A stretch of 64,000 bases of DNA, from IMG/VR virus record IMGVR_UViG_3300012663_001306, positions 1 through 64,000 of that record; one strand, written 5' to 3'. Position 1 is the first letter of the stretch, and the number at the start of each line of letters is the position of its first letter. The translations under genes and the position numbers were made by a program. The DNA comes from a virus. Shown piece after piece: positions 1-64,000 of this stretch. Below the pieces are notes generated by a model. It saw only the letters and a program-made list of their open reading frames with translations, was not told the DNA's origin and ran no database searches.

Positions 1-184
1 ACAGGATCGTTGTTGACTGCTTTTATTTTACTCAGGCCATCACTCTGAGCTTGTTGGTCTATTTCAATAGCCGCCTTCAACGCTAGGCAGTGTTACCTGC
101 TTCGCTCCAACAAACTACCATAGGGTCCAACGATCCATAGTATTATGAATGTTGCTGTACCGATCCTAAATTCTTACTGTCTAT
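1..184 (-). ncRNA. Candidate structured non-coding RNA (multi-stem, may extend past the window edge)
   Basis: No ORF; directly downstream of a perfect TTGACA-17-TATAAT promoter; nested inverted repeats at 3-9/161-167, 51-57/107-113, 31-35/45-49, 71-76/85-90 and 116-123/135-142. Confidence 0.6.
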
Positions 185-190
185 GCTATT

Positions 191-219
191 ATTATATAGT
201 CATTTAATTATCCTGTCAA
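191..219 (-). promoter_or_regulatory. sigma70-type promoter TTGACA-N17-TATAAT
   Basis: Perfect consensus on the minus strand (-35 at 219-214, -10 at 196-191). Confidence 0.85.
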
Positions 220-258
220 CTGTTTTTTGGATTAATTATGGTGGATTTATCCAAAATA

Positions 259-1656
259 TCAATTACGAGCGTTTTGGCGAACCTGATCAAAGGTAATTTC
301 TTTGACTAGTTTGCCATTGCGGAAGACTTCTTCAAGCATTTCTTCAAATGGGCCAAAACCACGGTCAAACCAACCTTTTGGTTGATCAACAGCACTTACC
401 CATTCCCCGCCGCCTTTCCAAAGTGTAACACGACCTGCTTTGGATTTCTTACCGCTATCAGTAATAGGATCCTTTTGCACGTCAACCCACTCACCGTTGA
501 TTTCGGCGCTAGAGCATTTCATTGCAAACTTTTGGGTATCGCGATCGACTTGTTGTAGCAGAGCGCCGCCCATCCCGAATGCAATATTATCTGCTGAGTA
601 TCCATATGCTTGGAATGACCCAAGAATACAGCGTACAGTGTGTTCGTTAATGCCGTCACCTTGGATCAGTCGAACATTGTTCAAAACTTTGAATCCTTTG
701 CTGTTTACAGTAGAGCCAAACTTAGTATCTAACTTCTGTACTAGGTTGCGACAAATGATCTCTGGATCACCGCTATCAGGACGGATAACAACTGTAGCGC
801 CACTATCGATTACCTGTTGACGGAGTTCTTCTCCCCACAGTTTGTCAACGGCGTTGTAGATGTCATAGCTGTCTGATACAATAGCAAGGACTGCTCCTGG
901 CTTGGCGTATTGGTTGAGCATGTTTCTATACGCATCAACTTCCCCGTCACGACCCCATGATGTAACGGTACTGTGTTCCATTGCTGGAATACTAAAGCCG
1001 GCAATCCCAGCATCATAATACTCGCGAGCAAAAAGAATACCGCTGATAGTGTCCGTTCCCATAAAGTTGATGAGGTGACTAGCACCCCCAATAGAGGCAG
1101 ACTCCATCGAGCTAACCCCACGAGCACCAAAGTCGTGCAACTTAAAATCAATAAGTGATGGATCACCTGTTTTCTCCAATGCGTCAAGAATGACTTGTTT
1201 AATAGTCCAGCTTTGAGTAGCTACAGTAGTTGGGTACCAAATGGCGCGAAGTAAGGTTGTTTCCAACCAAGTGGTTAACCAGAAACATTCTGGGTCAGTG
1301 TTTTCAACTGTGGCAAGTACGTTCTTAACAGGGACAACTGTTCCTTCGGGAACTGCTCGGATGACCACTGGAAGGTATCCAGCGTGTTTGTCAAGAATGT
1401 ATTGCCATCCTGCTCTGTTGAAAGGCTCACCGTGTGCGGTAAGGATCTCATCAGCAATGTCGATATCTGATTGTGTGATGGGTGCAAGCAGGTATTCCTT
1501 GATAAAGGCCTGTAGTCCGAAGAATACTGTTCTATTGTAACGGCCACCGCGGCTTTCAATATACGAATATACACCTGTAGTACCTGCTGGGTATTGTTTG
1601 AACATACTGACTTTGTAACTGTCGGTGTTCAGGATGATGTTTTTTGCGAGTTTCAT
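259..1656 (-). CDS. nadV: Nicotinamide phosphoribosyltransferase (NAMPT)
   Basis: Motifs TDSYK, LHDFGARG, SIPAMEHS, VSDSYD, IRPDSGDP, IQGDG, FGMGGALLQ, RDTQKFAMK. Confidence 0.95.
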   Translation of the reverse strand: MKLAKNIILNTDSYKVSMFKQYPAGTTGVYSYIESRGGRYNRTVFFGLQAFIKEYLLAPITQSDIDIADEILTAHGEPFNRAGWQYILDKHAGYLPVVIRAVPEGTVVPVKNVLATVENTDPECFWLTTWLETTLLRAIWYPTTVATQSWTIKQVILDALEKTGDPSLIDFKLHDFGARGVSSMESASIGGASHLINFMGTDTISGILFAREYYDAGIAGFSIPAMEHSTVTSWGRDGEVDAYRNMLNQYAKPGAVLAIVSDSYDIYNAVDKLWGEELRQQVIDSGATVVIRPDSGDPEIICRNLVQKLDTKFGSTVNSKGFKVLNNVRLIQGDGINEHTVRCILGSFQAYGYSADNIAFGMGGALLQQVDRDTQKFAMKCSSAEINGEWVDVQKDPITDSGKKSKAGRVTLWKGGGEWVSAVDQPKGWFDRGFGPFEEMLEEVFRNGKLVKEITFDQVRQNARN

Positions 1657-1700
1657 AATAAAGTTCCTTTATTAAAATTGCCCGGAGTCTATCTCTAGGA
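1656..1700 (-). promoter_or_regulatory. Two-hairpin 5' leader of nadV (GAG-AUAGA-CUC hairpin plus SD/AUG-sequestering hairpin)
   Basis: 13-mer at 1683-1695 is identical to 3243-3255; perfect inverted repeat AATAAAG-gaa-CTTTATT at 1657-1673 covers the SD. Confidence 0.7.
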
Positions 1701-1709
1701 CTTGTTTAT

Positions 1710-1739
1710 AGTATAACACCTAGCCCATCTAAGTGTCAA
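1710..1739 (-). promoter_or_regulatory. sigma70-type promoter for nadV (TTGACA-N18-TATACT with extended -10 TGn)
   Basis: Near-consensus hexamers just upstream of the leader. Confidence 0.7.
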
Positions 1740-2194
1740 CCAAATTCGACTAAAGTGACTGTGCCGCCTTCAGCCGAAATTCTATCAGCGAACCAATCAA
1801 TCATTGGAATGATTATGTCTTTGGATCCGCCTGCTAGCCCCATACCAATATAGGGCAAGCCAAATCTTTTACCTGGATATACAAAAGTTAACTTTTCTAA
1901 AATAAGTTGAAAGGCAGTGTATTCAAACACATCCGTGCCTTGACTCATGTTGTATTGTGTGTAAGCATTGACAATCAAGAACTTTCCAGTGAATGCTGTA
2001 GTCCAGTTACCCAACTTACGGTAGTCACCTTTTAGAGTTTCCATGTCAACATCTGCTGCCATCGGATAGCGTTCGCGAATCTCACGGGCAATGCCACCGC
2101 CCATGGTGTTGAAGCAATTGCAGCCTTGTACCACAATATCGAACAGGCCAGCTTCGGCCAGGTCCAGTAGATTACCTTTTGTATGTTTCAACAT
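1736..2194 (-). CDS. Macrodomain (ADP-ribose binding/processing) protein
   Basis: GNLL, QGCNCFNTMGGGIA, VNAYTQY and PYIGMGLAGG motifs typical of phage macrodomains. Confidence 0.85.
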   Translation of the reverse strand: MLKHTKGNLLDLAEAGLFDIVVQGCNCFNTMGGGIAREIRERYPMAADVDMETLKGDYRKLGNWTTAFTGKFLIVNAYTQYNMSQGTDVFEYTAFQLILEKLTFVYPGKRFGLPYIGMGLAGGSKDIIIPMIDWFADRISAEGGTVTLVEFG

Positions 2195-2195
2195 A

Positions 2196-3215
2196 TCATG
2201 CTCCTAAAAAGTGTTGAATGATTTCGTAGTGGTCTTCAAAGCATTCCTCACTGCGAACTTCGGCAATAGGAACCCAACGTGCTTTTTCAGCATCGTCATT
2301 GCCTTTTACTTTTGGCAACTCGCCGTCAGGTAGCTGGATGAAGAAGGCATGTGTAATTATACGCCCCCTGGGACTACGGCCGATCGCATCAAACACTTTA
2401 CTGCGAACAATACTGCCTTTTAACACAGGAGCAGGCACCTTAATCATTGTTTCTTCTCGCAACTCACGCAACATTGCCGCTTCAACACTCTTGTCAGTGT
2501 TGGCATTAACGTAACCGCCCGGCAATGCCCATAAGCCTTTACCTGGTTCAGCACGGCGTTTGATCATTAGGATGTGACCACTACAAATAACCACAGCATC
2601 AGCGGTACTGAAAATAGGAGGATATGGCAAGCTAGCATATTGCTTTTTGTAGTTGGCAACGAATTCACGTTCACGAATAATTTGCTCGTACTCTAAAGTA
2701 CTACGAAATGCGTCCAAGAATTCAAATGTGCTTGCAGGAACAACACCTTTGATAAAGCTCATATTAACATCACGTTTGAAGTACAGGTCGCGAATGTTAA
2801 CTGCACTCAAGAACTCGATTAGTTCTACGTTTTCAAATCCCCATTGTGGGAACATGTCTAAGTAGAATGAGCTGTCATCTTTCTTGTGTCCAATGATACC
2901 AACCTTGGCACCGGGCTTGGTGTGTTTGGCAACCAATGCCTGTATACGAACTGCCCATGCTTGGTCGTTGTAGATAGTGTCTGGGTTAGCTTCAATGTTG
3001 ATCAGCATTGAAAGTCCGCCTGCGGCATATTTGATCATGCGTTCGCGTTCAGCGGAGGTAAATGGGTTCTTGTAAGTACGGGGTTGTGCGGCACTGCCAG
3101 TGACAATAATAAGTTGTTCGCAGAGTGCTGTGGCTCGCTTGATAATCTCTAAGTGAGCATTGTGTATGGGTTGAAAGCGTCCAATAAGGACGAGGGTATC
3201 GTATTTTCTTGACAT
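2196..3215 (-). CDS. natV: Bifunctional NMN adenylyltransferase / ADP-ribose pyrophosphatase (NadM-Nudix)
   Basis: GRFQPIHNAH (HxxH), KNPFT, Nudix box GG..N..E....RELREET, DDAEKARW. Confidence 0.92.
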   Translation of the reverse strand: MSRKYDTLVLIGRFQPIHNAHLEIIKRATALCEQLIIVTGSAAQPRTYKNPFTSAERERMIKYAAGGLSMLINIEANPDTIYNDQAWAVRIQALVAKHTKPGAKVGIIGHKKDDSSFYLDMFPQWGFENVELIEFLSAVNIRDLYFKRDVNMSFIKGVVPASTFEFLDAFRSTLEYEQIIREREFVANYKKQYASLPYPPIFSTADAVVICSGHILMIKRRAEPGKGLWALPGGYVNANTDKSVEAAMLRELREETMIKVPAPVLKGSIVRSKVFDAIGRSPRGRIITHAFFIQLPDGELPKVKGNDDAEKARWVPIAEVRSEECFEDHYEIIQHFLGA

Positions 3216-3260
3216 TCAAAAATCCTTTGAATAATGTACGCTCGGAGTCTATCTCCTTGC
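3214..3260 (-). promoter_or_regulatory. Two-hairpin 5' leader of natV
   Basis: 13-mer at 3243-3255 shared with the nadV leader; ATTCAAAG-gat-TTTTGAAT hairpin covers the SD and the AU of AUG. Confidence 0.7.
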
Positions 3261-3266
3261 TGTATG

Positions 3267-3300
3267 TATTTATTATACAGTCAGATAATTTGGCTGTAAA
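3267..3300 (-). promoter_or_regulatory. sigma70-type promoter TTTACA-N17-TATAAT overlapping a TAAATA late-promoter motif
   Basis: -35 at 3300-3295, -10 at 3277-3272, TAAATA at 3272-3267. Confidence 0.7.
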
Positions 3301-3950
3301 GTGATTTTTTGTCCAATTAATTGATCAACAAATTGTAATAATAAAGTATGATGCTCTTCATGATGCCAATAGGGTTTTAAGTAGGGTTTGTTAAACCAGA
3401 ACTCTTGGCTTTCCGGATGGCACCCTATTATTCCAATACGGCCTTGTATTATGGCCATCGGGTCACCATTTGCGTATGTTGCTACTGTTTGGAATTTTGA
3501 TCGATTTCCTACAATAGCACACCCGTCATAAAAATACATATTATAGGGATTGTCCTGCCAGATTACAGGAGCATAGGTTCCGTAGCTTCTACGTATATCA
3601 GTCCTCGGGCGAGTGATGTATTGTACGGCATCACACTCTTCTAAGATATCAAAATAGTTTCGCCCTGCCCAATAAGCTCCCATACATATTCCTAGATAGT
3701 GTCCGCCACGGGCAATAAAGTCTGCAACTATATTACCACGGCGGCGATTAAAAAAATCATGAAATCTACTAGCATCACCTATTCCCCCCGGAAATGCTAT
3801 GATATCAATATCGGCTAGCATTTCAGCATTAAAGTTATTTTCCGAAAAGAACGTGAAGTCGTAATTTGGAGAAAGTGCTTTTACCATTCCTGCGGCACAT
3901 TGGCGCGAGCATTCCGGGTGGTGGACAAATAGGGCTATTTTGGGTCTCAC
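3273..3950 (-). CDS. BPL_N-like class I glutamine amidotransferase-fold protein
   Basis: FPGGIG, GGHYLGICMGAY nucleophile elbow, GCHPE. Confidence 0.75.
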   Translation of the reverse strand: MRPKIALFVHHPECSRQCAAGMVKALSPNYDFTFFSENNFNAEMLADIDIIAFPGGIGDASRFHDFFNRRRGNIVADFIARGGHYLGICMGAYWAGRNYFDILEECDAVQYITRPRTDIRRSYGTYAPVIWQDNPYNMYFYDGCAIVGNRSKFQTVATYANGDPMAIIQGRIGIIGCHPESQEFWFNKPYLKPYWHHEEHHTLLLQFVDQLIGQKITLQPNYLTV

Positions 3951-3997
3951 ATTGTATTTAACAGAAGTGCATACTGGTTACGGATTCCAGCGATACC

Positions 3998-5017
3998 TTA
4001 TTTTGTACCCGATTTTTCTACCAAATTATCTCTAAATATTTCCCAGGCGTTTTCCCAAGTCCACCGACCACTACCTTCCCAAACTTGAGTACGGTCTAAC
4101 ATCAATGCATCTTTAACTGCCTGCTTTAAGTCATCGTTCATACAACCAGTGATGCCTTCGTCTACAACATCTAGAGGACCCTGAACAGGATATGCCGCCA
4201 CCGGTGTACCGCAGGCCATTGCTTCTATCATAACAATACCAAATGTTTCCCAACGACTAGGAAACACAAATACATCTGCAATACGATAATAGTTGCCAAG
4301 TTCAACACCGCGCTTTGCACCCACGAACTCTACATTAGGATAGTTAGCTTTATATTCTTCTAGCATAGGGCCGTCGCCTACCATAATCTTACGAGCATTG
4401 GGGTAGTCTAACTTAAAGAAATCTTCTAGATTTTTTTCTTTACTAACACGGGCAACACAAACTAATATCGGATATTTGGCATCTGTACTGTATTTGCGTC
4501 TAGTACCTGGATAAAATATGTCACGATCAACTCCACGAGTCCACGGTATAATATCTCCATCGAATCCATGGGCTTGTAACTCGTTGACCATCGTTTCGGT
4601 AGTAGTCAGTACTTTGCCACTGTGCTTGTGGAACCAACGTACTAGAGGCCAAGTAAGGGCTTCAGGTATTCCAAATAAAGCACGGAGTCCTTCAGGGAAC
4701 TTAGTATGATAAGCAGTATTGTGCCTAATATTATGTTTTGAAAGATATTTTCTAGCAGACAAACCAACAGGACCTTCTGTGGCGATGTGGATATGATCTG
4801 CACCGACCTCCTCAATCTTCTTGCCGATCTGCCAGGGATAGGCAATCTTGACTTCGTTGTAGCCAGGACAATCAAAGTAGCGGAAGTCCCTGGGAGTAAT
4901 GTAAACAACGTGATAACCATCCAGAATCGCACACGCCTCAATATTTTTGTATGTTGTGACAACGCCATTGATTTGCTCCGGTAAATTGTCTGTTATGATT
5001 AAGATTGTTTTAGACAC
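3998..5017 (-). CDS. GT4 glycosyltransferase, Agt-like glycolipid (diacylglycerol) synthase
   Basis: TD..P.QINGVV, HIATEGPVG, YHTKFPE, RVSKEKN, FPSRWETFGIVMIEAMACGTPV; adjacent to a PlcP-like gene. Confidence 0.8.
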   Translation of the reverse strand: MSKTILIITDNLPEQINGVVTTYKNIEACAILDGYHVVYITPRDFRYFDCPGYNEVKIAYPWQIGKKIEEVGADHIHIATEGPVGLSARKYLSKHNIRHNTAYHTKFPEGLRALFGIPEALTWPLVRWFHKHSGKVLTTTETMVNELQAHGFDGDIIPWTRGVDRDIFYPGTRRKYSTDAKYPILVCVARVSKEKNLEDFFKLDYPNARKIMVGDGPMLEEYKANYPNVEFVGAKRGVELGNYYRIADVFVFPSRWETFGIVMIEAMACGTPVAAYPVQGPLDVVDEGITGCMNDDLKQAVKDALMLDRTQVWEGSGRWTWENAWEIFRDNLVEKSGTK

Positions 5018-5172
5018 TTTCCTTCTACCTTAAAACTCTTGAACTTTAGGTTCCACTTCAATGTGTTTAGGACTTGCTCGCAGGTTTTTTGATCCGCGAA
5101 CTGTAGTTCCACTCGGCCCGGTTGATCTGTTGGGTCGGTCACGTGGACCGCTATTAGAATCAGCAACCACAT
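4999..5172 (-). CDS. Unannotated 57-aa protein nested in the 3' end of the PlcP-like gene (MWLLILIAVHVTDPTDQPGRVELQF...CLKQS)
   Basis: Manually translated; AAGGAG SD 7 nt upstream of ATG; hydrophobic N-terminus, two Cys. Confidence 0.6.
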   Translation of the reverse strand: MWLLILIAVHVTDPTDQPGRVELQFADQKTCEQVLNTLKWNLKFKSFKVEGKCLKQS

Positions 5173-5926
5173 CATCTTTCTCCTTGGTCCATGTAATTAT
5201 CTCCCAACGGCCGTCATGGTGCTCTACTAGTGCGGTACACGATTCGACCCAGTCACCATCATTCATATACATAACACCATTGATCTCTTTGATCTCTGCA
5301 TGATGTATGTGTCCACATATAACCCCATCAAAGCCACGCTTCTTACAGTAGTTGGCTAAGTTTTCTTCAAACTTGAACATAAAGTCTACTGCTTTTTTAA
5401 CTCTGTGCTTAAGAAACTTGCTAATGCTAAAGTACCCAAAACCCATACGGCGACGAATCCAATTAAATTTATTATTGAGTGTAAGAACAAAGTCATATGC
5501 TTTATCTCCTAAAAATGCTATCCACGGTGCTAGGCGTGTGATACCATCAAACAAGTCACCATGTGTAACTAGGTAATGTTTACCATCGGTACCTATGTGT
5601 TCTATTTGATTGTGTATTTCCACTAGACCAAAACTGAACCCATATGGTATCATTGGTCTTAAAAACTCGTCGTGATTACCTGCTATGAATACCACACGAG
5701 TACCACGCTTGGCATGACCTAGTACACGGCGTACTACGTTGGTGTGACTTTGTTTCCAACGCCACTTGTTTTGTTGTATCTTCCACGCATCGATGATATC
5801 ACCAACTAGATAGAGAGTATCGCAGGAATTGTGTTTAAGAAAATTATTTAATTTGTCAGCTTGACAATCTTTAGTGCCTAAATGTACATCGGAAATAAAA
5901 ATAGAGCGATAAGTTTTGGCAGTCAT
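5030..5926 (-). CDS. Metallophosphoesterase of the PlcP/LpxH2 family (phospholipase C-like; usually annotated UDP-2,3-diacylglucosamine hydrolase)
   Basis: ISDVHLG, LVGDIID, GNHDE, HGDLFD, GHIH, NDGDWVES; start may be 5926 or 5932. Confidence 0.85.
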   Translation of the reverse strand: MTAKTYRSIFISDVHLGTKDCQADKLNNFLKHNSCDTLYLVGDIIDAWKIQQNKWRWKQSHTNVVRRVLGHAKRGTRVVFIAGNHDEFLRPMIPYGFSFGLVEIHNQIEHIGTDGKHYLVTHGDLFDGITRLAPWIAFLGDKAYDFVLTLNNKFNWIRRRMGFGYFSISKFLKHRVKKAVDFMFKFEENLANYCKKRGFDGVICGHIHHAEIKEINGVMYMNDGDWVESCTALVEHHDGRWEIITWTKEKDDVVADSNSGPRDRPNRSTGPSGTTVRGSKNLRASPKHIEVEPKVQEF

Positions 5927-5982
5927 ATCCATATTTATTGCCCAATTGATTGCAATATGATTACAAATTGATTAAATTTGTA

Positions 5983-6210
5983 TTATACCGGCACCTCAAT
6001 AAGTTGAAAGATACGCCAATTTCTACGATCGGCCTTGGGTTCTTTCTTGTCTTTATCCTGTACATACTTTAACGTAAATTGGGCTTCTTCCATTGTACCG
6101 TGGTGTACTTCGCCAAAATAATTGTAGGTACCAACAGAGCCATCCTGCCCTTCCCAGTAGTGCCCTATAGCGTAATTAAACTTTTTAGTCTGCTTTTTCT
6201 TTGTTGCCAT
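5983..6210 (-). CDS. Hypothetical protein
   Basis: ORF packed within the operon. Confidence 0.6.
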   Translation of the reverse strand: MATKKKQTKKFNYAIGHYWEGQDGSVGTYNYFGEVHHGTMEEAQFTLKYVQDKDKKEPKADRRNWRIFQLIEVPV

Positions 6211-6211
6211 A

Positions 6212-6982
6212 TTACAACCTAATTCCGTAAGTTACAATTTCCCAACGATGATTGTTCCAACGACTGTTAACTTTCATCAACGAATTTTTTCTAATGTCGT
6301 GGAATATTAATCTACCCTTTGCATCATTGACCATGCTGTCAACTAGATTAAAGAAACTGCTGGCAATACAATGTATTTCACTTGCATTTTCTATAAGCTT
6401 CTTATATTGTAACATATTAGTAGCTTGGCCTGTTTGTACTTCAATAATCTTTTTATCCGAGCCGCCCCTGGAACGTCTAAACGATGGTATGTCAATTGGA
6501 ATACCGTCTGGATGATCGCTAGCAAATTTATGTACAAGAACATAGTCGTCCTCGCCTTCAGTTAGACGATCGTATAGTTCATCCTGTCCTTCAATATGCT
6601 TTGGCATATGAAAATCTAAATATCTCATCTTAAATGGGATATCAAAGTTTTCATATATTTGTTGAGGCCAATGTACCTGTATACGTTCAATCTCACAACC
6701 CTTGCGATCGATTTCAGAAGTAACCAACGGCATACTTTTAATCTTAACTACATCAGGATTTGTATTTAGAAAAATCTCTTCTTGCTCAGAGCTATAGAAA
6801 CGCCATACTTCAATGTTTGGAAAATCTTGATAAAGGCATTTGATAGTTTCAAAAAATTCACCCCTTGCAGGATAATATAATTTTTCACAAGTTCTAGCGT
6901 AGTTATGGACAATAGCGTTCATAACTAGCGCATCACCTAAACCAACTGAGCTGTCAAAAAATAATTTCTTAAAATGGGTCAT
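6212..6982 (-). CDS. Putative glycosyltransferase-like protein (GT9-like GLGD N-terminus)
   Basis: GLGDAL near the N-terminus, IHCIASSF near the C-terminus. Confidence 0.5.
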   Translation of the reverse strand: MTHFKKLFFDSSVGLGDALVMNAIVHNYARTCEKLYYPARGEFFETIKCLYQDFPNIEVWRFYSSEQEEIFLNTNPDVVKIKSMPLVTSEIDRKGCEIERIQVHWPQQIYENFDIPFKMRYLDFHMPKHIEGQDELYDRLTEGEDDYVLVHKFASDHPDGIPIDIPSFRRSRGGSDKKIIEVQTGQATNMLQYKKLIENASEIHCIASSFFNLVDSMVNDAKGRLIFHDIRKNSLMKVNSRWNNHRWEIVTYGIRL

Positions 6983-7509
6983 CGAGGTCTAATTTTCATC
7001 TTAGCGTAGATATTTTGTACACCAACTGCTTGACGAATTGCATCTTGTAGTGCATCATGTTTACTACCTTGTGGCATATCGGGATCATAGCCTAGATCAA
7101 ACAATGTACGGGTATCACGTAACTGCCAATATTGCCAAGGCAGTGGTTTATTTAATTGTCGATAAATGTTTTCGATAATAACTAGGTCAAAGGTTGCGCC
7201 GTGACTCCAAAACGCATCACACCCCCAAGCAAACTTATGGAACTGATCCATAGCATCTACTAGACTAATGCGATTGTCTGGACTAAATGCTTCTTCCATG
7301 ATTGCAGGATCTTGCTTACTCCACCACTCAATTGTGTTTGGATCTACTTCTCGACCTAATGCATCTTGGTCATCAATGCTAATGCGGAAATAAATTTTAT
7401 CTCCATAGCCATTGCCGTAGGGATTAAAATGTACAGCCCCTAGACTTAGGACTACTGCGCTTGGAGAGACTGCCATCGTCTCCATATCAATCATAAGATG
7501 TTTTGCCAT
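6979..7509 (-). CDS. DEDDh 3'-5' exonuclease (DexA/Rv2179c-like)
   Basis: MIDMET, GATFD, RDTRT, HDALQDA. Confidence 0.85.
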   Translation of the reverse strand: MAKHLMIDMETMAVSPSAVVLSLGAVHFNPYGNGYGDKIYFRISIDDQDALGREVDPNTIEWWSKQDPAIMEEAFSPDNRISLVDAMDQFHKFAWGCDAFWSHGATFDLVIIENIYRQLNKPLPWQYWQLRDTRTLFDLGYDPDMPQGSKHDALQDAIRQAVGVQNIYAKMKIRPR

Positions 7510-7536
7510 TAATTGCTTTCTGTATATACTAACAAT

Positions 7537-7565
7537 AGTATACTACATTAAAGCATATTAGTCAA
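7537..7565 (-). promoter_or_regulatory. sigma70-type promoter TTGACT-N17-TATACT
   Basis: Near consensus, upstream of the exonuclease. Confidence 0.7.
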
Positions 7566-8313
7566 TGTCGATTTCGTCCGGGGTAATACAGTACTGCCAG
7601 TTTAATTTGAATATTTTTGGCAAATCTACAAAACTTGGAGGGGTATATCTATTGAGCAAATGGCAAGGTATATTTTTTGGTAGATACACTTCTGCAAGGA
7701 TTGGAACAGATGTATCAATTGTTATTAACCGACTGCACCGTTCTATTACTGTAATCCAATCAAACACAGAATAGCCTGGAATTTCTTTCATGTACACACT
7801 ATTTCCAACGGGTGCAATATCAATTCTATCCGAACTGCAATTTTCGTTTATTAGTGTATAAACATCCCCGTCGTTTAATCCAAGAACATTATAAAATAGG
7901 TCATGTTCTTTTTCAAGGTTTCTATTTATTTTAACATAATCTTGCCAGCCTTCGTGATCAACATCCGAGACTTTATATTTAGAAGTCATCATTTCGCTGT
8001 TATCTAGAGTAGACGGGCCACAGCTTAGGTATATAAAATCTACTGCAACAACTGGTTTACGAAATAGTGCGTATGTGGATCCCATTAAGTAATAATATCT
8101 ATCACTGGCCCAAAATGGTTCCATAATTTTTCTATCATTGCTTAACAAGGGATACTCAACTTGTTCTTGTTCTAAATAAGGCCGCAGCCAGCCAAAATAT
8201 TCGTATAGTGGAAATATTACTTTATAACCTAGATTTTTATAATGGTGAACTACTTTTTGAATAAAAATAATGTCGCCAACACCCTGTGGTTGATATATAA
8301 AACACGTAGTCAA
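7558..8313 (-). CDS. Putative glycosyltransferase-like protein (GT9-like; similar plan to 6212-6982)
   Basis: QGVGDIIF near the N-terminus, LITIDTS near the C-terminus. Confidence 0.5.
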   Translation of the reverse strand: MTTCFIYQPQGVGDIIFIQKVVHHYKNLGYKVIFPLYEYFGWLRPYLEQEQVEYPLLSNDRKIMEPFWASDRYYYLMGSTYALFRKPVVAVDFIYLSCGPSTLDNSEMMTSKYKVSDVDHEGWQDYVKINRNLEKEHDLFYNVLGLNDGDVYTLINENCSSDRIDIAPVGNSVYMKEIPGYSVFDWITVIERCSRLITIDTSVPILAEVYLPKNIPCHLLNRYTPPSFVDLPKIFKLNWQYCITPDEIDID

Positions 8314-8321
8314 ATTACACC

Positions 8322-8555
8322 TTAAAATTGTTTCTTCGGCAGACTATCGGCTTCGAGTTTTTTAAGCCATCTAGATCTAGCGGCGCCTTTTTTACGTTTA
8401 CGTTCGGTGGTCGGTTTTTCATATGAAGTACGTTTAATAACATCTATTAATTTATTGCTGTCGTCCACTTTCTTTTTGAACTTACGTAGGGCAGACATTA
8501 TATTTCCGTCTCTAACTTCTACAGTAATTCCTTTTTTACGATTGCTTTTTGTCAT
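8322..8555 (-). CDS. rpsU: Phage-encoded ribosomal protein bS21
   Basis: ITVEVRDGNIMSALRKFKKK...YEKPTTERKRKK..ARSRW is the bS21 pattern; start 8555 or 8567. Confidence 0.85.
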   Translation of the reverse strand: MTKSNRKKGITVEVRDGNIMSALRKFKKKVDDSNKLIDVIKRTSYEKPTTERKRKKGAARSRWLKKLEADSLPKKQF

Positions 8556-9771
8556 TTTTCTTATCAAAGATTAATGTTGCCGGATTTCCTTCTACTGCCG
8601 ATTTACTTATAATAATTTTAGTTAGGCCTCTTTCAACAAGATTGATAGCATCAAATTGATATGGAAGAAGTGTATTTTCTAAGATATTTTTTAATCCACG
8701 AGCATTGGTTTTTAATTCCTTAGCTTTTTCAGCTATTGATAAAAACGCATCATTGTCAAAACATAGATCAATGCCGTCTAGTTCAAACAGATATTTGTAC
8801 TGTGCTACTAAACTGTTCTTTGGTTCTTTTAGAATTTGCACTAATTGTTCTGTAGTTAATTCGTCAACATTAGTAATTATGCCAAAGCGCCCTACAAACT
8901 CCGGAATCATACCGTAAGTGATCAAATCTTTTGTATTAACCTGACTGTAATATTCTGAAGATTGGGTAGGACTAGTTACCTTGCCGCCAAAACCTATACC
9001 GTTGGAATCTTTCCTACGTTGTATAATCTTATCTAATCCTACAAATGCACCGCCACAAATAAACAAGATACCCCTAGTATCAATCTCTGTCATATCGCCT
9101 TTAGGGTGTTTGCGCTTTTCTCCAGCCGGTACACGCATTACTGTACCTTCTATCATTTTTAATAAGCCTTGTTGCACACCTTCTCCGCTAACATCGCGGG
9201 TAATGCTCATGCTTTCGCCTTTACGTGCTAACTTATCGATTTCGTCAATATATACAATGCCACGTTGTGCTTTCTCAACATCGCCGTCTGCGGAGGAAAT
9301 TAGTCTAATTAAAATACTCTCTACATCATCGCCTACATATCCAGCTTCGGTGATACCAGTAGCATCACATATTGCAAAAGGTATTTTAAGATATTCTGCT
9401 AGCTTTCGAGCTAGGAAAGTCTTACCGCATCCAGTTGGGCCCAACAATAATACGTTGGTCTTTTCTAAATCTATATCTTTGTTTGGATGATTTATACGTT
9501 TGAAATGCTGACAAACTGCTACACTCATAGCAATCTTGGCATTGTCTTGTCCAACGATATAATCGTCTATAAATTCTTTAATTTTTACAGGGTTATAAAG
9601 TGACTTTGTTTCGTCGTTTGGAAACTGCTTTACTTTTTCGTCTTTTAAGATATCTACACAGAGGTCAACACAGTCATTACAAATTGCACTATTTTCACTG
9701 ACTATTAGTTTTTCAACATCTTGTTTACTCTTGCCGCAAAAATCGCAGTGATGTTCGTTATTATTTTTCAC
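8536..9771 (-). CDS. clpX: ATP-dependent Clp protease ATP-binding subunit ClpX
   Basis: C4 zinc finger (CDFC...CNDC), GPTGCGKT, GYVGDDVE, RDVSGEGVQQ, RKH, IGF loop. Confidence 0.95.
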   Translation of the reverse strand: MKNNNEHHCDFCGKSKQDVEKLIVSENSAICNDCVDLCVDILKDEKVKQFPNDETKSLYNPVKIKEFIDDYIVGQDNAKIAMSVAVCQHFKRINHPNKDIDLEKTNVLLLGPTGCGKTFLARKLAEYLKIPFAICDATGITEAGYVGDDVESILIRLISSADGDVEKAQRGIVYIDEIDKLARKGESMSITRDVSGEGVQQGLLKMIEGTVMRVPAGEKRKHPKGDMTEIDTRGILFICGGAFVGLDKIIQRRKDSNGIGFGGKVTSPTQSSEYYSQVNTKDLITYGMIPEFVGRFGIITNVDELTTEQLVQILKEPKNSLVAQYKYLFELDGIDLCFDNDAFLSIAEKAKELKTNARGLKNILENTLLPYQFDAINLVERGLTKIIISKSAVEGNPATLIFDKKNDKKQS

Positions 9772-10153
9772 CTAGAACTCTTTCTAAAAAGTCCTTGACA
9801 CTAGTAATGCGATTTTGATTAATATGGCTGAATACGGCAACTTTATTTTTATTGTCTGTTGAATAAAACACTGAGGGTTTACCTAACAGATAACCAGAAA
9901 GTAGTTCAGTCATCTCGCTTGTGTTATCAAGGTTAATATACTTATGACTTGACGAGGCCATGGCATGTAAAAACCAAATCACATTTTGTTCGTGTTGAAT
10001 AAAATATATGTTAACATCTAGATCGCGGTCGATCTCAGCTAAACATTGTGTGGCTTCGTCTTGTTGTTCTTCTGTTAGATTTATTAAAAATATTCCAGGG
10101 TTGTCATTTTGGAATATATCAGGTGGGGTTATTAGTGTTATTGATAGACTCAT
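9761..10153 (-). CDS. Hypothetical protein
   Basis: ORF coupled to its neighbours. Confidence 0.65.
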   Translation of the reverse strand: MSLSITLITPPDIFQNDNPGIFLINLTEEQQDEATQCLAEIDRDLDVNIYFIQHEQNVIWFLHAMASSSHKYINLDNTSEMTELLSGYLLGKPSVFYSTDNKNKVAVFSHINQNRITSVKDFLERVLGEK

Positions 10154-11504
10154 TTTTTATATTTTGTTCTGCTTTGGTTCTATACTCTTGTTCAGTGATA
10201 ACTTTGTTCCATTGACCACTTTCACGTTGTTCTTCGTTCTGTACATAGTTAGCAACAATGTGCTTAGGTCCATGTATGGCTCGAGCGGCACTCATATGCA
10301 TACGTTCGCCATCAATAGTTATGTACTCCTGGCCTGGTGGAATATTATTCCAATCAATCCCTTTGTTGTCATATAGATCTGGATTAGATTCGGACAGTGT
10401 TTCTGTGACAGTGGGCTCCGGGGAGACTACATCAACAACCGGATCTATTGGGCTGTCACCCTCCGCTTTATGCACCATGGGTTCGAGATTCTTAAAATGA
10501 GCAAACGGTTTTGTTAGATACGGATGTTGCTCTAATAAACTCTTTTCCGGAATATTTTCGTCTATCACAGTAGGGTCTTCTATTGTACCACCGGACCCAA
10601 ATCTAGTTTCTAAATCTGCAATAATCTCTTCTTTTAGAGCTTGAACATCAATAGTTGTTTCTTGTTGCTTTTCCTCTTCAGCAGGTAGTTCTTCCACATT
10701 AGTAACATCTACTGCCATGTCTTTTTGTTCGCGGAACCGCTGGAAACTGTACTGACTTGCTAGTAACAAGATAACTGCAAGAGGATCTAGCACAATAACA
10801 ATTAGTATGGTTACCCATATAACAGCTTTCTCTAGAAGATTAGCGTCTGGGTTCTCACCATATAGCAAATGTGCAATATATTTTATTGGGCCAACTTCGG
10901 CTTCTACTTTACGTACTTCTGCTCGAATAGGTGCGGCTTGGTCATTAAGAGTAGCAATAAGCTTCTGGTTGGCTTCAATGTCTTTGGCCAGCGCACTGCG
11001 ATCACGAGACTGAGCTTTGCGTATTGAAACCGCTTTGTCGGCACCTTTTTCATCTTGACTGCGGCCCATGACTTGGTCAACCGCCTCATCCATTTGTTTA
11101 AGTTGCTTGCGGTTGGCATCAATGTTATCTTTTGCAGTCTTAATCTTTTCATCATATATTGCAATCCTACTTTGTACATCGCCGCTTACTAAACTTTGAT
11201 CACTATGTGCTTTGCTTAAGAAACCAAATACACCTAAACTTGTAATTACCATTAGAACAACAATGGCAGGTAGTACATAAGCCTTAAGAAAGAATGGCGA
11301 CCATTCCCAATTTTGTTTGAGCCATATTGTGGCGCTAATTTTGCCAATACCTAATACTACTCCCATAATTACAATGGGAATGATAGCGGCAGGGTAAATG
11401 GCAATTAATCCCATGATGGAGTAGTATTCAGCTACTCCGGAGATTGCTAGTCCACTAAACAGTACTAGATATGCTAATAGTTTGTCATTAAATGTTGGTG
11501 TCAT
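10119..11504 (-). CDS. Membrane protein with coiled-coil region
   Basis: About three N-terminal TM segments, a coiled coil, a further TM segment and an acidic tail. Confidence 0.7.
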   Translation of the reverse strand: MTPTFNDKLLAYLVLFSGLAISGVAEYYSIMGLIAIYPAAIIPIVIMGVVLGIGKISATIWLKQNWEWSPFFLKAYVLPAIVVLMVITSLGVFGFLSKAHSDQSLVSGDVQSRIAIYDEKIKTAKDNIDANRKQLKQMDEAVDQVMGRSQDEKGADKAVSIRKAQSRDRSALAKDIEANQKLIATLNDQAAPIRAEVRKVEAEVGPIKYIAHLLYGENPDANLLEKAVIWVTILIVIVLDPLAVILLLASQYSFQRFREQKDMAVDVTNVEELPAEEEKQQETTIDVQALKEEIIADLETRFGSGGTIEDPTVIDENIPEKSLLEQHPYLTKPFAHFKNLEPMVHKAEGDSPIDPVVDVVSPEPTVTETLSESNPDLYDNKGIDWNNIPPGQEYITIDGERMHMSAARAIHGPKHIVANYVQNEEQRESGQWNKVITEQEYRTKAEQNIKNESINNTNNPT

Positions 11505-11513
11505 AGATAATAT

Positions 11514-11903
11514 TTATCGGCGCATCTTCGATATGTCGATCGCTTCTTCATTACTAAAAACAGGAACAGCATTGCTCTTATGCATAGTAGCAATACCCTT
11601 AACCTTAGTGCCTGTATATACTTTGGCAGGTGCAAGAGTAGCATTTCCCATACCGTCGCCACGACTAGGAATATGTTTAGTACTTCGATCTAACGGAGTA
11701 GGTAACTTGTAAGACAGTGGCTCTGCGGCCATAGCACGTTTACGTTTTTTTTCTTCTTGTTCGACACCTTGCCGTTTTAGAAGGTCTTTCCAAGATTCTT
11801 CCAATTCTCTAGCCTTTCGTGCGTGTTCAGCACTTGCAAATTTACGTTTGGTTTTTTTCTTGCCAGTGGTACTGAGCCACGGACCTTCTAGGTGCATACT
11901 CAT
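11514..11903 (-). CDS. Basic phage hypothetical protein (GIATMHKSNAVP motif)
   Basis: ORF; likely start MSMHLEG at 11903. Confidence 0.65.
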   Translation of the reverse strand: MSMHLEGPWLSTTGKKKTKRKFASAEHARKARELEESWKDLLKRQGVEQEEKKRKRAMAAEPLSYKLPTPLDRSTKHIPSRGDGMGNATLAPAKVYTGTKVKGIATMHKSNAVPVFSNEEAIDISKMRR

Positions 11904-12172
11904 ATAGTATTCCAAGTATTATTTTCCCAGTCCCAATGACGAGAATCGTAAATCATAAAATGAATTCCGTAGCCAAACAGGGCTAATTCAAAATTCAAAC
12001 CTGCATGGTCTGTACGATGTGTAATTTCAAAATGAAAATTAACTACATCTGTACTTTTAAGGATTTCAAATTCCCAGAATTTATGCTTGATTGGCAGGGG
12101 ACCTGACCAACAGCGTACATTCTTAAAATCGTTACCCCAGGGATTTCTAATGTTAAACTGTAACAGTATCAT
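11900..12172 (-). CDS. Hypothetical protein
   Basis: ORF; likely ATG at 12172. Confidence 0.55.
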   Translation of the reverse strand: MILLQFNIRNPWGNDFKNVRCWSGPLPIKHKFWEFEILKSTDVVNFHFEITHRTDHAGLNFELALFGYGIHFMIYDSRHWDWENNTWNTI

Positions 12173-12473
12173 TTTGAGCCACTGGAACCACAACAGGGGT
12201 ACTCAATTGTTTTTGTACAGATTTAGGTAATCCTGTAAATCGAAGGATTGCACCATCCGGAGCAATTTTGAATGATCCGGCTACTACCCAAATTTGGGTA
12301 CCGCCTGCATCAATACCTGCTAACTTGCGTACTACACCGTTAATTAAACCGGATGCAGTATCTTTGCCTCGATTCCAATGATAGGTAGCGGCTTTGCCGT
12401 TCCACATCTGTGTATCGGTTGTATCGTTTTTACAAAATGTTGAAAGATTATCTAGGGTTTGTTGAGCTGACAT
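12153..12473 (-). CDS. Hypothetical protein
   Basis: AAAGGAG SD before ATG at 12473; has its own promoter. Confidence 0.7.
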   Translation of the reverse strand: MSAQQTLDNLSTFCKNDTTDTQMWNGKAATYHWNRGKDTASGLINGVVRKLAGIDAGGTQIWVVAGSFKIAPDGAILRFTGLPKSVQKQLSTPVVVPVAQNDTVTV

Positions 12474-12477
12474 AAGT

Positions 12478-12520
12478 TTCTCCTTTTCATTAGTATACAT
12501 AAAAAGGAGAACTCTGTCAA
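12478..12520 (-). promoter_or_regulatory. sigma70 promoter TTGACA-N17-TATACT embedded in an SD-sequestering inverted repeat
   Basis: -35 at 12520-12515, -10 at 12497-12492; 10-bp inverted repeat 12478-12487/12502-12511. Confidence 0.75.
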
Positions 12521-12536
12521 CTATTGATTTTACCAA

Positions 12537-13733
12537 TTAATCGTATGTTCCCGGAGTTTTACCGGTATCCAAATTGGAAACAGCTACGTTAGTACTCATT
12601 GCGGCCATTGCCATTGGAGATAGTTGTGTTACGGCAGTTTTAACATTTGGATGTAGTGTTTCTTCGTATAAACTCAACATAGTTGGATCTGAAATACTTC
12701 CGTGTTCAGATATTGCCGATCCAACGGCCGCTACAGCGGTTTGCTGTCCTAGCATCATTGCTACATTGGCTTTATCTGCATCTACCCTAGCTTGCACTGC
12801 CGCGGCCGCGGCAACTACTTCGGCCTGTGCGGCCGCCCAAGCGGCTTTCTTGTCTGGATCCACTTCGAATGGAGTAGTAGTTGTACCACCATTACCGTCG
12901 TCAACTGGCGGATTGGCCGCAATTTTTTCAGCTATGTCGTCAAGTACAGCTTGACGTGCTACTTCTTCTTTGACAATTTTTGACTGTAGGGTAGTGGTAA
13001 GATCTTTTTGTACAACTGTTCCTACTAAATCAGTTAAAGTGGGACCATCAGTTATTCTAAGGGCCGATAGTAAAGTAGCTGAACTATTATTGACGTAATT
13101 AAATGCATCAGTTAACTTAAAATTGCTGGGAGTAAAAACTCCTGCATCATCAAAGGTTCCGCCGAGAGATAAATTATCACTCCACGATTTCATGTCATCC
13201 ACAGCTTTGCCAATAACACCGCCCACAGTTCCTGCTGTACTGTTTTTGAATGCATCAGCCGCATTGGTAAATTCTGCAATTAGATCATCATTACCGGAGC
13301 CTGCAAGCTGTGATGCCGCAGATCTCAATGTTCCTTCTGCTCCATTAAATCCTGCCTTAAACATGTCCAATGACTCGCCTATTGGATTGATGAATGTTTC
13401 TTTAATTGTATCAATAAATGAAGTACCGCCGGGTACTAAATCTGTTATTTTACCCACGGCATCTTTTAACCCGGCTAGAGGCTCCTTTAGTGCAGGGTTA
13501 AGTCCGTCAACAAATTTATCAAATCCTGCAGATCCTCCCGCAACTATACTGACACCTGCGGTGACTGCTAATGATACTAGTTCTGTGAACGCCATAGTAC
13601 ACATATCGGCAAAGCTGGCTTTTTTAATAGCAGGTTGTCCGTCTATTTCCATAGATTGACTTGGCATTGTTTTGTGGCCGCCAATCCACTCTTTAATGGC
13701 TGCAATTACTACTGGATAAGGTACACCGGTCAT
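12537..13733 (-). CDS. Ala/Gly-rich hypothetical protein, possibly virion-associated
   Basis: Long ORF with AGGAG SD. Confidence 0.6.
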   Translation of the reverse strand: MTGVPYPVVIAAIKEWIGGHKTMPSQSMEIDGQPAIKKASFADMCTMAFTELVSLAVTAGVSIVAGGSAGFDKFVDGLNPALKEPLAGLKDAVGKITDLVPGGTSFIDTIKETFINPIGESLDMFKAGFNGAEGTLRSAASQLAGSGNDDLIAEFTNAADAFKNSTAGTVGGVIGKAVDDMKSWSDNLSLGGTFDDAGVFTPSNFKLTDAFNYVNNSSATLLSALRITDGPTLTDLVGTVVQKDLTTTLQSKIVKEEVARQAVLDDIAEKIAANPPVDDGNGGTTTTPFEVDPDKKAAWAAAQAEVVAAAAAVQARVDADKANVAMMLGQQTAVAAVGSAISEHGSISDPTMLSLYEETLHPNVKTAVTQLSPMAMAAMSTNVAVSNLDTGKTPGTYD

Positions 13734-13746
13734 GATTATTCTCCTA

Positions 13747-14034
13747 TTAGCTTAATGCAATGCCGGTAGTTCCTTGAAGATATTGATCTGCCGCGTCTTT
13801 CTTACTAGGAACCATGGCAAAGACATGATTTCTGTTTAATACTATTGTATCTTTGTCTCCGAGTAATACCCACGGTACCATGCCCAACCCGCCACCTTGC
13901 ATAGTTAATGCTAGTGGACGATTGATAGTAATACCATTAGTATCATCTTTTTCTAAACGTGCAATTAATTCATCACCGTTTATTAATTTTATACTGACTA
14001 CATCGCCTTCGGCAACTGGTTTTTGAATTAACAT
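13747..14034 (-). CDS. Small phage protein, possible Sm-like fold
   Basis: VVSIKLINGDELIARL pattern. Confidence 0.55.
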   Translation of the reverse strand: MLIQKPVAEGDVVSIKLINGDELIARLEKDDTNGITINRPLALTMQGGGLGMVPWVLLGDKDTIVLNRNHVFAMVPSKKDAADQYLQGTTGIALS

Positions 14035-14042
14035 TTTATTCC

Positions 14043-14432
14043 TTATAGTTCGCCACTTTGGGCTAATTTTAGCATCAAGCTATATTGCTCGTATGCTTTT
14101 CGTACTGCTGTGTATTTGTTTTTCAAATACTTTTCTTGTTCTTTTTGTTCCATTAACACTTCAAACATATTGTAGTGTCCTTGCTGGCGCATGTTGTTAA
14201 ACACTTGGCTTTCAAAATCAGCTATTTTTTGTAATTCAGATTCTGAGATTTCAACAGTGTATAGTGTTTCTGTTTCCATTCGTTGTTCAGTAAAATAATC
14301 GTTTAATAGATTGTAATCGTTACTACATTCAAAGAACTTTGTATTCATTCTTGTGAATTTATGAGCACGTTTTCTATCATCTAAGACATTGATACTGTGT
14401 GCTTGTACGAACTCTTTTGTTGTCTCATTCAT
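14043..14432 (-). CDS. Hypothetical protein
   Basis: ORF in operon. Confidence 0.6.
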   Translation of the reverse strand: MNETTKEFVQAHSINVLDDRKRAHKFTRMNTKFFECSNDYNLLNDYFTEQRMETETLYTVEISESELQKIADFESQVFNNMRQQGHYNMFEVLMEQKEQEKYLKNKYTAVRKAYEQYSLMLKLAQSGEL

Positions 14433-14434
14433 AT

Positions 14435-14599
14435 CTATCTCTTGTTTAATACAGATGCTATTTGAGTTACTTCTGACTTTCTTCTAGAGTTTTCTCTCTC
14501 CAGATAATTTACTCGGCGTGTGAGATCACTAACCTGTTGCGTTAATTGCTGTAGATATCGCTCTAGTTGAGCTATCTTAGGATCACTTGTCGGAGTTGT
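14435..14599 (-). CDS. Small coiled-coil protein
   Basis: Heptad pattern; fills the gap between neighbours; start approximate. Confidence 0.5.
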   Translation of the reverse strand, partial: TTPTSDPKIAQLERYLQQLTQQVSDLTRRVNYLERENSRRKSEVTQIASVLNKR

Positions 14600-15089
14600 C
14601 ATCAAAGTCGTCGCCAATTAATTTTTCCATTAACTTGTAATGATCATATGCTTTTTTCAAGGCTGCAAACTTCTTTAGTTTTTCTGGATCTGGTTCTGAA
14701 AGAATAGCAAGTCTATCTTCGATCTTTTCTAACAACTTGCCCAAGCTACGTCCTTTCCATTTTATATCACCTTCAAAATCTGCATCACCTTGAACAGAAA
14801 GACCCGGATTAAAGTTATTGCTAAAATTAATACTACCAACACTGCCAATAGTGCCATATGAATAATTGTTGGCTGTTGAATTTGTGGTAAATGTTCCACT
14901 TCCGCCAACAGCCCCACCGTGACCGTGTGGATTAGTAGTAGGGTAGGCTGTATTAATTGTATATACAGGTGCGCTACTCCACATGTTTGTATTTGCGGTA
15001 ATATTATCGTATGAAAGATCTGTATCACTTAAATCTATAGATAATGTATCCATAGAATCTAATGTAATATCTTCAGATTGCTGATTCAT
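14583..15089 (-). CDS. Hypothetical protein
   Basis: ORF with GGAG SD. Confidence 0.6.
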   Translation of the reverse strand: MNQQSEDITLDSMDTLSIDLSDTDLSYDNITANTNMWSSAPVYTINTAYPTTNPHGHGGAVGGSGTFTTNSTANNYSYGTIGSVGSINFSNNFNPGLSVQGDADFEGDIKWKGRSLGKLLEKIEDRLAILSEPDPEKLKKFAALKKAYDHYKLMEKLIGDDFDDNSDK

Positions 15090-15306
15090 TTAGAAACTCC
15101 TTTAATTCAGTAAAGCCACCTACTAACTTTTCTTCAATAAAAATTTGAGGAACTGTTCTAGCAGTTGGCACTGCTTCTAACAATTCTTCTTTGGTATATC
15201 CGTCACCAATTTTCTTTTCTTCAATCACATATCCTTTTTGCTTTAGCAACGCCTTAGCTTGATCACAATAGGGGCAGTGATATTTGCTCCATACAATGGC
15301 TTTCAT
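15073..15306 (-). CDS. Glutaredoxin
   Basis: CPYC, TVPQIF, VGGF. Confidence 0.92.
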   Translation of the reverse strand: MKAIVWSKYHCPYCDQAKALLKQKGYVIEEKKIGDGYTKEELLEAVPTARTVPQIFIEEKLVGGFTELKEFLNESAI

Positions 15307-15315
15307 TTTATTTCC

Positions 15316-16416
15316 TTATAGGTCTGGTAATTCATCATAAACTACATTGTCACTCATCACACCAATAATATAGTTAGTTGACTCGGTTTCTTGTAGCGCA
15401 GATTGTTTCTTGTTAATATTCACGTGCTTGTTAAACCACGGAATTGGACTACTGCGAGGATGCTCTTGGGCATACTTGATTCCAATATCTTTTAATCTAA
15501 TAAATGCTGTGTGATCAACGAAGTCTTTTAGAATTGTAGCATTTAGTCCAATTACTGGGCCTAGTTTGAACAAGTAGTCCGCCCAAGATTTTTCTTCTTC
15601 AATAACTGATAGATACATAGCATACACTTCTTCAGCACACTCTTCTTCAATTTTTAAGAAAGTTGGATCGTCTTTAGTAACTTGGTTAATAAGCCAAGCA
15701 GTCCATTCGGTATGCAATAGTTCGTCTTGTAAGATTAAGCTGATAATATTTCCATTACCAATGTAGATCTTATTTTCAACCATTGCCAGGCTCGTAGCAA
15801 ACGATACCATAAAACGTAAAGCTTCTAATGCGTAACTTGCATGTAACGCTAACCAAATAGCTTTTTTGTGTTCGTATTCGTCTACTTCAATGTCTAGCTC
15901 TTTTTTACAATTAAGCACATGAAGGTCTTCGTAGTATTTGCCAATGTTGGCGGCCATTTCTACAATTTCTTTAGTCTCGTGAATCTTATTAAACTCTTCC
16001 TTTGGTACACCATAGACATTACGAATAATGTGACTGTAAGATTTACTGTGAATATTAGTTTCAAAGAAACTCCAATTGCTTACAAGTGCTTCGAGTTCTG
16101 GAATTGAGATAACTGGACTGAATACTTGGTTAGGCGCACGGCCCTGAATGGAATCCAAAGCAGTCTGGCGCAACAGATTAGAAGTAAAAATATGTTTAAC
16201 TGCATCGCTTGCATCCTTATGATCCATTTTGTCTTTGGTAAGACTAATCTCTTCTGGTTGCCAAAAGAAACCTCGTGCTAATTCTTCAAACTTGGCAATC
16301 TTAGGATACTTAACTTCCTCAAAACGTTGGACAGTAACTGGCCCGGCCGGGTCTAAAAACATTAGTCGTTTAAGATAGTTTGTTTGTTTGGTTAGGTTGT
16401 ATTGTGCTTTGCTCAT
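15316..16416 (-). CDS. nrdB: Ribonucleotide reductase class Ia beta subunit
   Basis: FFWQPEE, DSIQGR, ETNIHSKSY, EALRF, DELLH; true start likely MSKAQ at 16416 (ATGA overlap). Confidence 0.95.
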   Translation of the reverse strand: MSKAQYNLTKQTNYLKRLMFLDPAGPVTVQRFEEVKYPKIAKFEELARGFFWQPEEISLTKDKMDHKDASDAVKHIFTSNLLRQTALDSIQGRAPNQVFSPVISIPELEALVSNWSFFETNIHSKSYSHIIRNVYGVPKEEFNKIHETKEIVEMAANIGKYYEDLHVLNCKKELDIEVDEYEHKKAIWLALHASYALEALRFMVSFATSLAMVENKIYIGNGNIISLILQDELLHTEWTAWLINQVTKDDPTFLKIEEECAEEVYAMYLSVIEEEKSWADYLFKLGPVIGLNATILKDFVDHTAFIRLKDIGIKYAQEHPRSSPIPWFNKHVNINKKQSALQETESTNYIIGVMSDNVVYDELPDL

Positions 16417-17066
16417 TTGTATTTCCCTGATGCAAGTACTATCTTGCAAATATGTTCTAATCGTTCGATATGTTCGTAGGCTCGCCATGGTGTTGTGTCA
16501 ATGGCAACTACGCCGTGTCCCTTAATACCTACAATGTCATAGGCAATGTTACCACGATCATCTAGTTCTAACCGATGATGGCACTGGTCTGCAAGCTCTT
16601 GACTGATAGGAGGAACATCTCCTACATTAGGTGCTACTTTTGTATAGCGGTTAAGTTCTGGAAACTGATCACTAATTGTACTCAAATCAATACCGGCATG
16701 CATTGCGGCAATACAATAAGTAGGGTGTACATGAACAACTACTCGCACTTCGCCTTGATGCTGACCCATTTCTTTTTGTAGGCCAAAATGCAATGGAATC
16801 TCTCCACTAGGTTTCAAGCTAGCACTGATGTCAGTGTAAAACTCTTCTTGCCAACCTTTTGTTAAAAATGGCGGAGTTGGATTAGTATGATTAACTAGTT
16901 TAATTTTCTTAAACTGATCTGGCTGTAGAGTTTGCTTACGTACACCGCTCGGTGTAATGTAAAAGTGGTCACGGTCGTGGTGACGAATACTTACATTGCC
17001 GTCGCGGCTTGTAATCCAATTACGCTTGTAAGCGTCTACCATTATGTCACAGATAGTTTCTAACAT
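16413..17066 (-). CDS. Class II aldolase/adducin-family protein
   Basis: RDGNVS, ITPSG, PSGE..LH, HVHP, GHGV. Confidence 0.85.
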   Translation of the reverse strand: MLETICDIMVDAYKRNWITSRDGNVSIRHHDRDHFYITPSGVRKQTLQPDQFKKIKLVNHTNPTPPFLTKGWQEEFYTDISASLKPSGEIPLHFGLQKEMGQHQGEVRVVVHVHPTYCIAAMHAGIDLSTISDQFPELNRYTKVAPNVGDVPPISQELADQCHHRLELDDRGNIAYDIVGIKGHGVVAIDTTPWRAYEHIERLEHICKIVLASGKYK

Positions 17067-19417
17067 TATAACTTACAGGCCTCGCAATCGTCATCTAATG
17101 CTTCATACAATACAATCGGTTCCTTTGGAACAATTCCAGAAGATCCATTTATATGCAATGAGTTAGTACCGGTGACACCGGTCTTTGCACCGACTTTATT
17201 GATTAAACTATAGTATACAGTCTTTAGACCCCATCTGTACGCTAACATTAGGTTCTTGGCAATTAATGTTCCAGGAACTTTGCCACTGTAAAATGCAGGA
17301 TTATAAAATGTATTGGTAGACAAACTTTGATCAATGTATGCTGCCAGCACACACGCAGTTTTTAGATAACCAATACAGTCTTGTTGATCCCACATTAACT
17401 GATAACGGTTTTTTAAGCGTTTGTACTCCGGTACTACCTGTACAAACGATCCAGCCTTTGATTCCTTAACAGAAATCATTTCCATGGGCATTTCAATTCC
17501 GTTAGTAGAGTTTAGAACAACTGAGCTGGATTCTACTGGTGCTACTGCCATTAGCGTAGCATTTCGAATACCGTACTTTTTCATATTGCCTCTTAAACCT
17601 TCCCAGTCTAAATTACCACTAGGAGTAAAGTCAGTGAGCTCGTTTACATTGACATTTCGGCGTTCCCAAGGAAATACACCTTTACCATACCATGTATGTT
17701 CACTTCTGCCACAAGGGCCTCTCTCTTTAGCAAGCTCAACACTCATTTCAGTTAGATAATATGCTTGGTGTTCCATCCAACGTTTAACTTCTGCTAGTGC
17801 ATCGGCATCACCATATTTGAAACTCTTACGAGCATGCCAGTAAGCCAAGTTTGTAATGCCAACACCAAGGGGTTCAAAGTCTTGATTAGCAAGTTTACTT
17901 TGGATGCTTAAGAAATCCTGATACTGTAGTAAGTTACTTAGACTACGGACTAAGACTCGACACGCTTTACGCATTTCTTGCGGATTGCGGAACGCACCCC
18001 AGTTGATTGACCCAAGAGTGCAAAGAGCAATTCGTCCCTCTGGATCTTCAATTCTTTGGAAAGGCTTGGTGGGTAAAAGTATCTCTTGGCATAAGTTTGA
18101 TTGATATATTGGGTCAAGCTGTGTATCAAACGGCCCCTGGTTAATAACGTTGTCGATGTTGACAAGATATATGCGCCCAGTGTCAGTACGTTCTTTAAGG
18201 ATTCCGTTTTTGAATATCTCATCTGCCGATACAACTTTCTTTTTCTTTGTCTTGTCCTGCTCATATTTTAAGTATAGGGTTTCGAATTCTTTGCTATCAC
18301 GATAGAACGCCTCGTACAAATCTGGAACCTCTGACGGATCAAACAATGTCATTGTTTCTCCGTTTTTATAACGTCTCCAGAACATAGCGTTAACAACAAC
18401 GCTATAATCCATTTGGCGTACACGAACTTCTTCAGTACCTTGGTTGTTCTTTAATACAATAAGATCTTCAAACTGATAATGCCAAACAGGGAAAGTAACT
18501 GTACAACTTGCATTACGAATACCGCCTTGACTGCAACTACGTAAATCAGCAAACCATTTCTTCAGGAATGGGATCATACCTGTATGTTTGATTTCCCCAT
18601 TTCTGATGGGGGCGCCGAGCGGACGGATGCGTCCTATCTCCAAACCAATGCCGGCTCGTTTGCTAGCATACTTGGCCATCATCTCGCCTGCGGCGAATAT
18701 GGAATCAAGGGTATCATCACTGCTAATAAGAACACAAGAACTAAACTGTTTAGTTGTAGTACCGAGGCCAGCAAGTACAGGAGTAGCAAGAGTGAAATGA
18801 CCATCGCTGGCACACTCATAATATTCTTTTACTAATTTTAATCGAGTTTCGCTAGATTCATTATGAAAGGCAGTTGCTGCCGCGATGGCGTATCGAACCT
18901 GCGGTGTTTCGTAAATCTGTCCAGTTGCACGATTTTGTACTAGATATTTTTCTGCCAACTGAGCAATGGCGGCAAAGGTATAATTTTCATCTTTGGAATG
19001 ATCAATGAATAGATCAATAATATCCCATTCTTCTTTAGTGTACCACTTGAGTAATTCTGAAGTGTACATGCCCTCTGACACATTTTTTTGAATGATGTCG
19101 TATAACTTAGGAGGCTCATATATTCCGTAAACTTCTTTTCGCAACATACTAACTTTTTGCCTGCCAGCTACATACTGATAGTTAACATTGTTAATTTCTG
19201 GATTTTCAGTTTCGTCGATTAAGTCTACCATGGCCTTTAACAATAGTTCATCTATTGTCTTTGTAGTCATGCCATCGTGTAATTCAATCTGCGCTTTAAT
19301 TTCGATCATTGATGGACTAACTCCGTCAATGCCGCGGCAATCGTATGCCACCTGTCTCTGTATTTTTGCGATGTCTAAGGGGACACGCCGCCCATTACGT
19401 TTAACAACTGTAATCAT
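17066..19417 (-). CDS. nrdA: Ribonucleotide reductase class Ia alpha subunit with ATP cone
   Basis: VVKRNG cone, QFSSC, QSNLCQEI, CTLGS, C-terminal CEACKL. Confidence 0.95.
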   Translation of the reverse strand: MITVVKRNGRRVPLDIAKIQRQVAYDCRGIDGVSPSMIEIKAQIELHDGMTTKTIDELLLKAMVDLIDETENPEINNVNYQYVAGRQKVSMLRKEVYGIYEPPKLYDIIQKNVSEGMYTSELLKWYTKEEWDIIDLFIDHSKDENYTFAAIAQLAEKYLVQNRATGQIYETPQVRYAIAAATAFHNESSETRLKLVKEYYECASDGHFTLATPVLAGLGTTTKQFSSCVLISSDDTLDSIFAAGEMMAKYASKRAGIGLEIGRIRPLGAPIRNGEIKHTGMIPFLKKWFADLRSCSQGGIRNASCTVTFPVWHYQFEDLIVLKNNQGTEEVRVRQMDYSVVVNAMFWRRYKNGETMTLFDPSEVPDLYEAFYRDSKEFETLYLKYEQDKTKKKKVVSADEIFKNGILKERTDTGRIYLVNIDNVINQGPFDTQLDPIYQSNLCQEILLPTKPFQRIEDPEGRIALCTLGSINWGAFRNPQEMRKACRVLVRSLSNLLQYQDFLSIQSKLANQDFEPLGVGITNLAYWHARKSFKYGDADALAEVKRWMEHQAYYLTEMSVELAKERGPCGRSEHTWYGKGVFPWERRNVNVNELTDFTPSGNLDWEGLRGNMKKYGIRNATLMAVAPVESSSVVLNSTNGIEMPMEMISVKESKAGSFVQVVPEYKRLKNRYQLMWDQQDCIGYLKTACVLAAYIDQSLSTNTFYNPAFYSGKVPGTLIAKNLMLAYRWGLKTVYYSLINKVGAKTGVTGTNSLHINGSSGIVPKEPIVLYEALDDDCEACKL

Positions 19418-19468
19418 TTATCGACCTTGTAATGTAAGTATGTAAGAAAATATCTGCTAGGCAGATAT

Positions 19469-19903
19469 TTACCTTGACATCGATATGTCGACTAAGTTTT
19501 CTAATAAAAATGAGTTGGGGATTTTTTCTGCTGTTATTGCTTGCCATTTGTCGAAGTTAAGTACCATGTTATTATCTATATAAACTAGATTATACAGCTT
19601 AGTTCGACTTTCATCAACCATAGTACGCACTTCTATCTTACTATTGGCAAATTTTTCCGTAAGTTTTAATGTATACCCTATCATTACTCCCAAGGTAAAA
19701 TCATCGTATCGATTCTCTACTATGATTTCCCAAGGAGTTGGCCAACTTTTTGGATTATATTGATCTATTAAATGGTTGTATGATATTAAAGGAACATCGC
19801 CCCAAAATTCTGCTACAGCTTCTAATGGTGTGTCGGACTCGTTTATTTGCTCTCTTAACGATTTCCAAGCCGACAATCTCTCATCGGGTGATTTGTGAAA
19901 CAT
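19469..19903 (-). CDS. Hypothetical protein
   Basis: ORF coupled to the upstream gene. Confidence 0.65.
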   Translation of the reverse strand: MFHKSPDERLSAWKSLREQINESDTPLEAVAEFWGDVPLISYNHLIDQYNPKSWPTPWEIIVENRYDDFTLGVMIGYTLKLTEKFANSKIEVRTMVDESRTKLYNLVYIDNNMVLNFDKWQAITAEKIPNSFLLENLVDISMSR

Positions 19904-21558
19904 TAATAATATTGATTTAATTGATATGTAACTTGACCGTCTACAGTATTACCAGTGTATGACACTGTTATAGTTGTATTCGGATCATCGTATGTTGCGT
20001 CAAAAATAATTCCAGAATCACTTGTTCCTGTAAATTTATAATTGTCAGTAACATCAACTATACTAGTGCCTGAACACACAACTGTCAACTCTCCCCATCT
20101 AGTAATACCAGATGATGTAAGATGATATTGAATTTTTATATTAGTCACGGTACCGGTATGTCCTACCTTGACCACTGTTCCTGTAGCAACATACGATAGC
20201 AACTCTACTAGTCTAACTTTGTTGTCGACAATAGAGGCATGTCCTGATATCGGTATAATAAAATTTGTAGGACTTGAATAGTTATTAATTGCTGTGAATC
20301 TAGAAAAATAATCGTTATCAATAACGTTGCCCATAGTCTGTATATTAACAACTGGGGTAACGGCGCCGCCAATGTCACCTAACCCAGGATTACCTAATAC
20401 CGCATCATTTCCTACATTGTTATGTATATTCTGAGAAATGATATGATTAGTATATTTTGTAGTGTCGCCGCCAACTTTTATAGATTCAAGTGCAATAATA
20501 TAGAATATGTTGCGTGTAATTCTAGCACGTACTGGCCCGATGTTGTTGGCAGATACTAGAGCAACTCCAAATGATATACCGGTGTATAAATTCTGAAATT
20601 TATTATTATCTATTACGGTATCTTCGATGTCGTAGTTTGATAAGATTCCACTATATAAATTTTCAAATATACAATTAGTAATTCTTAAATTTCTACTGCT
20701 AATACCGCCCTGTCCTCTAATTTCAATTCCTGTATTAAATGCGTTTGACGACGAATACGATGGTGTGCCAAAAAATCTTATATCATCAACTATTACATCA
20801 AGACCGCAATCAGCCCTTAACAATGGTAATGCATTGTTAGGATTAACAACCGGCGAATATTTTACAGTCATTCCGGATAATGTAATATATCGAGGACTTG
20901 TTTGACTGCCAAATAGATCATCAAATTCTACAGGATCGCCATCACTACTATTTAGATCCACAAATTGAAATGCTGACTTTGATGTAGAGCTTAAGGAAAT
21001 AATAGTTTTTTCTTTGCCGTCTCCGACAATATTTGCATATGGAGGTATGTATATTGTATTGGTTATGTTATAAATGCCTGCTGGAATCTTTAGTGTTACT
21101 CGACCTGCAGGTGCCGATTTGTCAGCGTTTAAGAATAATTGGTTAACTGCTCGTTGAATAGCAGATGTATAATCATCAGATGAAATATCGTTGTCTGTTA
21201 AGAAATCTCTTAAACTAACAGAATCGTCTAATTTTTCTTGTACATTTCTTAATAGATCAAGGCCGCCGGGTCCTGTATAAACTGCAACTGATCGATGACC
21301 TTTGTAGACATATGTACTAGTAGTGACGCTACTATTAAAAATATTGGGTAAATCTAACTCTGTTAATATTCGAGTATTTGCATCGGCAGATGCACCATCG
21401 ACTACCTTGTTACCTATGTATAATTCTGGATTAGTTGAATACGGGTCAGTTCCTGATATTGCCCAACCTAATTCGCCCGTGTCTAGCGGAGGCATTCCTG
21501 CATCTGTGCGGGCATCACCTCTTCTAATTTGAATTTTTGCAATCTCTACAACGGCCAT
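19903..21558 (-). CDS. Virion structural protein with a pectate-lyase-like beta-helix
   Basis: N-terminal IQIRRG/GELGW, SLRDF, DDYTSAIQRA, IPAGIY, GDG and N-rich parallel beta-helix repeats. Confidence 0.65.
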   Translation of the reverse strand: MAVVEIAKIQIRRGDARTDAGMPPLDTGELGWAISGTDPYSTNPELYIGNKVVDGASADANTRILTELDLPNIFNSSVTTSTYVYKGHRSVAVYTGPGGLDLLRNVQEKLDDSVSLRDFLTDNDISSDDYTSAIQRAVNQLFLNADKSAPAGRVTLKIPAGIYNITNTIYIPPYANIVGDGKEKTIISLSSTSKSAFQFVDLNSSDGDPVEFDDLFGSQTSPRYITLSGMTVKYSPVVNPNNALPLLRADCGLDVIVDDIRFFGTPSYSSSNAFNTGIEIRGQGGISSRNLRITNCIFENLYSGILSNYDIEDTVIDNNKFQNLYTGISFGVALVSANNIGPVRARITRNIFYIIALESIKVGGDTTKYTNHIISQNIHNNVGNDAVLGNPGLGDIGGAVTPVVNIQTMGNVIDNDYFSRFTAINNYSSPTNFIIPISGHASIVDNKVRLVELLSYVATGTVVKVGHTGTVTNIKIQYHLTSSGITRWGELTVVCSGTSIVDVTDNYKFTGTSDSGIIFDATYDDPNTTITVSYTGNTVDGQVTYQLNQYY

Positions 21559-21590
21559 ATAATATCCCCTGGTATAGAGATATTTATGCG

Positions 21591-22292
21591 TTATTTAAGA
21601 TAGTTTGTGTAGTAGTCTTCGACCTTGTTTAACCATAGGTCTTGATATTTGTTAAAATCGCTGGGCCATATATCAAATTGCTGATATTGAAAGTCTCTCG
21701 AACACATAAACACATGACCCTCACGAATCTCTGTTCCGTATACTTCGTTATGTGCAAGAATATATGCCATTAGTTGTAGATAGTAATCTTCAACCCATTC
21801 TGCTTTTTTAGGTTTATTTGTTTGTTTATAATCGCATACAGACGGGTTACCTTTATATACTGCCACTAAGTCAGTAGTACCGCTGTACAGTCCCGGAAAG
21901 TACAAGCTCTGTTCCATGGCCCATACTTCACTAATATCTACAATGGCATTTTCGATAATAACATCTGCCATTTTATGTGCTTGCACATGGACTAAATTAT
22001 TACCAGGCTGTCTATCTAGACCTGCTAAGAATCTTTCAAGATTACCGTGCATAGCAGTTCCGACACCTGCAGCCTCTTTTGTAATTTGTGCCGCATTTTC
22101 CTCACCTACTCTTTTGCGCCACTCGATTAAGTGTGTTTGGTCTTTTGTAGCACTTAAAATAGTAGTTACAGAAGGAGTTTTTTCGCCGTCGGGTGTTAGA
22201 TAAACTCGTTTGCGAGTAACTGGATCGTTAACTTGGATGCAATTTTTGTAGGGGATACATTCAACAAATGGTGGTGGACTAATTATATTCAT
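21591..22292 (-). CDS. PD-(D/E)XK exonuclease (Cas4/MGME1-like)
   Basis: PSVTTIL, GTAMH, E, GTTD, DYK, QLMAY. Confidence 0.85.
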   Translation of the reverse strand: MNIISPPPFVECIPYKNCIQVNDPVTRKRVYLTPDGEKTPSVTTILSATKDQTHLIEWRKRVGEENAAQITKEAAGVGTAMHGNLERFLAGLDRQPGNNLVHVQAHKMADVIIENAIVDISEVWAMEQSLYFPGLYSGTTDLVAVYKGNPSVCDYKQTNKPKKAEWVEDYYLQLMAYILAHNEVYGTEIREGHVFMCSRDFQYQQFDIWPSDFNKYQDLWLNKVEDYYTNYLK

Positions 22293-22299
22293 AACAGTA

Positions 22300-22328
22300 A
22301 TTATACTGCCTTGCTATCTATATAGCAA
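22300..22328 (-). promoter_or_regulatory. Promoter TTGCTA-N17-TATAAT with a palindrome over -35; likely leaderless transcript
   Basis: -10 ends 7 nt before the ATG; inverted repeat TTGCTAT-N4-ATAGCAA at 22311-22328. Confidence 0.55.
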
Positions 22329-22336
22329 ACTTTTGA

Positions 22337-22690
22337 TTAGCCTAAATTTTGTTGAAAGTTTTGAGAGCCGCTGTGTGCCATTTGATCAACGGATTTACCA
22401 TCTGGAACATCAACTTGTTGTTGAGGTTTTTCAGATTCTTCTTTGGTACCTAATTCGATACCTTCTTCATTGTAGTTACGTATTAATGGCTGGATAGATG
22501 GATTAGCATCATAAATTTTACTAAATCCTGCATAATCAATATCGCCATAACCAAAGTTCCTTAACATGTTGCTAAGAGCAGGCCATGTTAAGGTTTGTGA
22601 AGAATGCTTTGCATCACTTCTTCCAATTTGGTTTCTTAACAAGGTTTCTAGATCGTCTACAAACCTGTCAGCTACTTCAAATAATCTCAT
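22337..22690 (-). CDS. Hypothetical protein (MRLFE N-terminus)
   Basis: ORF in the late cluster. Confidence 0.65.
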   Translation of the reverse strand: MRLFEVADRFVDDLETLLRNQIGRSDAKHSSQTLTWPALSNMLRNFGYGDIDYAGFSKIYDANPSIQPLIRNYNEEGIELGTKEESEKPQQQVDVPDGKSVDQMAHSGSQNFQQNLG

Positions 22691-23979
22691 CTTGCTAGTT
22701 TTGCCATAATGCTGTGGCTTTCAGCAATTTTACGTAGCTTGGATAACTGACGACCTTCACGGGTCATACGTCCGGAAGTTTCTGCTCCACCTGCGGCAGC
22801 ATCACTAGCACCAAACTCGTCTTCTGGTGGTAGGTCACCAGTTGGGTTCATAGTATCGTCACCTGCATCTAGTGGAAGTTCTCCACCTATACCAGCGGCA
22901 TCGCCCATTGGAGGAGTATCAGTAGCTTCGCCTGCTAATACTGCAACTGCGTGGCTGATTGCTTCTCTTTGTTGTGTTAGTGTTTCAATAGTTGCAGCCA
23001 ATGCTGGACCAACTGCATTCTTAAACGCATCTGATTCAGCTTGTCCAAACTCACCACGAATAGCATCTGCTAATTCGATCATTGATTTAGTTTGGTATTG
23101 ACCAACACGTTGCATCCATGTTGTGAAGTCATTGACCATGTCGCTTGCGGCAGTGATAGCTTTTGCTTTACCTTCTTCGTCTTCTTGAATTAGATAACGT
23201 AGGCTTTCATTTACTAAACGTACATGAAGTTTGTAATGTCCTTCTTTCATTTTTTTCTTGTCGCTGTCAGGAGTCTTAGGAGCATCCTTGCCACCGTAAT
23301 TCTTACCAGCGGTGTGCTTTAGGCCAGTTGCAGTCTTAGTAATCTCGCCACCTGTGCTAGACTTCTTCTTTTCGCCTGGCTTCATGCCGGCTGTGCCTGC
23401 GGCTCTTTTCTTAGCATCGTCAACAGTTGGAAAAGCTTCTTTAACTTTTTTGCCACCCTTTTCGTCTTTGCCAAGACGTCCCGCAATAACATCACCGCGA
23501 GTTACTTTATCATATGGCTTGGCATTGTTTGCTAAATTACCGTCGCCTTTTTTAGCTTCGTTTGTTTTCATAGTTGTTCCTTCAATGCCTTCTTCGGCTT
23601 TTTTTGTTTTCTTTGGATGCTTGATATGTGCCCAAGCAATTTGTTCTGCTTCATCTTTAGACTTACCTTTTTTCACCATGCTAGCAGTAATATGCTTTGC
23701 CTGACGATCAACTTTAGCACCTTCGCCTAACATTTCTTTAATTCTTGTATTAAGTACGTCAAGCATGAATTTGTCTTTTTGGTACACATTGTTTGAAAGC
23801 AAGTCGTTAAATTTTGAACTACTTTCAGTCTGATGAATTTTAGTTCGTAGTAAATTCCTATATTTTTCTAGGTCTTCCCTATCGTAACTTTCAAAGTTAA
23901 CTTTTGTGCCAAATTTTCTAAACATGGCTTCGTTTAGTTTTTCCGAAGTTAACTTAGAAATAAAGTCTTGTGTATTCAT
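22687..23979 (-). CDS. Putative prohead core/internal protein built of charged modules
   Basis: Lys-rich modules separated by hydrophobic-x-E motifs; likely start MNTQDF at 23979. Confidence 0.55.
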   Translation of the reverse strand: MNTQDFISKLTSEKLNEAMFRKFGTKVNFESYDREDLEKYRNLLRTKIHQTESSSKFNDLLSNNVYQKDKFMLDVLNTRIKEMLGEGAKVDRQAKHITASMVKKGKSKDEAEQIAWAHIKHPKKTKKAEEGIEGTTMKTNEAKKGDGNLANNAKPYDKVTRGDVIAGRLGKDEKGGKKVKEAFPTVDDAKKRAAGTAGMKPGEKKKSSTGGEITKTATGLKHTAGKNYGGKDAPKTPDSDKKKMKEGHYKLHVRLVNESLRYLIQEDEEGKAKAITAASDMVNDFTTWMQRVGQYQTKSMIELADAIRGEFGQAESDAFKNAVGPALAATIETLTQQREAISHAVAVLAGEATDTPPMGDAAGIGGELPLDAGDDTMNPTGDLPPEDEFGASDAAAGGAETSGRMTREGRQLSKLRKIAESHSIMAKLAR

Positions 23980-24008
23980 AAACAGTTCCAAAGATATAAT
24001 GTTATTAT

Positions 24009-24479
24009 TTAGTGTATGTTACGAAGTTTTTCAAAACTACCTACTATGTTTCTTTTACCCTCTGCTATCTTAACATTAAGGATATTAAGTTTAGTATATA
24101 ATATTTCAGCCCTATCGTAATTTTTATTCTTTAGACTTTTTTCAGCATGTTTTTTAATCAAATCTCTTTCAAAAGTTCGATATCCATACTCTTGATCTAG
24201 CTTGTATAGGTCAATATTAGCCCATCTACCCAATGCTAAATCATTTGCTAACAGGGCCGCACTTTGTGGCAAGTTAATTTTATCAAGAACAATGTCGCCA
24301 CGTTTATTTTTAATTACATAAAATCCCGACAAATCTTTTACTATCTTATATAAGTCTAAACTAACCGAACCGTCGGTATTTTTTACAGGAATAGCAACAC
24401 CTTTTCTTTTAAGATTTTTCTTAACGGTGGTTGCAACTATCTTAAATTTTTTAAGGAGTTGATCGGAGGTAGAAGACAT
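24009..24479 (-). CDS. Hypothetical protein
   Basis: ORF in operon. Confidence 0.65.
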   Translation of the reverse strand: MSSTSDQLLKKFKIVATTVKKNLKRKGVAIPVKNTDGSVSLDLYKIVKDLSGFYVIKNKRGDIVLDKINLPQSAALLANDLALGRWANIDLYKLDQEYGYRTFERDLIKKHAEKSLKNKNYDRAEILYTKLNILNVKIAEGKRNIVGSFEKLRNIH

Positions 24480-24672
24480 TTTTAGCTTTGGTTATTTGAC
24501 TTTCATTGTTACTTATTTCGTATATACCTTTACGAACAAGATTCTGGGCTACCCAGATTTCATGATCACCTAAGCCTGAAAGACTAACAGCATCGCCAAA
24601 ATGATGTACAAAGTCTCGCTCTTCGTTTGTGAGCATAACACCCATAGATTGTAGGAAATCTTTTATTTTCAT
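24451..24672 (-). CDS. Small hypothetical protein
   Basis: ORF with ATGA overlap. Confidence 0.6.
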   Translation of the reverse strand: MKIKDFLQSMGVMLTNEERDFVHHFGDAVSLSGLGDHEIWVAQNLVRKGIYEISNNESQITKAKNVFYLRSTP

Positions 24673-25532
24673 AAGTCTTTTGGGTCCACAAATAGTTTTC
24701 GCCCATCCTTTGTTTTTACAGCCATCATATTATTATGTGCTGGATCAGTTGGTAGGACTTCAATGTCGCCTAACTGTGGGTCTTTTATTTTTGTTCCTGC
24801 TTTAGGTAAACTACCTATAGCTTGCGAAGTTGCATTTAATCCAAGTCCGCCTGCGGCTTTTCTAGCGGCAAGTTGTGCATAAGTTTCGCCATCGCGGCCG
24901 CCCATACCTTGTTTGAATCCCTGCGATACTCCGGCCAAGAACCCTGTAGATTTTCCCGTTGGTGCTTTTTGTTGCGGATATGCAGACTTTGCCAAGCTAG
25001 CTAATTTTTGTTGTGAGTCAGCGGCTGCTGAAGGTGTGCCAAGTGTTGGTGCAGTGGGAGCAGTTGTTTGGGATGTGGCTGCTGCCGCTGCCTTCTGTGC
25101 TATCGGAGTAGTTGTTGGATTTTGACTAGGGGTAGCGGATATCGGCGCTGTTGGGCTAGCGGCAGGAGCGGTAGTTGGAACAGTAGCTGATGTCTTTGGT
25201 ACTTCTCTAAAATCAATGTCGGTAGCCCCGGTGGTATCGTATTTCTTCCCAGGTGATTGTTGTGTATCTTTTTGTGGAGGCGTTCCAACTTGCGGCTTTG
25301 GCCCAATGTTAGCGGCTGCTTTTGAACTATAGCTTGCAAGTTTATCAGCAACAGCTTGATCCTGAGCTTGTTGGGCGGCACCAATCTCTTTACGATCTAC
25401 GCTTATTAATCTACTTTTAATATTTGGATTAATTTTAGTTGGATCGATAAGACCGCCATATCGCTGACCTAGAGTATCACCGGGTTTTCCGGAATCAATA
25501 CCAAGTTCATTAAGAAACTCTTTTGCTCGCAT
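24669..25532 (-). CDS. Pro/Ala/Thr-rich protein with MRAKEFLNE N-terminus (possible internal head protein)
   Basis: Low-complexity ORF with a capsid-targeting-like N-terminus. Confidence 0.6.
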   Translation of the reverse strand: MRAKEFLNELGIDSGKPGDTLGQRYGGLIDPTKINPNIKSRLISVDRKEIGAAQQAQDQAVADKLASYSSKAAANIGPKPQVGTPPQKDTQQSPGKKYDTTGATDIDFREVPKTSATVPTTAPAASPTAPISATPSQNPTTTPIAQKAAAAATSQTTAPTAPTLGTPSAAADSQQKLASLAKSAYPQQKAPTGKSTGFLAGVSQGFKQGMGGRDGETYAQLAARKAAGGLGLNATSQAIGSLPKAGTKIKDPQLGDIEVLPTDPAHNNMMAVKTKDGRKLFVDPKDL

Positions 25533-25533
25533 A

Positions 25534-25770
25534 TCAAGGCATCTTTGTTAATACAACGCCAAGCAAACTTAATACTCCAACAATAACAGTACCTGCTGTA
25601 CCAATAAGAACTTTAACAGTACTAGAGTGACTAGATTCAATAAGGTCTTGGACCTTGCTTATTTTTTTCTCAACACTTTCCAGGCGAGTTTCCAATGCTT
25701 CATAACGTTGGGCGCATAATTCAACGTGTGCTTCTAGATTTTCTTTTTCAATTTCCGTTGGTACAGACAT
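25534..25770 (-). CDS. Coiled-coil protein with a C-terminal TM helix
   Basis: Heptads followed by a hydrophobic segment. Confidence 0.65.
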   Translation of the reverse strand: MSVPTEIEKENLEAHVELCAQRYEALETRLESVEKKISKVQDLIESSHSSTVKVLIGTAGTVIVGVLSLLGVVLTKMP

Positions 25771-25772
25771 TC

Positions 25773-26207
25773 TTAATTCTCCGAAACACCGTGAATAGAT
25801 GTTATAATTGTATTTTTCCAGTTAAGATCAGAAAGATCAAAGACTGCTTTAGATATATTTATCGTCTCATCTAGATTTTTAATTACCGGTACTCCCTGTA
25901 AATCTGTGGCTAACAATCCTAACGGGTTACCTTCGTCGTCTACAAAAGAATCAAGCCTATCAGTAGTAAACCTAAATGTCCATACTCGATGTTTTCCTTT
26001 ATACTTTGAACCAAACTTAGCTTCTTTTAATTCAATAGTTTCAGATACAGGAGTTTCTTGATAGTCAATAATAGACCGTAGCCCTATGCATTGTAACAAG
26101 GTTATATAATTTTTTTGTTGATTGAACTCTTTATCACTATCAACTTTGTGTCTATTAACACCAGTTTTAGTAATATCAAGTAATGTTTTAATTTCTATGA
26201 TTTGCAT
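25773..26207 (-). CDS. Hypothetical protein
   Basis: ORF behind a TAAATA motif. Confidence 0.65.
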   Translation of the reverse strand: MQIIEIKTLLDITKTGVNRHKVDSDKEFNQQKNYITLLQCIGLRSIIDYQETPVSETIELKEAKFGSKYKGKHRVWTFRFTTDRLDSFVDDEGNPLGLLATDLQGVPVIKNLDETINISKAVFDLSDLNWKNTIITSIHGVSEN

Positions 26208-26235
26208 AATATACCTACTTTATGCTATTTATGGT

Positions 26236-26266
26236 CAAAAGAAAAGGGAGTTAAAAAACTCCCTTT
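26236..26266 (-). terminator. Intrinsic terminator
   Basis: AAAGGGAGTT-N4-AACTCCCTTT followed by a T-rich run on the minus strand. Confidence 0.8.
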
Positions 26267-26284
26267 GTCTTAGTTTAATTGATA

Positions 26285-26650
26285 TTAAACAGTAGTGAAT
26301 ACTAAACCTGTACCACCACCAACATACTTCTCAGTAACTGTACATGTTGGTACGGCTGCTTCGATAACTGCTTCTAGAGCCGCTGCCGCTGCCACTGGTG
26401 TTCCACCAGATGTATAACCATCAAATGTATTGCCATCAACTGCTACCATAAAACCGCCAGTACCTGGGGTTCCTAGGATAACAATAGTTGCAATGCTTTC
26501 AATAGCACGAACTGCTTTTTCAAAGTTGCTGTCAACTGCACCTGGGGTTGTGTCGTAGCCGGTATCAGCTACTTCAAACCAACGTGGTTGATAACCATAA
26601 AAAGCACCTGCTTGTGCTGAACCGTTTAATCTTGTAATTCCTGTTGCCAT
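26285..26650 (-). CDS. Small, probably abundant virion protein
   Basis: TAAGGAG SD, own TAAATA motif and terminator; Gly/Ala/Thr-rich. Confidence 0.6.
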   Translation of the reverse strand: MATGITRLNGSAQAGAFYGYQPRWFEVADTGYDTTPGAVDSNFEKAVRAIESIATIVILGTPGTGGFMVAVDGNTFDGYTSGGTPVAAAAALEAVIEAAVPTCTVTEKYVGGGTGLVFTTV

Positions 26651-26750
26651 GTTAATTCTCCTTATTTTGGCACCTTAAAAAAACTCTTTTCTAAGGCTAT
26701 TGTGCAATTATTTAGTCCAAATGGAAAAAAAATGCAATAACAGGTAAAAA

Positions 26751-27047
26751 TCAATCGTCTTTAAGATCGCCTTCTACAATACGTAGATTGCGGGCAGTTT
26801 CTTTACTGTCGCGTAGTTTGCGTATACTACGGGTAAATTTGGCAGGATCTCCGCCTTTTATTGAGTTAATAAAGCGTCTTTCTAACTCGTATGCTGTTTC
26901 AGGATCAAAGTTTTCTCTGATTGATTGCAATAGGTTAATAGCACTATTGATAACGTGAGTTGCTCTAGATTCTATAACTAGTTCGCCATCACGCTTAACG
27001 GCTACTTCATTTAATTCTTCTAGTAAACTTTTGGTTTTACGTTGCAC
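26751..27047 (-). CDS. Hypothetical protein
   Basis: ORF with AAGGA SD behind TAAATA. Confidence 0.65.
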   Translation of the reverse strand: MQRKTKSLLEELNEVAVKRDGELVIESRATHVINSAINLLQSIRENFDPETAYELERRFINSIKGGDPAKFTRSIRKLRDSKETARNLRIVEGDLKDD

Positions 27048-27117
27048 AACATGATCCTTTTTGATATTTATTACTATCTTAATCTAAGTGTAACATAAGT
27101 TTTGGCAAAACACAACA

Positions 27118-27155
27118 TTGTATTTTTGTGCGGTCGCAATATATAATACTAAATA
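27118..27155 (+). promoter_or_regulatory. Promoter (TTGTAT-N18-TATAAT plus TAAATA) with a TTGTG-N4-CGCAA imperfect palindrome in the spacer
   Basis: Seen directly upstream of the plus-strand small ORFs. Confidence 0.5.
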
Positions 27156-27202
27156 CTCAGTAGAAACCATGAGTCTCTACACACATACAGAGGATACACA
27201 AA

Positions 27203-27379
27203 ATGAAATACATCTCAAGTAAAATGCTGTCTATGCTGGAACGTTTAAGTGAAATGTTCCCAGGTAGCAGTTACCAAAGCCGCTTAGATGCTTATCTAAG
27301 CACCAAAGGCATTACCGATGCCGCACAGTTGGAAAACTATATCCGACAATTCAATTCTCAAAAGGAAAGCTATCTATGA
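27203..27379 (+). CDS. Unannotated 58-aa protein, DUF3563-like (MKYISSKMLSMLERLSEMF...RLDAYLSTKGITDAAQLENYIRQF)
   Basis: Manually translated; GAGGA SD; pattern recalls DUF3563. Confidence 0.6.
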   Translation: MKYISSKMLSMLERLSEMFPGSSYQSRLDAYLSTKGITDAAQLENYIRQFNSQKESYL

Positions 27380-27474
27380 AAAACTTTATTACATCAATCT
27401 ACGAAGGTCTAATCACTTGGGCCGAAGCCATTGCTGAGTATCGTAACAGCAATGCATCTAAACACTATTATTGA
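27376..27474 (+). CDS. Unannotated 32-aa peptide (MKNFITSIYEGLITWAEAIAEYRNSNASKHYY)
   Basis: ATGA-coupled to the upstream ORF; amphipathic helix. Confidence 0.5.
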   Translation: MKNFITSIYEGLITWAEAIAEYRNSNASKHYY

Positions 27475-27538
27475 TAGGTAGTTGCAAGGCTAGGTTTAAC
27501 AACTTAGTCACTGTGGCAAATTTAATGTCACATTTCTC

Positions 27539-27567
27539 TTGATAATTGTTATAAAGAGATATATAAT
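27539..27567 (+). promoter_or_regulatory. sigma70-type promoter TTGATA-N17-TATAAT
   Basis: Near consensus, upstream of 27629. Confidence 0.7.
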
Positions 27568-27628
27568 AGTATAACAGCGAAAAAGAAGTAGTTGTTATTA
27601 AGACACATATACACACAAGGAGAATAAT

Positions 27629-27922
27629 ATGTCTACACCAGAAGTAAAATTACCAGAAGTTAAATTTAATAAAAACGGTTACGAAATCCGTACAGATATC
27701 TTGGGCATGGCAAAAAGCCTAGTACAAGACGACTTCCATGCCAAATTCCAAGGATGGGAAATGACTGCTACTCGTGATGAGAAGACTGGTCAAATCGTTA
27801 ATACTGTTTCGATGCCCGAGTTTCCAGGACTTGATAAAGTTTTAGAAACTGCTGAAAAGATGTATGGCTTTGTTAATCAAGGTGTTAATACCATTAACAA
27901 GACTGTAGCAGTTAAAAAATAA
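27629..27922 (+). CDS. Phage hypothetical protein (NGYEIRTDILGMAK motif)
   Basis: AAGGAG SD, own promoter and terminator. Confidence 0.75.
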   Translation: MSTPEVKLPEVKFNKNGYEIRTDILGMAKSLVQDDFHAKFQGWEMTATRDEKTGQIVNTVSMPEFPGLDKVLETAEKMYGFVNQGVNTINKTVAVKK

Positions 27923-27956
27923 TATTATAATAATTATATAGGTGCATAGCACACTT

Positions 27957-27980
27957 AAAAGGGCCTTACTAGGCCCTTTT
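27957..27980. terminator. Bidirectional intrinsic terminator
   Basis: AAAAGGGCCT-tact-AGGCCCTTTT between convergent genes. Confidence 0.85.
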
Positions 27981-28392
27981 ATTTTGATTGAGGAATTATA
28001 ATGTTTGAAAAATATTCAGGGTGGGCTTTATTGAAGTGCCTCATTGCTATTCCAGCTAGCTCATGTGCTTCGTTTTCTTCTTCACTACCTGTTTCTCCGC
28101 TATACGGATTTAATCTATGTTCTGTGTCTTGTTTGAAATGAGCTAACTCATGTGCAAAAGTTCTTAAAATATCTAATGGGTGTCTATCTAAAATTGCAAG
28201 GTATACTGCTTTTTCATGGTCAACATATTTGCCAAATGTAGGCTGGTCTGAATCTGGAACTTTTGAAACTAATTTAATTTTTGGAAGTTTAGTAAGTTTA
28301 TATTCATTTATAATAAAAGGCAGAAAATTATCTAACACATCCATTAGATCATGTTCACCTTCTGTAGATTCAAATAATTGTCTTATTTTCAT
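27979..28392 (-). CDS. Zincin-like HExxH protein with MKIRQLFE N-terminus
   Basis: RTFAHELAHFKQ and a downstream E..A motif. Confidence 0.75.
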   Translation of the reverse strand: MKIRQLFESTEGEHDLMDVLDNFLPFIINEYKLTKLPKIKLVSKVPDSDQPTFGKYVDHEKAVYLAILDRHPLDILRTFAHELAHFKQDTEHRLNPYSGETGSEEENEAHELAGIAMRHFNKAHPEYFSNIIIPQSK

Positions 28393-28498
28393 ATTCTTAT
28401 TTATTGCCGCTTACTTTATACGGCAACCACTACGCGGGCCAGTGAAATTTCGCGGACGCCTATAACCGTGACGACTAACGTGCCCTAAGGTGGGTTCT

Positions 28499-28693
28499 TT
28501 AATGTTTCTTTGCTCTTCCTGATTTCATATTAGCCATCCAATGTGCTAACTGTCCTTTACGGCCGCCTTGCTTTGCAACTTTACGTAGTGTACTTACACT
28601 TGCTTTAGTCGGTACTCCGTGACGTTTGCTGTCGCCTTTGTCTTGCGGATTCTTACCATCAGCAAAGTTTTCTAATAATTCATTAATACGCAT
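28499..28693 (-). CDS. Small basic protein (MRINELLE N-terminus)
   Basis: TAATG coupling; start at 28693. Confidence 0.65.
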   Translation of the reverse strand: MRINELLENFADGKNPQDKGDSKRHGVPTKASVSTLRKVAKQGGRKGQLAHWMANMKSGRAKKH

Positions 28694-29484
28694 TAGCAAT
28701 TCCACTTTCTTAATGCCAGTGCTTTACGAGTGGGATCACCGTTGGGTTTCTTCATAGGGCCATCTACTCCCCCCATTCTAGCACAAAATGATTTGCGGCG
28801 TTTGGCATCTTTACTACCGGCTTTTAATTTGCTGGGTTTAGTAGTTACTGCTGTCTGTAGCTTACTACCCGGATTTTCACGACGGTAACTTGCTACGCCT
28901 TTAGCATTTAAGCCACCTTTTTTACTCTTACCTTCTTTACGTCTCCATGCGGCAGACTCGTCTAAATTATTTTTTAAGAAAGTATCAGCGAACTGCTTAC
29001 ATAAGTCTCGTATGCCTGCGTTATTAGTTTCTTGTAAAGTAAATGTTCTTTCATCATGTTCATCGTCATTTTGACTAGGATCCATATAACCGCAATAAAC
29101 TTTATGTATGATTGAATTATTAATTAAATTTGTACAGCTAGGACCATGTCTACCATCTGCTGTCACATCATGTAATTCACTGCACGGACTTAGAGTTGTT
29201 AGTATAATACTGCCCTCTGGAATATCTCCGTACTCTTTTTCGTAGGCTTCCATGGCAGCTCTTTCTGCGTGTATACGTTTGCCGTCCTCTGCAGGATAGT
29301 TACATCTAGATACTACATTGTTATCTGGATCAAGTACAGCAGCCGCAACCATGCCGTAGTGGTCGCTATCTTTCTTTTGACACTCAATTACTAACTTGCA
29401 TAGATCAACTAAAATAAGATCAAGTTTCTCTAAATTACGTATTTCGTAATCGGTGTCTGATTCGAATAAATCTCTGATTTTCAT
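28693..29484 (-). CDS. Zn-dependent deaminase domain (RibD/CDA-like) fused to a basic C-terminal module
   Basis: HAE, TLSPC...C, YCGYMDP; C-terminal SAAWRRKEG...SFCARM...KWNC module. Confidence 0.7.
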   Translation of the reverse strand: MKIRDLFESDTDYEIRNLEKLDLILVDLCKLVIECQKKDSDHYGMVAAAVLDPDNNVVSRCNYPAEDGKRIHAERAAMEAYEKEYGDIPEGSIILTTLSPCSELHDVTADGRHGPSCTNLINNSIIHKVYCGYMDPSQNDDEHDERTFTLQETNNAGIRDLCKQFADTFLKNNLDESAAWRRKEGKSKKGGLNAKGVASYRRENPGSKLQTAVTTKPSKLKAGSKDAKRRKSFCARMGGVDGPMKKPNGDPTRKALALRKWNC

Positions 29485-29500
29485 CAGGTATTTATTTAAT

Positions 29501-30169
29501 TTAGGGAACTAATTTTCTGTATATGTCGTAAATGGCTTCAGCTGTAGGGCCTAAATAATCGTCGTTTACGACCTTATAACCTATGTCTGTAATCCAAAAC
29601 ATACGAAGTTCTAATTCTGCGTGATCTTCAATTGCTAGTTCATGGGGATAAAATGTCATAGAATCTACAATAGGAATTTTAGGATATGCTACCAGCATTC
29701 CGCCCTCATTATTCCATATCCAACGATGATGCATTGTTCCCCTAAAAGGACCTTCACGTTTTTGCAATTCGTTATACTTACTGGGCATTGCTAAAAAGCC
29801 TTGCTCTGCAATTAAAGGTAACATTTCCAATGCTAACATAGGATTTGCTAGATCTTCTAATGTATGGGTGCAATTTGCAAATGTAAATTTTCCATGTTCG
29901 GCAACATAATCTAACAGAGGTTTCCAATCCTGATAACGATTCATATTACCTATAAATTGGTGAACACCCTCCATCTGAGACGGAAGGATATCAAACGTAT
30001 GTGTTAGATATGTACGATCAAAAGGATTATGACTTGCACCCACATCGATGAGAGTAAATTTATCACCCCGATCTTGTTTGAGATCTCCTACAGCTTGTAT
30101 AACTTCGGGTCGAAGATGCCACGGCCATTCTTGAGTTTCTCTTTGAGAAAGATAAATTTGCTGTGACAT
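29501..30169 (-). CDS. Class I SAM-dependent methyltransferase-like protein
   Basis: IDVGA motif I, CTHTLED. Confidence 0.65.
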   Translation of the reverse strand: MSQQIYLSQRETQEWPWHLRPEVIQAVGDLKQDRGDKFTLIDVGASHNPFDRTYLTHTFDILPSQMEGVHQFIGNMNRYQDWKPLLDYVAEHGKFTFANCTHTLEDLANPMLALEMLPLIAEQGFLAMPSKYNELQKREGPFRGTMHHRWIWNNEGGMLVAYPKIPIVDSMTFYPHELAIEDHAELELRMFWITDIGYKVVNDDYLGPTAEAIYDIYRKLVP

Positions 30170-33100
30170 TATTCTACCCTAAATGTCCACGAACCGTGAT
30201 GCCCACACAATATAGTTGTATCAGCCCAAATTTCTTTGCCTTGTGCTTTTGCCTTTAAGAAAAAGTACACATCTTCACTAATTGTGTGTTGATGATCTAA
30301 TGCGCTCTTATAAACAAAGTGAGGGTACTCAATTGATGTGAACACTTCTTTCTTAATCAATACACAACCAAATCCTGCACTGTCTACTTTAACAAGTCCT
30401 TGGCCTTTTAATTCTTCCCAAGGCACATGAGTCACACCACCCAAATGATTTGACTTCATAACTTCGATGCAATGCTTACCCGGAATACGTTGAATATATA
30501 AACCGGTAACCATATCTTTATTGTGGCTCAGTAGTTTCTTTAGAGTATCGGGAGGGAAGCTAATATCTGCATCAACTGCAAATAGATAGTCGTATGGACC
30601 TTTTACAATCCAGTCTGCAATAAGGTTGCGGACTTGCTCTACTTGATATCCATAAAAGTATTGGAATGTGCATTCGTATCCATCTGGAATTTCTAAATCA
30701 TATATACTCTTAAATGTTTCTGCTTCAATTAAATTCTTGTTAGGAATAGCAATTAAGATTTGCTTCTTAGGTGCTGCCGGAGGCAATGCCTCCATTACAC
30801 TTAGCTCAAGTTTACTTGGAGCGGTTTTCTTTCTGTCTGGAATTTGTGTTAATGGTTTCATATTATTTGATAAAATTTTACTCGCTGTTACGTTTTGTTC
30901 TTGTCCGTTGACTTTGTAATCGTTCAATGGATTAATGTCATTGTAATTATACACTATGTCCGAGTTGACAAAAATTCTGTCAGGGTCACATTGTTCTAAC
31001 GGATTATAGAATGTACTGTTATCGCCACCGGCTTTGTACCATTCACCTGCCTCATCCTGGAACATTGATTCGGGTAAGTCTTTGATTAACTTGGCTTTAT
31101 ATGTTCTTAAATGAGTATAAGGCATATTCCAATTAAATTTATAATTGCGGAAATCTCCCGACTCTTTAATCTCTGGAGGATACGGCTGGCTTATTAATGG
31201 AATATTATCAACCATGCTCCAACTTGACCCATAGACAAAATCTGCGTCTTGGTGCAGTTCATTATAGTATGTAAAGATGTCATTTCTATTAGATAAGCTA
31301 TCATCGCCATCTAACAACATAATGATATCATCATCTGCTAGGTCTAATGCTTTAATAGTCGTAATTTGATTGGCTACAGCACTACCGTTACGTTTATCAG
31401 TTTTACCTAATCTAAACTTTTCCCTAATTTCATCAGGAAGTGCTTCGAGGGCGGCTTTGGCTACAGCATAAGAATCGTCAGTAGAACAATCGTCTACAAG
31501 ATAGTGTATGTAGTTGTCGTAGTCTTGTACTGCAACACTTTCAATGCATCGAGCAATGTAATCCTGTGCATTCCAGAACGGGCTAATAATTACAATTTTA
31601 TTTTCTGGACTAATCTTAGGACATACCCAAAGTTCTGAACCAGTGCTCCTGCGACCAAATACTTTGTTGTATTTGGTTGTATAGTAGTTTGCAAGTTGGT
31701 ATTCGCCACGTTGCACATATAAACCTAGTTTGTTGTACAAATGTTGCTTCCACTGTAATGCAGTAACATCCCATCCAACTAGGTCTTTAATATCATCAAG
31801 AGCTAATTGGCGGCGGCGTAGGTCTTTAGTATTTCGATGTGCATCCACAACCATCTTAACAAAATCGTTAGCCTGTTTGGCAGGATCAATATGCGGATAT
31901 AAACCGTTAGGAACAATAGCATAATCAATCATGTGGCTAAATTCTGTAGCAGTTTCTTCAAGAGCACCGAAGCGACATGTTAATAGTGGAGTATTAGCAT
32001 ACAGACTTTCTAATGCACTAATGCCATATGTTTCCGGTAGTTCTGCAGGATATAAGAAATAAGTCGACTCTGCAGAAATTTCAGCAACCTGCTTTTGGCT
32101 AATAACTCCAGTGAATTCAATACTAGGGTCATTGATAGCATCACCTACAAGTTCTCTAAAGTTGCGTTCTTGGTCATGTTCCTCGTTGAAGGCGGCACCA
32201 AGTTTATAGTAGCCTCCAATAACTTTTAGCTTGGCTTTTGGAATTTGCTGTTTAACTCTAGGCCAAATTACATGTAGTAAAGTACGCAGTCCTTTGCTCA
32301 TGTTGGCGTTAAAGAAAAATAGATTTGGATCTTTCTTATCTAAGTCAACGCTGTCAAAGTACTTGCGGATACCATTGCGTGTAATCCACATATGGTCACG
32401 GAGTACCTCATAGTTACGTGGTTTGCCGTGATTACAATTCATTACATACATTGTATGGAAATCGCTTAGACACCAAATCTCATCTACAGCACCTGTGGTA
32501 ACTAAGTCTTCAATAGTATCATCACCCCAGCTGAATGTGTCGTGCATCCAAAAGACTTTGAACTTGGCATTTTCGCGTAGGCGTTTGAACATCTGATATG
32601 GATACTGTCGTGCCGTGTTAATTTGTAAGCTGTAGAACTCCTCGGTTACAAACGGCATAATTGTTCTAGAAGAAACAACTACATCAAAATTGCAAGGATC
32701 AGATTCTATATCACTGATAGGTCTATAAGACACTCCGTCATATATACCTGGTGTGCTGTCGTCTTCATTGCATCCGTTGAATACTGTTACATTAAAGCCA
32801 ATTTTTTGTAATTCTTTAGCAACTAGAATAACAGCACTTTCACTACCACCAAGACCTCGACGATCCAATGTTCCGCCGTCATAGCTCATTCCAGGAATAT
32901 CAACAATAGCAAGTGTGACCTTATTTTTGTCTGGATATACTTTTGTAGTGACTTGAGGAATAATAACTTCCTCAGCATTCATAATTCGACGACCAAATAC
33001 TTTATGTACTCGATAGTTAATCCAATCAACGCGATCTTTTTCTTCTTTAGATAATTCAAGACCTAGCTTGTGATAGAAGTGTTGTTTCCATTGTACCGCA

Positions 33101-34266
33101 ACAGTATCCCAAGTACTTACATCTTTAACTGCATTGCAAGCATATTGCTTTTGTTGATGTAGATATGGATTGTGTACTGCACGAAGCACCATATTAATAA
33201 ACTTGTCAAACTGTTTATTAGCATCAATAGCAGGGAATAGACCATTTGGAATAATCGCATAGTCAATCATGTAACTGGCTGCTTCAGTGGCAGTTTCTTC
33301 CATGGCACCAAACTTTGTACCAAACACCGGAGTGTTATAGTTAATAGATTCTAATGTAGCAATTCCGCTGGTCTCAGGAAACGCACCGGGATAAATCATA
33401 TAAGATGATTTTGCCACAATTTCTGCAATTTGAGGTTGCGGAATAATTCCAGTAAACTCTACGCTAGGATCATTCTCATACATCTTCTGTAGACGCATAA
33501 CAGTCTGACCAGCTTCGTTTAACGGTTCGTTTGGAAACTGATAGTAGCCGCCGATGATTTTTAATCTTGCTTCGGGTAATTGTTGTTTTAATCTGGGCCA
33601 AATGTTCTCAAGTAGGGGAACCATACCCTTAGTTACTGATGCATTATAAACGAACTGATTTGGGTCTTTTTGTTTAATATCGACCCAAGGAATCCATCGA
33701 TTCATTGCATTTCTAGTCTGAAATATCTTATTTTTAAGTACTTCTACGTTTCTGCGGGGACCGTGTACGCTATGCGTAGTATAGGCAGTATGCCAGTCGC
33801 TTAATGTGAAGAGTTCGTCTATGTAGCCTTTAACTACTAGCTCTTCGAGGAGGTGATCGCCCCAGCAGAATGAATCCTGTAACCAAAGAATTTTTAGTTG
33901 TCCAGGTCGTTGTACTTGTCTAAATGTGTCAACAGAATGATCGCGTGGTGGCGGTTGCATGACCTGAGGATACAAATGAGGAGGAGTAAACGGTACAACA
34001 GTACGTTGGCTAATAACAATGTCAAAGTTAAATTCACGTTCTTTCAACCGACGAATTTCACAATACTCAACACCGTCATAAATGCCTTCACTGGCGCCTT
34101 CTTTGTTGTTGTCATTAAAAATAGTAACAGAAAAATTTAGTTTTGCTAATTCTCTAGCCACACTAATAATACTACTTTCACTTCCGCCTATACCCTTTTT
34201 GTATAACGTTGTGCCATCGTAGGGTAAACCGATAACATCAATAATTGCAATTTTGAGTGTCTTCAT
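30169..34266 (-). CDS. Multidomain glycosyltransferase (two GT-B/GT4-like plus two GT-A/GT2-like domains)
   Basis: Duplicated GGSES...ET.GI..LES units; VDDCSTD/LDGDD; VDADI, GFGCVLI, SEDVYF. Confidence 0.85.
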   Translation of the reverse strand: MKTLKIAIIDVIGLPYDGTTLYKKGIGGSESSIISVARELAKLNFSVTIFNDNNKEGASEGIYDGVEYCEIRRLKEREFNFDIVISQRTVVPFTPPHLYPQVMQPPPRDHSVDTFRQVQRPGQLKILWLQDSFCWGDHLLEELVVKGYIDELFTLSDWHTAYTTHSVHGPRRNVEVLKNKIFQTRNAMNRWIPWVDIKQKDPNQFVYNASVTKGMVPLLENIWPRLKQQLPEARLKIIGGYYQFPNEPLNEAGQTVMRLQKMYENDPSVEFTGIIPQPQIAEIVAKSSYMIYPGAFPETSGIATLESINYNTPVFGTKFGAMEETATEAASYMIDYAIIPNGLFPAIDANKQFDKFINMVLRAVHNPYLHQQKQYACNAVKDVSTWDTVAVQWKQHFYHKLGLELSKEEKDRVDWINYRVHKVFGRRIMNAEEVIIPQVTTKVYPDKNKVTLAIVDIPGMSYDGGTLDRRGLGGSESAVILVAKELQKIGFNVTVFNGCNEDDSTPGIYDGVSYRPISDIESDPCNFDVVVSSRTIMPFVTEEFYSLQINTARQYPYQMFKRLRENAKFKVFWMHDTFSWGDDTIEDLVTTGAVDEIWCLSDFHTMYVMNCNHGKPRNYEVLRDHMWITRNGIRKYFDSVDLDKKDPNLFFFNANMSKGLRTLLHVIWPRVKQQIPKAKLKVIGGYYKLGAAFNEEHDQERNFRELVGDAINDPSIEFTGVISQKQVAEISAESTYFLYPAELPETYGISALESLYANTPLLTCRFGALEETATEFSHMIDYAIVPNGLYPHIDPAKQANDFVKMVVDAHRNTKDLRRRQLALDDIKDLVGWDVTALQWKQHLYNKLGLYVQRGEYQLANYYTTKYNKVFGRRSTGSELWVCPKISPENKIVIISPFWNAQDYIARCIESVAVQDYDNYIHYLVDDCSTDDSYAVAKAALEALPDEIREKFRLGKTDKRNGSAVANQITTIKALDLADDDIIMLLDGDDSLSNRNDIFTYYNELHQDADFVYGSSWSMVDNIPLISQPYPPEIKESGDFRNYKFNWNMPYTHLRTYKAKLIKDLPESMFQDEAGEWYKAGGDNSTFYNPLEQCDPDRIFVNSDIVYNYNDINPLNDYKVNGQEQNVTASKILSNNMKPLTQIPDRKKTAPSKLELSVMEALPPAAPKKQILIAIPNKNLIEAETFKSIYDLEIPDGYECTFQYFYGYQVEQVRNLIADWIVKGPYDYLFAVDADISFPPDTLKKLLSHNKDMVTGLYIQRIPGKHCIEVMKSNHLGGVTHVPWEELKGQGLVKVDSAGFGCVLIKKEVFTSIEYPHFVYKSALDHQHTISEDVYFFLKAKAQGKEIWADTTILCGHHGSWTFRVE

Positions 34267-34301
34267 ATAATGTATTTAAGTACGTATATAATAGCACATA
34301 C

Positions 34302-34326
34302 AAAAAAAGGAGTCAACGACTCCTTT
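34302..34326 (-). terminator. Intrinsic terminator whose hairpin contains the -35 (TTGACT-N17-TATTAT) of the next promoter
   Basis: AAAGGAGTC-N3-GACTCC followed by T7 on the minus strand. Confidence 0.75.
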
Positions 34327-34343
34327 GATTTTGGTAAAATATG

Positions 34344-34778
34344 TTAGTTACACCAGCTTTGTTTAGCATCACCATAATATTCGCGGGCAAATCCGTTAGC
34401 AATTAACTGTGCTCGTAGACTCTGTCCGTTTAGAATGATGTCGCCCAATACACGACCACCGAATTTATCCCAACCGTATAGGATGACTTGTCGCTGTTGG
34501 CTGGCGTTAATGAGACCTTTAGTGAAAACGCTAGCGGCTTCACCACGTTGCTTTTCGCTGTCGCATTGACCTCTAAATCCTTTTTCCGGAGTATCGACGC
34601 CGTAGACTCGTACTGCAAGTTCGGGCTTAAGGGGTGCAGGTAGAAAGGGGGCGGCGATCACAACTGTGTCGCCATCACTCACTCTTAAAATTTGTGCGTC
34701 ATACATAACGCCCTGTGGTGTTTTTTGTGCGAATGCCAATGCTGGTAGCAGGGCTAATAATAATAGAATTTTTTTCAT
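34344..34778 (-). CDS. Staphylococcal nuclease (SNase) family protein with signal peptide
   Basis: DGDT, VRVYGVDTPE, DKFGGRVLG; N-terminal signal sequence. Confidence 0.88.
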   Translation of the reverse strand: MKKILLLLALLPALAFAQKTPQGVMYDAQILRVSDGDTVVIAAPFLPAPLKPELAVRVYGVDTPEKGFRGQCDSEKQRGEAASVFTKGLINASQQRQVILYGWDKFGGRVLGDIILNGQSLRAQLIANGFAREYYGDAKQSWCN

Positions 34779-34802
34779 TGTGAACCTTGTGTTAAGTATG
34801 TA

Positions 34803-34810
34803 TATTTATA
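34803..34810 (-). promoter_or_regulatory. T4-type late promoter TATAAATA (representative of about 18 TAAATA motifs in gene-start regions)
   Basis: Exact T4 late consensus; TAAATA recurs before many gene starts. Confidence 0.7.
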
Positions 34811-34814
34811 ATGG

Positions 34815-36026
34815 TTATGTTAATTCTTTAACTGTAAAAGCAAACCAAACATCCAGTTTAGTACTGTTATCCACACGGCGCATACACAGGGTTAACATAT
34901 TAGGACTGCCTCCACCGTGTAGATTTGCCGGGCCTTCGTCGCCTGATGTATTTTTACCAATAATGATACCACTGTGCCTCTGGTATGTGCCTGCAGGAAC
35001 TGTGAAAGTGTTGCCTTGATTGCTTGAATATTTGTCTTGGTACACACGATACTGACTGTGTTGACCAAATGTGGTCCACGCAGGTATTGCGGCTCCGCTG
35101 ATAGTTAGTGGGCCTTCGTACCATTCGTATACAATGGTACTTTGGTTGGCATTGTTGTTACCAATTTCATATTCTAAAATCTTGATTATGTCTGCGGCAC
35201 TGGCGCTGCCGTTTTGAAAACTGACCACAGGACGCATCGTATCGTCCATAGTCCAACCACGATGGGTATTAGTAGCATGATTGTTGAAAGCATACAATTC
35301 GCCTGGATCTTCTTCCGCAATAACGGTGATGATATCCGTAATAGTGGCAGTGACATTGCCAGTAACTGGTATAGGATTGCCTGAATCGTTCTTAATCTCT
35401 ACTTCTGGCATGGTGCCGATGTTTACTGTGCCAGTTATGGTCCACGGATTTGTACCTTGATAAACTGTACTTGTAGTTGGAAAATTAGTTACGGCGAAAC
35501 TAGTATTGCTGACGGTAACTGTATTGCTTACAAATACAGTTGATGTAAAATTGCTTACTACTACTGTGCCTGTTACTGCTGGTAAACTGCTTACTACCAT
35601 TGTTCCGCTGACGGCAGGCATAGAAGCAATGTTTACCGTTGAAGTAAAATTGTCAACAGTTACATTACCGGTAACACCTACACTCCATGTACCGCTTTGA
35701 ACAGCATACAGTGTACCATTTACATATTGTAGTGCTGGCCAGTTTGTTACTGTGGTGTTTGTGATCCAAGGTAATGTACCTTGATATACTGTACTAGTTG
35801 TTAATTCATTAGTTAAAAATACAGGTACTGGATTTGTTGTAGAATTATTAACACGAACGTTGTCAATTAAATTAACTTCACCGTTGATTGTTAATGTATC
35901 AGTACCTAAAGACACACGTAGATGAGGCAAGTCATCTATGTACTCCATGGCCTTATGGATGTTTAATAGATTAGGATCAGTAGGATGGACATACCCCGTG
36001 GTCGGTTGTCTAATATCAGCTACCAT
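34815..36026 (-). CDS. Thr/Val-rich repetitive virion-like protein
   Basis: Repeated TSTVYQGT.PW and V.NFTSTV beta-type units. Confidence 0.6.
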   Translation of the reverse strand: MVADIRQPTTGYVHPTDPNLLNIHKAMEYIDDLPHLRVSLGTDTLTINGEVNLIDNVRVNNSTTNPVPVFLTNELTTSTVYQGTLPWITNTTVTNWPALQYVNGTLYAVQSGTWSVGVTGNVTVDNFTSTVNIASMPAVSGTMVVSSLPAVTGTVVVSNFTSTVFVSNTVTVSNTSFAVTNFPTTSTVYQGTNPWTITGTVNIGTMPEVEIKNDSGNPIPVTGNVTATITDIITVIAEEDPGELYAFNNHATNTHRGWTMDDTMRPVVSFQNGSASAADIIKILEYEIGNNNANQSTIVYEWYEGPLTISGAAIPAWTTFGQHSQYRVYQDKYSSNQGNTFTVPAGTYQRHSGIIIGKNTSGDEGPANLHGGGSPNMLTLCMRRVDNSTKLDVWFAFTVKELT

Positions 36027-36036
36027 ATATTACTGA

Positions 36037-36333
36037 TTAATCTAGATCTAAAATACTAATTGCGCTTGCGGCTGCTGACACAGCGGCAACTTTGTCACCT
36101 GACTTAAAATTAAAAATCATTTGGCTGCTTGCGGGAATTTGAAATCCAACATTAACACCAGTTACTGGATTTGAACCAAATGCAACAAACGTAGGGCTTG
36201 CTCCAGTAGTGATTAATACTCGTCTAGCGGTAATCGATGTACTTGTTGTTACGGTGCCTGCACCCAACGCCACTGTTGTATATTTGTTGGTACCTGTAGT
36301 TGCAAGGGTTGTTATTGTGTAATACTGACTCAT
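36037..36333 (-). CDS. Small beta-rich hypothetical protein
   Basis: AAGGA SD, ATGA coupling. Confidence 0.6.
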   Translation of the reverse strand: MSQYYTITTLATTGTNKYTTVALGAGTVTTSTSITARRVLITTGASPTFVAFGSNPVTGVNVGFQIPASSQMIFNFKSGDKVAAVSAAASAISILDLD

Positions 36334-36659
36334 TGTATTTGTCCTTTGTTCTGTGCTGAGAAGGTTGGATACATTGCGACACTGTTAGCTCTGATATCCG
36401 CGGGATTTTTAGGACCATTAAGTCCGCCACCCGCATGTACTGTGACGCTGTCAACGCTGGCCACTACTTCTGCAGGGCTATTACTGTACATTTGATGCTG
36501 ATGCGTCAACAAGTCAACTATCTGCTTAAATCTATTTTGATCTACTCCAGTAGCAACTGTTGCGTTGGCAGAAGCCGGATGAATATCAGCTTCTGGTGGG
36601 ATACCGTCGATTTTTTCAATCAAATCTAAAACTCCCCGTATTACTTCAACAGCTCGCAT
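36330..36659 (-). CDS. Hypothetical protein
   Basis: ORF behind a TAAATA motif. Confidence 0.6.
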   Translation of the reverse strand: MRAVEVIRGVLDLIEKIDGIPPEADIHPASANATVATGVDQNRFKQIVDLLTHQHQMYSNSPAEVVASVDSVTVHAGGGLNGPKNPADIRANSVAMYPTFSAQNKGQIQ

Positions 36660-36720
36660 ATTGTAATTTCCTAGTTATAGAGATATTTATGCGTTATTTG
36701 AGATATAAGCAAGGGCAATA

Positions 36721-37914
36721 TTAGATAAACCACGTTATAATTGAGTAACGAGTACCGCTGGTCACAGGCAATATTTCATGGGGAAACATAAAATTACTAG
36801 GGAACATTATTACTGAACCTTTTTTCAAGCTATACTTTAATTTTCTATCAAAGAAAGCAAATTCGCCACCTTCGTAACTGTCATTTATTGCAATTGAACA
36901 CGATACTGCTCTAGGCTGAAGTTTATAGCTATCAGTGTGTGTTGTATAAAAACACCCAGTCTTATATTCTAGTAGTTCGTATCCGCTGTCTTCCTCTATA
37001 CGTGCTTCTGGAAATTTTTGATTATACATTCCAATAGCTTTGTTAGTTACTTCCCAAAGTTTATCGTCTAAATTTTTTCGAACCGGTTGGTTTTTTTCAA
37101 TAACGGGCTGGCTAGATAACCCAATCTGATTAACATTTCTAATAGATTTGTTAATAACTCCGTGTCCAACACTTGCTTCGAACCAATCTTCGCAATTTTT
37201 ATATTCTTGTAAAATTTCATCACATAATTCATCAGAAATTAAATTTTCAAAGATACATATATAATCTTTCAAAGATTCGACATGATTACCGACATTAATT
37301 TTTTGAGGCAAATTATTAGAAGGAGATACAAGACCGTCTATAGACTTATCATGCTGTCCCGGCAAATTATTAGTTTGAGCTAATTTGTTATCAAAGTATG
37401 CCCAGGAATTGGGTCCTCTGCTTCTTACATAATGTAAAAATACTTGAACATACTCTTTACCCTTGAATTTTTCTCTCCAATGATCTGCTTCACATCCTAG
37501 ATACATCATTGCATCTCCAGAATCTAAATCTAAAGAAACACTTTCACCGTTGGGTTTTTCTATCCAAATTGGCCAATCTTCATCTTTAGAAAGATGCAGA
37601 GTTAGACTAATGTCACACGCTTCTCGATCACGATGTTTAAGGAGCTCCGATCCTTCTTTATATACTCGTGCGTAAGCGTATGTCGGTAGTACAGTCTCTC
37701 CTAAAAACTTACTAACTTCGGGAGTTTTTTCACACAATAATTCTAGAAAACTTATATAATTATAAGATTTTGATGAATTAGGTGCTTGACTATCGCCGGT
37801 TAAATTATTTTTAGTAGAAAATTTTATAAATTCTTTTGCTAACTCGCAAGCACGTTCGTTAGAAATAAAATTTTTAATATATACAAAATTGGCCGCTTGG
37901 ATATGTGGGTTCAT
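36721..37914 (-). CDS. Tandem two-domain 2OG-Fe(II) oxygenase (C-terminal domain prolyl-4-hydroxylase-like)
   Basis: HRD...H(WRE) and HTD...H(EILPV)..RYS facial triads; likely start 37914. Confidence 0.85.
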   Translation of the reverse strand: MNPHIQAANFVYIKNFISNERACELAKEFIKFSTKNNLTGDSQAPNSSKSYNYISFLELLCEKTPEVSKFLGETVLPTYAYARVYKEGSELLKHRDREACDISLTLHLSKDEDWPIWIEKPNGESVSLDLDSGDAMMYLGCEADHWREKFKGKEYVQVFLHYVRSRGPNSWAYFDNKLAQTNNLPGQHDKSIDGLVSPSNNLPQKINVGNHVESLKDYICIFENLISDELCDEILQEYKNCEDWFEASVGHGVINKSIRNVNQIGLSSQPVIEKNQPVRKNLDDKLWEVTNKAIGMYNQKFPEARIEEDSGYELLEYKTGCFYTTHTDSYKLQPRAVSCSIAINDSYEGGEFAFFDRKLKYSLKKGSVIMFPSNFMFPHEILPVTSGTRYSIITWFI

Positions 37915-38183
37915 ACAGTCTCTGGGGGAGGATTTTTTATGTATTGTTCTTCCCACTTGGCTATGCATTTTACTGCCCAATCGGGAAAATCAGCAACACT
38001 GTTTAAGGGAGGATTGGGTCTAGTATCTCTATACTCAATCCATCCACTACCGTTGCGGAATTGCAAAGCGTGAATATCATCAGGTATTCCACAATCGGAA
38101 AAATCAAGTTCATGGTACACCCAAGTGTCTAGGTATACTTGTTTGTCATCTACAATTATAGTGTATCTATTACTCTCTACCAT
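37911..38183 (-). CDS. Small tail-fibre-associated hypothetical protein
   Basis: IHALQF..G.GWIEY pattern; position after the fibre genes. Confidence 0.55.
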   Translation of the reverse strand: MVESNRYTIIVDDKQVYLDTWVYHELDFSDCGIPDDIHALQFRNGSGWIEYRDTRPNPPLNSVADFPDWAVKCIAKWEEQYIKNPPPETV

Positions 38184-38511
38184 TTTTTTCTCCTATATCT
38201 ATAAATTTAGTAGTATCAGCAGTAATAACTGATTTCATATTGACCCCCACTGATGCGGCAAGAACCTGTATATTAGTTTCGTTTGCTTTTACCATTTCGT
38301 TTCGAAAACTTTCAACGGCTGCGCCAGTTTGTCGTTGTTGTCCAGAATTTTCAATCAATAACATAGGTAACAATGCTATTGAGCAATTCCATTCGTCAAC
38401 ACGTTTTCCGGTGTTAATATCGTAGCCTTCCACTTTCATGAACCAGGCACATTTCAAACCCACACATTCTTTTTTAATCAGAGGGCACCAATTTTCTCGT
38501 TTAAGTTCCAT
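38170..38511 (-). CDS. Cys-rich phage protein (CPLIKKEC..C.W, TGAAVESFRNEMV)
   Basis: AGGAG SD behind TAAATA. Confidence 0.65.
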   Translation of the reverse strand: MELKRENWCPLIKKECVGLKCAWFMKVEGYDINTGKRVDEWNCSIALLPMLLIENSGQQRQTGAAVESFRNEMVKANETNIQVLAASVGVNMKSVITADTTKFIDIGEKNGRE

Positions 38512-38563
38512 ATTAAACTCCTATATTATATTTAAGAAGTTTACAGTCTCTTGAGAAAATTTT

Positions 38564-39889
38564 CTAATCTATACTTGCCAAAATACAATCGACATATTGA
38601 AGAGCAAATTGGGACATCGACCCACCGCTAAAGGTGCCACCGCCAATGGATAACGGATGCGAGTGAGATACACTACCGCCCGCAGGTGCTGTCTGGTAAC
38701 TGGACATGTTATTATAAAATTGTAAGGATCCAGGAACCGGGCCGCCAGCAACGTTAAACCATAGTGGATTATTTGGAGACCCCCAAGAAGAACCAAAATG
38801 TGAATGATTGCTGGAGGCCGCGGTGGCCGCTCCAGTACTTCCACTACCACCACCACCTACTAAACTTCCTGGCCAGGTTTGTCCAGAGGCATGCACCGCA
38901 GTAAAATTAACGTTACCAACAGCAGGTATAGTGTTATCAAAAGCCTCTGATACGTTTGTGGATGGAAATGAACGGCCAGGTCCCCATACTATTCGAACTG
39001 CGCCGTCGCCACCCGAAGCAGGCGTACCTTGATAACCGCCACGTCCACCTCCACCTCCACCAAAGTTGCCGCCGCGTTGAGATTCGACTGGTCCGGTGCC
39101 AAAGCCACCGTCAGCACCACCTGAACCACCTAGACCCCCTCGGCCTGATAAGACAGCGGCGCCGCCATTTGCACCTTGGCCAAATATACCCACACCACCA
39201 CCGGCGCCCCCTACTACGTTTGTCCCACTCCTTCCGCCGCCGCCACCACCACCTGATCCAGCACTTCCAAAAGTAAGGAACCCACCGGATCCCCCCACGC
39301 CGGCATAGCCACCAGCTCCACCCCCAGCTCCATTTTCATAAGTAGGCCCTGAAGAAGTATAACCGGCTCCACTACCGCCGCCACCGCTATTGGTAACTTG
39401 TCCAGCAATATTTGGGTTACCTTGGGGATTACTGCCGCCATTGGCCTGAACGAATGTTACGACTCCCAGAGTAACTGAAGATGGTAATCCGGCCTCGCCT
39501 ACGGTGCCGGCGACAAGCGTCCCAGCACCTCCTCGACCAACGGTAATTGTTAGTGTGTCACCGGGAGTGACTGCTATAGAATTTCTATATGCTAGCCATC
39601 CTCCCGACCCGCCTAGCCCTCCAGAATTAAACCCATTATTTGATCCTGCCTGGCCGCCACCTACTGCAACTATGGATATAGAAGTAACACCTACAGGTAC
39701 AGTCCATGTAGTTGAGCCAGGAGTAGTAAATGCAATCGATCCAGACGGTGTTCCTGAAAAAGGACTAGTACCGACTATTCTTAGAGTATAGTCATCTAAC
39801 GATGTAACTTTTGTCCAACCGGTTGGTGCGTTGGCTTGTTGAAAAACAGTAGTTGTTCTTGCGGGAAAGGTAAATGTTCCGCCTGCCAT
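38564..39889 (-). CDS. Short fibre / tail-collar-like protein with an inserted glycine-rich domain
   Basis: FQQANAPTGWTK...SHSH...YVDCILA frame interrupted by a WTVP.GVTSISIVAVGGG domain; start 39889. Confidence 0.7.
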   Translation of the reverse strand: MAGGTFTFPARTTTVFQQANAPTGWTKVTSLDDYTLRIVGTSPFSGTPSGSIAFTTPGSTTWTVPVGVTSISIVAVGGGQAGSNNGFNSGGLGGSGGWLAYRNSIAVTPGDTLTITVGRGGAGTLVAGTVGEAGLPSSVTLGVVTFVQANGGSNPQGNPNIAGQVTNSGGGGSGAGYTSSGPTYENGAGGGAGGYAGVGGSGGFLTFGSAGSGGGGGGGRSGTNVVGGAGGGVGIFGQGANGGAAVLSGRGGLGGSGGADGGFGTGPVESQRGGNFGGGGGGRGGYQGTPASGGDGAVRIVWGPGRSFPSTNVSEAFDNTIPAVGNVNFTAVHASGQTWPGSLVGGGGSGSTGAATAASSNHSHFGSSWGSPNNPLWFNVAGGPVPGSLQFYNNMSSYQTAPAGGSVSHSHPLSIGGGTFSGGSMSQFALQYVDCILASID

Positions 39890-39890
39890 A

Positions 39891-40400
39891 TTAATTCCTT
39901 TGAGCGAGGATACAGTCAGCGTATTTGATATCCATGGCAAAAGTGTTGCCAGTATAAGCACCACCGGCCGAAATAGCTGGATGAGTGTGGGAAGATCCAC
40001 CCCCTGCAGGCGGCGTACTTATAGGAAAATAGCTAATAGGACCTATCAAAGATGGATTATTTGCCGGAGTAAACTGCGGAAAGTTAATATTTCCTCCACC
40101 CCTAATACTACTTGTAGCACCCGCCGCCGCACCGGATGGATGACTATGCGATGAAATTTGACTTAAACTTAGCGTAACAGCTCCTATTGAGCCGGAGGCG
40201 GCTGCAGAGCCGGATACAACTACAGGACTAAAACACGTTGTAAATGCAACTGTTCCGCCAGATCCGCCACCGGTACTACTGGTTATTCTAATTCCGTAAT
40301 CGTTAAGCGTGGTTAGTTTTGTCCAACCTACAGGGGCAGTAGTTTGATAAAATAATGTAATACTACCTGATTCAATTGATATATTTGCACTTGCTGGCAT
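39891..40400 (-). CDS. Short fibre / tail-collar-like protein
   Basis: FYQTTAPVGWTK, SHSH, HTH, YADCILA. Confidence 0.7.
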   Translation of the reverse strand: MPASANISIESGSITLFYQTTAPVGWTKLTTLNDYGIRITSSTGGGSGGTVAFTTCFSPVVVSGSAAASGSIGAVTLSLSQISSHSHPSGAAAGATSSIRGGGNINFPQFTPANNPSLIGPISYFPISTPPAGGGSSHTHPAISAGGAYTGNTFAMDIKYADCILAQRN

Positions 40401-40401
40401 A

Positions 40402-40968
40402 TTAATTCTTTGTTGCTATAATAATATCTACATATTTAACGGCCATGTTAACTGTTCCGGTAACGGGTCCACCAGCTACAGTTCCCCCTGGATGACTGTG
40501 AGACCCATCTGATCCACCAGGGCCGCCCGCTATAGCCGGCTGGCCATACGTTGATACAGTAGTTTTAACAACACCAACATTCAATGGGCTAACTGACGGG
40601 CCCGGCGCCAATCCAAATGCACTTCCTCCAGGTGAGGAAGAAGTAGAATGAGAATGGGATGGTATATATGTTTGAGAAATTGTAAATGCACCTGCGCTTA
40701 CTGTTAATGGGCCAACACTGCCAGTAGCTTGCCTGGAACTGTAAATAGTAGTGAAAGGGGACAATCCGCCACCAGTAACCCCACCTGGGCCGCTCACTAT
40801 TCTTACTGCACAATTATCAGCAGTAGTAACTCTCGTCCATCCAACGGGCGCAGATGTTTGTCGGAACAGCATAGTCTGTCCTGTAAATTCTGGTTCTGCA
40901 TACCAACTTGAAATTAAATAAAAATCTGAGCTTGCTATGCTGGTAACTGGTCTAATTCGCCCTGGCAT
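40402..40968 (-). CDS. Short fibre / tail-collar-like protein
   Basis: FRQTSAPVGWTR, SHSH twice, YVDIIIA; start 40968. Confidence 0.7.
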   Translation of the reverse strand: MPGRIRPVTSIASSDFYLISSWYAEPEFTGQTMLFRQTSAPVGWTRVTTADNCAVRIVSGPGGVTGGGLSPFTTIYSSRQATGSVGPLTVSAGAFTISQTYIPSHSHSTSSSPGGSAFGLAPGPSVSPLNVGVVKTTVSTYGQPAIAGGPGGSDGSHSHPGGTVAGGPVTGTVNMAVKYVDIIIATKN

Positions 40969-40979
40969 ATTTCTATTTA

Positions 40980-43961
40980 TTATCCATATGATGCGTACTG
41001 ACCCAATACGACCCAGGTAGACGAATCTCGAACTAATGAATAACTTATCATATCCACTCGATTGGCGGTTCCCGTTGGGACTGCCCCTTGATTCCATTTA
41101 ACAGTTTGGCTGGCACCATTAACTTGTATTGCAGTTGATGATAGTGTGGGCATATAAGGTGTAGCACCCTGATTGATATACAATACTACAACATTAGCAA
41201 GCCCGTTGGTTGTTGGCACATTGGTAAAGTTTGGAGTAAAGTTGCCGGCAGGACTACTAATGTAAAATACCTGAGCCGCGCTAAAATCATAAGTTACTGT
41301 TCCTGTTGCTCCAGACGATGGGGTAAAACTATCTGAAGTAGTGCTGGTATATCCCATACAACCGGTGTAACCAATGCCCGTGCTACCTGTGTATGCTTGA
41401 CTACCCGTGTAACCAAATGATCCACTATAACCAAAGCTACCAGTATAACTTTGACTACCTGTATACCCTAAATCACCTGTTCTTGTGAAATCTATAGCAA
41501 GAGCTTGACCATTGGTAATTGCGGTACTACCCGAAATGTAGGTTATGCCAAGTATCCAGTAGGTCGCGCCACCGCCTGCTCCTGTTACAGATGTTATTGC
41601 AAATACTGTAGTACCTACATTAATAGAATCTACGTTCTTAACTGTTAGGTATCCTCTATTTGTGGGGTTAGTACTATTGGCCCAGGTAGAAATAAATGCA
41701 GACATAGAAGTAGCATACGAATCATTAACGTTGATGTAGGCCACAGTGGCTAAACTTAGATTAGTATTACCAAATCTTAAACTACCATTTGTTCCTGCGC
41801 CGGCTGTAATTGTGTTATCATAGTAATATCTTAATCCGCCGCGATCGCCAACACTTCCACTATAACCAAAACTACCAACAAATCCAACACTACCGCTGTA
41901 GCCTAAATCACCTGTTCTGAAAAAATTAAGAGAAAGCTGTTCACCTGCGGCGCCAAATACTCCTGATAGATATGTTACCCCTAGGGTATAATACGTGGTA
42001 TTGTTAACTACATTAGTAACAGTAAACAATATAGATGTGGTACTTTGTTGTCCGGTTCCTTTAACTAATAAGGCACCTTTATTTGTGGGATTTGTACTAG
42101 TTCCCCATGTGCTAATATAACCGCTGGTTACGATGCTGTTAACATCGTTAACATTTATAAAAAGTTGAGTAATGCTAGAAGCCGTTCCGCTGTTGCCTCT
42201 TAGACTTCCTGGATTAGTCACACCTGCAATAGTTGTTGTGCTATCGTAATAATATCTTATACCGCCACGATCGCCATTACTACCATTATAGCCAAAGCTA
42301 CCAGAATATCCAAAGCTACCTGTGTAACCAAATGATCCCACAAATCCTTTTTCACCTGTATGGATAAATTCTATTGCCAACGGTTCGTTACTTGGTAACG
42401 CTGTTACACCGGAACCAGCTACATACGCCACTACTACTGTATAATACGTTGTGTTGTTGGTTACACTGGTAACATTATATAACAAAGAACCTGCGGTAAC
42501 ATGCGATACCGGTTTTATGTATAACTGTCCTTTAATTGTAGCGGTTGGATTAGCACTACCCCACGTAGCAAAGTAAGAGGCAAAACTTACACCGTTACTA
42601 TCATTAACATTAATGAATATATTTGTAACAGCAGTCATATTAGATGTGTTATATCTTATACTACCGTTGCTAGAAACACCAGCAGCAAACTGAGTTATAT
42701 CGTTATAGAATCTTAATCCACCCCGGTCACCGGTGCTTCCTGTGTAACCAAAGCTACCAGTGAATCCTATTATACCTTGACTACCTGAAAATCCTCGTTC
42801 ACCAGTTCTATAGAACTCAACTGAAATTGCTTCGTTTGGAGGAGGTTGTGCTCCTGAAACATAAGTTACTGTCAAGGTGTAATAAGTGGTATTGTCCACT
42901 ATTGAATTTACTTGCCATATAGATTCTTGTGTAAGAAATGAGCTAACACATTTTACAAGCAGATAACCTTTTATAGGACTGGTGCTGTCATCCCAGGTTG
43001 CAATAAATGATTGTATATTTGTACCATTAGAGGTAATTTCATTAATCCAAATTGTATTAGCTACCGAAAAAGTAGGACTACTAAATCTCATACTACCGTT
43101 TGAACTAATACCAGCACTGGTGAATCCCGAATCGTAGTAATATCGTAACCCCCCTCTGTCACCTGCACTACCAGTATAACTTTGCGATCCTGTAAAACCA
43201 AAGCTACCCGTGTAACCAAAACTACCACTATATCCTCTCTCGCCAGTGAATACAAATTCTATGGCCAACGGCTCGTTTGCTGATGGAAAAGTTCCACTTA
43301 CATAGGTTACTGTTGCTGTATAGTAAGTAGTAACGTTTGTGACCGCGGTAATATTCCATAATGATGCAGCCGCAACTGATGGAGAAGTTGATTTAACATA
43401 TAACTGCCCCTTAATAATATTGTTGGGATTATTAGTTCCCCATTGGGCAATAAATGCAGAAAAACTAACACTATTAATATCAAGAACGTTTACAAATATT
43501 GACGTAACAGAGCCAATTGTGGCATTGTTAAATCTTAAACTACCTGGAGTAGTTACGCCTGCGGTTATTGTAGTATCGTAGTAGTAGCGCAAGCCACCTC
43601 GATCGCCTGTACTACCGGTGTAACCAACGCTACCAACAAATCCTGTTGCACCCCTACTACCAACCCAACCTACAGAACCTGTAAAACCTATACTACCAGT
43701 AAAACCAATTGCGGCAAATGCCCCCATACTACCGGTATAGCCCCCACTTCCAGTAAAAGCCTGGCTACCTACAAATCCTTGACTACCTACAAAAGATCGA
43801 GAGCCTGTATAACCTAACGCGGCAACTTGACCACTACTGCCTGTATAGCCAGTAATAAAATTGCCGTTGACAATCCAGGCACGACCATTCCACTGCCAGG
43901 TTCTAGTTCCTGATGTGTATAGTTGTCCTGTTAAAGGTGATAGTGGAAAATTAACTGGCAT
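40980..43961 (-). CDS. Fibre protein with GxxGS linkers and five copies of a ~120-aa domain
   Basis: NFP.SP..GQ.Y..G.RTWQW N-terminus; five GDRGG[LI]R[YF]Y.D units. Confidence 0.75.
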   Translation of the reverse strand: MPVNFPLSPLTGQLYTSGTRTWQWNGRAWIVNGNFITGYTGSSGQVAALGYTGSRSFVGSQGFVGSQAFTGSGGYTGSMGAFAAIGFTGSIGFTGSVGWVGSRGATGFVGSVGYTGSTGDRGGLRYYYDTTITAGVTTPGSLRFNNATIGSVTSIFVNVLDINSVSFSAFIAQWGTNNPNNIIKGQLYVKSTSPSVAAASLWNITAVTNVTTYYTATVTYVSGTFPSANEPLAIEFVFTGERGYSGSFGYTGSFGFTGSQSYTGSAGDRGGLRYYYDSGFTSAGISSNGSMRFSSPTFSVANTIWINEITSNGTNIQSFIATWDDSTSPIKGYLLVKCVSSFLTQESIWQVNSIVDNTTYYTLTVTYVSGAQPPPNEAISVEFYRTGERGFSGSQGIIGFTGSFGYTGSTGDRGGLRFYNDITQFAAGVSSNGSIRYNTSNMTAVTNIFINVNDSNGVSFASYFATWGSANPTATIKGQLYIKPVSHVTAGSLLYNVTSVTNNTTYYTVVVAYVAGSGVTALPSNEPLAIEFIHTGEKGFVGSFGYTGSFGYSGSFGYNGSNGDRGGIRYYYDSTTTIAGVTNPGSLRGNSGTASSITQLFINVNDVNSIVTSGYISTWGTSTNPTNKGALLVKGTGQQSTTSILFTVTNVVNNTTYYTLGVTYLSGVFGAAGEQLSLNFFRTGDLGYSGSVGFVGSFGYSGSVGDRGGLRYYYDNTITAGAGTNGSLRFGNTNLSLATVAYINVNDSYATSMSAFISTWANSTNPTNRGYLTVKNVDSINVGTTVFAITSVTGAGGGATYWILGITYISGSTAITNGQALAIDFTRTGDLGYTGSQSYTGSFGYSGSFGYTGSQAYTGSTGIGYTGCMGYTSTTSDSFTPSSGATGTVTYDFSAAQVFYISSPAGNFTPNFTNVPTTNGLANVVVLYINQGATPYMPTLSSTAIQVNGASQTVKWNQGAVPTGTANRVDMISYSLVRDSSTWVVLGQYASYG

Positions 43962-44020
43962 GTTGTCTTAATAAATTCATTGTTACTTATTTACTCATTA
44001 TAACGACGGGGTGTTTTTGA

Positions 44021-47000
44021 TCAATTGGATAACTTAAACTGGGCAATTTTACTGTTATATCCATCTACAACATAAAAATCATTTCCGCCAGGTCTTAAAT
44101 ATCCGCTACTTACCATACTTGTTACATTATCTCCTAGTCTGCGTAAATCGTAGCTAACGCCGGTGTAGGCGGCAGATGTATGATCCCACGCTATACTCAA
44201 TAGATATACATAAATTCTATCAGTAGTTCCGTCTGTTATATACATGTATAACCCTTCGTTAGAGAAAGTAATGCCTGTAGGATTAGTTGCCTGCGGTAGA
44301 TTTATATACGGTGCCCATACATTAACGCCACTAATAGAACTAATAGAATACGGAGTAGGCATTGTTGCTCTGCCTAGATATCCTAGATTATTTGCGGTAG
44401 ATGTTACATATATGTAAGTTCCGTTATTTCCAAAACACATTCCATCTAGGCTAGCCGTATTAGGAACGTAATCGGCACTAACATTAACTCCTGTACCCAT
44501 TGACGAAATATTCCAGGCTGTGGTAAGAGGAAATTGTTGAACTGTTTTTGATGCACCCTGATTTCCTAGGAAATATACCGCAGTCCCAGTTGGATTGAAC
44601 ATTAACCCAGTGTGCAGTGAAGTTGTCCAATCTATTCTAGATCCTGTGGGCGCAATAGCTGTGGCTATATTCCAAGCGGTAGTTACAGGAAAGGAATATA
44701 CTGAACTGAATACTCGCTGGGTTATCATTGAAATATAAACAATGGTCCCGTCTGGTTTCCAGGCAACCCCTGTAATTCTAGGATTTGCGCTAGGATTTAA
44801 GTAATATGGAGAAAAATAAGTAAAACTAGTATTACTTTGATCAGTGGTTAATGTTGATGGAAATGCCCGGCCGGCTCCCCATATAATTCTAACTGCTCCT
44901 TGTGGCTTAATGGAGCTGGCTGTGACAGGAAATCCTGCACCATAAAGTACACCAGCTCCGCCCGACCCAGCACCTCCGGACGCACCCACTCCGGGGTTAC
45001 CATATACACCCGGCAGTCCATTTGCACCTTGGCCGAATATACCAACGCCACCTCCGTTCCAGCCGACGTAACCAACACCGCCAGCACCTCCGCCACCACC
45101 ACCACCGCCACTTCCTGTGCCCGGCGTGCCACGATCAGTACCACCTAAGCCACCATTGCCATTATAGCCTCCAGCACCTCCGTTTCCGCCACCGCCAGCT
45201 GAGGGGGCTCCAGAAGATATTCCACCGCGGCCGCCGTTGCCGCCACCGTCACCTGTATAACTTCCGCCATTTCCAATTGTACCGCTAAGGAATAACCCAG
45301 ACCCGCCGCCACCTTTAACTATATCACGACTAATAAAATAGCTATCACCATCGCCAATACCTACAAAACCAATACTTCCTCTACCAACAACTACTGTATA
45401 CGATTGTCCCGGAATTACAGGAATATTGTTTTTCCATCCTAATCCGCCGCCGCCGGCACCTGTAGGCGCTGATGGACTAGAATCTTGGATACCACCTGCA
45501 CCAACTGCTACCACATGCACATTGCCAACACCAGCTGGTGCTGTCCACAAATACGTACCAGTGGTAGTAAATGCTACCTGCCCTTGTATACCACCACCGG
45601 ATATAGGAGTCCAAGTAGTGTACAATGACATACTTGAAATATCTCTTTTGCCCAAACTAACACTAGTATCAACTAATGTCATTACGGGACTGGATGTAAC
45701 TGTTCTATCTGTGGATATGGAATAACTTAATGCAGAGAAAAATGGTTGATCAACAGTTAGTGTCGCAGGATATGCTCGTCCTGGACCCCACATAATACGC
45801 ACAGCTCCGCCAAAACCTACGTTATTAGCGTCACCTCGGGTATATCCTCCACTGTTCCCTGACCCGGTACTACCGCCTCCACCACCACCATATGAGCCAC
45901 CCATACCCCCTACGTTGCCTCCGGTAAGATTAGCTGTGCCATTGCCACCTGCATTTCCACCACTGCCACCACCACCACCGCCTCCTGCACTTGCGTATGA
46001 AGATACTCCAACTCCTCCGTTTCCATTTGCACCTTGGCCAAATATACCAACGCCGCCGCCGGCGCCCCCGGATGGTTGTCCATTTCCATTACCATATACC
46101 TGGTTAGTCGTACCTCCGCCACCTCCACCTCCTCCTGCGCCAAGGCCTCCAGGACCAAAATCGGCTGCACCACCATTCCCACCTGCGCCTGCATATCCAC
46201 CAGCGCCACCACCGCCACCACCTGCACCAGTTTGGCCAGCGCCCCCCAAAAATGTAGTAGCTGATACATTAAAGGCACCACCTGCACCACCATAACCGCC
46301 ACCTTGGCTAACAAATACACCACTAATAAAATAACCACCGCCAGCACCTCCGAGGACGCCGCTAGTATTCACTCCTGCGCTACCACCGTTTGCTCTAATA
46401 ACATTAGTTTCCATAAAATAACTGTTGCCGCCAGCGGTTGCAGTGGGGCCAGCTGTGCCGCCCGCGCCCACTACAACTGTATATGACTGGCCGGGCACAA
46501 CAGCGATGTTGTTTGCCCAAGCTAATGCTCCACCACCACCGCCTCCACCGTCTCGAAATCCACCACCACCTGCGCCAACACATACTGCACTTACAGAGGT
46601 AACTCCAGCTGGGGCAACCCAAATATACGTACCGGGTGTGGTGTATGCTTGTTGACCAGTAACAGTGGTAGGAAGAGAAAACGATGTCCCTGTGTACATT
46701 GCTTTTCCGTTGACAATACGTAACTGAGTTATAACTCCAGTAAAATACCCAACAAAATCTGCGCCTATTCCTATTATTAAATTTTTTGTAGCTCCGTTGT
46801 AGTAATAAAGAATATCATTACCTATATTATATACAGAATTTCTTGTGCCCGAAATAATATCAGCGACACCATTAACATACAGTCGCAAATCTCCGCCATT
46901 TCTTACTACAGCAACATGAGTATATACGTTAAGTGAAATAGGAGTTGTGCCAATTACACTTATAGTAGATATACCACTCGCCGCGTTCGTGTAAAAGAAC

Positions 47001-49498
47001 CTTAATACATTGGCAGTTGTAATTTCAAGTCCGAACTCGCCGCCGGCGTTCCAATTTTGTACAATTCCCCTAAGTGTGCCACTAGTGCTGGGATTAATCC
47101 ATGCCTCGATGGTAAAATCTTGATCAGTAAATGGAATTTGAACTGTACTAGACAGGTACCCAGCACCGCCAAATTGTACAGCAAATAAAGAGCCTAAACT
47201 AAACGCAGTCACTCCTGATCCAGCAATCGTTAACGTTTGTCCACTGCTTTCTGAGGTTGCTGATGCAGAACTACATGCTAAAAATACATATGCTGGAGAA
47301 TATGCTGAAATTCCCGTTGCTACGTTAACTATAAAATTTTCAGGACCCTCAGTTAGTAAATCCTCGGCGCTAGTTATTGAAAAACTACCTACACCACTAA
47401 CCATGGTAAAACTTCCAACCATTTGAGTAAAATCAGTTGAAGTAACTGGACTAACTCCCACTGTAGTATCGATAGCCCAGTACAATTTTTTTCCAGTTGG
47501 AAAATTCTCTGTGTTTACAGTGAATGTTACACTGTCGGCTTCGTTCATAACCGTTTTACTGGCAATCAACGGATATACAATTGGAGTCCTACTAGAATCA
47601 AAAACAGTAATCGACGGGGAGGCTGCTACTGGATTTAATCTCGTTATATCGGTATATAGTATTACTGTAAATATTACATTGCCCTGTGTAAAACTGTCTA
47701 ATCCAAATACATTAAGTGTTGCGGTATTAAATGATGCAGTATTAGAGTTAATTGTTATACTACCTGTAGTTGTTCCAGTTATTGGGCCAACTTGAGGGAT
47801 CAATGCATAATACAAAACAGTACCATCTGCAACGTTAGTAGTGGTCACAGTAACATCCACGGTAGAACCTTCAGGAATTGCAGTAGAAGCGGGCGATATT
47901 GAATAAGTAGGATTAGTATCTGAACCTACATCATAGTCTGAAAACAATCGAGTATCTCCGGGCCACACTATTCTTACGGCTCCTGGCCCGCCAATAGCAC
48001 CGAAATAACTGCTACCACCCCCGCCTCCACCAAATTTTATATCCGATGAGGCTAAGACTGCACCAACCGCGGAACCTGCGGGCAATAATTGATATGCACG
48101 GTTTGGTGCAACTGACGGGAACGCTTCTACAAGGGCACTTGCAGTACAAATGCCTGAAAATCCAGCGCCGTTCCTAGCATTCACACCAATTTGTATGTCT
48201 ATTCTAGATGGCTGGTTTTCATAAAACCACGCTTCCCAAACCATGTTGGGAGATCCCAGCGTACCCGAAGTCCCTGCCGTACCTTCATAACGTACTCTAT
48301 ACACTCTATTAGGTGTGGTCCCACTCTGAACTCCAGCATACACTCGTTGATAAGAATTGTCAGCGGAGTCAATCATTATTTTAGGAATACCGGGAGCCGC
48401 TGCGTTCAGTGGTTGAAATTGTCCAGATCCCGAGCCAAAGGTTAGATAACTATTTGATCCTACAAATACAGAGGTATATGACAAACCAGCATAAAGTACA
48501 CTCCACGGTAAATTAATTTGGACAAAAGTATCATCAGCTGACGCATTTACAACCAGCGTTAAACTAGTAACAGCAGGAAGATTAAGAGCTATGCTAGTTA
48601 TCTGAGTGGTGGCAACAAACTCGGCAAACGGAATACTTCCAGAATAGCCATCGAATGTTGCGGCAAGGGCGGTGCTGGCGGCACCATCGACACCTCGTCC
48701 GAAAAGGCCTACCCCACCACCTTTAGAGGCGCTTTGATTTATTAACACAACTGTAGGATAGTTTGGGCCGCCCCCTCCACCACCGGAGGCAACTCCAGCG
48801 GCTGAACCAGCGCCACCTGAAGGATTTGATGCAGTCCCAATCGCACTTGCATTAATAGATCCATTACCACCAGGACCATTATATCCACCAGCACCACCTC
48901 CTCCTGCGCCAGACATTATGTAATTAGTTGTCCCAGGATGTATGGCATTTGCGCCACCGGCACCACCGGCACCACCGCCAATTCCTACAATTATTTGTCC
49001 ACCACTTCCTGTAGAAACTGAGCTTGGCGGGCCAGGAGTATATCCTGTAATACTATTGGCTAATCCACCTTTTCCGCCTCGGCCTCCACCGGCACTAACA
49101 ATAACCTCAGTTGAAGTAGTTCGATATATATACGAATCTCCTCCGTTGCCGCCATTATTGGGATTATTAACGGGCCATGTTGAAGAATTACTTATAGCAC
49201 CGCTTGTTCCGCCGGCGCCGACTACCACTGTAAGTGATTCTCCTGGATATACAGGAATATTATTGTTATAGGCAAGGGCGCCACCCCCACCTCCACCTCC
49301 ACCGATCACCCCAGTCGAAACATTGATGTATACGGCGGCGCTGCCGCCACCGCCACCACCGCCAACGGCAACTACAGAAATAGAATTCACTCCAGCAGGC
49401 ACCGTAAAAGTGGTAGTAAATGGTGTACTAAAACTTGTGGTGTATTGAACACTACCCCTTGCTTTTTTATTATATCTTGGTATTAAAAACCCGCTCAT
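44021..49498 (-). CDS. Large adhesin-like virion protein: three glycine-rich domains, LamG/ConA-like domain, C-terminal beta-propeller-like domain
   Basis: Three P.GV..V..V.VG.GG domains; FTIEAWI...HVAVVR..LYVNG; WKPDGT/FNPTGT/FSNEG blades. Confidence 0.75.
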   Translation of the reverse strand: MSGFLIPRYNKKARGSVQYTTSFSTPFTTTFTVPAGVNSISVVAVGGGGGGGSAAVYINVSTGVIGGGGGGGGALAYNNNIPVYPGESLTVVVGAGGTSGAISNSSTWPVNNPNNGGNGGDSYIYRTTSTEVIVSAGGGRGGKGGLANSITGYTPGPPSSVSTGSGGQIIVGIGGGAGGAGGANAIHPGTTNYIMSGAGGGGAGGYNGPGGNGSINASAIGTASNPSGGAGSAAGVASGGGGGGPNYPTVVLINQSASKGGGVGLFGRGVDGAASTALAATFDGYSGSIPFAEFVATTQITSIALNLPAVTSLTLVVNASADDTFVQINLPWSVLYAGLSYTSVFVGSNSYLTFGSGSGQFQPLNAAAPGIPKIMIDSADNSYQRVYAGVQSGTTPNRVYRVRYEGTAGTSGTLGSPNMVWEAWFYENQPSRIDIQIGVNARNGAGFSGICTASALVEAFPSVAPNRAYQLLPAGSAVGAVLASSDIKFGGGGGGSSYFGAIGGPGAVRIVWPGDTRLFSDYDVGSDTNPTYSISPASTAIPEGSTVDVTVTTTNVADGTVLYYALIPQVGPITGTTTGSITINSNTASFNTATLNVFGLDSFTQGNVIFTVILYTDITRLNPVAASPSITVFDSSRTPIVYPLIASKTVMNEADSVTFTVNTENFPTGKKLYWAIDTTVGVSPVTSTDFTQMVGSFTMVSGVGSFSITSAEDLLTEGPENFIVNVATGISAYSPAYVFLACSSASATSESSGQTLTIAGSGVTAFSLGSLFAVQFGGAGYLSSTVQIPFTDQDFTIEAWINPSTSGTLRGIVQNWNAGGEFGLEITTANVLRFFYTNAASGISTISVIGTTPISLNVYTHVAVVRNGGDLRLYVNGVADIISGTRNSVYNIGNDILYYYNGATKNLIIGIGADFVGYFTGVITQLRIVNGKAMYTGTSFSLPTTVTGQQAYTTPGTYIWVAPAGVTSVSAVCVGAGGGGFRDGGGGGGGALAWANNIAVVPGQSYTVVVGAGGTAGPTATAGGNSYFMETNVIRANGGSAGVNTSGVLGGAGGGYFISGVFVSQGGGYGGAGGAFNVSATTFLGGAGQTGAGGGGGGAGGYAGAGGNGGAADFGPGGLGAGGGGGGGGTTNQVYGNGNGQPSGGAGGGVGIFGQGANGNGGVGVSSYASAGGGGGGGSGGNAGGNGTANLTGGNVGGMGGSYGGGGGGSTGSGNSGGYTRGDANNVGFGGAVRIMWGPGRAYPATLTVDQPFFSALSYSISTDRTVTSSPVMTLVDTSVSLGKRDISSMSLYTTWTPISGGGIQGQVAFTTTGTYLWTAPAGVGNVHVVAVGAGGIQDSSPSAPTGAGGGGLGWKNNIPVIPGQSYTVVVGRGSIGFVGIGDGDSYFISRDIVKGGGGSGLFLSGTIGNGGSYTGDGGGNGGRGGISSGAPSAGGGGNGGAGGYNGNGGLGGTDRGTPGTGSGGGGGGGGAGGVGYVGWNGGGVGIFGQGANGLPGVYGNPGVGASGGAGSGGAGVLYGAGFPVTASSIKPQGAVRIIWGAGRAFPSTLTTDQSNTSFTYFSPYYLNPSANPRITGVAWKPDGTIVYISMITQRVFSSVYSFPVTTAWNIATAIAPTGSRIDWTTSLHTGLMFNPTGTAVYFLGNQGASKTVQQFPLTTAWNISSMGTGVNVSADYVPNTASLDGMCFGNNGTYIYVTSTANNLGYLGRATMPTPYSISSISGVNVWAPYINLPQATNPTGITFSNEGLYMYITDGTTDRIYVYLLSIAWDHTSAAYTGVSYDLRRLGDNVTSMVSSGYLRPGGNDFYVVDGYNSKIAQFKLSN

Positions 49499-52400
49499 AT
49501 TCTTTGATAGTATATAGTAACTTTTAGACCTTTGGCTATTGTACCGCCTGCGGTAATATCTAAAGTTATTTCGTCGTCATCGTTTAATACAGTAGTTATC
49601 AAGGAAGTTGGGACTGCAGAAGTTCTAGAAGTTCTAGAACCGGTATCAACTTGTAATTTATTACCACCCAATATACTGGCGCCATTTGATTTAACATCAA
49701 CTATTGTCGGACTACTTCCTTGAACACTTAAAGATGCCCTCGGAATTTGATATAAATTCATTTGGAACGGTACTCTAAATGTAACTATTGCGGCACCAGT
49801 AGCTATAAATGATACTTCATCAGTTAACGCTATCGACATAAAATCAGTTGAGTTTCTGCCTATGCTACCTGTAAAACCTACTGCAACTGCGGCACCCGAA
49901 CTACCTGTAAAGCCCAATGAAACTGCGGCGCTTGCACTACCTGTATAACCTATAGCACCAATATAGCCGCCGCCGGCTGCTACTTCAACCCACTGGAATG
50001 TATCACCGTCATATGTGTAAATGAATTCTAATCCAACTGTAGTATCAAACCAACGATCGCCAATTCTAGTTGTAACGCTACCTGCACTACCAACGAATGA
50101 TGTAGGAGGATTGTCATCGTATACAAAACTACTCTCACCCCTTGATCCAGCGTATCCAAACGATCCAGTAAATCCAAAACTACCAGAATATCCAAAACTA
50201 CCTACAAATCCTCTATCACCAGTTCTTATAAAGGTGATTGCCAACATATCGTTGTTGGTAAACATTGCACCAGATAGATATGTAACTGTAAATTGGTAGT
50301 TATTTGAACCAATAGTAAGAGCGGTAACATTGAATATTGTAACGTTGGCTACATTATTCAAATTATTCCTAATAATTAATTGGCCTTTTATAGGTGTTGT
50401 ACTATCGGCCCAGGTTGATATGTAACCTCCTAAATTAACACTGTTAATATCTAAGATGTTGAAATAAACTCCAGTAACAGATGCTATTGTAGTAACATTA
50501 TTAAATCTTACATTACCGTTACCAGTTGTTTGAGGAGTTGTTGCGGTATTATCAAAGTAATATTTAATACCGCCCTTGTCTCCTTGACTACCGTTGTAGC
50601 CAAAGCTACCAGTGAATCCAAAGCTACCAGTGAATCCTGAACTTCCTGTATATCCTCTTTCGCCGGATCTGACTAAGAACACTCCTAATAATTCAGTATT
50701 AGCAATACCAAAATAGAACTGAGGAGTAATTGTTAATGCAAAGGAGTTTGTACCCGATGCCGCAACCGCTGTAACATCAGCTAGATACAAATTAGGTGAA
50801 TTTGTAGCAACATTAGACCTAACGACCAACTGTGCCTTAATAGGATTAACAATTGTAGTAAACGAATTAAACCATGCTTGTAAATCTGCACCATTGGTAT
50901 CATATCTATTGATAAACACAGTGGTAGCACTCATAGGAGTGGCATTGTTTAATCTTAAAGTTCCGTTAGGGTTACCGCTGACCTGTGCAATTAATGCACT
51001 AGTATCCCATGTGTATATTAATCCACTTTGTGAGTTACTACCAGTATAACCAAAGCTACCAGTATAACCAAACGATCCAACAAAACCTCTACTGCCGCCG
51101 TAACCTAAGTCACCTGCTCTAACATAATTTAATGCTAGCTGGTCATTGTTTCCCGGAATTGTGCCACTACCATTGGCAATATTAATTGTGTAATAAGATG
51201 TGTTATTAACAACACTAGATACGTTGTAGATTAAGAACGGACTGGATCCTGCTAGATTCTGGTTGAATATTAACTGTCCCTTAACAGTAGGATTACTACT
51301 ATCTGCCCATTGGCTAATATATGTTGCTAGGTTAACTGAATTTACATCAGTGACATTAATAAAAGCCTGCGTAGCAGAAGCGGCAACTGCATTGTTTAAT
51401 CGAATACTACCGGCATTGCCCACACCCGCTGTTAACGTATTATCAAAATAGTATCGTAATCCTGCAGATTCTCCCTGACTACCAGTAAAACTCTGAGAGC
51501 CTGTAAAACCAAATGATCCAACAAATCCTCTACTGCCCACATATCCAAAGTCACCAACTGGTACATACTCTAGTGCAAATACATCTCCGCCAAGTACACC
51601 CGCAAGTGTTCCAGAGAAACTGCTTACATTTAATGTATAGTAAGTGCCGTTGTTTACAATGGTGCTAATACCCCAAATACTAAGATAAGTTATAGTTGGA
51701 ATAATATTTTTAATGTACAGCTGGCCTTTGGTACCTGGGTTTTTACTATCAGCCCAACGTGCTATATAACCAGATAGATCGTTTCCGCCTATGTCTTTAA
51801 CATTAATATATATCTGTGTAAATGCAGGATTAAATCTTAAACTACCGTCAGTAGTTACGCCCGGAGACTGAGAACTATCATCGTAGTAGAATGCAAGGCC
51901 AAGTCTCTCACCCTGACTGCCGGTGTAACCAAATGATCCTGCATATCCCTCGCTACCAATATATCCGCGGCTACCGTTGTAACCGAATGACCCAGTGTAA
52001 CCAAAACTACCTGTGTAACCAAATGATCCTGCATATCCTTCACTACCAGTAAACCCTCGACTACCAGTGTACCCAAATGATCCAGTGTAACCAAAACTAC
52101 CAGTGTAACCAAATGATCCAGTATAACCAAATGAGCCACTATAACCAAAGCTACCAGTGTAACCAAAGCTACCAGTGTAACCAAATGATCCTGCATATCC
52201 TTCACTACCAGTAAATCCTCGACTACCAGTGTACCCAAATGAGCCAGTGTAACCAAATGAGCCAGTGTAACCAAATGATCCTACAAATCCTTTTTCACCA
52301 GTGTAGACAAATTCTACAGCCAACGGTTCATTGGCTGTTGAGAATGATCCGCTTACATATGTTGCCGACAAGGTATAATATGTAGAATTATTTGTAACTC

Positions 52401-55400
52401 CAGTAATGTTCCATAAAGAAGAAGCAGATACTGAAGGCGATGTTGCTTTAACGATCAACTGTCCTTTTATAGTAGCAGTAGGATTATTAGTTCCCCATTG
52501 TCCTATGTATGTACTAAATGAAACACCGTTAGTATCGTTTATATTAATGAATACTTGGGTAACAGATCCAATAACAACATTATTAAATCTTAAGCTACCG
52601 TTTGTTCCTACGCCGGCAACTTGAGAACTTAGATCGTTATAATAACGTAGGCCGCCACGATCACCTATACTACCAGTGTAGCCAAATGATCCGCTGTAAC
52701 CAAATGATCCAGTGTAGCCAAATGATCCGCTGTAACCAAATGATCCGCTGTAGCCAGCACTACCAGCATATCCCTGGTCTCCAGTTCTAACAAATTCTAC
52801 AGCAAGTTTATCATCTGCAAGGGGAATATATCCAGATACAAAAGATACAGAAATTTGTGTATAACCTGATGCAACTACCACGCCGGTAACATTAAAAATT
52901 GTCATCACAGGTTGAGCCATTAAATAATGTTTAATAATTACTTGACCCTTAGTGCCCGGGGATGTGCTTGCGGCCCACTGTGCTAGATAGGACCCAACAT
53001 CCACTCCATTTATATCAAAGTTAGAAAAATACAATGCTCCTACTGATACAACATCAGTATCACTGTATCTTAGGCCACCATTTGCAGTAACTCCTGGAGT
53101 TGTAGTAGCATCCAGGTAGTAACGAAGACCACTAGGATAACCATGACTACCGGTGTAACCAAAGCTACCGGCGTAACCAAAGCTACCGTTAAATCCAGCA
53201 CCTCTACTTCCTACAAAACCAAGTCCGCCTAGATCTCCAGTTCGTTTAGCTTCGATAACTAATTGTGCATTATTAGCTGGCGCGGCACCGGATAGATATG
53301 TTACGGTTAGAGTATAATATGTACCTAAGTTGGCTGCGCCAACAATTGTAAATGCCGATGTTGCGCTAACGTTATTAACGTTTGATTTTATTAATAACGT
53401 ACCTTTATTTGGACTGTTACTTCCGCTCCAGGTTGCAATATAATTTGAGAAATTAATTGAATTCGTATCAACAACGTTAACATAAATTTGTGTTACACTA
53501 CTAGTAACAGCGTTATTGAATCTAATACTTCCTGGACTGCCGACTCCAGCTGTAAGTGTGTTATCAAAGTAGTAGCGTAACCCGCCACGATCACCTTGAC
53601 TACCCACAAAGCTCGTACTACCAGTAAATCCTGCCCCGCGGCTACCAGTGTACGCTTGACTACCTGTAAATCCTAAAGCGCCTCTACTACCGGTATAACT
53701 TTGAGATCCAGTAAATCCTGAGCCCTGGCTACCGGTGTACGCTTGACTACCAGTATAACCTTCTGATCCTGTATAACTTTGAGATCCAGTGTAACCAACG
53801 CCCTGGCTTCCTGTGTAACCTTCACTACCAACGTAACCTTCACTACCAACGTAACCTTCACTGCCACTATAACCTAAATCGCCTGGCGGGCCTTGCGGTC
53901 CAAGTTCTCCAGCATCGCCCTGGGGTCCTTGAAGTCCTTCTGGCCCTATTTCACCTTGACTACCAGTGTAACCAAATGATCCGGCATAGCCTTCACTACC
54001 AGCATATCCTCTACTACCGGTCCACCCTGTGATACCGCGTGGACCTTGTCCACCTTTTATAGAATCAACAATAGCAATATAATCTATGTTTGTTTGATAC
54101 CCTGCAAAACCGACATTTTCATGATACAATCTTAATTGTACAGTTCCTGCATCAATATAAGGAGTTGACGAAATAACTGATAATTGAAATTGATAGTATC
54201 CTGTAAGACCGTTATAAGATCCAATTGAATCCCACGAAGATGTTGTGTAGTTGTATAGTTGCACATAAATTACATGACCCGATGCCGTTGTGTATTGTAC
54301 ATTCAAATCTACTAGATTAAATCTAATTACGCCTGTGTAAGTTACATTGAATATCCACGCTGGCCCAGACGGGGCAGTACCAGGATTAATAGTGGTATTA
54401 CCGTCTGTAAATACAAACTGGTTACCGTCATTAAATCCTTGAATATCTTCTACGGATCCAGATACAAAAACTCCGTCAACTAAGTTTGCAGTTGCGGCAT
54501 TATAGATAACTGCTTGCGGTGTTTCACCTTTACTACCAGTGTAACCAAAGCTGCCTGTGTAACTTTGTGATCCAGTGTAACCAAAGCTGCCAGTGTACCC
54601 AACGCTACCAGCATAACTTTGTGATCCAGTGTAACCAATGCTACCAGTGTACCCTTCACTACCTACAAATCCTTCACTACCGACATATCCTTCACTACCC
54701 GAATATCCCTGACTACCTGTATATCCAAGAGATCCAACATAGCCTTCACTGCCGGTATAACTTTGTGATCCGGTAAAGCCTCGACTACCTGCATAACCTT
54801 GACTACCGGTAAAGCCTCGACTACCTGCATAACCTTGACTACCTATAAAGCCGTCGCTACCTGAATATCCTTGACTACCTGTATAACCAAATGATCCTGT
54901 ATAACCATCGCTACCAGTAAATCCAATCGAGCCGGTGTAGCCTTCACTACCTGTATAACTTTGCGATCCTGTGTAGCCAAAGCTACCAAAATATCCTATA
55001 TTTCCTTGCGGGCCTTGAATGTTACCTGCATCAACCCATAGACTTCCGGTCCATACCCATAGACGTCCATCGTCTGTTATGTAACTATCCCCTCTGGCTC
55101 CTGTGTAAGTGTCAGGGTACCCTGGCAATAGCAAGTAAGTAGCAACGTTGCCTAAAATAGTAACAGATGTTCCGTCTGCACCCCTTGGGCCTTGACTACC
55201 TGCAAATCCATGAGATCCCGTGTAGCCTTCTGATCCAGTGTAACTTTGTGAGCCAGTGTAACCAAATGAACCAGTATAACCAAAGCTACCGGCATAACCA
55301 AATGAACCTGTGTATCCAGAGCTACCGGCATAACCAAATGAACCTGTATAGCCTTCGCTACCACTATAGCCTTCGCTACCACTATAGCCAAATGATCCAG

Positions 55401-58400
55401 TGTAGCCAAATGATCCAGTATAACCAAATGATCCAGTATAACCAATGCTACCAGTATATCCAAAGCTACCGACGTACCCTCGACTGCCGCTGTAACCAAA
55501 TGAGCCACTATAACCAAATGAACCACTATAACCAAATGAACCTGTGTATCCAGAGCTACCTACATATCCGTCACTACCAGTATAACCAAAGCTACCAGCA
55601 TATCCCTCACTGCCGATGTATCCTCTGCTACCTTGATAGCCTCTGCTACCATTATAACCAAAGCTACCAGTGTAACCATCACTACCAGTGTAGCCAAAAC
55701 TACCAGCATATCCTTCACTGCCACTATAGCCTCGGCTACCTGTGTAACCGAAACTACCTACGTATCCTTCACTACCAATGTACCCTCGGCTACCATTGTA
55801 TCCAAACGATCCACTAAAACCAAACGAACCTGTAAATCCTCTAGATCCAGCATATGCTCGACTGCCAACAAATCCGGCACTACCTGTATATGCTTGACTT
55901 CCGGAGTAGCCAATATCTCCTTGACTGCCGGTGTATCCCATGCTACCACTGAATCCAAAGCCACCATCAACACCTTGGCTACCTACATATCCAATCTCAC
56001 CAATAATTCCGTCAACACCTCTACTGCCAGTGTAGCCTAGGTCACCTTGACTACCAATGTATCCGTCGTTACCTGCAATACCTTGTATACCTTGAGGACC
56101 TTGTTCTCCTAGAGAACCTGTGTATCCCCAACTTCCAGTCCATCCCATTGCGGCAAACGCACCATCACGGCCTTGACTTCCTGAAAATCCTAAAGGACCT
56201 TGACTACCCGCAAATCCTAACTCTCCTCTAGAGCCTGCATATCCTTCGCTTCCGCGGAAACCTATACTACCTATAAATCCTCGACTACCCGTCCAACCAA
56301 TGCTGCCTGTAAAGCCTCTGCTTCCAGTGTAGCCAAAGCTGCCTACAAATCCTGCTCCTGAGCTACCCGAGAATCCTATAAAACCTTGGCTACCTGTATA
56401 ACCTAGTGACCCCGAGTAACCAAAAGATCCAGTATAGCTTTGAGATCCAGTAAAGCCAGCACCTTGACTGCCGGTGTATCCAGTACTACCAGTAAATGCC
56501 TGACTACCGGTGTATCCAGTACTACCAATAAAGCCATCGCTACCTGAATAGCCTTGGCTTCCTGAATATCCTTGACTACTAGTAAATCCTACGCTGCCGA
56601 CAAATCCACGACTTCCAACAAATCCAGCACTACCTGTAAATCCTGAATTACCAGCAGGTCCAATACTACCTGTATAACCAAATGAACCTGTATAACTTTG
56701 AGAACCTGTAAATCCGCTTCCCTGACTACCGGCGTAACCTAAAGACCCTGCAAAGCCAACACTACCAGTAAAACTTTGCGATCCAGTAAATCCAACACTA
56801 CCTTGATATCCTAAAGAACCAGTATATCCAAGTGATCCAGAATAACCAATACTACCAGTGAAACTCTGCGATCCGGAGAATCCTGTAGTACCCTGACTAC
56901 CAATCCAGCCTAAACTACCTACAAATCCACGACTACCAGCAAAGCCAGAACTTCCAGTAAATCCTATTGAACCAGTAAATCCTATTGAACCAGTAAATCC
57001 AAGTTCACCTTGACTACCTGTAAAACTTTGACTGCCTGTAAAGCCACTTCCCTGACTACCAGTATAACCAAAACTACCAAAGAAGCCTCGACTACCTAAG
57101 AAGCCTCGACTACCAATCCAACCAACATCGCCTACACTACCTTGATAACCTATGCTACCAGTCCAACCAAGTTCACCTTGACTACCTGTAAAACTTTGAC
57201 TACCTGTAAAACCTATACTTCCAACAAATCCAGAACTACCGAAGAAGCCTCGACTTCCTAAATATCCTCGGCTACCGGTCCATCCAGTATCGCTTTGACT
57301 ACCTGTATATCCAAACCCTGGGATACCTTGACTACCTGCAAATCCCTGACTTCCGCCAAACCCTATTGCGGCGAATGCTCCTGAACTACCTGTATAACCA
57401 AATGATCCGGTATATCCAAAACTACCCGCATAGCCAGATGATCCAGTAAAGCTCTGTGAACCAGTGTAGCCTCTGCTACCGTTATAACCTAAGCTACCAG
57501 TATAACCAAATGACCCTACATAGCCAGATGAACCAGTGAAGCTTTGCGAGCCAGTATACCCTAGGCTTCCTGTGTAACCAAAGCTACCTGTGTAACCAAG
57601 GCTACCTACATATCCTTCACTGCCTGTGTAACCTCTACTACCATTATATCCAAAACTACCCGTGTAGCCGAAGCTACCGGTGTATCCTTGGCTTCCGCCA
57701 AATCCTATTGCGGCAAAGGCTCCTGAACTACCAGTAAATCCAAATGATCCAGCATATCCTTCGCTGCCTGTAAAGCCTATACTGCCTGTAAAGCCTCTGC
57801 TACCTAAATATCCAATACTACCTGTGTATCCAAAGCTGCCAGTAAATCCAAACGATCCTGTAAAACTCTGCGATCCTGTAAATCCTTGACTTCCACTAAA
57901 CCCTCTGCTACCTGCAAAACCAAATGATCCAGCATAGCCAACACTACCATCAAATCCTTTGCCGGCAAAAGCACCGGAACTACCAGTAAATCCAAATGAT
58001 CCAGTGTATCCAAATGATCCAGCATAACCTAGCGATCCAACGTAACCTAGCGATCCGGTATAACTTTGCGATCCGGTATATCCTCTACTACCAATGAACC
58101 CTAAACTTCCAGTAAATCCTAGAGAACCTGTGTAACTTTGTGATCCTGTGTATCCAATGCTGCCAGTAAAACCTCTGCTACCCGCAAAGCCAAATGATCC
58201 TGTAAAGCCAAATGATCCTGTAAAGCTCTGTGATCCAGTGAATCCCAAACTACCAGTAAAGCCCCTGCTACCTGCAAAACCAAATGATCCGGCATATCCA
58301 AAACTACCAGTAAAACTCTGCGAACCGGTAAATCCAACGCTACCATTAAATCCAACACTTCCGGCAAAGCCAGCACTACCAGCAAATCCCAATGCGGCAT

Positions 58401-61400
58401 ACTGACCGTCAACACCTCGACTTCCTGTAAATCCTGTAAATCCAGGACTACCTATAAATCCTTGGCTACCAACAAAACTTTGAGAGCCTGTAAATCCTTG
58501 ACTGCCACTAAATCCCCGACTACCAGCAAATCCAAATGATCCACTAAATCCAAATGATCCAGTGTAACTCTGTGAACCGGTGTATCCCTGACTGCCACTA
58601 AATCCTAGGCTTCCATTATAGCCTGTACTACCTTGGAAACCTTTACTACCAATATATCCTAAGCTACCAGTCCACCCTAAGCTACCAGTATATCCTACGC
58701 TACCAGAATAACCAAAGCTACCAGTGTAACTTTGTGAACCTGTATAGCCTATGCTACCAGTCCAACCTAAGCTACCGGTGTAACCAAATGATCCTGTGTA
58801 TCCTTGATCACCTCTGCTACCCCAATAACCTGTACTACCTGAAAATCCTATTAAACCTTGACTGCCAGCATAACCTAGACTACCGGCGTAACCTACAAAC
58901 TGTCCAACATCTTCAAATCCGTAATGATGTGTTGAATCTTCTAAAACGTTGTTAGTAAATACCCAAAGGTGTCCGTCACTACTATTGATATAGCCGTCGC
59001 CGAGCGCACCGCTATAACCAGGCGGCAAATATGTATAATTTGCAACACTACCTACAATCGTAACACTAGTACCTACATCGCCCTTTTCACCCTTACTACC
59101 AGTGAATCCAAATGATCCGGTATAGCTTTGAGATCCAGTAAAGCCAGCGCCTTGACTACCGGTGTATGCCATACTTCCCGTAAACCCTCGATCACCACCA
59201 AGGCCTTTGCTTCCTGTAAATCCTTGACTGCCAGTCCATCCAATAGGACCTCGACTGCCAGTAAATCCTATCGACCCAGCAAACCCTTTTCCTTGTGTTG
59301 AAGGAGCAACTTGCACATTTAGATTAAATGTGTTTGTAGCAGTTTGCGGAACACCATCAGTAATTGTAACTGTAAACGATAACGCACTAGACGTTAATAA
59401 TAATGCAGTACCAGACAATTCACCAGTTGCCGGATTAAAACTTAATCCCAATGGCAATGCAGTAGTTGATGTATTGATAGCGTATGTATACGGACTTGAC
59501 GGAGTTGTGTAACCACCGCTGGCTGCAACAGGTACAACAATCTGATATTGATTTTGTGTAAAATTAACTGGATTTGTAGGAACACTTGCTACCAATGGTG
59601 GTGGGCTAGTATTACCCACACTTAATGTAAAGGTTCCAGTGTTAACCTGAGCGGGAGTAGAAGTATCTGTTACTGTTACTGTGTAAAGTGTAGCAGATAG
59701 TGGGTCAGTCGGCGTACCACTCAACGCTCCTGAATACTGATCAAACGTTACACTTCTTGGTAGTGTAGGAGGGTTAAGAGTATATGTTAATACTCCGTAT
59801 CCGCCCGAGGCTAACACAGGAATAATTGGTGTTGCTATGTTAGCATATCTGGTCAATACTAATGTAGGATTTTGTACATTAATTACAATTGGCTTAGGTA
59901 ATACTGATAAACTAAATGATGTAGCAGATGTTTGAGGAACAACAGCACTATCACGAACCGTTACAGTGAATGTAGTGGGTGCAAGAGTTACAGTTGGTAC
60001 ACCGCTGATAACACCAGTAATTGTATCAAATCCTAAATTTGCAGGTAATGTGTTAGGTGCAATACTATAGGAAAGATCACCAGTTCCCCCGGAACCTAAT
60101 ACCGGAGTTACTGATGTGCTACTATCAACTACTAATACTATACTAGCACCTGCAGACAACACAGATCTAACGGCATCAGGAGTATTAATCTTTATACTAA
60201 ATGATGTACTTGTAGTTTGTGCTATACTGCCTGTATCTGTTATTGTAATTGTATAAACAGATGTATCAAAATTAACTATAGGGGTTCCGCTAATAGAACC
60301 AGTTGCATTGTTTAACGATAATCCAGTACCAGTCAACGCAGGTAAGATTGAATACGAATATGGACTTGCACCGCCAACAACAGTTACCGGAGTAAATGCA
60401 GTAGCTGGCTTATATTGAGTTAATGTATTAACTGCAATTACAGTTGTAGCAGTTAACGGTGGATCAGATACAGATAGTGTAAATGTCTGTGTGCTAAGTT
60501 GTCCTACGCTGTCCGATGCTGTAATTTTATATTGTTTTGGCAAACTAACAACAGTAGCAACTCCACTGATATTGCCGTTGGTTCTAGTAAATGTTAGCCC
60601 GCTTGGTAATGCAATATCTATACCAAATGTAATTGCGCCAAAGCCGCCACTTGCACTTACTGGGAATACATTAACAGTATCAACTAATCTAAGTATAGAA
60701 ACAGTAGGAACATCTAATGTAGTAGTTAACGGCGGCAATGGTGCTACGTATAAACTAAACTGACTAGATGTTGTATTATTTTGAGTATCTTTTACAGACA
60801 CTGTAAAAGTAGAAGTATTCAAAGAAACACTTGCAGTTCCGCTAATAGATCCAGTGCCTGTATTATATGTTAGTCCAGTTGGCAGATTAGGAACAACAGC
60901 ATAAGACAGTGGAATATATCCATTAGCGCCTACTACAGGAGTAAAGACATTTGTACTTACTCTTTGTGTTAGTGCTTTTAACGGAATAACAGTAGTTGCA
61001 CTAACAGGAGTTGCAGTGACTTCTAATGTGAATGTTGACGAAGTGATTTGTTTCGCCTGATCCGTTACAATAATTCTATAAGTTTGTATTAGCCCGTAAG
61101 TAGTAGGGCTACCGTTAATAATACCGTTATTAAATGTAATCCCTGCCGGCAATGTTGTCGGAGATATTGCATAACTTAATGTACCATAGCCGCCTGTTCC
61201 TTGTAGTACTGTGATAGGCGTAAACGGTGTATTTTGTCTTAGACTAATTGTACTCGTTGATTGAGTAAACCCAAGTGCAGGCGGTGCTTCAATTTCTAAG
61301 TCAAATGTTAATTGTTCAAATTGGTCTGGCTGGAATCCAAAACTACTTACGTTATCATAAACAGTTACAATAAATGTAGCGTTAGGAAAAGTAACACTAG

Positions 61401-63999
61401 GAGTTCCAGAAACTTGTCCAGTTTTAGCATCGTAAGTCAATCCGGCTGGTAACGGACTATCTAATGTAAATCTTAAAGGTGCAACGCCGCCGGCGGCAGT
61501 TACTGGTGTGAAACTAGCCGCCACATTCTGTATCAGTAACTGTGTTCCAACTATCTGTGTTAAAGAAACAGGATCCGGCGGTACAACTCCTAATCTAAAA
61601 GTACCAGTGCCCTGTTGTGGAGGTATAAACTGATCACTAACAGTAACCGTAAATGTAGCAGTTGTTAGAGTGCTAGTCGATACTCCGATTATTTGACCAG
61701 TACTTGTTGTGAATATTAAATCTTTCGGTAGCGTTGGACTGATATTATATGTTAGTGCTCCGATACCACCAGATGCCAAAATTGGTGTAAACGAAGTTGG
61801 GCGAACATATTGTCTTAATACCGTACTTGCATACAATGTACTTGTAGTAATAACAATTGGCGGAGGAGGAGGCTCTTGCTCAATAAACAATCTAAAGGTA
61901 CTAGTTGTCGCTGGCTGAGATACTGCATCAGTAACAGATACTGTAAATGTTGTAGTTGCCAAAGTTACAGTAGGAGTACCGTTGATCGCACCCGTAGCAC
62001 TATTATATGTCAACCCGTAAGGAGTAATACTTGGAGATACGCTGTAAACTAAAGGAGTAACACCGCCAGAGGCAGTAACTGGAATTACATTAGTCAATGT
62101 TCCAATTATTCTCACAGTTGACACAATTGGTCTAGATTGTACTAGACTAATAGCAGGGTATACTACCGATAAATTAAATGTTTGACTATTTGTTTGTCCA
62201 ATACTGTCAGTGATAATTACGGAATATGTTGCAGTGGCGCTTATTGCTGTTGGAGTACCAGTAATAACACCAGTCCCTGTATTATAAGTTAACCCTAACG
62301 AAGATACAGAAGGTACTATGTCATATGCTAAATTTCCATACCCTCCTGCACCAGTAACTGGTTTTGTATTTGCGGCCACCTGATAAATTAACTGAACTGA
62401 CGGTAGCGACGCAGAGATAGTTACTGCTGGAGGATTATTAATAGTTAGGTCAAATTGAGCACTTTGAGCACTAGTTGGACCTGTTTGATCAATTACACTA
62501 ACTGTGTAATTTGTTTTAGGAATAGACGCAATAGGAGTTCCGGTAATTGTTCCGGTGTTACTAAAACTTAAACCTGTTGTAGTAGTAAATGCAGTATCTA
62601 TACTAAAGATAAGTGTACCAAATCCACCAGTTGCTGTAACTGGACGGAATGCTGGATAAATTGATGTTGCTGGCACACCTCTTATTAAAGTATAGCTACT
62701 AGGTAATGCCGCTACAGCAACAATTGCACCAGCATTAATAGTTAATGTAAATGCTTTAGAACTAGTTTGTCTTGCATCGTCTGTGACAGTTACCGTATAT
62801 TGTCGAGATCCAATTATTGTTGGAGTTCCGGAAATTAATCCGTTAACAGCTGAAAACGTTAATCCAGTTTCAGCTCTTACATCAGGCGATATACTAAATG
62901 TTTTTATTCCGTATCCTGCTGATTTTATTGTAACAGGGGTAAAACTTGTTATTGCGGTATCTTTAGCAAATGAGTAACCAGTCTGTGATAAGTTAGTATC
63001 AAGCGCAGGTAACTCATTAATTGTTAATATAAAAGTAGACGAATTAGATTGTTGTACAGGATTGCTATCTCTAACTGTAATTGTATAAGTTGTTGCTGAA
63101 GAGGCAGCGTTTGGTGTTCCTGCGGTAACAAATCCAGTTGTTGAATTAAAAGATAATCCAGAGCCTAATGGAGGAAGTATACTATAAGTTAAACTACCAA
63201 CACCGCCTGATCCTACAACAGGTTGAAACGTTGTAAACGGAATAAGATTTATTAACGTCTTATTTGCATCTGCTGTTTGTGTTACAATAACCGCAGGAGG
63301 GTATACAGATAGGTCAAATACTGCCGGACCAGCAGATGACGGTGGGGTGTTACTATCTAATATGGTTAACGAATAAGTTGATGTATTAGAAATAACAGTT
63401 GGTGCACCACTAATAATACCAGTACTCGATGTAAAGATTAAACCGGCAGGTAAAACTTTATCAATGTAAAATGTCTTAACTCCAACTCCACCAGATGCTG
63501 ATACTGGAGCAAATGGTGTTACTGCACCAAATTGAGCAAGATCTCTCTTAGGAGTATCTACCTTAAATGTTAGTGGAACTGCATTAATTGTAAGATTAAA
63601 TGTTCCAGTAACAGTCTGTCCTGTTGAATCTGTAATTGTTACTGTAAACTGTGTTGTGGGCAAAGTTCCTGTTGGACCAGCGGTTGATGTTATTTGTCCA
63701 TTACTTGCATTGTAGGCTAGACCTGCAGGAATCGTAGCATTATTTGGTCCTGCAATAGTATACGTTAACGGAGCTTCGCCGCCGCCGCCAGCTGTAACAG
63801 TAACTGGGGTAACTGGCAGTCCGGTAGTTGAATTTTGTCCTAATGTAACTGATGCAGAATTAACAACTGATGTTAATGTTGCAGGTGCGTTAACAGTTAA
63901 CTGAAATGTTGCGGTTCCTGTTTGCCCCGATGCATTAGTTACTCTTACAGTATGTGTTACTGAAGATTGGGTAACTGTAGGAGTTCCGCTGATTGATCC
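49495..63999 (-). CDS. Giant fibre/adhesin (>4800 aa, 5' end outside the window): at least 16 Ig-like repeats, long G-[YF]-x-G-S-x tract, seven copies of a ~120-aa domain
   Basis: The frame stays open from the track's TTG at 63663 to the window edge (GSISGTPTVTQSS...); He_PIG-like LP.GL.F...TG.ISGTPT units. Confidence 0.85.
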   Translation of the reverse strand, partial: GSISGTPTVTQSSVTHTVRVTNASGQTGTATFQLTVNAPATLTSVVNSASVTLGQNSTTGLPVTPVTVTAGGGGEAPLTYTIAGPNNATIPAGLAYNASNGQITSTAGPTGTLPTTQFTVTITDSTGQTVTGTFNLTINAVPLTFKVDTPKRDLAQFGAVTPFAPVSASGGVGVKTFYIDKVLPAGLIFTSSTGIISGAPTVISNTSTYSLTILDSNTPPSSAGPAVFDLSVYPPAVIVTQTADANKTLINLIPFTTFQPVVGSGGVGSLTYSILPPLGSGLSFNSTTGFVTAGTPNAASSATTYTITVRDSNPVQQSNSSTFILTINELPALDTNLSQTGYSFAKDTAITSFTPVTIKSAGYGIKTFSISPDVRAETGLTFSAVNGLISGTPTIIGSRQYTVTVTDDARQTSSKAFTLTINAGAIVAVAALPSSYTLIRGVPATSIYPAFRPVTATGGFGTLIFSIDTAFTTTTGLSFSNTGTITGTPIASIPKTNYTVSVIDQTGPTSAQSAQFDLTINNPPAVTISASLPSVQLIYQVAANTKPVTGAGGYGNLAYDIVPSVSSLGLTYNTGTGVITGTPTAISATATYSVIITDSIGQTNSQTFNLSVVYPAISLVQSRPIVSTVRIIGTLTNVIPVTASGGVTPLVYSVSPSITPYGLTYNSATGAINGTPTVTLATTTFTVSVTDAVSQPATTSTFRLFIEQEPPPPPIVITTSTLYASTVLRQYVRPTSFTPILASGGIGALTYNISPTLPKDLIFTTSTGQIIGVSTSTLTTATFTVTVSDQFIPPQQGTGTFRLGVVPPDPVSLTQIVGTQLLIQNVAASFTPVTAAGGVAPLRFTLDSPLPAGLTYDAKTGQVSGTPSVTFPNATFIVTVYDNVSSFGFQPDQFEQLTFDLEIEAPPALGFTQSTSTISLRQNTPFTPITVLQGTGGYGTLSYAISPTTLPAGITFNNGIINGSPTTYGLIQTYRIIVTDQAKQITSSTFTLEVTATPVSATTVIPLKALTQRVSTNVFTPVVGANGYIPLSYAVVPNLPTGLTYNTGTGSISGTASVSLNTSTFTVSVKDTQNNTTSSQFSLYVAPLPPLTTTLDVPTVSILRLVDTVNVFPVSASGGFGAITFGIDIALPSGLTFTRTNGNISGVATVVSLPKQYKITASDSVGQLSTQTFTLSVSDPPLTATTVIAVNTLTQYKPATAFTPVTVVGGASPYSYSILPALTGTGLSLNNATGSISGTPIVNFDTSVYTITITDTGSIAQTTSTSFSIKINTPDAVRSVLSAGASIVLVVDSSTSVTPVLGSGGTGDLSYSIAPNTLPANLGFDTITGVISGVPTVTLAPTTFTVTVRDSAVVPQTSATSFSLSVLPKPIVINVQNPTLVLTRYANIATPIIPVLASGGYGVLTYTLNPPTLPRSVTFDQYSGALSGTPTDPLSATLYTVTVTDTSTPAQVNTGTFTLSVGNTSPPPLVASVPTNPVNFTQNQYQIVVPVAASGGYTTPSSPYTYAINTSTTALPLGLSFNPATGELSGTALLLTSSALSFTVTITDGVPQTATNTFNLNVQVAPSTQGKGFAGSIGFTGSRGPIGWTGSQGFTGSKGLGGDRGFTGSMAYTGSQGAGFTGSQSYTGSFGFTGSKGEKGDVGTSVTIVGSVANYTYLPPGYSGALGDGYINSSDGHLWVFTNNVLEDSTHHYGFEDVGQFVGYAGSLGYAGSQGLIGFSGSTGYWGSRGDQGYTGSFGYTGSLGWTGSIGYTGSQSYTGSFGYSGSVGYTGSLGWTGSLGYIGSKGFQGSTGYNGSLGFSGSQGYTGSQSYTGSFGFSGSFGFAGSRGFSGSQGFTGSQSFVGSQGFIGSPGFTGFTGSRGVDGQYAALGFAGSAGFAGSVGFNGSVGFTGSQSFTGSFGYAGSFGFAGSRGFTGSLGFTGSQSFTGSFGFTGSFGFAGSRGFTGSIGYTGSQSYTGSLGFTGSLGFIGSRGYTGSQSYTGSLGYVGSLGYAGSFGYTGSFGFTGSSGAFAGKGFDGSVGYAGSFGFAGSRGFSGSQGFTGSQSFTGSFGFTGSFGYTGSIGYLGSRGFTGSIGFTGSEGYAGSFGFTGSSGAFAAIGFGGSQGYTGSFGYTGSFGYNGSRGYTGSEGYVGSLGYTGSFGYTGSLGYTGSQSFTGSSGYVGSFGYTGSLGYNGSRGYTGSQSFTGSSGYAGSFGYTGSFGYTGSSGAFAAIGFGGSQGFAGSQGIPGFGYTGSQSDTGWTGSRGYLGSRGFFGSSGFVGSIGFTGSQSFTGSQGELGWTGSIGYQGSVGDVGWIGSRGFLGSRGFFGSFGYTGSQGSGFTGSQSFTGSQGELGFTGSIGFTGSIGFTGSSGFAGSRGFVGSLGWIGSQGTTGFSGSQSFTGSIGYSGSLGYTGSLGYQGSVGFTGSQSFTGSVGFAGSLGYAGSQGSGFTGSQSYTGSFGYTGSIGPAGNSGFTGSAGFVGSRGFVGSVGFTSSQGYSGSQGYSGSDGFIGSTGYTGSQAFTGSTGYTGSQGAGFTGSQSYTGSFGYSGSLGYTGSQGFIGFSGSSGAGFVGSFGYTGSRGFTGSIGWTGSRGFIGSIGFRGSEGYAGSRGELGFAGSQGPLGFSGSQGRDGAFAAMGWTGSWGYTGSLGEQGPQGIQGIAGNDGYIGSQGDLGYTGSRGVDGIIGEIGYVGSQGVDGGFGFSGSMGYTGSQGDIGYSGSQAYTGSAGFVGSRAYAGSRGFTGSFGFSGSFGYNGSRGYIGSEGYVGSFGYTGSRGYSGSEGYAGSFGYTGSDGYTGSFGYNGSRGYQGSRGYIGSEGYAGSFGYTGSDGYVGSSGYTGSFGYSGSFGYSGSFGYSGSRGYVGSFGYTGSIGYTGSFGYTGSFGYTGSFGYSGSEGYSGSEGYTGSFGYAGSSGYTGSFGYAGSFGYTGSFGYTGSQSYTGSEGYTGSHGFAGSQGPRGADGTSVTILGNVATYLLLPGYPDTYTGARGDSYITDDGRLWVWTGSLWVDAGNIQGPQGNIGYFGSFGYTGSQSYTGSEGYTGSIGFTGSDGYTGSFGYTGSQGYSGSDGFIGSQGYAGSRGFTGSQGYAGSRGFTGSQSYTGSEGYVGSLGYTGSQGYSGSEGYVGSEGFVGSEGYTGSIGYTGSQSYAGSVGYTGSFGYTGSQSYTGSFGYTGSKGETPQAVIYNAATANLVDGVFVSGSVEDIQGFNDGNQFVFTDGNTTINPGTAPSGPAWIFNVTYTGVIRFNLVDLNVQYTTASGHVIYVQLYNYTTSSWDSIGSYNGLTGYYQFQLSVISSTPYIDAGTVQLRLYHENVGFAGYQTNIDYIAIVDSIKGGQGPRGITGWTGSRGYAGSEGYAGSFGYTGSQGEIGPEGLQGPQGDAGELGPQGPPGDLGYSGSEGYVGSEGYVGSEGYTGSQGVGYTGSQSYTGSEGYTGSQAYTGSQGSGFTGSQSYTGSRGALGFTGSQAYTGSRGAGFTGSTSFVGSQGDRGGLRYYFDNTLTAGVGSPGSIRFNNAVTSSVTQIYVNVVDTNSINFSNYIATWSGSNSPNKGTLLIKSNVNNVSATSAFTIVGAANLGTYYTLTVTYLSGAAPANNAQLVIEAKRTGDLGGLGFVGSRGAGFNGSFGYAGSFGYTGSHGYPSGLRYYLDATTTPGVTANGGLRYSDTDVVSVGALYFSNFDINGVDVGSYLAQWAASTSPGTKGQVIIKHYLMAQPVMTIFNVTGVVVASGYTQISVSFVSGYIPLADDKLAVEFVRTGDQGYAGSAGYSGSFGYSGSFGYTGSFGYSGSFGYTGSIGDRGGLRYYNDLSSQVAGVGTNGSLRFNNVVIGSVTQVFININDTNGVSFSTYIGQWGTNNPTATIKGQLIVKATSPSVSASSLWNITGVTNNSTYYTLSATYVSGSFSTANEPLAVEFVYTGEKGFVGSFGYTGSFGYTGSFGYTGSRGFTGSEGYAGSFGYTGSFGYTGSFGYSGSFGYTGSFGYTGSFGYTGSFGYTGSRGFTGSEGYAGSFGYTGSFGYTGSFGYNGSRGYIGSEGYAGSFGYTGSQGERLGLAFYYDDSSQSPGVTTDGSLRFNPAFTQIYINVKDIGGNDLSGYIARWADSKNPGTKGQLYIKNIIPTITYLSIWGISTIVNNGTYYTLNVSSFSGTLAGVLGGDVFALEYVPVGDFGYVGSRGFVGSFGFTGSQSFTGSQGESAGLRYYFDNTLTAGVGNAGSIRLNNAVAASATQAFINVTDVNSVNLATYISQWADSSNPTVKGQLIFNQNLAGSSPFLIYNVSSVVNNTSYYTINIANGSGTIPGNNDQLALNYVRAGDLGYGGSRGFVGSFGYTGSFGYTGSNSQSGLIYTWDTSALIAQVSGNPNGTLRLNNATPMSATTVFINRYDTNGADLQAWFNSFTTIVNPIKAQLVVRSNVATNSPNLYLADVTAVAASGTNSFALTITPQFYFGIANTELLGVFLVRSGERGYTGSSGFTGSFGFTGSFGYNGSQGDKGGIKYYFDNTATTPQTTGNGNVRFNNVTTIASVTGVYFNILDINSVNLGGYISTWADSTTPIKGQLIIRNNLNNVANVTIFNVTALTIGSNNYQFTVTYLSGAMFTNNDMLAITFIRTGDRGFVGSFGYSGSFGFTGSFGYAGSRGESSFVYDDNPPTSFVGSAGSVTTRIGDRWFDTTVGLEFIYTYDGDTFQWVEVAAGGGYIGAIGYTGSASAAVSLGFTGSSGAAVAVGFTGSIGRNSTDFMSIALTDEVSFIATGAAIVTFRVPFQMNLYQIPRASLSVQGSSPTIVDVKSNGASILGGNKLQVDTGSRTSRTSAVPTSLITTVLNDDDEITLDITAGGTIAKGLKVTIYYQRI
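53590..59300 (-). repeat. Degenerate 18-bp coding tandem repeat (GGN TAY/TTY NNN GGN AGT/TCN NNN)
   Basis: Hundreds of G[YF]xGSx hexapeptides, interrupted by a few globular inserts. Confidence 0.9.
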
Positions 64000-64000
64000 A

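Follow-up and report, generated by a model that had tools for sequence, protein, structure and literature searches.

The two leaders that precede the NAD-rebuilding genes nadV and natV of an uncultured jumbo phage are copies of a conserved cis-acting mRNA element, the nadM/nadV two-hairpin leader, which is specific to nadM/natV and nadV, or to a small ORF at the head of their operon. From its architecture, the leader probably limits translation of the NAD-salvage genes. The preliminary description of this DNA had treated it as a phage element, a view that has to be given up, since bacterial chromosomes also carry this leader before nadM and nadV.

The window, i.e., the whole stretch of 64,000 nucleotides that was analysed, belongs to a record of 114 kb and carries both genes together with the 152-aa gene lying between them (Table 1). 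For the natV/nadM product, the NCBIfam model NF003788 scored 360.5 bits and thus exceeded its cut-off of 354. The ATG of the 152-aa gene overlaps the natV stop. Its product matched no Pfam family, but gave matches to PHROG 335 “phosphatase” (E 4e-38) and, weakly, to an ADP-ribose 1''-phosphate phosphatase in the PDB (E 1e-3). No copy of the leader is present at this intervening gene, in agreement with what had been noted before. The best promoter-like sites of the region are those at 1739..1710, which overlaps the stop of the 152-aa gene, and at 3300..3272. Each of them ends about 7 nt before its leader and is close to the consensus, so that the sigma70-like promoters that had been proposed for both leaders were recovered. 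The TTGACA..TATACT arrangement recurs in many related loci.

Table 1. Genes, promoters, and leader elements of the NAD-salvage locus in the window.
Feature	Position	Strand	Support or remarks
nadV, nicotinamide phosphoribosyltransferase, 465 aa	259..1656	-	Pfam NAPRTase and NAMPT_N; NCBIfam NF006629, 650 bits
nadV two-hairpin leader, whole model match ending at the ATG	1654..1703	-	R3 43.0 bits, E 1.4e-7; R1 33.2 bits
nadV hairpin 2, UAAUAAAG-GAA-CUUUAUUA, 8 bp	1656..1674	-	RNAfold; encloses AAGGA SD and the A of the AUG
nadV hairpin 1, GUCC..GAG / AUAGA loop (1688-1692) / CUC.GGGC	1680..1701	-	RNAfold; homologous pairs covary
sigma70-like promoter of the nadV leader	1710..1739	-	TTGACA-18-TATACT with upstream TG; 11/12 match
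152-aa gene between natV and nadV, without leader	1736..2194	-	macrodomain-like or phosphatase-like
natV/nadM, bifunctional NMN adenylyltransferase-Nudix, 339 aa, “type A”	2196..3215	-	Pfam CTP_transf_like and NUDIX
natV two-hairpin leader, whole model match	3213..3263	-	R3 52.1 bits, E 8.6e-10
natV hairpin 2, AUUCAAAG-GAUUU-UUUGAAUG region, 8 bp	3213..3233	-	RNAfold; RNAalifold with compensatory changes
natV hairpin 1, GC-AA-GGAG / AUAGA loop (3248-3252) / CUCC-GA-GC	3240..3260	-	RNAfold
sigma70-like promoter of the natV leader	3272..3300	-	TTTACA-17-TATAAT; 11/12 match

The 13-mer GAGATAGACTCCG occurs exactly twice in the window, and the rest of the 114-kb record adds no further copy. The two copies are located at 1683-1695 and 3243-3255 on the minus strand, 27 nt from the ATG of nadV (1656) and 28 nt from the ATG of natV (3215). 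These coordinates were confirmed, and RNAfold reproduced the pair of hairpins that had been described for each leader. The second hairpin indeed buries the SD together with a part of the start codon in nadV, where its stability is -3.4 kcal/mol, and together with the entire AUG (3213-3215) in natV. Comparable SD hairpins are absent from the other genes of the window. Hairpin 1 of natV contains a 2x2 purine internal loop, and the same AA/GA loop is found in most phage natV leaders. By hand count, the G that closes the loop of hairpin 1 lies about 37-38 nt from the AUG in both copies. Within the window alone, a 13-mer repeat at no more than two mismatches arose in 7 of 100 shuffles, and the z-scores of the leader folds ranged from -1.1 to -2.8. 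Because this window-only evidence is weak, the significance of the leaders was drawn from the comparison with other genomes.

For this comparison the leader was defined by the covariance model R3, covering 139 phage and bacterial leaders. A model of the phage natV leaders only (R2) was dropped as too narrow. A model of hairpin 1 alone (R1) lacked sufficient specificity for GC-rich genomes, where its whole-genome matches were CGATAGACG strings in coding DNA that lack hairpin 2, and weak R1 matches in phage coding regions (L092, L093, and L095) lacked hairpin 2 as well. In the R3 family, hairpin 1 is a covarying stem of 7-8 bp, closed by a G-C pair and carrying an A-N-A-G-A loop, and hairpin 2 is located directly at the start codon with the SD and a part or all of the AUG inside, its homologous pairs likewise covarying. 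The two are joined by a G-poor linker of 7-15 nt (8% G, and 10% even in GC-rich bacteria), and the distance from the loop-closing G to the AUG is 36-44 nt. The window copies conform to the family in the G-AUAGA-C loop, in hairpin 2, and in this distance. They are also placed as expected, on the gene strand before natV and nadV and with significant R3 scores. In the hairpin-1 alignment of 75 phage leaders, 75.8% of the cells were paired compared to 53% after shuffling, with two-sided changes at seven of the eight pairs, whereas the G-C closing pair and the loop were invariant. For all 139 leaders, covariation was seen at 13 of 13 pairs, with 85.6% vs. 56% paired cells, a covariation score of 0.68 vs. 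0.19, and many G-U pairs. Loop positions A14, A16, G17, and A18 were invariant in 139/139 leaders. The R3 matches were all on the gene strand, 110/110 in one set and 93/93 in another (203 in total).

R3 yielded exactly two strong matches of 43-52 bits in each of five jumbo-phage genomes, one of them complete (354 kb), and the next-best match in these genomes reached 20.5 bits at most. In the 114-kb record it matched the two leaders only. Among bacteria, five genomes (2.6-8.8 Mb) had two matches each, and another five had one or two. Genome-wide, these matches were located only at nadM (NMN adenylyltransferase-Nudix)/natV and nadV. A look upstream of homologues, as had been advised in the preliminary description, thus revealed a covarying leader before many phage and bacterial nadM/natV and nadV genes. 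On chromosomes, the leader precedes nadM and nadV in Xanthomonadales, Burkholderia/Paraburkholderia/Ralstonia, Caulobacter, relatives of Thiothrix, and others, so that its range comprises Alpha-, Beta-, and Gammaproteobacteria as well as several unrelated phage groups including a cyanophage. It was detected in 7 of 41 genomes of the family, in most cases as two copies separated by about 1.1 kb, and in 0 of 150 other genomes sampled from the same class. Each cistron has one copy. Intercistronic copies directly follow the natV stop without a promoter, a -10-like TAGCAT precedes the Xanthomonad nadM leaders, and where nadM and nadV are on separate contigs, each gene has retained its own copy. In Hahella, nadM alone scores as a leader match and the adjacent nadV does not. 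In the cultured phages RsoM2USA and ACP17, nadV is preceded by an SD hairpin only, and an ANAGA hairpin is missing.

The architecture would fit control at the level of translation. Hairpin 2 would lock the SD and a part or all of the AUG and thus throttle initiation, and hairpin 1 would present its invariant G-ANAGA-C loop 36-44 nt before the AUG, at the upstream edge of the 30S binding region, where a trans-acting reader could use it as an operator. NadM/NatV itself would be the most likely candidate for this role, binding both its own leader and that of nadV. Such binding would tie the synthesis of both enzymes together, possibly depending on the NAD-related ligand that the protein holds. 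That NadM/NatV reads the leaders of its own pathway is a proposal to which we give about an even chance. Of the coordinated translational control put forward in the preliminary description, a shared, structured, and NAD-salvage-specific leader whose architecture points to translation has been substantiated, and riboswitch activity remains a conjecture. It had further been suggested that the leader is opened by a metabolite or by a protein such as NatV, and here the protein option gains comparative support from the association with NadM and from the match between loop and NatV type. The idea that NAD rebuilding is turned on through the leader once host defences have depleted NAD+ is speculative.

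On the NadM tree, the motif state changed only twice (about 20 changes with shuffled labels), compared to 20 changes on the NadV tree (about 41 when shuffled), where independent contrasts gave about ten cases in the same direction and none in the opposite one (p ~0.002). NadM was encoded nearby in 49 of 50 bacterial loci with the motif, but in only 5 of 30 without it. In five genomes whose nadV lacks the motif, neither a full-length NadM nor the motif was present anywhere. In two MAGs with a motif-bearing nadV, both on short contigs, NadM was not found with the query used. Where phages encode a divergent NatV (type B, ~33% identity), a parallel leader with the loop G-GNAGU-C is found, which covaries as well, and cross-tabulation assigned the ANAGA loop to NadM type A in 50/50 cases and the GNAGU loop to type B in 17/17. 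The AUAGA loop was found again in L253, which carries a distant type-A NatV. Taken together, the parallel type-B leader and the absence of the element from nadM-less nadV genes favour NadM/NatV as reader over a riboswitch. A host-specific regulator is unlikely, as the cyanophage B23 has the leader and the three cyanobacterial nadV loci that were sampled do not. However, much of the association with NadM is explained by co-inheritance as a block, since nadM has a leader physically joined to it and is closely followed by the leader of nadV, and the A and B loops diverged in one evolutionary event only. Positions 1 and 5 of the loop vary in concert (A..A, G..U, and, in phage RTH11, G..A), and this may only reflect a non-canonical pair that closes a shared N-A-G triloop rather than a change in specificity. 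A basic patch specific to type-A NadM was not found among 15 discriminating columns, which contained no basic cluster. In cyanobacteria, NadM shares 45-49% identity with type A, but no leader accompanies it.

It might also be that the leader belongs to a new class of small riboswitches, in which an NAD-related metabolite (NAD+, NMN, ADP-ribose, nicotinamide, or PRPP) alters the hiding of the SD/AUG by hairpin 2, e.g., by docking of ANAGA on the linker or on hairpin 2. We consider this rather unlikely, although the covarying structure, the strict link to a single pathway, and the SD-sequestering expression platform are the usual criteria for a candidate. Very small two-hairpin riboswitches such as guanidine-II exist, the leader has a broad range, and its reader must either be universal or travel with the cassette. 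Known NAD+ riboswitches have narrow distributions. However, the invariant bases outside the SD are confined to the pentaloop with the pair that closes it, a pocket is lacking in the many stems that form perfect helices, and the internal loops are not conserved. Neither the folds nor a reading of the aligned leaders revealed a conserved alternative pairing or pseudoknot between the two modules. Pseudoknot and kissing interactions were judged by eye on these alignments, and pairings of the AUAGA loop with the linker YUAU, the 3' arm of hairpin 2, or early codons did not hold up from one lineage to the next. Pairing with the AUG accounts for the UAU in front of natV hairpin 2, and an anti-sequestor pairing between linker and SD was seen in some Xanthomonads only. 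In addition, the element was not found before solitary nadV genes. A metabolite sensor would be expected at least sometimes before other genes as well, and in the lineage whose NadM is of a different type, the loop deviates at two bases that are invariant elsewhere. The more far-reaching idea of a widespread new class of NAD-metabolite riboswitch, common to Proteobacteria and several phage lineages, by which phages would sense NAD+ depletion or the ADP-ribose/nicotinamide set free by NAD-degrading defence systems and switch on NAD reconstitution only when attacked, is unlikely.

Improbable is a passive structural leader without a specific ligand, in which hairpin 1 would protect the 5' end or mark a stabilising processing site and hairpin 2 would be a fixed throttle that sets low, balanced enzyme levels. 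For this speaks that the promoter-proximal hairpin 1 lies within a few nt of the predicted transcription start and that type-B phages have retained hairpin 2 on nadV though hairpin 1 is missing there, which makes hairpin 2 an autonomous module. Nevertheless, a stabiliser needs neither a loop that is invariant at four positions in all 139 leaders nor a fixed distance to the AUG, and restriction to two genes per genome would be unexpected. Very improbable is an operator whose reader is some other universal factor, e.g., NadV, a component of the ribosome, or a global RNA-binding protein. NadV, too, is always part of the cassette, the phosphoribosyltransferase-like PyrR is a known RNA-binding regulator, and the G-poor, C/A-rich linker resembles binding or standby sequences. 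Yet the motif tracks the NadV tree poorly, nadM-less nadV genes do not have it, and a global factor would not leave just two sites per genome. A DNA-level operator, e.g., of an NrtR-like repressor, or a chance repeat can practically be set aside, for although NAD salvage operons are often under the control of the DNA-binding repressor NrtR (PMC2330246) and the repeated 13-mer in the window alone is not beyond chance, both readings are contradicted by the covariation and strand data. An NrtR-type operator would be a palindromic site in double-stranded DNA, conserved in sequence rather than in pairing and independent of strand. In the leaders, the arms vary with pairing kept, the opposite strand would have A-C in place of the many G-U pairs, the core that is conserved shows no symmetry, copies are located between cistrons, and 203/203 matches are on the gene strand.

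No Rfam 15 family matched the leader at its gathering score in the window or in 10 related phage and bacterial loci, and this included NAD+-I (nadA motif) and NAD+-II (pnuC motif), which in the window region 1500-3500 gave no match at E up to 10 either. The preliminary description was therefore right not to recognise one of these riboswitches, and the comparison with Rfam that it had called for revealed no other family. A DUF2815 RNA match overlapping the nadV leader was at chance level (16.9 bits compared to a gathering score of 41.2, E 8.6). Like the leader, NAD+-I and NAD+-II are cis-regulatory RNAs before NAD biosynthesis or salvage genes, and NAD+-II also controls access to the SD. They differ in their genes, nadA and pnuC instead of nadM and nadV, and in the conserved internal-loop core that the leader does not have. 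Guanidine-II (mini-ykkC) is similar in its two small hairpins with a short variable linker, of which the second overlaps the SD, and in its few conserved bases, and it was long considered too simple for a riboswitch. Both of its loops are ACGR and kiss, whereas the loops of the leader, AUAGA and the SD-containing GAA/GGAUU, differ from each other and are not complementary.

Among protein-read elements, the PyrR binding loop (RF00515) is likewise a short hairpin with a conserved loop and purine-rich bases that recurs before several cistrons within a nucleotide-metabolism operon. Its reader, an enzyme-like protein from the same operon, binds in a manner dependent on metabolites of the pathway, and the site is widespread and travels with the operon. 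RF00515 did not match the leaders, whose genes are nadM and nadV and not pyr genes. PyrR mostly acts by transcription attenuation via an anti-antiterminator, whereas the leader has no terminator, a second hairpin that hides the SD/AUG, and a putative reader. The thrS operator of E. coli, bound by ThrRS, and the gene 43 operator of T4/RB69, bound by the DNA polymerase, consist of a hairpin, located shortly before the SD, whose loop is sequence-specific. There, at the edge of the 30S subunit, the bound protein competes with the ribosome, a geometry like that of hairpin 1. Both operators are lineage-restricted and occur on the reader's own gene only, in contrast to a leader with an extra SD/AUG hairpin that stands on the genes of two enzymes in phages and several bacterial classes. 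The iron-responsive element also combines a covarying stem, often with a mid-stem irregularity, with an invariant small loop in 5' UTRs, and its reader IRP1 (cytosolic aconitase) is a metabolic enzyme in which the state of the cofactor governs RNA binding. This system is eukaryotic and cap-dependent, and its sequence is unrelated (CAGUGN loop).

NadV and NadM/NatV constitute the NARP2 pathway, by which phages rebuild NAD+ after its depletion by bacterial immunity (bioRxiv 10.1101/2024.02.11.579819). In the literature we found neither a description of a nadV/nadM RNA motif or of a third NAD+ riboswitch class, nor an account of the control of this pathway, be it in phages or in the many bacteria with a nadM-nadV operon that lacks an NrtR site, and the Xanthomonas and Burkholderia operons are not covered in the NrtR paper (PMC2330246). 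The parallel type-B leader (G-GNAGU-C) and the lack of the element on bacterial nadV without nadM are newly described here. With an RNA element on both genes, from the chromosomes of Xanthomonas and Burkholderia to cyanophages and jumbo phages, control of the pathway becomes directly testable. If NadM reads the leader, another metabolic enzyme would join those that regulate by binding RNA, and ANAGA/type A and GNAGU/type B would form a natural matched pair for specificity swaps. If instead the RNA binds a metabolite, it would represent a riboswitch class that is new, NAD-related, and much more widely distributed than NAD+-I or NAD+-II. Either way, the family merits an Rfam entry, and the annotation of NAD salvage loci is improved.

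The 13-mer GAGATAGACTCCG occurs exactly twice in the entire 114-kb record, 27 nt from the nadV ATG and 28 nt from the natV ATG, and RNAfold recovered both hairpins of the preliminary description in each leader. The promoters that it had placed before the leaders rank among the top promoter-like matches in the first 5.2 kb, and each stops about 7 nt before its leader. An SD hairpin comparable to those of the leaders is absent from the other genes of the window. Taken alone, the window evidence is weak because the repeat, judged within the window, is not beyond chance and the fold z-scores of both leaders are modest; it is the comparison with other genomes that makes the case solid.

All genes of the NAD region lie on the same strand. 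The 152-aa gene between natV and nadV matched no Pfam or NCBIfam family and has a weak match to the PDB ADP-ribose 1''-phosphate phosphatase. The overlap of its ATG with the natV stop codon suggests that the two genes are translationally coupled; in related loci its place is taken by other small genes or by none. The leader is absent from all three genes immediately upstream of the cassette. Just 3' of nadV, a perfect TTGACA-17-TATAAT promoter fires into about 190 nt without an ORF (1-190) up to the window end. The completeness of the 114-kb contig is estimated at 32%, thus the source is a jumbo phage, and two giant ORFs are in keeping with the very large virion or fibre proteins of such a phage. 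Among cultured phages, no NadV more than 60% identical to that of the window was found.

Features of the window and of related loci (L-numbers)
Feature	Position	Strand	Remarks
Promoter 3' of nadV	191-219	-	
nadV	259-1656	-	Pfam NAPRTase + NAMPT_N; NCBIfam NF006629
13-mer, nadV	1683-1695	-	
Promoter-like site, nadV leader	1739..1710	-	
152-aa gene	1736-2194	-	PHROG 335 'phosphatase', E 4e-38
natV/nadM	2196-3215	-	cytidylyltransferase-like + NUDIX; NCBIfam bifunctional NMN adenylyltransferase/Nudix
13-mer, natV	3243-3255	-	
Promoter-like site, natV leader	3300..3272	-	
BPL_N-like gene	within 3273-5932	-	225 aa
GT4 glycosyltransferase	within 3273-5932	-	339 aa
Calcineurin-like metallophosphoesterase	within 3273-5932	-	300 aa
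Giant ORF	44021-49498	-	1,825 aa
Giant ORF	49495-63999	-	at least 4,834 aa; runs off window end
Small ORFs behind first leader	L005:2613-2939; L031:1587-1943; L013:1269-1643; L041:1584-2051; L075 (after 2611)		
Xanthomonad nadM-end hairpin	L143:2915-2948; L106, L112, L169, L176		
Hahella locus	L151:1793-1848 and 2950-3003		
Type-B loci	L024, L049, L052, L053, L056, L059, L063 (e.g. L063:1378-1430); L073-L075, L077, L081; L236, L238, L239, L241, L243, L247, L249		

For this comparison, 80 phage loci were taken from NadV relatives in IMG/VR (76-86% identity). Most of them carry a hairpin upstream of nadV whose stem varies freely in sequence with pairing maintained and whose loop, G-ATAGA-C, is unchanged. 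In some loci this hairpin is preceded by a TTGACA-N17/18-TATACT promoter; in others it directly follows the natV stop codon, without a promoter. Another copy stands before natV or before a small unknown ORF heading the operon. In several relatives these ORFs encode 67-155 aa and match PHROGs 12218, 37251, and 33851 (function unknown), and the start AUGUCA stays with the leader where it precedes such an ORF instead of natV. Among 75 distinct sequences, 7 of the 8 hairpin-1 pairs show changes on both sides, and pairing amounts to 76% compared to 53% in shuffled sequences and 21-39% with the partner slid. For natV-type leaders, RNAalifold recovered both hairpins, with compensatory changes in hairpin 2. 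The loop-closing G lies 36-44 nt from the AUG. In Synechococcus phage B23, the covariance model of hairpin 1 alone (R1) found the hairpin before both natV and nadV; the gene upstream of nadV in phage RTH11 is preceded by an AUAGA hairpin, read by eye, and in RsoM2USA and ACP17 the hairpin is absent.

The preliminary description had proposed a phage riboswitch or translational operator; the element is, however, not restricted to phages. In a set of 80 bacterial nadV loci, consistent same-strand matches were found before chromosomal nadM (~350 aa) and before nadV, so that the motif precedes nadV/natV relatives in phages and bacteria alike. Carriers include Lysobacter, Stenotrophomonas, Xanthomonas, and other Xanthomonadales, Burkholderia, Paraburkholderia, Ralstonia, Caulobacter, Thiothrix relatives, a Methylococcaceae MAG, and Hahella. 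In bacteria the loop reads G-A-N-A-G-A-C, with U or C and, rarely, A or G at N; the GC-rich hairpin 2 contains the SD and, in nadM-type leaders, also the entire AUG (CGUGAGGGAUUCUCAUG). Xanthomonad nadM leaders have a -10-like TAGCAT ~8 nt upstream of hairpin 1, which suggests that the entire 5' UTR consists of the motif. In several Xanthomonad loci nadM ends within a GC-rich hairpin, GGCCGCGG-UUGA-(U)CGCGGC, which takes in its last codons and stop and stands immediately ahead of hairpin 1 of the next leader, that of nadV; this hairpin may be an element for processing or stability between the cistrons. In Hahella, nadM alone scores with the covariance model of the full leader (R3); between nadM and nadV, a GGATAGACC hairpin-like string and an SD hairpin are present, both below threshold. 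Since an NrtR site is listed before the same nadM (PMC2330246), DNA-level and RNA-level control may coexist there.

A joint alignment of 139 phage and bacterial leaders yielded covariation in 13 of 13 pairs, 85.6% pairing compared to 56% when shuffled, frequent G-U pairs, four loop positions without variation in any of the 139 leaders, and a linker of 7-15 nt with a G content of only 8%. R3 gave two matches per genome in five of five phage genomes (43-52 bits; next best at most 20.5) and in five bacterial genomes of 2.6-8.8 Mb (31-49 bits; next best at most 21), and one or two matches each in five further genomes. One genome with nadM and nadV on separate contigs has a copy on each. None of 150 other genomes that were sampled in the class has the element; within the family, 7 of 41 genomes have it, usually as pairs ~1.1 kb apart. 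Rfam 15 holds no family for the leader and a literature search found no description of it. Structure, conservation, and gene specificity of the leader are evident from these data; the nadM-nadV salvage pathway has a leader RNA that is widespread and uncatalogued.

The 25 phage loci missed by R3 are not leaderless. Their type-B NatV (324 aa, N-terminus MKxGIFIGRFQP) is ~33% identical to the window NatV, whereas NadV of these related jumbo phages is still 76-82% identical. Type-B natV is preceded by a two-hairpin leader of its own, with the loop G-G(U/C)AGU-C (99% paired; 11 of 14 pairs covary), and nadV there retains the SD hairpin only. The loop is ANAGA before NadM type A (50/50) and GNAGU before type B (17/17); a distant type-A NatV again has AUAGA. 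Both window copies are ordinary type-A leaders. Before NadV it is ANAGA in 91 cases and GUAGA in one, a variant hairpin in RTH11.

The leader is present in a cyanophage and absent from the three cyanobacterial nadV loci sampled, thus its reader should be a metabolite, universal machinery, or a cassette protein. NadM lies nearby in 49 of 50 motif-bearing compared to 5 of 30 motif-less bacterial loci. In five genomes with leaderless nadV, full NadM and motif are both absent genome-wide, and close relatives with NadM have both. The motif state requires two changes on the NadM tree (shuffled ~20) compared to 20 on the NadV tree (shuffled ~41), where independent contrasts gave ~10 in the same direction and none opposite (p ~0.002). 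Judged by these sequence comparisons, NadM/NatV would be the likeliest reader, with about an even chance. However, much of this association is explained by block inheritance, since one leader is joined to nadM and that of nadV comes shortly after this gene. No type-A-specific basic patch was found in NadM, and cyanobacterial NadM resembles type A yet has no leader. In two fragmentary MAGs (a Campylobacterales MAG, L163, and a contig binned as Heimdallarchaeota, L158), nadV has the motif and no NadM was found in the same bin; these contigs are very short and AT-rich and may be phage-derived, binned with cellular genomes. Also, the A/B loop difference is a single evolutionary event, and the joint change of loop positions 1 and 5 may simply reflect a non-canonical pair under the shared N-A-G triloop. 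A small riboswitch, with a metabolite as reader, is possible though rather unlikely; a passive stabiliser-plus-throttle is doubtful, and another protein such as NadV is still less probable as reader. A DNA site or chance repeat can hardly be entertained, with the gene strand carrying 110 of 110 R3 matches in window and phage loci and 93 of 93 in bacterial loci.

Thus, the two-hairpin leader of the preliminary description is confirmed, and its interpretation as a riboswitch or translational operator is partly supported. By its anatomy, hairpin 2 would restrict 30S access to SD and AUG. Hairpin 1, by its position at the upstream edge of the ribosome binding region, as known for translational operators in general, would be an operator, which NadM/NatV may read. 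The matched pairs, ANAGA with type A and GNAGU with type B, provide a ready experimental handle. The proposal of the preliminary description that the leader enables the phage to step up NAD rebuilding upon NAD+ depletion by defences would be compatible with both leading models, NadM/NatV and the riboswitch.
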